From Deltaproteobacteria bacterium (lineage in GTDB: Bacteria > Desulfobacterota > Dissulfuribacteria > Dissulfuribacterales > UBA3076), in contig JAFDDO010000003.1 in NCBI GenBank assembly GCA_019310825.1, positions 1 to 33,546 of the forward strand: 33,546 nucleotides of DNA, given 5' to 3'. The notes under the pieces are model-generated. The model saw nothing but the letters and a program-made list of their open reading frames with translations, made no database searches and was not told where the DNA came from. The stretch's first letter is position 1, and each line of letters begins with the position of its first letter. Position numbers and translations under genes: made by a program. Below are positions 1-33,546 of this stretch, piece after piece.

Positions 1-746
1 TCAGGTCAAGAAGCAACTCTGTCCAGGACAATTCGCTTTCCCTGAAGCCGCTCTCCAGGGCGAGCAGTTCTTTTTTGCCGTCTTTCGTGGCTCCAATGAT
101 CACCAGAAGGCATTGCCTTTCTTCCATCCGTACATTGCAATAGATACCGTCAGCCCAAATATATACGTACCGCTTATGAGACAAATCGCGTTTTTGCCAT
201 TGTTCCAAATCCTCTTGCCAGATGGTTTTGAGACGGCTGATAGTTGAGGCAGACAATCCGGGTGCATCTTTACCCACCAGTGCTGCCAGTGCATCGCTGA
301 AATCACCAGTGGAGATGCCTTTCAAGTAGAGCCACGGTATCAGTTCTTCCATACTTTTTGTCTTTCGGAGGTAAGGAGGCAATAAGGAGGAATTAAATCG
401 AATAGGCCCCGATTCGTGATCCGGTTGGCGATCCCTGGCACGAGGAACCTTAACTGATACCGGACCAATTCCGGTTTGAATTTCGCGCTCAGGAAGATAA
501 CCATTACGCACCACTCTTTGGTACTCCTGATTGTCCCTGAGCTCCCTGTACTGGGACAAAAAGCCTTCTATCTCTGCTTCTAAGGCTTCGGCCAACAACT
601 TTCTGGCTCCTGTGCGTAAGATATCGGTAATAAGGTCATCAACAAATGGCTCTGGCTTTTTAAACTCAATTACGTTATCCTTGACTTTAAACATCCTGGA
701 AGGATACACCGCCTAACCTCTCAAACACAACTTTCGATTATATCTC
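1..746 (-). mobile_element. IS256-family insertion sequence, left end and 5' part (continues beyond the window start)
   Basis: The transposase ORF is preceded by an IS-end-like sequence GAGATATAATCGAAAGTTGTGTTTG (revcomp of 722-746). A receiver-domain reading frame starts abruptly mid-domain at this point. Confidence 0.85.
2..694 (-). CDS. IS256 (Mutator) family transposase, N-terminal 231 codons; absent from the ORF track because it runs off the window
   Basis: Manual translation: MFKVKDNVIEFKKPEPFVDDLITDILRTGARKLLAEALEAEIEGFL...VVRNGYLPEREIQTGIGPVSVKVPRARDR...LPPYLRKTKSMEELIPWLYLKGISTGDF...YIWADGIY...LLVIIGATKDGKKELLALESGFRESELSW. RNGY, VPRxR, GIST, the first catalytic Asp (WADG) and GxKELL are IS256 hallmarks. 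Open frame throughout. Confidence 0.93.
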   Translation of the reverse strand, partial: MFKVKDNVIEFKKPEPFVDDLITDILRTGARKLLAEALEAEIEGFLSQYRELRDNQEYQRVVRNGYLPEREIQTGIGPVSVKVPRARDRQPDHESGPIRFNSSLLPPYLRKTKSMEELIPWLYLKGISTGDFSDALAALVGKDAPGLSASTISRLKTIWQEDLEQWQKRDLSHKRYVYIWADGIYCNVRMEERQCLLVIIGATKDGKKELLALESGFRESELSWTELLLDL

Positions 747-1087
747 GGGATCTGACGACGGAGGTCCTTTCCGTTCATGGTTACAATGTGTTGCCGGCAC
801 AAGACGGCCTCGAGGCCATACATGTCTACAAGGCCTTTGAACACGATATTGACCTTGTGCTCTTGGACATATTCATGCCACGGATGAGCGGCAAAGAGGC
901 CTACGAGAAACTCAAAGAAATCAATCCTGATATCAAGGTATTATTCTGTAGCGGCCATGGCTCAAATCATGAAATATATGAAGCACCAAGAAATGGCGAT
1001 CTGCATTATGTCAGCAAACCTTTTAAAATAGACGAGTTAGTCAGGAAAGTGCGGCAGGTCCTGAACCATGAAGATGCGAGTATTTGA
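747..1087 (+). pseudogene. 5'-truncated receiver (REC) domain, probably the C-terminus of a hybrid histidine kinase interrupted by IS256
   Basis: The frame reads DLTTEVLSVHGYNVLPAQDG...LVLLDIFMP...FCSG...SKPF from the IS end. The first beta-strand and acidic pair (xxxVDDE) are missing, and there is no RBS or start. Confidence 0.75.
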
Positions 1088-1106
1088 AGTGCCTAAAGTG
1101 CCTAAA
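1087..1106. repeat. Tandem 9-mer AAGTGCCTA x2 (same family as 26695-26815 and 30235-30334)
   Basis: aagtgccta aagtgccta aa seen directly; GTGCCTAAAG recurs at 26701 and as revcomp at 30293-30302. Confidence 0.7.
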
Positions 1107-1257
1107 CCTGGATTGAGCGATTAGCTGTTAGCCATTAGCGTTTAGCTTTGGAAAATCAGGGTATTACGTTAATTAGAAATAACACCTAATGGGTGAAGGT
1201 TTGTAATAGCAAAACATCCTGTAATCATTAAACTAATAGCTAATCGCTTAATTTAGG
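1107..1257. repeat. MITE-like element with 25-bp imperfect terminal inverted repeats and (NNTTAGC)n heptamers
   Basis: 1107-1131 cctggattgagcgattagctgttag vs revcomp of 1233-1257 cctaaattaagcgattagctattag (21/25). Heptamers gattagc/tgttagc/cattagc/gtttagc. Confidence 0.7.
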
Positions 1258-1300
1258 TAAGGTTAAGAAATTTGTTTTCTTCAAACTTCACTCCAAAAAA

Positions 1301-2089
1301 TCAGAGGAATTTGTCAAAAATCCGTGTTATTACCTGTACTGCGTCAGTTTTGGTTGAGAGCTTTAGCAGAGATTCCTGGTGGAGCTCACTTTGAAAAATA
1401 TCGTCGCTTACTGGGATACAGCCTCCAAACAAAAGATCGGTTTTTTGTACAACCTCCTGTATCTGGTCCTCCAGTACTTTCGGCAGGTCCTTTGGCACCC
1501 TATTCACTACGAGCACTTTATTTCTTACTTCTAGTTTTAATGCCTTTGTAAGATCAGCTATGCGTGCCGCTGTGACTAACCCCCGGATTGAAGGATCAGA
1601 AACAACAAATAAGGTATGTATTTTCCGGAGATTCAGGCGGCTCAAGTGTTCCATTCCCGCCTCATTGTCGACTATGAGGTAACGGTAACTCCTGGCCAGC
1701 CCCTCTATTACTTGTGCCAGGATCGTGTTGGCCATGCAATAGCATCCGGGGCCTTCGGGCTGACCCATGGCCAGCAGGTCAAAACCTTTGGCCTCTATAA
1801 TGGCACGGTTTATATACATCTCCATATAGTCTCTTTTGGCCATGCCAGGAGGTGTCTCTGTCTTCATCCTCTCCCTGATATCTCCCAGGCTGGTCTCCAC
1901 TGAAAGGCCAACGAGCTCATTAAGATTTTCATTGGCATCGGCGTCCACGGCCAATACCGGAGTTAGACCTTTTCCCACAAGGTATCTGATCAGGAGAGCA
2001 CTGATGGTAGTCTTGCCGGTGCCACCTTTACCGGCCATGGCAAGAATCGGGGCCGTTCCAGGACTATGGATGTTAGAAATCAACTTCAA
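1301..2089 (-). CDS. cooC: CooC/AcsF-type nickel-insertion ATPase (CODH/ACS maturation family)
   Basis: Deviant Walker A GKGGTGKTT, DAD, Ni-binding GCYC and DNEAGMEHLSR signature. Confidence 0.85.
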   Translation of the reverse strand: MKLISNIHSPGTAPILAMAGKGGTGKTTISALLIRYLVGKGLTPVLAVDADANENLNELVGLSVETSLGDIRERMKTETPPGMAKRDYMEMYINRAIIEAKGFDLLAMGQPEGPGCYCMANTILAQVIEGLARSYRYLIVDNEAGMEHLSRLNLRKIHTLFVVSDPSIRGLVTAARIADLTKALKLEVRNKVLVVNRVPKDLPKVLEDQIQEVVQKTDLLFGGCIPVSDDIFQSELHQESLLKLSTKTDAVQVITRIFDKFL

Positions 2090-2516
2090 CAGCTAAGCAT
2101 GGGGCTATTGCCCCTAATAGTTTTGGATTCAGAGGGCTATTAATGGTATCAAGTTCATCGATAGAAAGGAGAAAACCAAGACTCTGGCGGAACTGAACGA
2201 CTCTGCATGCAGTAACCTCACCAATGCCAGGAAGCAGGGTCAGTTCCTCAAAAGACGCACTGTTTATATTTATAGGACGAAAAAAGAGCAACTCCCTTGC
2301 GCTATAAACATCCTGTACATTATTTGCAGTAACTGCTTTTTTAAGAGGAACCTGGGCCTGTCCTTTCTTATGTAAGGCCAACTGATGTTCTGCTAATAAA
2401 AAACAGCCAACTATGAGGACCAAGACAAGGATTTGTTCTACATATATATTATATTTTGAAAGGCTACAATTGCACATTTTTGTAACTCGAGAAAAATGAT
2501 GTCTTTCGGCGCTCAA
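2073..2516 (-). CDS. ComEA-like membrane-anchored helix-hairpin-helix DNA-binding protein (start may be ATG 2477)
   Basis: Hydrophobic N-terminal segment, then ININSASFEELTLLPGIGEVTA (HhH_3 signature). Confidence 0.75.
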   Translation of the reverse strand: MSAERHHFSRVTKMCNCSLSKYNIYVEQILVLVLIVGCFLLAEHQLALHKKGQAQVPLKKAVTANNVQDVYSARELLFFRPININSASFEELTLLPGIGEVTACRVVQFRQSLGFLLSIDELDTINSPLNPKLLGAIAPCLAVEVDF

Positions 2517-2527
2517 GCAGCAGTTGA

Positions 2528-2569
2528 GGGTTACGAGTTGCGGATTTTAACCCACGTAACCCGTAACTC
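2528..2569. repeat. Short inverted element built from GRGTTRC heptamers
   Basis: gggttac gagttgc gg ... cgtaac ccgtaac tc; the right arm is the revcomp of GAGTTACGGGTTACG. Confidence 0.55.
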
Positions 2570-2587
2570 CAAAAAACTAAATGTCTG

Positions 2588-2616
2588 TTGATAGTATATT
2601 TTTGTTACAGTAAGCT
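2588..2616 (+). promoter_or_regulatory. Putative sigma-70 promoter upstream of the enolase-superfamily gene
   Basis: TTGATA-N17-TAAGCT, ending 10 nt before ATG 2627. Confidence 0.4.
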
Positions 2617-2626
2617 ATGAATCATT

Positions 2627-3808
2627 ATGAAGCAATACGCAAAGATTGAAAAAGCAGAACTCTACGCATTAAAAATCCCATTTAAGATAGATTTTACCCA
2701 TGCAATGGCATCCCGCTCCTTTTCTGATTCCCTTATTTTCAAAATTGAGGGGCAAGGGAAAAGGGGATTCGGTGAGGCCATCGTACGAGATTATGTATCA
2801 GGCGAGATCGGAAAAGGTGCAGACCTACTGAAGAATGCCAAAAAAATCATAGCAAGAATCCTTGGACCCATTTTTGAAAAGAATATATCATGGGAAGATG
2901 GAAAAGAGTATTTGGATTCCCTTACCGTCGAATTACACGAACTCCCCCTGTTATGTGCAGTGGAAACAGCGATTCTTGACATGTTTTGTAATAGCTCAGG
3001 GGAAGACATCTATGACCTGTTAAAAAAAGAGCCTCTAAAACAATCAATTCAGTATGGTGGAATCCTTCCTATGCTCCCCCTATCAGCGGCAGAATATTTT
3101 CTGGATATATACGAAAAAGCGAATATACGTAATATACGGATCAAGGTCGGCACTGATTTAGATTACAATGAGGAAATACTTAAGCTTTCACGAGAAAAAC
3201 TAGGGAGGGACTTTGATTTAAGAATAGATGCCAATGCCTCGTGGTCATTAGAGATGGCACTTAATAATCTTAAATTATGCCGGAAGTATGGAATATTTCG
3301 GATTGAAGAGCCTTTTGGTCGGCATAGAGAGGAAATACTCTTTCTTCTTAAGGATCCGGAGAACCGCGATTTTCAATTTGTGGCAGATGAGTCAGCCCTT
3401 ACTGTCAGTGATATAGAAACTATGGCAAAAAATAGAAGTTACCACATGATCAATCTTCGTCTTTCAAAGAATGGAGGACTTCTCAAAATTCTAAAAATGG
3501 CAGAAATCGCCGAAAAAGAGGGACTTCTGTATCAAGTTGGATGTCACGTGGGGGAAACCGGAATCCTCTCTGCACTGGGCCGTGTAGTCGCATCTATCCT
3601 CCCAGAGGCAGTGTATGTTGATGGCTCTTATGATAGTTATCTTCTTTCAGAAAACATAACATCGGAGGATTTCTCTTTTGGTTTTGGCGGAGTGGCTAAA
3701 ATAATAAGGGGGCAGGGATTGGGTTTTACAGTAGATGAAACCAAGCTTAAGAGATTGAGTATTGGGAAAACGCAAGGTCTTCCAAGAATGGGAAACCACG
3801 GTATATGA
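2627..3808 (+). CDS. Enolase superfamily enzyme (muconate cycloisomerase/dipeptide epimerase subgroup), substrate unknown
   Basis: N-terminal GFGEA cap motif, RIKVG, Mg ligands in DAN / EEP / DES, NLRLSKNGG, GCHVGET. Confidence 0.8.
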   Translation: MKQYAKIEKAELYALKIPFKIDFTHAMASRSFSDSLIFKIEGQGKRGFGEAIVRDYVSGEIGKGADLLKNAKKIIARILGPIFEKNISWEDGKEYLDSLTVELHELPLLCAVETAILDMFCNSSGEDIYDLLKKEPLKQSIQYGGILPMLPLSAAEYFLDIYEKANIRNIRIKVGTDLDYNEEILKLSREKLGRDFDLRIDANASWSLEMALNNLKLCRKYGIFRIEEPFGRHREEILFLLKDPENRDFQFVADESALTVSDIETMAKNRSYHMINLRLSKNGGLLKILKMAEIAEKEGLLYQVGCHVGETGILSALGRVVASILPEAVYVDGSYDSYLLSENITSEDFSFGFGGVAKIIRGQGLGFTVDETKLKRLSIGKTQGLPRMGNHGI

Positions 3809-3877
3809 CTATTATTCCTCTTTAACTATGATAAGCGCAACACACTTAGTTTGATTTCACATTTTGGAGGTATGTTA

Positions 3878-4702
3878 ATGTTTGAGATCTTGGAACGTCA
3901 GGATATGGCCGATGGCACAGTGGTTCTTAATGAAATAAGTGCGCCCCTGATTGCCAAAAAGGCTAAACCGGGGCAGTTTGTCATCTTGAAAGCAAATGAA
4001 ACCGGGGAGCGCATTCCGCTCACCATGGCCGACACGGACCCGGATAAGGGTACCATTACAATAATATATCAGGTTGTTGGGAAGAGCACCACCCTGTTTA
4101 AGTCCCTTAAGATAGGTGAGGGATTTCAGGATGTTATTGGTCCTTTGGGGCAGCCTACACATATTGAAAAACTAGGCACTGTTGTGTGTGTTGGAGGGGG
4201 AACCGGTGTTGCTGTTTTGCATCCCATCGCTCGAGGGATGAAAGAAATCGGTAACCATGTCATTGCCATTATCGGTGCCAGAAACAAAGATCTCCTCATC
4301 CTGGAGGACAAAATGAAGGCCGCATCCAATGAGTTGCATGTCTGCACAGACGATGGATCATACGGCCATCATGGGTTTGTGACGGATGTACTCAAAGATA
4401 TCCTGGAAAAGGAAGCAGTTAAACTCGTTGTGGCAATTGGTCCTGTGCCGATGATGAAATTTGTGTGCAGTGTTACGGAGAAGTACAAGGTCAAAACTCT
4501 TGTTAGTCTGAATCCCATCATGGTAGACGGGACAGGCATGTGTGGTTGCTGCCGGGTGAGCGTGGGCGGTAAGACACGGTTTGCCTGTATAGATGGTCCT
4601 GAATTTGACGGGCATGAAGTTGATTTTGACGAACTGATGCAGCGCCTCCAGGCCTATAAGGAGCAAGAGTCTGTTGCATATAAGAAATTCCTGCATGAAT
4701 AA
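3878..4702 (+). CDS. nfnA: Electron-bifurcating transhydrogenase small subunit NfnA (PyrK-like FAD/NAD, 2Fe-2S)
   Basis: PGQFV, ERIPLT, GGGTG, MVDGTGMCGCCRV...CIDGPEF. RBS GGAGG at 3866-3870. Adjacent to an NfnB-like gene. Confidence 0.9.
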   Translation: MFEILERQDMADGTVVLNEISAPLIAKKAKPGQFVILKANETGERIPLTMADTDPDKGTITIIYQVVGKSTTLFKSLKIGEGFQDVIGPLGQPTHIEKLGTVVCVGGGTGVAVLHPIARGMKEIGNHVIAIIGARNKDLLILEDKMKAASNELHVCTDDGSYGHHGFVTDVLKDILEKEAVKLVVAIGPVPMMKFVCSVTEKYKVKTLVSLNPIMVDGTGMCGCCRVSVGGKTRFACIDGPEFDGHEVDFDELMQRLQAYKEQESVAYKKFLHE

Positions 4703-4708
4703 GGTGTT

Positions 4709-6133
4709 ATGGAGAATAAAATGACAGAAAAATCACCTAAAAAAGAAAAGATACCCAGGCAGCCCATGCCTGAGCAGGATCCCCGGATCAGAAAACGGAA
4801 TTTCGAGGAAGTTCCATTGGGATATACAAAGGAACTTGCTGTAAAAGAGGCGGAAAGATGCCTGCAGTGCAAAAAGCCTTCTTGTATGGAAGGGTGTCCG
4901 GTGTCTGTTGACATACCAGGCTTTATCAAAAGCATAAAAGAGGGTGATTTCGCCAAAGCTGTCCGGAAGATATGGGAAAGAAACGCGCTTCCGGCCGTGT
5001 GCGGCAGGGTTTGCCCACAAGAGATCCAGTGTGAAGGCAAATGCATCCTTGGCAAAAAGGGAAAGCCTGTGGCGATTGGCAATTTGGAGAAGTTTGTTGC
5101 GGATATGGAACGGGAGCACGGCGATGGAAAACTCCCGCCCAAGAATGATCCAACGGGGAAAAGGATAGCCGTAGTAGGGTCCGGTCCCTCCGGCCTGACT
5201 GTTGCCGGAGACCTTATTCTCAAGGGTCATGAAGTGACAATTTTCGAGGCCTTTCACAAACCGGGCGGTGTTCTTGTATATGGTATTCCGGAATTCAGGC
5301 TTCCTAAAGATATAGTTTATTCGGAGGTAAGTACCCTTGAGAAATTGGGGGTAAAAGTTGAATGCAATACAGTGGTAGGAAGGACCGTTTCACTGGATGA
5401 ACTCTTTGAACAGGGCTATGATGCCATCTACGTCGGAGTGGGTGCCGGACTACCCCGGTTTCTGAACATACCGGGAGAAAACCTGATCGGTATATATTCG
5501 GCAAACGAGTATCTGACCCGGGCCAATCTTATGAAGGCATACCTGTTTCCTGAATACGATACTCCCCTTGCCAGAGGTAAAAATGTAGTTGTGTTTGGAG
5601 CCGGAAATGTAACTATGGATTCCGCACGGACTGCCATGCGTCTGGGTGCCGACAGGGTACGCATCGTTTACCGCAGGTCCCGGGATGAAATGCCTGCCCG
5701 ATCCGCAGAAATTCATCACGCAGAAGAGGAAGGCATTGAGTTTTCTCTCCTCACAGCGCCTATAAGGTTCCTGGGTGATGAGAATGCCCGTCTGACAGGT
5801 GTGGAGTGTCTCCAGATGAAATTGGGTGAGCCTGACGAATCCGGGCGACGGCGTCCCATACCCATAGACGGCTCAGAGTTCAAGCTGGAGTGCGACCTGG
5901 CGGTTATTGCTGTTGGTGCAGGGGCCAATCCCCTTTTGACCAAGTCAACCGAGGATTTAAAAGTCAACAAGTGGGGTTATATTGTTGCAGATCCTGAGAC
6001 AGGTAAGACTATGAAAAAAGGGGTATGGGCCGGTGGAGACATAGTTACAGGCCAGGCCACGGTCATTTTGGCCATGGGGGCAGGCAGAAAGGCCTCTGAT
6101 TCCATACATCAGTACCTTACATGGGGGTGGTAA
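4709..6133 (+). CDS. nfnB: Transhydrogenase large subunit NfnB (GltD-like flavo-iron-sulfur protein); start may be ATG 4721
   Basis: CLQC..PSCMEGCP, CGRVCPQEIQCEGKC, GSGPSGL, YGIPEFRLP, GGDIVTG. No gltB nearby. Confidence 0.9.
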   Translation: MENKMTEKSPKKEKIPRQPMPEQDPRIRKRNFEEVPLGYTKELAVKEAERCLQCKKPSCMEGCPVSVDIPGFIKSIKEGDFAKAVRKIWERNALPAVCGRVCPQEIQCEGKCILGKKGKPVAIGNLEKFVADMEREHGDGKLPPKNDPTGKRIAVVGSGPSGLTVAGDLILKGHEVTIFEAFHKPGGVLVYGIPEFRLPKDIVYSEVSTLEKLGVKVECNTVVGRTVSLDELFEQGYDAIYVGVGAGLPRFLNIPGENLIGIYSANEYLTRANLMKAYLFPEYDTPLARGKNVVVFGAGNVTMDSARTAMRLGADRVRIVYRRSRDEMPARSAEIHHAEEEGIEFSLLTAPIRFLGDENARLTGVECLQMKLGEPDESGRRRPIPIDGSEFKLECDLAVIAVGAGANPLLTKSTEDLKVNKWGYIVADPETGKTMKKGVWAGGDIVTGQATVILAMGAGRKASDSIHQYLTWGW

Positions 6134-6150
6134 AAACAGAAAAAGAAATC

Positions 6151-6327
6151 ATGGAAATCAGGTTTTTCTGTCAGAAAGACAATTGCCATGTTGCTATCTC
6201 AAGGAACTGTATGCATCCAATGGATTACTGCCCTTACCGGCAGACATGTTTGATCCACTATCAGGAAAGGGAAAGGCACAAATCATCGAGAAAGAAGTAT
6301 CTTCAAAAATACGGGGAAGATGGTTAG
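6151..6327 (+). CDS. Small cysteine-rich hypothetical protein (58 aa)
   Basis: MEIRFFCQKDNCHVAISRNCMHPMDYCPYRQTCLIHYQERE...; 5 Cys plus His; fills the nfnB-surE gap on the same strand. Confidence 0.6.
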   Translation: MEIRFFCQKDNCHVAISRNCMHPMDYCPYRQTCLIHYQERERHKSSRKKYLQKYGEDG

Positions 6328-6360
6328 GAGCTGTCCGCGAATAAGTTGGACAACTCCTTA
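6324..6360. repeat. 31-bp inverted-repeat mini-element flanked by TTA direct repeats
   Basis: tta|ggagctgtcc gcgaataagtt ggacaactcc|tta; arms match 9/10. Confidence 0.5.
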
Positions 6361-6367
6361 GTGAGAT

Positions 6368-7123
6368 ATGAATATCCTTCTTACAAACGATGACGGAATA
6401 TACGCCCATGGATTGTACTCACTTTATGAAGTCCTTAAAGATGACCATGAATTGTTTGTTGTTGCTCCTGATAGCGAACGTAGTGCAGTGGGTCATGCAA
6501 TTACCCTGGCAGATCCTCTCAGGGTCCGCTCTTTAAATCGCAATGGTTCATTTTTTGGATTGGCTCTGAGTGGTACACCGGCAGACTGTGTTAAGCTTGC
6601 AGTGCATGAGCTGATTAAGAAGCCGATTGATCTGGTCATTTCAGGAATTAATCAGGGTGCTAACCTTGGTATAAACGTCCTGTATTCAGGGACAGTTTCT
6701 GCTGCTACAGAAGCAGCTATACTTGGGATAAAGTCTGCTGCTATTTCCCTTGACACATATCGAGACCCTGACTTTTGCTTTTCTGCCAAGTTTGCAAAAA
6801 GGCTTATTGCATGGCTCAATAAAATTGACCTTTCATCCGGAGTAGCGGTTAATGTTAATGTTCCTGCCTTGCCTCCTGATCAAATACTGGGAGTGAAGGT
6901 AACTAAACAGGGAACTTCACGCCTTGTAGAACAATTTGATAAACGAGTAGACCCCAGGGGTGATATATATTATTGGCAAACCAGCAGCGAGACCTTGGCA
7001 ACCAATGAAGACGATGACATAGACAGTATTGCCTTGAAGCAGGGTTATATTACCATTACTCCTATCCATTTCGATCTCACATCTTATTCGACCTTAAATT
7101 CTCTCCCTACACTACAAATTTAG
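6368..7123 (+). CDS. surE: 5'/3'-nucleotidase SurE
   Basis: ILLTNDDG, GTPADCV, SGINQGANLG..YSGTVSAA.EA. Confidence 0.97.
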   Translation: MNILLTNDDGIYAHGLYSLYEVLKDDHELFVVAPDSERSAVGHAITLADPLRVRSLNRNGSFFGLALSGTPADCVKLAVHELIKKPIDLVISGINQGANLGINVLYSGTVSAATEAAILGIKSAAISLDTYRDPDFCFSAKFAKRLIAWLNKIDLSSGVAVNVNVPALPPDQILGVKVTKQGTSRLVEQFDKRVDPRGDIYYWQTSSETLATNEDDDIDSIALKQGYITITPIHFDLTSYSTLNSLPTLQI

Positions 7124-7511
7124 TGCATTTTATGTCTGGGTTATCGTTAGAGGAGTTGTTTAAATACAATAAATTTGTAATAAATCACGATTTTTAATTT
7201 CCTGTCTAATAGCTTTCATTTTTTATCTTTTAAGCATTACCCCCGCGACCAGCTCTATGGTTCTTGGGTATTTCTACTGTCCTAGCCCATGATTTATCTT
7301 TAGTTTTGACAATTTTATAGCTATTGACAAGTTATGATTCTTTCTGTACTTGTATTACCGAATTTATTAATTGGCTTATCTGCGTCTGGATTAAGAAAAA
7401 ATGCTGCAATCTCTAAATTCATAATTCCCTTTGATGTAATTGGCGAAGAAGTGGAAATTACTATACAATCAATATACATTGATATTTCAAAAAATCAGAA
7501 AGGAGTTTATT

Positions 7512-7787
7512 ATGACTGGAAGAAAGAGAAGTAGGCCGTATAATGTAGATGACGTACGATATGTGCATAAGCATTATGCTGAAATGACGGCTTCCGAGAT
7601 AGCCGACAAGCTAGGTATCAGCAGGTTCCAGGTATCAAAGATTGTCAGTGAACTGAGGAAGCACATAGATTTGCCTAAGAAGACTGTGCGTCGGCCTAAT
7701 CCAATTCTTAAGTTTCTGGAAGAAGAAGGTATTGCGCCAAAAGAGGCAGCCAAAACAAAAACTAAGGGAAAGCGCAAGAAGTCTTAG
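7512..7787 (+). CDS. Small basic helix-turn-helix protein (91 aa)
   Basis: RBS AAGGAG at 7500-7505, ATG 7512. MTASEIADKLGISRFQVSKIVSEL is an HTH pattern. K/R-rich termini; own terminator. Confidence 0.8.
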   Translation: MTGRKRSRPYNVDDVRYVHKHYAEMTASEIADKLGISRFQVSKIVSELRKHIDLPKKTVRRPNPILKFLEEEGIAPKEAAKTKTKGKRKKS

Positions 7788-7817
7788 CATCCACAAGCTA
7801 TATCTGGAAAGATGAAT

Positions 7818-7853
7818 GCAGCTATATCAAATATGATGTAGCTGCTTTTTTTT
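7818..7853 (+). terminator. Rho-independent terminator
   Basis: GCAGCTATATCA-aata-TGATGTAGCTGC stem (one G-U) followed by T8. Confidence 0.85.
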
Positions 7854-7862
7854 GTTCAATTT

Positions 7863-8018
7863 ATGATTACACTGCAAAAAAGTCTGAAACATGATTCCGC
7901 TCAAAAAGCCCGAGATGCAAGGCACGAAATTTTCCAGGAATGAAAAGTACTTATCGTACGTCGCAGTGGCTGGAAAATTGAAGCAACACTGCAGGTTGGA
8001 TTTTTACAGCGGAATCAT
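7863..8018. repeat. Intergenic palindromic repeat element (MITE/REP-like), copy 1
   Basis: Terminal IR atgattccgctcaaaaagcc (7891) / ggatttttacagcggaatcat (ends 8018). Core gatgcaaggc...ggaatga...tcgcagtg...gaagcaacac shared with 11592-11774. Confidence 0.8.
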
Positions 8019-8145
8019 TTATCAAAATCATAGTTTTATTTTGTGCAATGCCCGGAGCTGTGTTCCTGTTGATTGAGATGGCATGGCGTGTTAGGCTAAT
8101 GCGGCTTCGAGGTAAAGATGTAGCCGTTGTGAAGGAGTTTGGTTT

Positions 8146-9576
8146 ATGGAATATGAGGTAGTAATAGGTCTTGAGGTTCATGTCCAGTTGCAGACTGAAA
8201 CGAAGATTTTTTGCCCCTGTTCAACTACCTTTGGTGCGCTACCCAATACGCATTCATGTCCGGTATGTGTGGGAATGCCTGGAGTTCTGCCTGTGCTTAA
8301 CAGGAAAGTTGTAGAATTTGCCATGAAAATGGCACTGGCCACACATTGCAAAATAGCCCCTTTCAGCGTTTTCGCCAGAAAGCACTATTTTTATCCTGAC
8401 CTTCCCAAGGGTTATCAGATTTCTCAATATGATCTTCCTCTGGCTGAACGCGGTTGGATTGAAATCGCTATAAACGGACAGATCAAGAGAATCGGTATTA
8501 CCCGCATCCATTTGGAAGAGGATGCGGGTAAATTGATACATGATGAAAACAGGCCGGTTAGCTATGTGGATCTTAATCGGACAGGTGTGCCTTTGATTGA
8601 GATTGTGAGCGAGCCTGATATTCGAAGTCCTGAAGAGGCTGCTTTATATCTCAAGAAAGTGAGACAGCAGGTCCGTTATTTGGAGATCAGCGACGGCAAT
8701 ATGGAAGAGGGTAGTCTGCGCTGTGATGCCAATATTTCCTTGAGACCCAGGGGGCGGGAAGACTTTGGCGTCAGGACGGAACTCAAAAATATGAATTCTT
8801 TCCGTAACGTGCAAAAAGCATTGGAGTTTGAGATAAGGCGTCAGACAGCTCTTTTACTTGATGGTCATGGGATAGTGCAGGAGACCCGTCTTTGGGATAC
8901 AGCCAAGAGCGTAACAGTCGCAATGAGGGGTAAAGAAGAAGCACATGATTATCGATATTTTCCCGATCCGGATTTGGTCCCGGTCGAGATTGATAATGCC
9001 TGGATGGACAGTGTGAAGGAAGAACTGCCTGAACTGCCTGATGCAAAATGCGCTCGCTTTGAGGAACAATACGGTCTTTCAGACTATGACGCAGGAATCC
9101 TCACAGCCTCAAAGTCCCTGGCTGATTATTTTGAGGAATGCGTAGCCCTGTTTCCCAGTCCAAAAATTGTCAGCAACTGGATAATGGTAGAATTGTTCCG
9201 TCTTCTAAAACGAGAGAATCGGGAAATTGACGCCTGCCCGATACCTCCTGCCGGCCTGGCGGAATTGCTCAAGCTGATAGACAATGGCACTATTAGCGGC
9301 AAGATGGCAAAAGATATCCTTGAACAGGCATATGATTCAAAAAAGAGTCCTAAAAAAATTGTGGAAGAACAAGGGGTCGCCCAGGTGAGTGACGAATCCA
9401 CAATTAGCACTTTGGTTAAGCAGGTAGTGGACGCCCATCCAAAAGAGATAGAAAAGTGCAAGGCTGGAAAGACCAAGATCCTGGGTTTTTTAGTTGGACA
9501 GGTTATGAAGAAGACAAAGGGACAGGCCAATCCCCAAAAGGTAAACGAGCTACTGCGAAAGGCCATGGGCCTATGA
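8146..9576 (+). CDS. gatB: Asp/Glu-tRNA amidotransferase subunit B
   Basis: [48 protein letters not shown]. Confidence 0.98.
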
Positions 9577-9627
9577 AAATAATTATTCACTTCCCCTCTG
9601 GCTGTCAAGGAATATGAACGGTTACCT

Positions 9628-10728
9628 ATGAAAAAAATTGCTGCTGAAAACTACAACTTGCCATTGACCCTGCTTCAAAGCAAAGGCAATACGTCTGTAG
9701 TACCGCTCAATTGGGAAAAGCACGTTCTTTATTTGTTAGACCAGAGGTTATTACCTCATGAGGAGACCTGGCTTTCGTATAGATCTGCAAAAGATGTTGC
9801 TCAAGCTATTAAGGATATGGTGGTGAGGGGAGCGCCGGCCATAGGGATCACTGCTGCTTTTGGCATGGTTTTGGCCGCTTATGGACTCAAGCATAAAAAC
9901 AGGGACTTATTTGTAGAAAAATGGCTGGAGAAAGCAGCTTTTATGCTTCAGGCCCGGCCCACGGCAGTAAACTTGAAGTGGGCAGTAGAGAGGCTAGAAA
10001 AGCTTGCGCGCAGGCATTATGAGCTGAGCCCAGGCGATCTCACAGCCATTTTAGAAAAGGAGGCCATTTCTATTTGGACAGAAGACGTAAGGGCCAACAT
10101 AGCCATAGGATTTCATGGTCAAGCCCTTTTACCGGAAACGGGCGGCGTGCTCACTCACTGTAATGCAGGCGGCCTTGCTACCGGTGGATATGGAACGGCC
10201 CTTGGAGTTATCAGGGCTGCCCTTTCTAGGGGCAAGAAGATCAATGTCATTGCCGATGAGACCCGCCCTTGGCTCCAGGGTGCCAGGCTTACGGCTTGGG
10301 AGCTTATCAAGGACGGGATAGCAGTTACTCTGGTTGTGGATGGAGCAGCTGGTTTTTTGATGCAAAAAGGACAGATCAAGGCTGTGGTGGTTGGGGCAGA
10401 TCGCATAGCAGCCAATGGTGATGTTGCCAACAAGATCGGGACCTACACCGTAGCTGAACTTGCCAGAGCTAATAACATCCCTTTTTATGTGGCTGCCCCT
10501 GTTTCCACAATTGATCCTTTCACCCCTTCCGGAGATCAGATACCCATAGAAAAGCGTGGGCCCGGAGAAATTACCACTTTTGCCGGAAAAAAGATTGCCG
10601 CCACGGGTGTGGAAGTTCAGAATCCAGTATTTGATATTACTTCTCACCATCTTATAACCGCCATAATCACCGAGTTAGGTGTGCTTACCCCGCCATACGG
10701 TCCTGCTATTTATGCCTGCTTCTCTTGA
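9628..10728 (+). CDS. mtnA: Methylthioribose-1-phosphate isomerase
   Basis: LDQRLLP, MVVRGAPAIG, RPTAVNL, THCNAG, ETRPWLQGARLT, GADRIAANGDVANKIGTY. Confidence 0.96.
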   Translation: MKKIAAENYNLPLTLLQSKGNTSVVPLNWEKHVLYLLDQRLLPHEETWLSYRSAKDVAQAIKDMVVRGAPAIGITAAFGMVLAAYGLKHKNRDLFVEKWLEKAAFMLQARPTAVNLKWAVERLEKLARRHYELSPGDLTAILEKEAISIWTEDVRANIAIGFHGQALLPETGGVLTHCNAGGLATGGYGTALGVIRAALSRGKKINVIADETRPWLQGARLTAWELIKDGIAVTLVVDGAAGFLMQKGQIKAVVVGADRIAANGDVANKIGTYTVAELARANNIPFYVAAPVSTIDPFTPSGDQIPIEKRGPGEITTFAGKKIAATGVEVQNPVFDITSHHLITAIITELGVLTPPYGPAIYACFS

Positions 10729-11617
10729 GCATTTAGTCCGATTGGTTGCAAATTTTTTTGATTCCTTCACGGCTGCCCTGTTTGTCCGTAGTCACCAGGG
10801 AAATGATGATCTCCATTTAATGGCATGGGAGAGTCTCAGCCCTTATATAGTGCCTGGATGCAATATAGAGATTGGTCAAGGGCTGATAGGCTGGGTTGCG
10901 CGGGAAGGGAAAAGGTTGCACGCAACCCATTTCGATAGAGATACCAGGACCCTTGGTATCTACAGCAGAGACGTTGGTATAAAGGCATTTCTCGCAGCCC
11001 CCTTACTCGACGGTGAAGGGGTCTTGATGGTCGACAGCAAAAATCGTTATTCTTTTCCTGAAAAGAAACAGCGTATTTTAGAAGATTGTGCAATAATAGC
11101 TACTGATTTATGGTTTTCCTGGAAAAATCACCGTGAACTCCAGTTCTTTCGTCGTTGGAACAAATGGCACCATGGCCTTTCAGGAAAAATAGAGCATATG
11201 TTGATAAGCTTAAAAAAATTGTTAGGGCTTAAAAGTGGTCTTGTGGCCTTTCAAGAAATAGACAAAAATGTTTTTATAATTAAGGCTACCATTGGGCTAC
11301 CTCAAAAGATTAGTCTGGAAGGTCAGCGTTTTAGTGTGGAAAAAGGCCTTGTCGGTTGGCTTTTGAGATACAGAAAGCACTTGACGCTTGTTAGTCGCCA
11401 TGAAGCAGATAAACACAGATCTTATTTTTTATGGCCTGGTGAGCCCTTTGACAGAGGTCCAGTGCTGATAGGACTCTTTCAGCCAACTGAAGCAGGTGCA
11501 TTGGTGTGGATACTTACCGGAGATACAGACTTGTCAGATTGGCCGGGAGATCTTGCCGAACTCCTGGTTTTTTCTCTTGATCGAGTTATTAATGATTATA
11601 CTGTAATAAATCCTTAA
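10712..11617 (+). CDS. GAF-domain protein (N-terminal GAF plus a probable degenerate second GAF), no output domain
   Basis: Two copies of the GAF-type motif (GQGLIGWVAREG; EKGLVGWLLRYR), FLAAPL..GVLMVDS. ATG 10712 overlaps the end of mtnA. Confidence 0.75.
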   Translation: MPASLEHLVRLVANFFDSFTAALFVRSHQGNDDLHLMAWESLSPYIVPGCNIEIGQGLIGWVAREGKRLHATHFDRDTRTLGIYSRDVGIKAFLAAPLLDGEGVLMVDSKNRYSFPEKKQRILEDCAIIATDLWFSWKNHRELQFFRRWNKWHHGLSGKIEHMLISLKKLLGLKSGLVAFQEIDKNVFIIKATIGLPQKISLEGQRFSVEKGLVGWLLRYRKHLTLVSRHEADKHRSYFLWPGEPFDRGPVLIGLFQPTEAGALVWILTGDTDLSDWPGDLAELLVFSLDRVINDYTVINP

Positions 11618-11774
11618 ATATGATTCTGTTCAAAATGCTTCGGATGCAAGGCGAGAGATTTTCGAGGAATGAGGCTTACCAGCGTATGTCGCAGTGACCT
11701 TTCTGCGTGCAACGCACAGGCCAGGTGAGAAAATCGAAGCAACACAGCAGATGGAGTATTTTCAGCAAAATCAT
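11592..11774. repeat. Intergenic palindromic repeat element, copy 2, with a ~29-bp internal insertion
   Basis: atgattctgttcaaaatgctt (11620) / gagtattttcagcaaaatcat (ends 11774). Collinear with copy 1 apart from 11698-11726. Confidence 0.8.
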
Positions 11775-11791
11775 TAATGATTGGAGATGCC

Positions 11792-12820
11792 ATGGCGCTT
11801 AAGAACCTTAAAAATATGATAAAACAGGACCTAGCCATGGATTTAGGCACTGCCAACACCCTTATTTATGTTCAGAGGGAGGGGGTGGTCCTGAATGAAC
11901 CCAGTGTAATTGCGTGTTCAACTGACGGCTGGGTAATTGAGGTGGGGCTTGCTGCAAAAAAGTATCTAGGCCGTACCCCGGAGGGTATCACGGCAGTGCG
12001 TCCTATGAAGGACGGAATCATAGAGGACTTTGATGCAGTAAGTCAGTTAATAAAAGTTTTCTTGAACCGTGCGCAAGAACGAAGGGGGATCTTCTCGCCG
12101 AGAATAGTAATTTGTGTTCCTTCTAATATCACCCAGGTGGAAAAACGGGCTGTACTTGAGGCGGCCCATGAGGCCGGGGCCAAAAAAAAATTTTTATTGG
12201 AAGAAACCATGGCTGCCGCTATAGGTGCTGGGCTCCCTGTCCATGGAGAAAAGCCTCAGATGGTACTGGATATAGGTGGTGGGACAACTGAGGTGGCGGT
12301 AATAGCTAAGTGGTCTTATTTGCACTGCGAGACATTACGGGTGGCAGGGGATGAATTTGATGACGCCATCGTTCGTTGGTTGACCAAAGAACGTGATCTG
12401 GTGGTTGGTCTGACTACTGCGGAGACTATTAAATGGGATATAGGATCGGTCTGGGATGATGAAAAGGGGCTGGATCAAGAATACAGCGTAGGGGGAAAAC
12501 ATTTTCTGCGAGGGGTACCGGTAACGTCCGTAATTACTCCACGGGAACTGATGCCTGCTCTGGAGAAACCGCTGGATGCAATTGCCGAAATAATAGAGGA
12601 TGTGCTTGGGATTTTGTCTCCAGACATCAGAGCCTCGATAGAATCCAACGGCATAACATTGACAGGAGGTGGGGCTTTGCTGAGAGGCATTACTCAATTC
12701 TTGAGTTTAAGGACCGGTCTTACGTTTCACCTTACAAGTGATCCGCTGACAACTGTGGTCCAGGGTGCTGGGCGAACAATTGAGGCCTTTAAGGATTACG
12801 AAAGGGTTTTTATTAATTAG
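11792..12820 (+). CDS. mreB: MreB/Mbl-family actin homolog (divergent, no mreC/mreD)
   Basis: DLGTANT, LNEPSV, RPMKDGII.DFD, VPSNITQVEKRA, DIGGGTTEVA, LTGGGALL. GGAG at 11783-11786 favours ATG 11792. Confidence 0.88.
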   Translation: MALKNLKNMIKQDLAMDLGTANTLIYVQREGVVLNEPSVIACSTDGWVIEVGLAAKKYLGRTPEGITAVRPMKDGIIEDFDAVSQLIKVFLNRAQERRGIFSPRIVICVPSNITQVEKRAVLEAAHEAGAKKKFLLEETMAAAIGAGLPVHGEKPQMVLDIGGGTTEVAVIAKWSYLHCETLRVAGDEFDDAIVRWLTKERDLVVGLTTAETIKWDIGSVWDDEKGLDQEYSVGGKHFLRGVPVTSVITPRELMPALEKPLDAIAEIIEDVLGILSPDIRASIESNGITLTGGGALLRGITQFLSLRTGLTFHLTSDPLTTVVQGAGRTIEAFKDYERVFIN

Positions 12821-12832
12821 TAGGATCTGTGA

Positions 12833-13828
12833 TCAAGAACCCTCCCCCTTTTTTATTTCTTCATGAAATATTACTTTATTACCCCCTGTTTTTTTTGCGG
12901 CATACATTGAGTCATCAGCTTTACGTATAAAATCGTCAATATCTTCGCGCAATTCCTTGTTTGTTCTCCTGAAGCGGGAGACACCTATGCTAAGTGAAGT
13001 CTTACCTATGTCCTCGTTCAGGTAATTGCTCCGTATACGTTCTGCTATCTGGTTTACCTGCTCTGTGTCAGCCTGGGGAATCATTACAGCAAATTCATCT
13101 CCTCCATAGCGAAATGGAGTATCAACATTACGCCTGATGGAATTACCTAGCACCTTGGCCAAGCGCTGGAGCACATGTTCTCCTGCCTGATGCCCCAATG
13201 TGTCGTTCAGCTCCTTGAAATTGTCCAGGTCTAATATGATTAGAAAAAGAAAATAATTTTGGCGGGTGGCCCTTTGGGCTTCCTCTTCCAGCTTATTGTC
13301 GAGAAAGCGCCTGTTGTATAGGTCTGTAAGGACATCTCTTACGGAAAGTCGTTCCAACAGGGCTCTATATCCACGTTCCCTGATTATTCTGTTGAGCTTG
13401 GCCTCTAACTCGTCCAGGTAAAAAGGTTTTTGAATGAAGTCACATGCTCCAGCTTTAATAACGTCGGTGTAATTAAAGTCTCGACCATATCCTGTTATTG
13501 CTATCACATCGGTTTCAGGCCAAAATTTTTTGATATTCAGGATAAGCTCCATTCCATCCATCCTGGGCATCAGAAAGTCAGTGATTACGATGGTACTGGG
13601 GGACTGCTCCAACAATGATATGGCCTCCATACCGTCAGTTGCTGTACGACATTGGTGCCCCAAACGGGAAAGGAATTCTGCCAATAAGTTTAAGATGGTA
13701 GGATCGTCGTCAACAATTAGCAGTTGTTGTGTTTCTTGTGGCAGATTTTTTGGGATAAAATCTATTTGGCTTTCAGATGATTCTAAAATTTCAGACAACA
13801 CAGCCTCCGAGACTTTATTGGTATACAA
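12833..13828 (-). CDS. Response-regulator diguanylate cyclase (REC-GGDEF)
   Basis: REC: IVDDD, ITDFLMP, ITG, QKPF. GGDEF domain: DVLTDLYNRR, DLDNFKELNDTLGH, I-site RNVD five residues before RY-GGDEF. Confidence 0.93.
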   Translation of the reverse strand: MYTNKVSEAVLSEILESSESQIDFIPKNLPQETQQLLIVDDDPTILNLLAEFLSRLGHQCRTATDGMEAISLLEQSPSTIVITDFLMPRMDGMELILNIKKFWPETDVIAITGYGRDFNYTDVIKAGACDFIQKPFYLDELEAKLNRIIRERGYRALLERLSVRDVLTDLYNRRFLDNKLEEEAQRATRQNYFLFLIILDLDNFKELNDTLGHQAGEHVLQRLAKVLGNSIRRNVDTPFRYGGDEFAVMIPQADTEQVNQIAERIRSNYLNEDIGKTSLSIGVSRFRRTNKELREDIDDFIRKADDSMYAAKKTGGNKVIFHEEIKKGEGS

Positions 13829-13837
13829 GGTTATCTT

Positions 13838-13909
13838 GAATCAATTGATTCAGAAATTGCGAATTTAAGGAATTGATGGTTGTTTTATTGATTCCAATTC
13901 CTCAATTCG
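13838..13909. repeat. 14-bp perfect palindrome plus an inverted GAATT-unit repeat
   Basis: GAATCAATTGATTC (13838-13851). cgaatttaaggaattg (13860-13875) vs revcomp of caattcctcaattcg (13895-13909). Confidence 0.6.
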
Positions 13910-14068
13910 AGATTATTTATAATAATTTAAAGAGAACAAAACAAGATATTCTTTGATTCTATAAAAATAACAACTTTGTTGATTTTGATTCGCCTCCTTG
14001 CTAAGATTAAATTGATTTTTCAGTTAATATTTTCAATCAAGGGTATTTTTCTTCAAGCCAAATAATAA

Positions 14069-15154
14069 ATGGACTTAATGATTGGCAATAGCCCACCTAT
14101 CAGGCGCATCAAGGATCTGATCAATCAGGTAGTGAACACCGATTTGAATGTCCTTATTTGTGGAGAAAGTGGCGTAGGGAAAGAACTGGTTGCCCGCACT
14201 CTACATGAGCTTTCTTCTCGTCGAGATTATCCTCTAGTCAAGGTTAACTGCGCTGCGCTACCAAGCGAACTTCTGGAAAGCGAACTATTTGGTTATGAGC
14301 GTGGTGCATTTACTGGAGCAGTACAACCAAAGCCGGGAAAATTCGAGTTAGCCAACGAAGGAACCATACTGCTTGATGAAATTGGCGATATGCCTGTTGC
14401 ACTGCAGGCCAAACTTTTACAGGTATTACAAGATTCTGAATTCGCTCGTGTAGGCGGGGTGAGGAATATTCATGTCAATACCTGGGTGATATCTGCCACT
14501 AATCACAACCTTAATGAAGATGTAAGAAAAGGGAGGTTTAGAGAAGATTTCTATTACCGAATCAATATTATAAAGATAGTGGTGCCACCCCTTCGGGACA
14601 GAAAAGAAGATATTCCATACCTTCTTGAACACTTTATCCGAAAGTACAGAGGCATGTCGAAGGGTGGAGTAATTGATATCTCCGGTAAACTTGAAAAGGT
14701 ATTTGCTGAATATAATTGGCCAGGAAATATAAGGGAGCTTGAGAACTATGTTAGAAGGTTGATAGTCCTTAAAGATCCTGATTTGCTTAAAGAAGAGATC
14801 CTTGGGTCTATGGGCCAACAGATGTCGGAAGATCGACCTATTGCTGAATTATGGACGCCGGATGAATCCCTTATAAATTCAGTGCTCGATAACTGCAGAC
14901 AAGAAATGCAAACACAGTTCCCATCTTTAAAGAAAATCCGGAAAAAGAGTCTGGCCCGCATTGAAAAGGTAGTAATAGAAGAGGCCATCAAGCGGACTAA
15001 TGGTAATCGCAAAAAGGCTGCTCAGCTACTCCAAATAAGTTACAAGGCACTTCTTTATAAGATAAAAGATTTTGGGGTAAAAGTGTCGGCCATAGATTCA
15101 TCTGACGATAGCTTGGAGCTAAAGCTGCCGAAAGAACTGGAGCCATTTGTATAA
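14069..15154 (+). CDS. Sigma-54 enhancer-binding protein without an N-terminal regulatory domain (AAA+ and Fis-type HTH only)
   Basis: Starts MDLMIGNS directly at the AAA+ domain. GESGVGKE, ESELFG, GAFTGA, LLDEIGDM, FREDFYYR, WPGNIRE; HTH NRKKAAQLLQISYKALLYKIK. Confidence 0.93.
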   Translation: MDLMIGNSPPIRRIKDLINQVVNTDLNVLICGESGVGKELVARTLHELSSRRDYPLVKVNCAALPSELLESELFGYERGAFTGAVQPKPGKFELANEGTILLDEIGDMPVALQAKLLQVLQDSEFARVGGVRNIHVNTWVISATNHNLNEDVRKGRFREDFYYRINIIKIVVPPLRDRKEDIPYLLEHFIRKYRGMSKGGVIDISGKLEKVFAEYNWPGNIRELENYVRRLIVLKDPDLLKEEILGSMGQQMSEDRPIAELWTPDESLINSVLDNCRQEMQTQFPSLKKIRKKSLARIEKVVIEEAIKRTNGNRKKAAQLLQISYKALLYKIKDFGVKVSAIDSSDDSLELKLPKELEPFV

Positions 15155-15176
15155 TTTTTTATAGTTGCAATGTAAT

Positions 15177-15210
15177 AGAAAAGCTTTTCCATTTGTGGAA
15201 AAGCTTTTCT
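15177..15210. promoter_or_regulatory. Tandem palindromes GAAAAGCTTTTC x2: candidate upstream activator sequence and/or terminator hairpin
   Basis: Perfect 12-bp palindromes at 15178-15189 and 15198-15209 (20-bp period). Together they also form a 15-bp-stem hairpin followed by a T-rich run. Confidence 0.6.
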
Positions 15211-15278
15211 TATTTTGTTAAAGACGCCCAGATATTAGGCTGCATTCTCAGCATTAAATTAGTAAAAAAAAATTTATT

Positions 15279-15295
15279 TTGGTATCTTATTTGCA
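15279..15295 (+). promoter_or_regulatory. Sigma-54 (-24/-12) promoter
   Basis: TTGGTATCTTATTTGCA: GG(15281-82)-N10-GC(15293-94), matching TGGCAC-N5-TTGCW with exact spacing, upstream of RBS TAAGGAG and GTG 15358. Confidence 0.8.
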
Positions 15296-15357
15296 TTTAA
15301 ATTATCACTTAATAAATTATTCCCCCTAACATGACAATTTTTCCATAAGGAGACTCT

Positions 15358-16809
15358 GTGCAGCAAGGAGTCCATAGAGATCGGCGTCGATTTTTTCGAA
15401 TACCGTTAAATCTTCCGCTGTGTTTAAAAACAGGGCCCCTTGGATCTGCAACGAGTGTAGTTTCAACTGATCTGAGTCCGTATGGTATTCAAATTAAGTC
15501 TGATAGCCCTGTCAGTCTTCATGAGACTGTGACCATCAGGCCCGGCAAAAAAGGCCTCAAGACCGATTATGTTGCGAAAGGGCAAATTAAGTGGGTTAAA
15601 CGAGAAAAAGGCAAATTTAGAAGTGGAATAGCCTTTGAAGACGCAATTGATTGGCCTTTTTCTATTTCTGATCTAGGTAAAGGCATTGAGACTGAACTCA
15701 GCCGTTCGATTTATTTTCAATACATTTTAGACAGCCTGGATGATGGGGTTCTTATCTTTGATTCCAAGCTCAATATTGTTTCCTCCAATATTAATCAGCC
15801 ATTCTGCTTGCCAAGAGATCCTGAAAAACTCCGGGGAAAACATTTTACAGAGGTCTGTTCACTATTTAAGAATTCTAAAGGAGAAGGTTCTCTTAAAGAA
15901 CTATTAGATAAAGCCATGGTTGATAGAGAAGAGGTTAGGATAAGCGCTTTTCCTTGCGACTTGCCGTGGCTAAATGATACGGATTGTCATAGATATTATA
16001 ATATTTGGCTTTTGCCTTTAATCGGCCCTGGGGGTACAAAAGGTCTGGTTTTGCGCAATCGCGATGTTACTGCACTGCGCCGGCTCCAGGATAGGGAAAA
16101 AGCTAGGGAAGAGACCCAGTGGCAACAATACAGGCATTTCATTTTTGGTCAACTGTTCGATGATCTCCTTGAGGATATTGCAAATCCTTTATCTGCAATT
16201 ATTGGGCGTCTCGATCTTATGACTCAAAAAATGTCCAGCGCTGAAACTCCCATAGGTGAAACACAGGTCAAGGCTTGGGTCTCTGATATCAAGTCAATTC
16301 AGATCATAACAGGTCAAATAACGGAATTTTGTTGGGCCATTGCTTTTAGAAGGAAAAATGAGACAATAAAAGAAGCGGTGCCGTTTTCTTTGAATAGTTT
16401 AATAGAAGATGAGCTAAGAATTTTAGATCTCCATTTCTTTTTCAGGAAAATAGACAAGCAGGTATCATTATCTCCCGATCTTCCGCCACTTCATGTATGT
16501 TATTCAGAGTGGGCCAATGCGTTTTTAGCTCTGTGTCTAGTGCTGATGAGGCAGATGTCAACCCTCAGCAATATGCGGATGTCGATTCAGACTTTTAAGG
16601 AGAATGAAGACTTGGTCCTCCGCATCGTCCACAACGGTAAAGCCTTGAATACGCCTTTAGATAAAGATCCTGCCCTTAATATTTTGGCGCTCTTGAAAAA
16701 GAAATATGGAGTTCATATATACGTTTCAGGTGATTCGGGTTTTCAGACAGTGATACTTAAGATGGCAATACCAAAGATGCAAGAACCGTCAGGAAACTTC
16801 ATTTCCTGA
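15358..16809 (+). CDS. PilZ-PAS protein with a degenerate histidine-kinase core (pseudokinase)
   Basis: PilZ motifs RRFFR and DLSPYG. PAS-like ILDSLDDGVLIFD...N...RDVT. H-box-like LEDIANPLSAIIG lacks His; N/G1 boxes eroded, F/G2 boxes missing. Confidence 0.8.
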   Translation: MQQGVHRDRRRFFRIPLNLPLCLKTGPLGSATSVVSTDLSPYGIQIKSDSPVSLHETVTIRPGKKGLKTDYVAKGQIKWVKREKGKFRSGIAFEDAIDWPFSISDLGKGIETELSRSIYFQYILDSLDDGVLIFDSKLNIVSSNINQPFCLPRDPEKLRGKHFTEVCSLFKNSKGEGSLKELLDKAMVDREEVRISAFPCDLPWLNDTDCHRYYNIWLLPLIGPGGTKGLVLRNRDVTALRRLQDREKAREETQWQQYRHFIFGQLFDDLLEDIANPLSAIIGRLDLMTQKMSSAETPIGETQVKAWVSDIKSIQIITGQITEFCWAIAFRRKNETIKEAVPFSLNSLIEDELRILDLHFFFRKIDKQVSLSPDLPPLHVCYSEWANAFLALCLVLMRQMSTLSNMRMSIQTFKENEDLVLRIVHNGKALNTPLDKDPALNILALLKKKYGVHIYVSGDSGFQTVILKMAIPKMQEPSGNFIS

Positions 16810-16839
16810 AGTCATCCGCCAAATCATCCTTTTTTTGCT

Positions 16840-17199
16840 TCATTTCGTTAAATTTCTGCGAACAGAGGACTTGAGATCATCTAAGTTGAAGGATTTAACT
16901 ATATAGTCATCTGAGGCCCACGATGCCAAATCCTGTTTATACTCAGGATAAGCAGAACTCAAGATAACAGGCACCCTTGGTTTTTTCTGTTTCATTTGAC
17001 GCAGCACTTCTATGCCGTCCATACCAGGCATATTGATGTCCAGGATGACAAGGTCCGGTTCCTGAGCGTCAAAGGCCTTAAGGGCATCTTCTCCGCTCAT
17101 CGCCGAGTAGACTTCATAGCCTTCTTCTTCCAACTCTTCCTTGTAAAGGAGATGAATACTCTCTTCGTCATCAACTATGAGTATTTTTTCTTTATTCAT
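16840..17199 (-). CDS. Single-domain response regulator (REC)
   Basis: ILIVDDE, VILDINMPGMDG, LSSAY, VKS. Confidence 0.92.
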   Translation of the reverse strand: MNKEKILIVDDEESIHLLYKEELEEEGYEVYSAMSGEDALKAFDAQEPDLVILDINMPGMDGIEVLRQMKQKKPRVPVILSSAYPEYKQDLASWASDDYIVKSFNLDDLKSSVRRNLTK

Positions 17200-17273
17200 G
17201 GATCACCTTCTTGGCTGCTTATTATTAATATTGATTATCCAGCAAATGGTTTGATGTAGGCAGTAGTACTTCA

Positions 17274-18275
17274 TTAGTCTAAATTGATTTCTCTGAGAAA
17301 CTGTGCGGACTCTTCAGGTGGGGTAGGATTGACATAAAATCCGGTACCCCACTCAAACCCTGCCATTGTGGTCACCTTGGGCATTATTTCTATATGCCAG
17401 TGATAGTGTTCCAGAAAAGGGCTGCGTAGCGGAGCCGTGTGCAACATATAATTGTAAGGGACTCCGGGGAGGGCTTTGTCAAGGCGCTGCATTGTCTCCA
17501 GAAATAGGTCTGTCAATAGGTGAAATTGATTATCGTCCATGGAAACATAAGAGGATTGGTGTTTCTTAGGCATCAGCCACATCTCAAAAGGCGAACGGGG
17601 TGCAAAGGGACAAATCGTGATAAAATTATTATTTTCACATACTATTCTTATGTCTTGGGACTTTTCCTGACGGATGATGTCACAAAAGATACAGCGTTCC
17701 TTAAATTCATAATAGTGCAAACTGCTTTGGATCTCTTCCTGTATCCGGTGAGGTACGATAGGAAGAGCAATAAGCTGAGAATGTGAATGTTCTAGAGAAG
17801 CACCTGCAGCCCGGCCGAAATTTTTGAAAACTATTATGTAGCGAAAGCGGAAATCCTGTGCCAAATCAAGCATCCGGTCCCTGTAGGCCCAAAAGGTCTG
17901 GATAAGCTGTTCATGAGACATCATGGGGATAGTTTCGTCGTGCCTAGGAGTATCTATTATAACCTCATGAGCACCGATGCCATTCATTTTATCGTAAATA
18001 CCTTCGCCCCGTTTGTTCAAATCTCCTTCTATAACTAGTGCTGGGAATTTGTTCGGGACTACCCTGAGGGTCCAGCCTGGTCCATTTGGTGAATAGTTCG
18101 ACCGTCCATAAGCCAGAACTTCAGGTGGGGTAGTATGTTCATTCCCTGGGCATAAAGGACAGAACCCTCCCTTAGTCTTGTCTTTTTCAATGACAAAATC
18201 GTATGGACGTTTCCCTCTTTCCTTGGCGATAATAACCCATCGGCCTATAATTGTATCCCTGCGTAGTTCGGGCAT
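17274..18275 (-). CDS. galT: GalT-family hexose-1-phosphate nucleotidyltransferase
   Basis: MPELRRD...CPLCPGNE, VPNKFPAL, GAHEVII, FKNFG..AGASLEHSHSQ. RBS GAGGA precedes ATG 18275. Confidence 0.9.
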   Translation of the reverse strand: MPELRRDTIIGRWVIIAKERGKRPYDFVIEKDKTKGGFCPLCPGNEHTTPPEVLAYGRSNYSPNGPGWTLRVVPNKFPALVIEGDLNKRGEGIYDKMNGIGAHEVIIDTPRHDETIPMMSHEQLIQTFWAYRDRMLDLAQDFRFRYIIVFKNFGRAAGASLEHSHSQLIALPIVPHRIQEEIQSSLHYYEFKERCIFCDIIRQEKSQDIRIVCENNNFITICPFAPRSPFEMWLMPKKHQSSYVSMDDNQFHLLTDLFLETMQRLDKALPGVPYNYMLHTAPLRSPFLEHYHWHIEIMPKVTTMAGFEWGTGFYVNPTPPEESAQFLREINLD

Positions 18276-18285
18276 TTGGGATTCC

Positions 18286-20454
18286 TCAAACCAGCCAAAG
18301 CCTGCGTTCAAAGTCCTCATCAGGTACTTGAAGCACTATATAGCCCTCACGAGGCCATCTATCTCTAACCAATTTTTTTTGTATTATTTCAACATAAAAA
18401 GTCAATTCATCTTTGGGGTTGGAGTCCAGAAGTACAAAAGGTATTGCCACTTCTGCCAGTTCATTTAGAGCGCACCTTACTCCTGTTTCGTGAAAAACAA
18501 GAGACTTTCCGTTTTTTAAAAGCCTTAATTTTTCGTTAAAGGGGTCTATAAGCCTGCTGGTGATCAGTTCGATAATTATTGTAGCCTTAGATGAGACGGT
18601 TATTTTAAGGCCTAGATCCGGCTCCCAGACATCAAAGCTCCCCTCTCTGGGATCTATCCTCAGATAAAACGACTCAAGATCAAAGCCATATGCAATCTCA
18701 GCCAGCGGACTTGCTCCGGAATGCATGGCTCCCCCGTGGCTTCCCAAGCTTAGTGATCCTGCGCCTCTCCACTCGCCATAACAGCTCAAGCGTCCATCAA
18801 TTTGTGGGTGTATAAAACACGTTGGTTCAGTAGTAGGTATTGCTGGTCTTTGAGCCCTGAGCGGACTTAGCAGTTCATCAGGAACTGTCATATTAAGACT
18901 ATTATAGACCTTTTTGAGATGAGTCCGGAAAAGGTGGTCAAATTCATAGGCATAATCAGTCTCAAATTGGTCTCCATACCACCAGAACCAGTCACTGCCT
19001 TCAGCAGCAAAAATAGATTCCATGGCCATATTAACGGCCTCTTCAGTTATGTTTTCCTGTCTTTTAGCATTATCGATGGCCTTCCTTGCACGACCAAGAG
19101 CGTCCCATGCCCGGTTTTCATCCTGCCCACCAATCCAGATGCCGAAATCATGGTTTATCCAAGAGCCTGTATATAGACCCGGCAAGGTGCGTGTCGGCGG
19201 ATGATTTTCCAGATATTGACCAATGGTCACAAGTTCAAGCATTGGTTCTTTGATAATTGCATCATATAGGCCTGTCAAAAAGGATTCACCACCGTCATGA
19301 TAATACTCCCATGGATTTTCTCCATCCAAAATTATAGCAATAAAAGGGGAACGTTCCATTCCCTGAAGGCCGCTACAGATTTTCTTTAGCCTGGAGACAA
19401 AGTCAGTGATTGCAGCCTGAGGTTGGTTTTTCTGATAAACGAAGCCTATCAGATCTGAAAGCTTATGGTGGCGAAAGACCATGTCTGTGCGGCAGCCATT
19501 TATTTCCACTCTATAAGGCTGGAATAGACTTTGAGATTCTATTTTCTCAAGTGAATTGAATAGTATAGCTTCGTCTGTTGCTGTCCAGGAGAATCCAGCC
19601 TCTTCAATAATAGGGATAAGCTCAGGGGCAACGGAGCCTTCCGATGGCCAGAGTCCTACAGGGGTCTTCCCTAAGACCTCCTTACAGTAATGCCTACCTC
19701 TTTCCAGTTGTGTTCTGGCGTCTTCCGGGCAAGTAAATCGCAAAGGGAGTCTGGTCTCCTGCCTGGACCTTTTCCCAAAATCCGAATCGATTAGCAGGGG
19801 GAGAATAGGATGATAGAATGGACTGATACTGATCTCTATCTGTCCTTCGATCCATTTTGAACTATAACGGGGAATGAGTCCTTTCATAAGTTCAAGATGG
19901 AAGTCCAGGAGATTCATCTTTTCTTTCTCGCTGAAAGACTGTCCTTTTTGAAAAAGAGAACTTATCAAGGGGTAATTTCTCGATGAAAAACCGACCCAGG
20001 TGAGATTAAACCAGACCTGAAGGTCTAAATAGTCCTGAGTTGAAAATTTCTTTCTCACTTGGGAAAAATAAGATGGGCCAAAGTCCCTTCCTCGCAACTC
20101 GAGCAGTTGCAGGTACCTCTTGTAGGGTTCTACCATAGTGGGCCATTGGCAGCTGAAAAAATGTGTCAGGATGAATTCCTGGTCTGAAGGGGAAAGCTCG
20201 TTGGCAGGGCGACGGCTCAATTCCAGGAAGTCGTCGGTTTTGCCCTGTATATAAGACTGGATTTGGAGAAGAAGGGATGGAACAAGATTAAAAGTTACCT
20301 TTGCCTCAGGCCTGGAGTCCAGACATGCTATCATGTCAGAGTAAGCCTTTACAGCATGGAGCCTGACCCATGGCATCGCAAAGCGATCCCATATCGGGTC
20401 AAGATACAGAGGTTGATGCATATGCCAAAGAAAGGCAACATATAACTGCTGCAT
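18286..20454 (-). CDS. Glycoside hydrolase family 57 (amylopullulanase/alpha-amylase type)
   Basis: WHMHQP, PFYHPILPLL, nucleophile WPSEG, acid/base LDGENPWE, AEGSDWFWW. The start overlaps the dksA stop (TAATG). Confidence 0.92.
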   Translation of the reverse strand: MQQLYVAFLWHMHQPLYLDPIWDRFAMPWVRLHAVKAYSDMIACLDSRPEAKVTFNLVPSLLLQIQSYIQGKTDDFLELSRRPANELSPSDQEFILTHFFSCQWPTMVEPYKRYLQLLELRGRDFGPSYFSQVRKKFSTQDYLDLQVWFNLTWVGFSSRNYPLISSLFQKGQSFSEKEKMNLLDFHLELMKGLIPRYSSKWIEGQIEISISPFYHPILPLLIDSDFGKRSRQETRLPLRFTCPEDARTQLERGRHYCKEVLGKTPVGLWPSEGSVAPELIPIIEEAGFSWTATDEAILFNSLEKIESQSLFQPYRVEINGCRTDMVFRHHKLSDLIGFVYQKNQPQAAITDFVSRLKKICSGLQGMERSPFIAIILDGENPWEYYHDGGESFLTGLYDAIIKEPMLELVTIGQYLENHPPTRTLPGLYTGSWINHDFGIWIGGQDENRAWDALGRARKAIDNAKRQENITEEAVNMAMESIFAAEGSDWFWWYGDQFETDYAYEFDHLFRTHLKKVYNSLNMTVPDELLSPLRAQRPAIPTTEPTCFIHPQIDGRLSCYGEWRGAGSLSLGSHGGAMHSGASPLAEIAYGFDLESFYLRIDPREGSFDVWEPDLGLKITVSSKATIIIELITSRLIDPFNEKLRLLKNGKSLVFHETGVRCALNELAEVAIPFVLLDSNPKDELTFYVEIIQKKLVRDRWPREGYIVLQVPDEDFERRLWLV

Positions 20455-20816
20455 TATATGCCTCTGGCCTTTTCCTCCCTTTCTTGCTTGGACTTGCACT
20501 CAATGCAACGGGTTGTGACAGGTCTGGCCGTCAGCCGTTTAGCACATATTTCTTCACCACAATCTTCACAGAGGCCATAAGTCTCATTTTCGATCCTCTC
20601 TAAGGCCTTATTGATTTTTTTTATGAGCTTTCTCTCCCTATCTCTGATACGCAGCTCGAAACTACGATCAGACTCTACGGACGCCCGATCTGTTGGGTCA
20701 GGAAAGTGGTTGTTCATGTCAGTCATCTCTTCCAGAGTCTTGTCCGCTTCCCCTAAAAGATCATCGAGTTTTTTCTGGAGTAGGCTGCGAAAATACTCCA
20801 GTTGGGCCTGTTCCAT
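20454..20816 (-). CDS. dksA: RNA polymerase-binding transcription factor DksA
   Basis: Coiled-coil tip DPTDRA (DxxDxA), RDRERKLIKKI, C4 zinc finger CEDC...CIEC. Confidence 0.95.
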   Translation of the reverse strand: MEQAQLEYFRSLLQKKLDDLLGEADKTLEEMTDMNNHFPDPTDRASVESDRSFELRIRDRERKLIKKINKALERIENETYGLCEDCGEEICAKRLTARPVTTRCIECKSKQEREEKARGI

Positions 20817-20829
20817 GCTAGTATTCTCC

Positions 20830-21315
20830 TCAGAACTTTCTTTTCCAGGTTCCGCTCTTTCCGCCGGTTTTATAATCTAGTTGTATTTTTTCAATAGTTA
20901 TATTTTTCTCTACTGACTTGCACATATCGTAAATGGTCAAAGCAGCAACTGAAACAGCTGTTAGTGCTTCCATTTCTACGCCAGTAGAGCCTTTTGCCTT
21001 TACACGTGCCAAAATTTCTATAGCATTTTTCTCTGAGTCCGGAGTAAAGTCAATCTCTATTTTTTGTAAGCTTAAAGGATGACAAAGGGGAATCAAGGTT
21101 TCCACTTTTTTGGCAGCCATGATCCCCGCTATCCTGGCCACAGCCAGAACATCGCCTTTTGAGATTTTACTGTCAATAAGAAGATTAAAGGCACTAGGTC
21201 CTATTATTACCTGACCTAAAGCAACTGCTTCCCTTTGGGTCATAGATTTTAGGCTTACGTCCACCATGTGGGCCTGCCCCTTCTTGTTCAGATGAAAAAA
21301 TGAGTTCTTGCTCAA
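20830..21315 (-). CDS. moaC: Cyclic pyranopterin monophosphate synthase MoaC
   Basis: [41 protein letters not shown]. Confidence 0.96.
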
Positions 21316-22451
21316 GACGTCCTCTCATGACCGGAGTGCCCATGTGCTTCGGATCGTTTAAACAATTTACGAAAGAAGCCGCCTTCTTTTTTTTCTTTTT
21401 CGATATCTGCGAATTCCTGAAGCAGGGCACATTGGCGCTCTGTCAACTTGGCTGGTGTTACAACAGCAACTTCAATTATCTGATCCCCGGCTCCAAATCC
21501 TCTTAGATCAGGAATGCCAAGTCCTTTCAGCCTAAAGTGCTCTCCTGTCTGAGTTTCTGCCGGAATTTTTAAGTTGCGGGATCCATCCAGGGTGGATACT
21601 TCAACTTCGTCTCCCAGGGCTGCCTGTACAATAGAAATAGGAAGGCGAAAATATATGTCATTGCCATGACGTTCGAAAAAGTCATGGGGTTTTACGTGTA
21701 TTACTATATAGAGATCCCCCCTGGGCCCATCCCTGAGACCGGCCTCGCCCTCACTCCTCAGGCGCAATCTTGATCCTGTATCTACACCTGCAGGAATACG
21801 TACCCTCACCTTATGTCGTTCTCTTACTCTGCCTTGACCTTGGCATACCTGGCAGGGGTCTGTGATAATTGTTCCGCTTCCGGAACAATGTGGACAAGTG
21901 GAGGAAATCCTGAAAAACCCTTCCGACCTTATTATTTGGCCTCTTCCCTGGCAAGTAGGACAGGTAGTAGGACGGCTTCCGGAGGCCATACCTGTTCCTT
22001 TGCAGATGGAACAGGACTCAAGACGAACGATCTCTATTTCAGTCTCCGCACCTCTGGCAGCATCTTCAAATAAAACCTCAAGGTTGTATCTTAGATCTGC
22101 ACCCGCCTCTGGCCCCATGGATACGTCATGTTTTCGGTGAGTAGTAGAAAAACCGAACAGGTCTTCAAACAAATCGCCAAAGTTATTAAATATGTCTTGT
22201 GGTCCGGAAAAACCCCTAAAACCGTTCCCGGCTATTCCTTCGTAACCGTAAAGGTCATAGGTCTGCCTTTTCTGAGGATCTCTGAGCACTTCATAGGCCT
22301 CTGCCGCCTCCTTGAAGTATTCCTCTGCGTCTTTATCACCCTGGTTTTTATCAGGATGATATTTTAAGGCCAGCTTCCGATAGGCTTTTTTTAGTTCTTC
22401 AGATGAGCAGTCTCGGGAGACCTCCAATATCTCATAGTAGTCTTTTTTCAT
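21312..22451 (-). CDS. dnaJ: Chaperone DnaJ (class A)
   Basis: J domain with HPD, G/F region, four CxxCxGxG repeats. Confidence 0.96.
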
Positions 22452-22476
22452 TGATAATGCCTACAAGCGGTCTTTT

Positions 22477-22740
22477 TCAACCTTCTGCCTGATTAATATC
22501 TGTCTGTAATGCTTGAAAAATTCGTTGCTCTTCTGCCTCTCGAGCCAATGCTTCCAAATTTTCAAATTTTACTTTGTCTTGGGCAATTTCTCTCAACGCC
22601 AAGACTATTTCCCTGTTTTTACATTTGACCAGGGGCTGGGCACCCTTGCGCAATTGCTTTACCCGCTCGATCGCAAGGTGTACTAATGCAAAACGGTTAG
22701 GCAAATTTTCCAAGCAGTCTTCTATTGTTATTCTCGCCAT
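22477..22740 (-). CDS. rpoZ: RNA polymerase omega subunit
   Basis: MARITIEDC...NRFALV...R.KQL...ALREIA; RBS GGAG upstream. Confidence 0.95.
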   Translation of the reverse strand: MARITIEDCLENLPNRFALVHLAIERVKQLRKGAQPLVKCKNREIVLALREIAQDKVKFENLEALAREAEEQRIFQALQTDINQAEG

Positions 22741-22896
22741 TATATATTCTCCAGTTAAAAAATAGCATAGTATTAATAAGTGGATAGTGTTTTGGGCTTA
22801 AATTTTCAGGATTAAACCTCTCGCCCTTTCGGGATATCAGAAAGCCAAAAATACTGCATCATTTCGGCCAATACGATGTTAAACCGTAGGATATTT

Positions 22897-22969
22897 AACA
22901 AGGAATTTCGAATCATGAAGGATTTTAAAGTCATTCCCTTCGATATTCATAATTCCTTGTTCGATATTC
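22897..22969. repeat. 25-bp imperfect inverted repeat built from GAA-initiated heptamers
   Basis: aacaaggaatttcgaatcatgaagg (22897-22921) vs revcomp of 22937-22961 aacaaggaattatgaatatcgaagg; an extra gatattc unit follows. Confidence 0.65.
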
Positions 22970-23140
22970 AAATATCAGATCGAGTGGCCTAAACGACAAT
23001 CAAGGCCTTCCATTTGTTTTGTGACAGACCATTAGAACAAGATCTAGTATTTTGCAAGTGCCTTTTAGAAATATATTATTATAATATCAGTTTTAGTTGT
23101 CGCAATCCTTATTCAACATAGCTATCGTAACAGGACTAAT

Positions 23141-25642
23141 ATGAGGAACCTTCTTGTAGGCATTTTTTCATATCTCATCATTTTAGCACTACCTGCTAAT
23201 GGACAGGATTTGGTAGAAATCTCTCAAAATAACATGCCGCAGGCAAGGATTCAGGTAACTCATGAGGCGGTTTCTCCTTCATGGCAGTTGGTCTGGGATG
23301 AAGCCAGGGAAATGGTGAAAAAAAAAGAACTTGATGGTGCTGTAGCCCTTTACAGAGAATTATTAAGAGATCGCCAAGGTCTTATAGAAGCCAGATGGGA
23401 ATTGGCTTTAGTTTTAATGCAGTTAAATAAAGAAAGTCAAGCCATACTTGAATTTGAGCATGTTGTGGAGGCCAGACCCGATGATGTCCAGGCGTTATTC
23501 ATTCTTGCAGAACTTCTAAGCTGTTCAGGTCAGTGTGATAAAGCTATTGTCACTTATAAAAATTTGGTGGCAGAACTCCGTCTCCGGGGAAAAGGCTTCC
23601 ACATTGCCAGAAATGAATTACTGAATATTCCTGAAGAGTTTACCTTGGTGAAGGTCTTAGAAAGCCTTGCCCGTTGTCTGGAATCCCAAAAAAGGCTTAA
23701 TGAGTCCATAACATATCTCCTAAAGGCTTTAGCCATAGAACCTGACCGAAAAGACCTTGAGTTTAAGCTGGCCTGTGGGCTTCTACATCTAAAAAGAGCA
23801 AAGAGCTCCTTATCTCACTTCAAAAAATTACTACCTCAATATGAAAATGATCCAGACTTTTTAGCTAACTATGCAAAGGCCCTTTTAGCTGTGGGAGATC
23901 GAGATAAGGCCATTAAGATATTTGAGAGGTTTGTGGCACTTTCCAGCGATAATGCTGGGGAAGATCACACAGGTAATCTTATATGGAGTGTTAATGAACT
24001 TGTCTCCTTATATTTGATGGAAGGAGACGTCCAGTCAGCAATTAAAGTCCTTGAGGATTTGAAATATAATCATCCGGAAGTGCTTGATAAACAGCTTTTG
24101 GCAACTTCGGGGCGTCTGTATTTTGCCTCACGTAATTATCTCAAGGCCCTTGAGACATTCAGGATTTTTCTGGGAGAAGAACCTGACAATAAAATGGGGT
24201 TGCTGTTTATGGCCCGCGTGTATGAGCGCCTTCAGCTCCTTACACCAGCCATTTCCATTTATAAGCAACTCTTACTTCTTGAGCCCAATCCAACCATTAC
24301 TATGCATTTGGTTGAATTGTTTTTAGAAACAGAAAATTTTGATCAGGCAAGCCTTCTAATTACTGATGATATGCGTAGTTGGCTCCAAAATGATATCAAG
24401 GGAAGAGAGCTTCTATTAGATGTCTATCTGAAAAATGGGAACGGAGAAGGTGTTGAAAAACTTTTAGACAGTAAAGGCGATTTCTTTAAGGATGATGACA
24501 TACTGGCCTCATATGTTTCTCTTGCCACATCGATTGGTTATACGAGTACCCAGATGAGATTTCGTTTATATAACGACGCGTTGCTTGCTTTGGCTGACCA
24601 AGCTGGAAAAAGGGAAGACCTCCTGCAGGTCGGTGTGAAGCTGCTTTTGGGTCTTGGTCAACAGGATATAGCTGAGGAAGTATTAAGGTATTGTTGGTCT
24701 AAGGGCCGGTCCCTGTGGTCTATTGACATGTTGATCGATAGTTACCTTGAGAAGAATAAGTATGAGAATGCTGTTGTTTTGCTTGAAGAGGCACTATCTA
24801 TTTATCCTTCTTCCGCAAGGCTTAAACTGAAGCAGGCCCATCTGCTTCTTAACATGGGTAAGGTCGACTTAGCGGGGGAAGTGCTTTTTTCAATTTGTGC
24901 AGGCGATAACTGGAAGTGGGGAAAAGAAAAAAAACTGCTGTGTGAGGGCTATGCCCTTGGCTTGGCAGGAAGATATGAAGAGGCACTCGATCTTTATGGA
25001 AAAATAATTCAACAGTCACCGAATCATCTGGAAGCACATAGAGGCAGATGGATCAATTTTGCAGCCTATGGATTGGGACAGGAGGCTGATGCAGAGGCCC
25101 TGGGTTTAGAAATAATTACAGGAATTGGGTATTCTGATCTTTCACACAACGGCGATAACGAAAAGTTTGTCCCAATGTTTGTAACAAATGGGAGATTGAT
25201 GCCGGCTCCTGGGGCCTACTTGAGTGAATTAGTACGAAGCAAGAAATTGTTATCACCTAAAGAGATTCTTAGTTCTCCATTCTGTGAAATGGAAGGAGAA
25301 GCATGCCCCTTACTGCTTGCTTTATCCTACGAACATTTTGCAAACTTTTCAGAAGCGGTTGTTATGTGGCTCTCTTTCTTAAAGAGACACGAGACTTACT
25401 GGCCCGGCTATGAACGTCTTGCACGGATATACGAGGATAGAGGTAAAGTAGACTCTGCAAAAAAATTACGGTACAGGACTTGCCACAAAATAAAACATCT
25501 GCGATTGTTTCTTTGTTACGGACAAGATTACAGCGAGCTAAGAACTATCTCTGAAGAAACCGGACCTTCGGGCTTGTGGATATGGCGAAAGCTTGATGAT
25601 ATAGCCCTTGAATCCTGGGAAGGAGTATTCTGTTCCGATTAG
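23141..25642 (+). CDS. Large exported tetratricopeptide-repeat protein
   Basis: N-terminal signal-like segment (..LIILALPANG). Many TPR-type repeats (e.g. ARWELALVL...AILEFEHVVEARPDD; YLLKALAIEPDR; GRYEEALDLYGKIIQQSPNH). Confidence 0.82.
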   Translation: MRNLLVGIFSYLIILALPANGQDLVEISQNNMPQARIQVTHEAVSPSWQLVWDEAREMVKKKELDGAVALYRELLRDRQGLIEARWELALVLMQLNKESQAILEFEHVVEARPDDVQALFILAELLSCSGQCDKAIVTYKNLVAELRLRGKGFHIARNELLNIPEEFTLVKVLESLARCLESQKRLNESITYLLKALAIEPDRKDLEFKLACGLLHLKRAKSSLSHFKKLLPQYENDPDFLANYAKALLAVGDRDKAIKIFERFVALSSDNAGEDHTGNLIWSVNELVSLYLMEGDVQSAIKVLEDLKYNHPEVLDKQLLATSGRLYFASRNYLKALETFRIFLGEEPDNKMGLLFMARVYERLQLLTPAISIYKQLLLLEPNPTITMHLVELFLETENFDQASLLITDDMRSWLQNDIKGRELLLDVYLKNGNGEGVEKLLDSKGDFFKDDDILASYVSLATSIGYTSTQMRFRLYNDALLALADQAGKREDLLQVGVKLLLGLGQQDIAEEVLRYCWSKGRSLWSIDMLIDSYLEKNKYENAVVLLEEALSIYPSSARLKLKQAHLLLNMGKVDLAGEVLFSICAGDNWKWGKEKKLLCEGYALGLAGRYEEALDLYGKIIQQSPNHLEAHRGRWINFAAYGLGQEADAEALGLEIITGIGYSDLSHNGDNEKFVPMFVTNGRLMPAPGAYLSELVRSKKLLSPKEILSSPFCEMEGEACPLLLALSYEHFANFSEAVVMWLSFLKRHETYWPGYERLARIYEDRGKVDSAKKLRYRTCHKIKHLRLFLCYGQDYSELRTISEETGPSGLWIWRKLDDIALESWEGVFCSD

Positions 25643-25715
25643 GAAATTCCCTCATTATTCCTTGATTTTTTCGAACGTTATAGATAAAAAGGTAAAGGTA
25701 GTATCTGGAGACCAT

Positions 25716-26687
25716 ATGCGTATGAATATTTTAGTGACCGGCGGAGCCGGTTTTATCGGATCTCATCTATGTGATTACCTTATTTCTAAAGGAGAGTATG
25801 TCTCAGTCATAGATGATCTTTCCACCGGCTTCTTTGAAAATATAGTCCATCTGCAGGATAATTCGAGGTTTCAATATATAAATGACACTATCCTAAACAA
25901 AGATAGGATGAATAGTCTTGTTCAGCAATGTGACGCAATAGTCCATCTTGCTGCTGCTGTAGGTGTCAAATATGTCGTAGAAAATCCGCTTGCCTCTATC
26001 GAAACCAACATCTGCGGGACTGAAATCGTGCTTAATCTGGCCAACAAGCACAAGAAAAAAATACTCATAGCATCAACGTCAGAAGTCTATGGGAAACATA
26101 TGCATGCCCCTCTGAAGGAGGATGACAATTTAATTTATGGTCCTCCCACTACCATGCGCTGGAGCTATGCAGCTTCGAAGCTTATAGATGAGTTTACTGC
26201 GCTTGCATATCATCGTACTAAAAAGCTCAAGGTGGCTGTATTCCGTTGCTTCAATACAATAGGTCCCAGGCAGACAGGTATCTATGGGATGGTGGTACCC
26301 AGGTTTATTCAGCAAGCACTGAGGGATGAGCCTATATCAGTTTTTGGTGACGGCCAGCAGACTCGGACATTCACTTATGTTGGGGATGTAGTAGAGTCCA
26401 TATGCCGACTTATGGAGTGCGAAAAGGCAATCGGTGAAGTAATAAATATAGGAGGCACAGAGGAAATTTCTATATCAGAGCTTGCTAAGCGTATCAAGTC
26501 TCTTGTTGGGAGTAATTCCGAAATAATCTATATTCCTTATGAACAGGTCTACGGCAAAAACTTTGAAGACATGATGCGCAGGGTTCCTTCATCTGAAAAG
26601 CTCAACCACTTAATAGATTTTGTTCCACAAACGCCTTTTGATACGATTCTTGAAAAAACTGCAGAATATTTTCGTTCCATTATTTAG
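25716..26687 (+). CDS. NAD-dependent nucleotide-sugar epimerase/dehydratase (extended SDR)
   Basis: TGGAGFIGS, HLAAAVGV, ASTSEVYG, YAASK. GGAG upstream of ATG 25716. Confidence 0.92.
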   Translation: MRMNILVTGGAGFIGSHLCDYLISKGEYVSVIDDLSTGFFENIVHLQDNSRFQYINDTILNKDRMNSLVQQCDAIVHLAAAVGVKYVVENPLASIETNICGTEIVLNLANKHKKKILIASTSEVYGKHMHAPLKEDDNLIYGPPTTMRWSYAASKLIDEFTALAYHRTKKLKVAVFRCFNTIGPRQTGIYGMVVPRFIQQALRDEPISVFGDGQQTRTFTYVGDVVESICRLMECEKAIGEVINIGGTEEISISELAKRIKSLVGSNSEIIYIPYEQVYGKNFEDMMRRVPSSEKLNHLIDFVPQTPFDTILEKTAEYFRSII

Positions 26688-26694
26688 AATGACT

Positions 26695-26815
26695 GGAATA
26701 GTGCCTAAAGTTGTGGTGCGCATTTTTAGCGCAGTTAATATAAAAATAACCAAAACCAAACTTGCTGAATAGATAGAACATAGCGACACCTTAACTTTGG
26801 GCACTTTAAGCTCAA
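26695..26815. repeat. GTGCCTAAAG-family inverted-repeat element
   Basis: agtgcctaaagttgtggtg (26700-26718) pairs with caccttaactttgggcact (26787-26805). 26712-26741 matches 30235-30264 at 26/30. Confidence 0.75.
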
Positions 26816-26877
26816 TTAACTAAAAATTTTTGCCACAAAAAATACGAAATTTAGAACTAATGTACTAATTGTATTTT

Positions 26878-28791
26878 ATGTCGATTACCCTTCTTGATGC
26901 AGGCCTTTTTTTTCTTTACTCCTTTGGACTGAGTGCGTTCCTAATTCCATGCGTGATATGGTTCTCAAAACGCATTGGTTTTGTAGCTCAGCCCAGGGAG
27001 GATCGCTGGCATAGGCGTCCAACGGCCCTTCTGGGAGGCATTGCGTTATTTTTGTCGTTTATGCTTCCCAATTTGTTTCTCAGGGAAATCTCACCTCCCA
27101 TGCTTGTCTTGACTCTGGGAGCAAGTGCCATGTTTTTATTGGGGTTGGTTGATGATGTCCACGACTTGTCGCCTCAAAGCAAATTTATAGGACAATTAAT
27201 CATCTCTGCTCTGATTGTGGCTGGAGGAGTGAGGATACAAGGACTGGGGCATCCCGCCGCATCTATAATTTTAACACTTTTTTGGTTCGTAGCTATCACC
27301 AATGCGGTCAATATTCTGGACAACATGGATGGTTTGGCAGCTGGCATTTCGTTTATAGCTGCCTGTTCACTTTGGGTTTATAGCCAATTTGGAGGTCCTA
27401 TTCTATTAGGTCTGCCAGCTATGCTCCTTGCAGGAGCTACGGCTGGATTTTGGATATATAACTTTAATCCCGCCAAAATATTTATGGGAGATTGCGGAAG
27501 TCTCTTCTTGGGCTTTCTCCTGGCCGGTTTGACCGTAACAGGTACTTGGACATCAGGGCTACCTGATCCAGCATCTGGAGGTTACACTGGAGTTACTAGT
27601 TTGGTACTAGTGCTGGTCGTCCCTGTGGCTGTCCTGATTATACCACTCTTTGACACCGCCCTTGTATCCTTTACCAGGGTCCAGACCGGACGACCTATTT
27701 CTAAAGGAGGGCGTGATCATACCTCTCATCGCATGGTTTTGCTGGGATATTCAGAAAAAAGGACTGTGTTAACACTCATGGCATGGGCGGGAAGCATATC
27801 AGCCTTGGCATTATATCTGTCATACCAGAGTGCCCAGGGACTTTTGGTTATGCTGAGTGTGGTGGCGGTAATTTCCTTGTTTTTCGGAACATTTCTTACA
27901 CACTTGAATGGCACTGTTTATAATAGCAAGGCAGAGGATTCAGATACCACATTTCGACGCTCCTCACTTTTATCCCAAGTGCTTAACAAAAAGCAAATTC
28001 TCCAGGCAGGGGTGGATACTGTGCTTATAACCATCGCCTATCTAACTTCTTATCTTCTTCGATACGACGGTGTTATTAATTTGTGGAATCAACAACTTAT
28101 AGAGAAATCTCTTCCTTTGCTCATCCCTATCAAGCTATGCTGTTTTTGGATCTTTGGGCTGTATAGAGGTCAATGGCGGTATGTGAGTATTGGAGATATG
28201 TGGCAGATTTTTAAGGCAGTTGTGGTCAGTTCTCTAATTATTGTTGGATTGCTTTTATATATTTACCGTTTCGAGGGTTATTCTAGAGTTCTTTTCCTGA
28301 ACGATGCCCTATTGACCTTGATAATGATAGGTGGCGTCCGTTTACTTATGCGACTATTTAAGGAATATTTCAGTCTGCAAGCCGAGCGTAGTAATTCAAT
28401 ACCCATTCTAATAGTTGGGGCGGGGGATGGCGGGGATCTGTTTCTAAGGGAACTTAGGCACAATTCAAATCATGATTATCTGCCAGTGGGTTTTATTGAT
28501 GACGATCCCGCGAAAAAGAACCAGATAATCCATGGTATCAAAGTCTTGGGAACCAGAGAAGAAATACCTGGCATTGTTAAAAAATATGGAATTCAAAGAG
28601 CCTTTGTGTCTATAGTGTCGGCATCAGAAAGCCAAATTGAAGGAATTTTTGATATCTGTAAAAAGGGTGATGTAAAGTGTGATAGAGTGCGACCGCTTTT
28701 GCCAATAGTGAAATCCAGAGAAAAAAAACCAGCCTGTTCAAAAAAAGACAAGGTCGTACCTTTTAGGCCCAGGATGAGGAAAAGAAAATGA
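26878..28791 (+). CDS. WecA/MraY-family polyprenyl-phosphate sugar-phosphate transferase fused to a PglF/CapD-like membrane plus Rossmann-like domain
   Basis: GLVDD, TNAVNILDNMDGLA, YNFNPAKIFMGDCGS, DHTSHR. C-terminal part AYL.SYLLRYD, GLYRGQWRY, IVGAGDGG, VGFIDDDP.K. Confidence 0.85.
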   Translation: MSITLLDAGLFFLYSFGLSAFLIPCVIWFSKRIGFVAQPREDRWHRRPTALLGGIALFLSFMLPNLFLREISPPMLVLTLGASAMFLLGLVDDVHDLSPQSKFIGQLIISALIVAGGVRIQGLGHPAASIILTLFWFVAITNAVNILDNMDGLAAGISFIAACSLWVYSQFGGPILLGLPAMLLAGATAGFWIYNFNPAKIFMGDCGSLFLGFLLAGLTVTGTWTSGLPDPASGGYTGVTSLVLVLVVPVAVLIIPLFDTALVSFTRVQTGRPISKGGRDHTSHRMVLLGYSEKRTVLTLMAWAGSISALALYLSYQSAQGLLVMLSVVAVISLFFGTFLTHLNGTVYNSKAEDSDTTFRRSSLLSQVLNKKQILQAGVDTVLITIAYLTSYLLRYDGVINLWNQQLIEKSLPLLIPIKLCCFWIFGLYRGQWRYVSIGDMWQIFKAVVVSSLIIVGLLLYIYRFEGYSRVLFLNDALLTLIMIGGVRLLMRLFKEYFSLQAERSNSIPILIVGAGDGGDLFLRELRHNSNHDYLPVGFIDDDPAKKNQIIHGIKVLGTREEIPGIVKKYGIQRAFVSIVSASESQIEGIFDICKKGDVKCDRVRPLLPIVKSREKKPACSKKDKVVPFRPRMRKRK

Positions 28792-30221
28792 ATGAAAAGC
28801 GTCTTTCTAAAACCGAGTGGAAACGCCTTGAAAAGGACCTATGCCGCAGCCGAAAACCTGTTTGGCCCCAGCTTACAGCCAAAGATCGAGAAAAGGCCCT
28901 TTTGTATTCAGACAAGTATAAGGACTTTATAAGTAAGGCAAAGACCGAACGGGAGTCTGTTAACATCATTGCAAACATGGCGCAGGAAAGGGGTTTTGTG
29001 CCGTTCGAACAGGCCGCGCCAGGGTCCGGCCGGGTCTTGTGGACCTTTAGGGGGAAGGCGGCTGCCCTGGCCGTAACAGGTAAGGAACCTGTCAGTAATG
29101 GGGTCAGGATCATTGCTTCACACATAGACTCACCCCGTTTGGACCTGAAACAGAATCCCATCTATGAAGATTTGGAGATGGCTTTTTTGAAAACTCATTA
29201 TTACGGAGGGATCAAGAAGTTTCACTGGGTAGCCCGTCCTCTCGCTATCCATGGGCTAGTACTGAAAGAAGATGGAAGCGCAATTCCTATCGAATTTGGT
29301 GAAGATCCTCATGATCCTGTGTTTACGATAAATGATCTTTTGCCACATCTTGCCCGTAAGGTGCAGGGTGAGAAAAAGATTTCAGAGGCCATACCGGCAG
29401 AGAAGCTTAATATATTGATAGGGGGTTTACCTCTTTTAGGCCCCGAAGACCTGAAGGATGGCGTAAAATTACGTATTTTAAGGATTCTGAACGAAAGATA
29501 CGGCCTAGTGGAAGAGGATCTAATAAGTGCGGAATTGGAAGTTGTCCCTGCAGGTGGTTCAAGGGATGTGGGTCTGGACAGGGCCTTTATAGGTGGCTAT
29601 GGGCAGGATGATAGATCTTGTGCATATGCCTCTCTTTATTCCATTCTTGAACTTGAGGAACCCCAAGTTACCTCAGTTGCCCTGTTTCTTGACAAGGAGG
29701 AAATAGGTAGTGACGGAAATACAGGGGCTAAATCCAGTTTTTTTGAGGTGGTGTTGTATGATCTCATGCGAAACGGGGGACTTCAAGTCGAAGCAGATAG
29801 CCTCGTACGAATGCTTATTGCGTCCAAGGCCATTTCAGCAGATGTTACGGCAGGCATAGACCCTGATTATAAAGAAGTCCATGAAGAACATAATGATGCA
29901 CTGATTGGACACGGGGTTTGCCTGACGAAATATACCGGCTCAGGAGGAAAATATTCAGCAAATGATGCTCATGCTGAATATGTTAACTGGTTGAGACGCG
30001 TCTGGAACGATGCCAAGGTCGTCTGGCAGGCCGGAGAGTTAGGAAAAGTAGACGAAGGCGGAGGAGGTACTGTAGCTAAATATCTCGCCCAGCGCGGTCT
30101 AGACATTGTCGACACAGGACCTCCTCTGCTCAATATGCACTCGCCCTTTGAGGTTGCACATAAGACTGATCTGTTTATGACCTATAGGGCATTTGCTGCT
30201 TTTTATAAGGCAGGGGATTGA
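28788..30221 (+). CDS. M18-family aminopeptidase (aminopeptidase I/ApeA-like)
   Basis: SHIDSPRLDLK, THYYGGIKK, GQDDR, DKEEIGS, MHSP.E. Confidence 0.92.
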   Translation: MNEKRLSKTEWKRLEKDLCRSRKPVWPQLTAKDREKALLYSDKYKDFISKAKTERESVNIIANMAQERGFVPFEQAAPGSGRVLWTFRGKAAALAVTGKEPVSNGVRIIASHIDSPRLDLKQNPIYEDLEMAFLKTHYYGGIKKFHWVARPLAIHGLVLKEDGSAIPIEFGEDPHDPVFTINDLLPHLARKVQGEKKISEAIPAEKLNILIGGLPLLGPEDLKDGVKLRILRILNERYGLVEEDLISAELEVVPAGGSRDVGLDRAFIGGYGQDDRSCAYASLYSILELEEPQVTSVALFLDKEEIGSDGNTGAKSSFFEVVLYDLMRNGGLQVEADSLVRMLIASKAISADVTAGIDPDYKEVHEEHNDALIGHGVCLTKYTGSGGKYSANDAHAEYVNWLRRVWNDAKVVWQAGELGKVDEGGGGTVAKYLAQRGLDIVDTGPPLLNMHSPFEVAHKTDLFMTYRAFAAFYKAGD

Positions 30222-30234
30222 TTAGTACCTTTTA

Positions 30235-30334
30235 TGTGGTGCGCACTTTCGGCGCGGTTAATATTGATAGATTGAACGAATACAAACCTTAACTTTAGGC
30301 ACTTACAACTTTAGTTCACTTAAGGCACTATTCC
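30235..30334. repeat. GTGCCTAAAG-family element, copy lacking its left arm
   Basis: tgtggtgcgcactttcggcgcggttaatat...accttaactttaggcactt...cttaaggcactattcc; the last part is the revcomp of the 26695 end ggaatagtgcc. Confidence 0.7.
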
Positions 30335-30374
30335 GCTTTATCCTGGTTAGGTGATTGAGTAATTTGGTGATTGC

Positions 30375-31343
30375 ATGAAAGTCATAGATCCTTCCTTTAG
30401 TGTATTGGACGAATTTTTTACTCATGGAAGGCTGCTTGAGCAGATCGAGCTCTGCGGACGGGTCTGTTACAAGAGTGAAGACCGGATATCTACGGAGTCA
30501 GCCAAGCCTTTTATCAAAGGAATAATAAAACGGGGTCATGAATCAGTGCTTGAGATGGCCCAGTGCGTGCTTGAGATAGAGGTGGACAGCGAATTCACCA
30601 TGCACAAGTTTTTTGAGAGAATACCAAGGTTTTGCCAGGTTGATAAGTTGGAACGCAAGCAGTATCTGCTGTCTGGGAATCCAAGGGTCTTTAGGGACCT
30701 TGCCCGGCACCACCGTGATTTAAAGGTTGTGAAGGCTGTATTGAAAAAACTTACCGAGTTCCATCCAGTTTTATTTGAGGATCTGGTTCCACGGTTTGGC
30801 TGGATACCGCAAGATGGTATTGTTGTTCGTGTGCTGCCTTCGGAGAAAATTGAAAATCTGCCTTTGGAACAACTTATTAGACACCGGACACTTCTGGTTC
30901 ATCTAATAATTAACCGGGCAGTTTCCCATGAACTGGTGCGCCATAGAGTTGCATCATATCTTCAGGAATCCCAACGTTATTGCAGATATGGTGAAACCCG
31001 CTTTGGAGGCGAGGTGGTGTATATCCGACCTTGTTTTTTCAAAGAGGGATCTAATGAATACCGGTTATGGTTAGATGCGATGTCACAAACAGAGAAAATT
31101 TATCTTAAACTCCTTGAGACAAACTCTCCCCAGGCTGCCCGTACTGCGCTGCCCAACTCCTGTAAGACCGAAATCATGGTCCACGCCACCCTTGAGGAAT
31201 GGATGCATGTTATGCGCCTTAGGGCATCAAGGGCAGCCGATCCCTCAATGCGGGAAATTATGTTGGCCCTTCTCCCAGAATTTGTAAGACGATTTCCAGC
31301 AATCTTCGGACCTATCAGAGATTCCATTGGTCTAGAAAATTAA
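30375..31343 (+). CDS. thyX: FAD-dependent thymidylate synthase (long form)
   Basis: GRVCYKSE, GHESVLE, HELVRHRVASYLQESQRY, AR..LPNS.KTE, LR....A.P.MRE. Confidence 0.92.
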   Translation: MKVIDPSFSVLDEFFTHGRLLEQIELCGRVCYKSEDRISTESAKPFIKGIIKRGHESVLEMAQCVLEIEVDSEFTMHKFFERIPRFCQVDKLERKQYLLSGNPRVFRDLARHHRDLKVVKAVLKKLTEFHPVLFEDLVPRFGWIPQDGIVVRVLPSEKIENLPLEQLIRHRTLLVHLIINRAVSHELVRHRVASYLQESQRYCRYGETRFGGEVVYIRPCFFKEGSNEYRLWLDAMSQTEKIYLKLLETNSPQAARTALPNSCKTEIMVHATLEEWMHVMRLRASRAADPSMREIMLALLPEFVRRFPAIFGPIRDSIGLEN

Positions 31344-31356
31344 AGGATCTATCTAT

Positions 31357-32985
31357 ATGCAGTTCAAAACCGATTTTCTGATTATAGGGAGCGGAATAGC
31401 CGGGCTGAGCCTAGCAATAAAACTCGCCCCACTTGGACAGGTAACAGTGATCACGAAAAAGACCGAATCCGACACAGCTACAAATTTGGCTCAGGGCGGC
31501 ATAGCCAGCGTTTTCGGCACTGATGATAGCTTTGACCTGCACCAACAGGATACGCAACGCGCAGGAGATGGTCTATGTCATGAAGACATAGTCGAGATGA
31601 TAGTCAGCCAAGGCCCTGACCATATAAGGAAGTTAGAAGACCTTGGATTGGAATTCAACAGGGAACCGCACAATCCTGACATGCTGGATCTGGGGAAGGA
31701 AGGAGAACACTCCAGCCGCCGCATAGTGCACGTTGGGGATTTTACCGGGCGATCCGTTCAGAGAGTCTTGATGGATAGTGTTGACAGATTGCCTTCTGTT
31801 GAGGTCTTTGAAGACTATGTTGCAGTTGACCTCATCATCGAAAGCATGATCAAGGCATATTCGCCCGGCAGCATAGAGAAGGAACGTTGTCTGGGGGCTT
31901 ATTTGCTGGAAGTAGCAACAGATAAGATTCACACTTTCCTGGCCCCTATAACAGTGCTCGCCACGGGCGGGTCCGGCAAGGTTTACCTGTATACCAGCAA
32001 TCCTGATGTAGCCACAGGTGATGGTATAGCTGTAGCCTACCGTGCTGGAGCCAGGATTGCCAATCTGGAATTCGTTCAGTTCCATCCCACCTGTCTTTAT
32101 CATCCTAAGGCCAAAAACTTTCTTATATCAGAAGCGCTTAGAGGAGAGGGCGCCAAGCTGCTGGACCCTGGATACAGGCCCTTCATGGAAAAATATGATC
32201 CTCAGCAAAAGGAGCTTGCCGGAAGAGATATAGTCGCCAGGGCCATCGATACTGAATTAAAGAATAGTGGAAAAGATTGTGTATATCTGGATATTAGTCA
32301 CCGGTCTGCTGATTTCATCCGGGAGCGTTTTCCAAATATCTATGAGACCTGTCTGGGCTTTGGAATCGATATTACAAAGGAGCCGATACCGGTTGTGCCG
32401 GCGGCCCACTATATGTGTGGAGGGGTGATTACTGACAGCCACGGGGAGACAGACCTTGAAGGCCTTTTCGCTTTGGGAGAAACTGCATGCACTGGTCTGC
32501 ATGGTGCCAATCGGCTTGCGTCAAACTCCCTTCTTGAAGCCCTTGTCATGGCTCACCAGGCTTCTCTAAAGATCAGTGAGATATTCCCTGGTTTGAAAAA
32601 AAAATTATTTCCCCCAGTGCCTACCTGGGAAACCAGGGGAGCTGTTGATTTAAAAGAGGCTGTTCTTATCTCTCACAATTGGGATGTAATTCGGCGTCTG
32701 ATGTGGAACTATGTCGGTATTGTCCGCAGCACGAAAAGACTTAAACTGGCCAGACAGCGCCTTTCACCGATTCTTAAAGAGATCCGGCAGCACTACTGGG
32801 AATATATCCTCACCCGTGATTTTATAGAACTGAGGAACCTTGTACAGGTTGCAGAGCTCATCATTATTTCAGCCAGTAAGCGAAAGGAGAGCAGGGGGGG
32901 GCACTTCACCATAGACTATCCTTACAAAGACGACTGGAACTGGCGTAGAGATACAATTATTCAAAGGTTTCGGAAGGAGACGTGA
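31357..32985 (+). CDS. nadB: L-aspartate oxidase
   Basis: GSGIAGL, AQGGIA, QFHPT, LISEALRGEG, PAAHYMCGG, GLHGANRLASNSLLE, ESRGGHF. Confidence 0.96.
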   Translation: MQFKTDFLIIGSGIAGLSLAIKLAPLGQVTVITKKTESDTATNLAQGGIASVFGTDDSFDLHQQDTQRAGDGLCHEDIVEMIVSQGPDHIRKLEDLGLEFNREPHNPDMLDLGKEGEHSSRRIVHVGDFTGRSVQRVLMDSVDRLPSVEVFEDYVAVDLIIESMIKAYSPGSIEKERCLGAYLLEVATDKIHTFLAPITVLATGGSGKVYLYTSNPDVATGDGIAVAYRAGARIANLEFVQFHPTCLYHPKAKNFLISEALRGEGAKLLDPGYRPFMEKYDPQQKELAGRDIVARAIDTELKNSGKDCVYLDISHRSADFIRERFPNIYETCLGFGIDITKEPIPVVPAAHYMCGGVITDSHGETDLEGLFALGETACTGLHGANRLASNSLLEALVMAHQASLKISEIFPGLKKKLFPPVPTWETRGAVDLKEAVLISHNWDVIRRLMWNYVGIVRSTKRLKLARQRLSPILKEIRQHYWEYILTRDFIELRNLVQVAELIIISASKRKESRGGHFTIDYPYKDDWNWRRDTIIQRFRKET

Positions 32986-33546
32986 AAATAGGCAAACCAC
33001 AGTCTTTAGGGCGCATGGTCTGGGGGTTTGCTATCCTTATTTCGATTCTTATCTTCTGGCTTTGCTGGACCTTTAGGCATGAGCTATGGTTTCTCTGGTG
33101 TGGCCTTTTACAGGCATTTGAACATAGAGAGTCTGTACGAGCATATGCTCTCTCTTGGGGTCATGTGGCACCTTTTGCCTTTATCTCACTGCAGGCCCTT
33201 CAGGTCGTGATATCTCCTATCCCCGGCGAGGCAACTGGTTTTATCGGTGGTTTTCTGTTTGGAAAGTGGGCAGGTTTTTTTTATTCCACCGTTGGTCTTA
33301 CCTTGGGATCTGCAATTGCCTTTTTTCTATCTCGCCAATTTAGGCGCTTGGTAAGATCATGGCTTATCCGTTCTCGTTCATACCGCAGGTTTGATCATCT
33401 GGCCGACCACCAGGGACTTTTCATCTTCTATATATTGTTTCTGTTTCCCGGATTTCCAAAGGATTTTCTGTGTTATCTTCTGGGATTGAGCCGTATGCCA
33501 TGGTTGGCTTTTATTGCTATAGTCATACTGGGTCGTATGCCTGGAA
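32982..33546 (+). CDS. TVP38/TMEM64 (DedA/VTT) family membrane protein, runs off the window end; absent from the ORF track
   Basis: GTG 32982 overlaps the nadB stop, RBS AAGGAG. Manual translation ...LQALQVVISPIPGEATGFIGGFLFG...GLTLGSAIAFFLSR...LFLFPGFPKDFLCYLLGLSRM...GRMPG. Confidence 0.88.
   Translation, partial: MKIGKPQSLGRMVWGFAILISILIFWLCWTFRHELWFLWCGLLQAFEHRESVRAYALSWGHVAPFAFISLQALQVVISPIPGEATGFIGGFLFGKWAGFFYSTVGLTLGSAIAFFLSRQFRRLVRSWLIRSRSYRRFDHLADHQGLFIFYILFLFPGFPKDFLCYLLGLSRMPWLAFIAIVILGRMPG

Follow-up and report, generated by a model that had tools for sequence, protein, structure and literature searches.

The cassette locus and its genes

The window, that is, the whole stretch of 33,546 nucleotides that was analysed, carries a gene for an input-less sigma-54 activator (bEBP) followed by a gene for a PilZ-containing pseudokinase, with a diguanylate cyclase gene on one side and a single-domain receiver (REC) gene on the other. 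An earlier note on this DNA had listed the cyclase, the bEBP, the palindromes, the -24/-12 element and the PilZ pseudokinase, and all of them were found where it had placed them. The features are as follows.

12833..13828, minus strand: REC-GGDEF diguanylate cyclase, backbone gene flanking the cassette (Pfam)
13979..14007, plus strand: candidate sigma-70-like promoter of the bEBP gene, TTGATT - 17 bp - TAAGAT (read from the sequence)
14069..15154, plus strand: bEBP, AAA+ domain with GAFTGA and Fis-type HTH, no N-terminal input domain (Pfam, orthologue alignment)
15178..15189, no strand: predicted distal enhancer (UAS) copy GAAAAGCTTTTC, core GAAA-N4-TTTC (sequence and conservation)
15198..15209, no strand: predicted proximal enhancer copy GAAAAGCTTTTC, 82 bp 5' of the promoter element (sequence and conservation)
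15280..15295, plus strand: predicted sigma-54 -24/-12 promoter TGGTATCTTATTTGCA (TGGTAT-N5-TTTGCA; pattern, conservation and controls)
15347..15352, plus strand: Shine-Dalgarno AAGGAG, ending 5 bases ahead of the GTG start (read; conserved in the in-genus loci)
15358..16809, plus strand: PilZ-PAS-DHp-CA pseudokinase, 483 aa, GTG start at 15358 (Pfam, AF2, alignments)
15379-15651, plus strand: PilZ domain of the pseudokinase (approximate)
15712-16068, plus strand: PAS domain of the pseudokinase (approximate)
16069-16362, plus strand: DHp of the pseudokinase, E272 in place of His (approximate)
16375-16767, plus strand: degenerate CA of the pseudokinase (approximate)
16840..17199, minus strand: single-domain receiver (REC), convergent with the pseudokinase gene, backbone (Pfam)

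The 361-residue bEBP matched the Pfam domains Sigma54_activat (PF00158; residues 4-170, E 1.3e-67, 227 bits) and AAA_lid_14, with HTH_8 at the C-terminus (48 bits), and its GAFTGA, Walker A and Walker B motifs (GESGVGKE, DEIGDM) are invariant across 24 orthologues. As far as the sequence can tell, the protein belongs to the bEBPs by virtue of an AAA+ domain with GAFTGA and Walker motifs, a Fis-type HTH and predicted cognate sites near a -24/-12 promoter. With the open reading frame taken at its maximum length, zero residues precede the AAA+ domain. The orthologues, of 355-369 aa, also have this domain at their start, the exception being one clipped by a contig start, and among the 16 bEBP-like genes of the genome only this one has no N-terminal residues ahead of AAA+. 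The lack of an N-terminal regulatory domain is the mark of the input-domain-less class, to which PspF and HrpR/S belong. Against the NifA equivalog (TIGR01817) the bEBP scored 342.8 bits for an NCBIfam cut-off of 528.85, and against the PspF equivalog (TIGR02974) 267.4 bits for a cut-off of 443.55; it is no PspF, since the latter score is under the cut-off. The bEBP gene is probably transcribed from a sigma-70-type promoter. The candidate upstream of it is mostly conserved across eight in-genus loci; a consensus promoter scan did not flag it.

The pseudokinase matched PilZ (PF07238; 26.4 bits, cut-off 22.5) and PAS_4 (25.6 bits, cut-off 23.1) in Pfam, and neither HisKA nor HATPase_c at E<=0.01. 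In its AF2 model (pLDDT 80) the PilZ part forms six strands followed by a helix, and the top Foldseek matches in the PDB were PAS/LOV histidine kinases of PAS-DHp-CA architecture (E 5e-15). ThkA (PDB 3a0r) was recovered as a profile match (E 2.6e-7), and E272 is aligned to its phospho-acceptor His. All 24 sequences compared have Glu at this H-box position, and more distant relatives are likewise devoid of the His. Among the ATP-binding N, G1 and G2 boxes, the G1 box DxGxG is replaced by H425-N426-G/A (Asp to His), the N-box Asn is absent in 2/24 sequences and the ATP lid is short, the segment from G1 to the last strand being reduced. The protein therefore has the histidine-kinase DHp-CA fold and lacks both the H-box and the ATP-box signatures. 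In the PilZ domain, R10 and R14 of RxxxR are invariant (24/24), as are D/N39 and G43 of (D/N)xSxxG, while S41 is found in 18 of the 24 (T, N or C in the others). The earlier claim of a c-di-GMP-competent PilZ domain on a dead kinase is thus borne out, at the sequence level, by RxxxR, (D/N)xSxxG and E272. From these residues we consider it likely that the pseudokinase is a non-kinase receptor of c-di-GMP, and it probably signals via protein contact, not phosphorylation.

The most conserved segment of the pseudokinase is DHp helix 1, with a conservation index of 0.78 compared to 0.42 for PilZ. This top-conserved helix is the receiver-docking surface in true kinases, which counts against binding to the bEBP. 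In addition, a distant His-less PilZ-PAS-kinase-like family with 17-19% identity to the pseudokinase showed no bEBP match at eight metagenome loci, about four of them with several kb of flank; such proteins can therefore operate without a dedicated bEBP. This seeming lack of a dedicated bEBP in PilZ-kinase-like relatives counts against an anti-activator role.

Distribution of the cassette and of its flanking genes

The cassette hosts are a group of uncultured relatives of sulfate reducers. Forty relatives were surveyed: the bEBP and the PilZ gene were present together in 21, the PilZ gene only in 1 (G022, where the contig ends 321 bp away from it) and neither in 17, and one genome was ambiguous (G035, a partial match on a short contig). 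No bEBP orthologue without the PilZ gene was found among the 40. The two genes adjoin in 31/31 evaluable loci, and both are missing from G001 and G004, members of the same genus that are 95-97% complete, in which the DGC adjoins the REC. An input-less bEBP and its apparent target, the PilZ dead histidine kinase, form a two-gene unit that is kept or lost jointly.

The flanking cyclase matched REC (E 1e-26) and GGDEF (E 2.8e-41) in Pfam, and its translation has an intact GGDEF with an RxxD I-site (RNVD, five residues, GGDEF); its best NCBIfam match is the PleD family, under the cut-off of that model. The conserved backbone order is GalT-REC-DGC. Five cassette-less loci were fetched from the 17 genomes in which the cassette was not found, and in 5/5 the REC gene directly adjoins the REC-GGDEF gene; the cyclase lies away from the bEBP in at least four cassette-bearing loci having at least 4 kb of upstream sequence. 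REC orthologues (79-99% identity) occur in 39/40 relatives, cassette-less ones included, and an alignment of the REC from 31 cassette-bearing loci (window included) with that from the five cassette-less ones revealed no sequence difference between the two groups. In G037, the REC gene sits on a different contig. The single REC is a possible partner, yet it is independent of the cassette.

The earlier note had envisaged a self-contained circuit of cyclase, bEBP and PilZ gene, for which synteny would be the check. The part concerning the bEBP and the PilZ gene stood, as they adjoin in every evaluable locus and, one contig-end case apart, co-occur; the cyclase falls outside the unit, and the circuit including it found no support, because the REC-GGDEF and single REC genes belong to the GalT-REC-DGC backbone and adjoin without the cassette in the five loci fetched. 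The actual unit is the bEBP and PilZ pseudokinase genes, without the cyclase or the single REC.

Predicted enhancer sites and sigma-54 promoter

Nowhere else in the genome (2.16 Mb) do two GAAAAGCTTTTC palindromes stand in exact tandem. In the TGGTATCTTATTTGCA element GG and GC are spaced 12 bp, and rpoN was found in the genome. By itself, the loose pattern TGG-N9-TGCW is in no excess over chance in the window (9 seen against 10.7 expected), but promoter and enhancer geometry combined occur far more than chance predicts. At least two GAAA-N4-TTTC sites and the GG-N10-GC promoter are kept in 32/32 evaluable loci, in all of which the proximal copy lies 81-85 bp 5' of the promoter; the extra copies are spaced 20-30 bp 5' of the proximal one and of one another, and the spacer outside the sites and promoter diverges among loci. 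As controls, 2/6400 dinucleotide shuffles and 1/19,990 random 250-bp genome windows passed the geometry test. In the organism's own genome 4/990 sigma-54-like sites share the enhancer geometry, the cassette locus being the only perfect one.

The two palindromes jointly make up a 15-bp hairpin with a T-rich tail (15177-15210), which a scan flagged as terminator-like. This flag, together with the chance frequency of the loose promoter pattern in the window, would suit palindromes whose sole role is intrinsic termination behind the bEBP gene, and a -24/-12 match that arose by chance. We regard that as extremely unlikely: the GAAA-N4-TTTC sequence itself is conserved, beyond mere pairing potential, the copy number ranges from 2 to 3 at a constant promoter distance of 81-85 bp (32/32 loci), loci from outside the genus have a poor T-tail or none (as few as 1-4 T out of 12), and the controls described above rarely pass the geometry. 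Within the genus, a double role of the palindromes as terminator and enhancer is possible.

The earlier note had already proposed the PilZ gene as the target of the bEBP, and this proposal gains from the 31/31 adjacency, the joint presence or absence in the 40 relatives (with one contig-end exception) and the 32/32 geometry. These comparative data strongly support the predicted link, and the bEBP very probably activates the sigma-54 promoter of the PilZ gene. The same enhancer geometry is found at a DUF3135 gene in 6/9 evaluable genomes, including the cassette-less G028, and a bEBP paralogue on contig C167 has a similar recognition helix; the specificity of the sites for the cassette bEBP is therefore only putative.

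Proposed mechanism and alternative readings

By analogy with NifL and PspA, a c-di-GMP-gated anti-activator feedback is the explanation of the whole that we tentatively favour. The input-less bEBP would be expressed from its sigma-70-type promoter, bind the tandem GAAA-N4-TTTC sites right beyond its own stop codon and, at a constant distance of ~82 bp, activate the sigma-54 promoter of the lone downstream gene. The target would be a histidine-kinase-derived protein without autophosphorylation (His to Glu, G1 Asp to His, short ATP lid), sensing c-di-GMP via an N-terminal PilZ domain with intact binding motifs; a dead kinase with such motifs would hence report c-di-GMP through protein contact. 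In the fashion of NifL on NifA, the DHp-CA module would dock onto the activator of its own gene, at the AAA+ domain. Since the bEBP would produce its own anti-activator, as PspF does with PspA, the result would be negative autoregulation, with a set point depending on the c-di-GMP occupancy of the PilZ domain. That the pseudokinase feeds back onto the bEBP at all is a conjecture from these analogies that may easily prove wrong, and a histidine-kinase-derived anti-activator in which PilZ decides whether the dead DHp-CA sequesters its own input-less sigma-54 activator is rather unlikely. If true, it would lead from c-di-GMP to sigma-54 transcription without nucleotide binding by the activator and without phosphotransfer, and the two genes would make up a portable, negatively autoregulated cassette. 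A feedback loop alone yields no output, and therefore the pseudokinase or the bEBP must have another target; the two flanking receiver proteins, one of them a diguanylate cyclase, are a possible further output.

The pseudokinase could instead target receivers and not the bEBP, either as a binder, in the manner of DivL on DivK~P, or as a His-independent phosphatase, gated by c-di-GMP via PilZ; the single REC, the cyclase REC or both would be its target, and the bEBP would merely be a dedicated, constitutively active driver. With the cyclase REC as target, a product-feedback loop on c-di-GMP synthesis would be closed. The strong conservation of DHp helix 1, where receivers dock in real kinases, points this way, and so do the HisKA H+4 Thr/Asn position, on which phosphatase activity depends and which is Asn in 15/24, Ser in 8/24 and Cys in 1/24, and DivL (4q20) among the fold matches. 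The cassette also lies exactly between the single REC and REC-GGDEF genes, which are co-directional neighbours where it is missing. The divK-pleD gene arrangement resembles this neighbourhood. Adjacency to the cassette counts little, however, because gene order is conserved over the whole region; the REC occurs irrespective of the cassette in 39/40 relatives with no cassette-linked sequence difference, it is on a separate contig in G037, and the cyclase is non-adjacent in at least four cassette-bearing loci. As for mechanism, the available part of one report describes a CrdS His-to-Ala mutant that retains most phosphatase activity and an N375A mutant that loses it, a precedent for largely His-independent activity, but also the loss of phosphatase activity in PleC H610A (PMC3510030). 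In favour of this reading, the accessible portion of a second report has HapZ, a stand-alone PilZ protein, binding a REC domain at high c-di-GMP (10.1101/2020.02.11.943704). Against it stands the degenerate CA domain of the pseudokinase. All together, we judge a receiver-directed role doubtful.

A split NtrC-type system, in which the stand-alone REC is phosphorylated by another kinase and controls the bEBP in trans, leaving the pseudokinase as mere output, seems improbable. Downstream of a second sensor-less bEBP (359 aa), on contig C35, come two single-REC genes and a PAS-HisKA-HATPase kinase, so detached receivers beside input-less bEBPs do exist in this organism, and in NCBIfam the REC matches the AtoC receiver best. 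That match, however, barely beats those to OmpR-type receivers; the whole order has the REC whereas the bEBP is in about half of the genomes, and the REC gene runs in the direction of the GalT gene cluster, opposite to the bEBP. bEBPs that bind c-di-GMP are known, FleQ and VpsR among them, and this bEBP might itself sense the nucleotide in their style, the PilZ protein being an unrelated effector. We hold this to be very improbable, given that the residue following Walker A varies among the orthologues (by eye, against FleQ motifs) and that this reading would not account for the dedicated PilZ domain that the target protein carries.

Comparison with known systems

The favoured anti-activator feedback has its closest precedent in NifL-NifA of Azotobacter vinelandii, in which a histidine-kinase-like anti-activator acts on the AAA+ domain of a bEBP. 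[quoted passage not shown] The pseudokinase is likewise a PAS-containing, non-phosphorylating kinase derivative encoded next to a bEBP gene, and the NifL chain 9qq6_A is its tenth-ranked Foldseek match (E 6e-13); contact with the bEBP is a feature of NifL and here a proposal. NifL responds to redox through a FAD-PAS domain, plus ADP and GlnK, where the pseudokinase has an N-terminal PilZ domain, and it keeps a nucleotide-binding GHKL domain where the CA of the pseudokinase is degenerate. NifA has a GAF domain, the cassette bEBP none in Pfam. Moreover, nifL and nifA are co-transcribed and nifL is not on NifA's sigma-54 promoter, while the pseudokinase is on a predicted bEBP-driven one. The pseudokinase is thus not itself a NifL: NifL is absent from its PDB profile matches at E<=1, its N-terminus is PilZ and its partner bEBP lacks GAF.

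In Escherichia coli, PspF is controlled in trans by PspA, which is a direct sigma-54 target of PspF, giving negative feedback. The likeness lies in an input-less bEBP whose partner gene is its sigma-54 target (PspA-PspF control is summarised in the available part of PMC12998190). PspA differs from the pseudokinase in being a coiled-coil membrane-stress effector, with no kinase likeness and no c-di-GMP role.

DivL of Caulobacter is a His-less histidine-kinase look-alike that signals by binding the single-domain receiver DivK. The DivL-DivK system, with PleD, thus shares with our locus a His-less kinase look-alike and a REC-GGDEF cyclase gene beside a single receiver gene, and DivL (4q20_B) is among the Foldseek matches of the pseudokinase. 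DivL has Tyr at the His position, where the pseudokinase has Glu, and is without PilZ and without sigma-54 control; it binds DivK, whereas a link between pseudokinase and REC is hypothetical here.

FleQ, a sigma-54 activator, VpsR, other c-di-GMP-binding bEBPs and MrkH, a transcription factor with a PilZ domain, also tie c-di-GMP to transcription. In these the nucleotide is bound by the activator or transcription factor, whereas here the PilZ domain is on a separate, kinase-like target protein. In the HapZ-SagS pair of Pseudomonas aeruginosa, as described in the accessible portion of 10.1101/2020.02.11.943704, two-component signalling is modulated through contact with a PilZ protein when c-di-GMP is high; HapZ is a PilZ protein on its own and binds to the REC of a real kinase, whereas our cassette joins PilZ and a dead kinase in one polypeptide.

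Organisation of the locus and its enhancer–promoter region

Pfam searches, translation and reading of the sequence confirmed every feature named in the earlier note, which had described a cyclase, a sigma-54 activator (bEBP) devoid of an input domain, an enhancer with its promoter and a PilZ pseudokinase as a candidate self-contained c-di-GMP/sigma-54 circuit. The locus is organised as follows:

12833–13828 (-): REC-GGDEF cyclase (Pfam REC 1e-26, GGDEF 2.8e-41), with the GGDEF motif and an RxxD I-site in its translation
14069–15154 (+): bEBP of 361 aa, with Pfam Sigma54_activat from residue 4, then AAA_lid_14 and HTH_8
15178–15189 and 15198–15209: two copies of GAAAAGCTTTTC in the 203-bp bEBP/PilZ intergenic region
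15280–15295: -24/-12 element TGGTATCTTATTTGCA, in the same 203-bp region
15358–16809 (+): gene for the PilZ protein, 483 aa, with a GTG start and AAGGAG ahead of it
16840–17199 (-): single-domain receiver (REC) of 119 aa, convergent with the PilZ gene

RpoN is encoded in the genome. Taken together, the two GAAAAGCTTTTC palindromes form one long hairpin followed by a T-rich tail, which a consensus scan scored as terminator-like.

The proposal that the bEBP drives the PilZ gene is well supported by comparison. Specifically, a scan of species-representative genomes returned 34 loci encoding a relative, all labelled as Thermodesulfobacteriota, Deltaproteobacteria, Thermodesulfatator or Desulfobacterales MAGs, with 'SeepSRB2' in one contig name among the named relatives. 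A bEBP orthologue lies directly upstream and co-directional in all 31 loci whose upstream side is on the contig; these orthologues are 53–91% identical in the alignment, 355–369 aa long, and all start at the AAA+ domain. A GG-N10-GC element accompanied by at least two GAAA-N4-TTTC copies, one mismatch being allowed in the latter, was found in 32/32 evaluable intergenic regions (the window plus 31). The proximal copy starts 81–85 bp upstream of GG-N10-GC and additional copies are spaced 20–30 bp upstream of it or of each other, giving 2–3 in total, while the sequence around the sites is otherwise diverged and the identity of the downstream protein drops to 25–41%. The same geometry test was passed by 2 of 6400 dinucleotide-preserving shuffles and by 1 of 19,990 random 250-bp genome windows. 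Within the genome, the geometry occurs at 4 of 990 sigma-54-like sites, and two perfect copies only at the cassette locus, the cassette being the bEBP and PilZ genes.

We read the repeats as protein-binding enhancer sites because it is the motif sequence that is kept, at varying copy number, and because the T-tail weakens beyond the genus; within the genus, a terminator role may coexist with the enhancer role. In conclusion, the transcriptional architecture of the cassette is well supported and, by comparison, the bEBP and the PilZ gene appear to be a dedicated activator–target pair.

A look-up of RNA records listed none containing the stretch itself. Metatranscriptome contigs from two libraries, which derive from relatives since they are 90–95% alike to the window, cover parts of the bEBP gene (14181–14998), the PilZ gene (e.g. 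15810–16086 and 16629–16766) and the REC and GalT genes; the libraries may contain DNA and the contigs show no transcript starts. The intergenic stretch 15044–15417 is free of cover by these assembled contigs of relatives in the two libraries, a gap that carries no evidential weight.

Between the cyclase and bEBP genes (window 13880–13925 and in-genus loci; alignment A4), the copy number of an 8-bp unit, CAATTCCT, differs from locus to locus, with about one copy in the window and about five in the related locus L036. Insertions of 130–215 bp were seen in both intergenic regions of some relatives, upstream of the bEBP in locus L038 and between the bEBP stop codon and the enhancer in loci L025 (genome G011) and L044.

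Further bEBPs and enhancer-like sites were observed elsewhere in the genome. On contig C122 (L075), at approximately 4100–4250 (-), two copies of GAAATATTTTTC lie 83 and 104 bp ahead of TGGTATCAATCCTGCT and reproduce the cassette geometry in front of a DUF3135 gene (3617–3982, -) that is flanked by genes for a stand-alone 131-aa PilZ protein and an HD_5 (HD-GYP-type) protein. Of 9 evaluable relatives, 6 likewise have this geometry ahead of DUF3135. We considered the DUF3135 promoter as a target of the cassette bEBP and dropped the assignment, since the geometry persists in genome G028, which has neither the cassette bEBP nor a paralogue of the type found on contig C167. The latter contig (L088) carries two REC-AAA+-HTH bEBPs, 558–1820 (-) and 4468–5814 (+), beside a prepilin peptidase gene. 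The recognition helix of the first, ISLPALLYKIKDYG, closely resembles that of the cassette bEBP, ISYKALLYKIKDFG, and judging from this likeness the two could share a DNA motif; the receiver of the first C167 bEBP seems N-terminally shortened compared to orthologues of about 466 aa. Finally, contig C35 (L077, 1–3327) encodes a second sensor-less bEBP, of 359 aa; two single-REC genes and the gene of a PAS-HisKA-HATPase kinase come after it in the same orientation. The locus looks like a split NtrC-type system, and the arrangement indicates that this genome tends to place separate two-component parts around bEBPs that have no input domain.

A two-gene unit between conserved neighbours

Among 40 relatives of the same order, the PilZ gene and the bEBP orthologue are both present in 21 genomes and neither was found in 17; one genome has the PilZ gene alone, at a contig end (G022), one is ambiguous owing to a partial match on a short contig (G035), and none has the bEBP orthologue without the PilZ gene. 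Both genes are missing from two genomes of the same genus (G001 and G004, 95–97% complete) and from three of other genera (G019, G021 and G023). In the five cassette-less loci fetched, the REC-GGDEF gene follows the single REC gene in the same orientation at a distance of 115–270 bp, in the order GalT-REC-DGC (DGC being the cyclase). The cassette is thus a discrete two-gene insertion or deletion between REC and cyclase, both of which belong to the conserved backbone, being side by side where the cassette is missing.

At the cassette loci, the cyclase adjoins the bEBP in 15 cases and is missing from at least four loci having at least 4 kb of upstream sequence, at one of which a dCache-HAMP-PAS hybrid kinase is found in its place. 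Therefore, a self-contained circuit that includes the cyclase does not hold in the strict sense. The earlier interpretation is partly supported, in its transcriptional architecture and not in the inclusion of the cyclase. The position of the cassette between two receiver genes could nevertheless be meaningful.

The REC orthologue, 79–99% identical, was found in 39 of 40 relatives, or in 40 of 41 genomes when the window's own is counted, and its co-variation showed no difference between cassette-bearing and cassette-less genomes. For a receiver, its conservation across the whole order is unusually strong. The stretch SSAYPEYKQDLASWASDDYIVKSF is nearly invariant, being identical in 32 of 36 rows with one change in each of the other four. 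In all 37 loci that were inspected, the gene comes after a GalT-like gene, and in the five cassette-less ones it precedes REC-GGDEF. In the window, it ends a conserved string (17274–22451, -) of DnaJ, MoaC, DksA, a 737-aa gene and a GalT-like HIT-family gene. The 737-aa gene, which we take to be GH57-like, had no NCBIfam family, and at least two distant loci have the string without it. A weaker -24/-12-like match, TGGCCGAAATGATGCA, is located at 22855–22870 (-), in the divergent region upstream of dnaJ.

The PilZ protein and its relatives

Pfam detected PilZ and PAS_4 domains in the PilZ protein and no match in its C-terminal 240 residues. A profile of 11 orthologues matched the PAS-DHp region of Thermotoga ThkA (3a0r_A, E 2.6e-7), with the phospho-acceptor histidine of ThkA aligned to Glu272. 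The AF2 model (mean pLDDT 80.3, pTM 0.49) comprises a PilZ barrel, a PAS fold, a two-helix DHp hairpin and an alpha/beta CA domain, and its Foldseek neighbours are PAS/LOV histidine kinases (4gcz at E 5e-15), the list also holding NifL (9qq6_A, rank 10), ThkA and DivL (4q20). Glu272 is found in every one of 24 orthologues, in which the G1 box reads His-Asn-Gly/Ala and the putative ATP-lid segment is short. On these criteria, the histidine kinase that makes up the C-terminal half of the PilZ protein is dead.

In the PilZ domain, R10 and R14 are kept in 24/24 orthologues, as are D/N39 and G43, and S41 in 18/24. The conservation index, computed on 19 rows with the genus thinned, is highest in DHp helix 1 (0.78), followed by the CA (0.58), PAS (0.46) and PilZ (0.42) domains. 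In one lineage, represented by genome G037, the protein is 366 aa long and lacks the PAS domain, which leaves PilZ, DHp and CA as the core. From these residue patterns, we infer that the protein is probably a non-kinase c-di-GMP receptor whose dimerisation/docking module is intact.

The family is narrow: when a PilZ-protein profile was run against 1.84 billion representatives, 16 proteins reached E<=1e-30 and the next matches followed after a gap to 1e-26. Members are named in the sources only as 'PilZ domain-containing', 'PAS domain-containing', 'hypothetical' or 'signal transduction histidine kinase', and ESM Atlas matches were generic PAS and kinase clusters only. A distant PilZ-PAS-kinase-like family (P0050, P0086 and P0048; about 500–626 aa) is 17–19% identical, has no histidine at the H-box and carries a longer lid-like insert. 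No bEBP match was found near its genes in eight metagenome loci (L089–L096, about four with several kb of flank), and a search run without a positive control gave no match to it in 401 genomes of the phylum. In one of these loci, L092, the neighbours are uvrC, uvrB, an Rrf2 regulator and a PEP-CTERM protein. Full-text literature searches and passages of PilZ surveys, supplements and subscription journals aside, gave no account of a pseudokinase fused to PilZ and paired with a bEBP.

Possible action of the PilZ protein

The bEBP lacks a sensor and has a conserved candidate sigma-70-like promoter upstream, so control of its activity has to come in trans or from its own level. In the mechanism that we propose, the bEBP would activate the PilZ gene, whose product would be a non-kinase c-di-GMP receptor, and this product would gate the bEBP by c-di-GMP-dependent anti-activation, resulting in negative autoregulation. 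Such feedback on the bEBP is favoured because the cassette architecture combines the PspF/PspA and NifL/NifA logics; we put it forward tentatively, by analogy, in part because a pure feedback loop requires an additional output. A complex prediction with the full-length bEBP and PilZ protein (24-row alignments, run without controls) returned ipSAE values of 0.00 and 0.00 (mark 0.32), which count neither for nor against binding.

The main rival explanation, which we consider somewhat less likely than the feedback, is that the PilZ protein acts on receivers by DivL-like binding or by His-independent phosphatase activity. It is in keeping with DHp helix 1 being the most conserved part of the protein and with the phosphatase-determining H+4 position being occupied by Asn in 15/24 orthologues (Ser in 8/24, Cys in 1/24). 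The precedents in PMC3510030 point both ways: CrdS retains most of its phosphatase activity after a His-to-Ala change and N375A abolishes it, but in PleC the H610A change leads to the loss of phosphatase activity.

If true, c-di-GMP-gated anti-activation of the bEBP would represent a third route from c-di-GMP to sigma-54 transcription, and a second, independent instance, besides NifL, of a bEBP anti-activator derived from a histidine kinase. The established routes are direct binding of c-di-GMP to bEBPs, as in FleQ and VpsR, and PilZ transcription factors. As the cassette is small, with two genes and a defined enhancer and promoter, it is testable in E. coli despite its uncultured hosts, and could also be used as an expression switch that responds to c-di-GMP.

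We class the system with the trans-regulated input-less bEBP systems. As in PspF/PspA, the gene that an input-less bEBP switches on through sigma-54 would encode the negative regulator of that bEBP. [quoted passage not shown]
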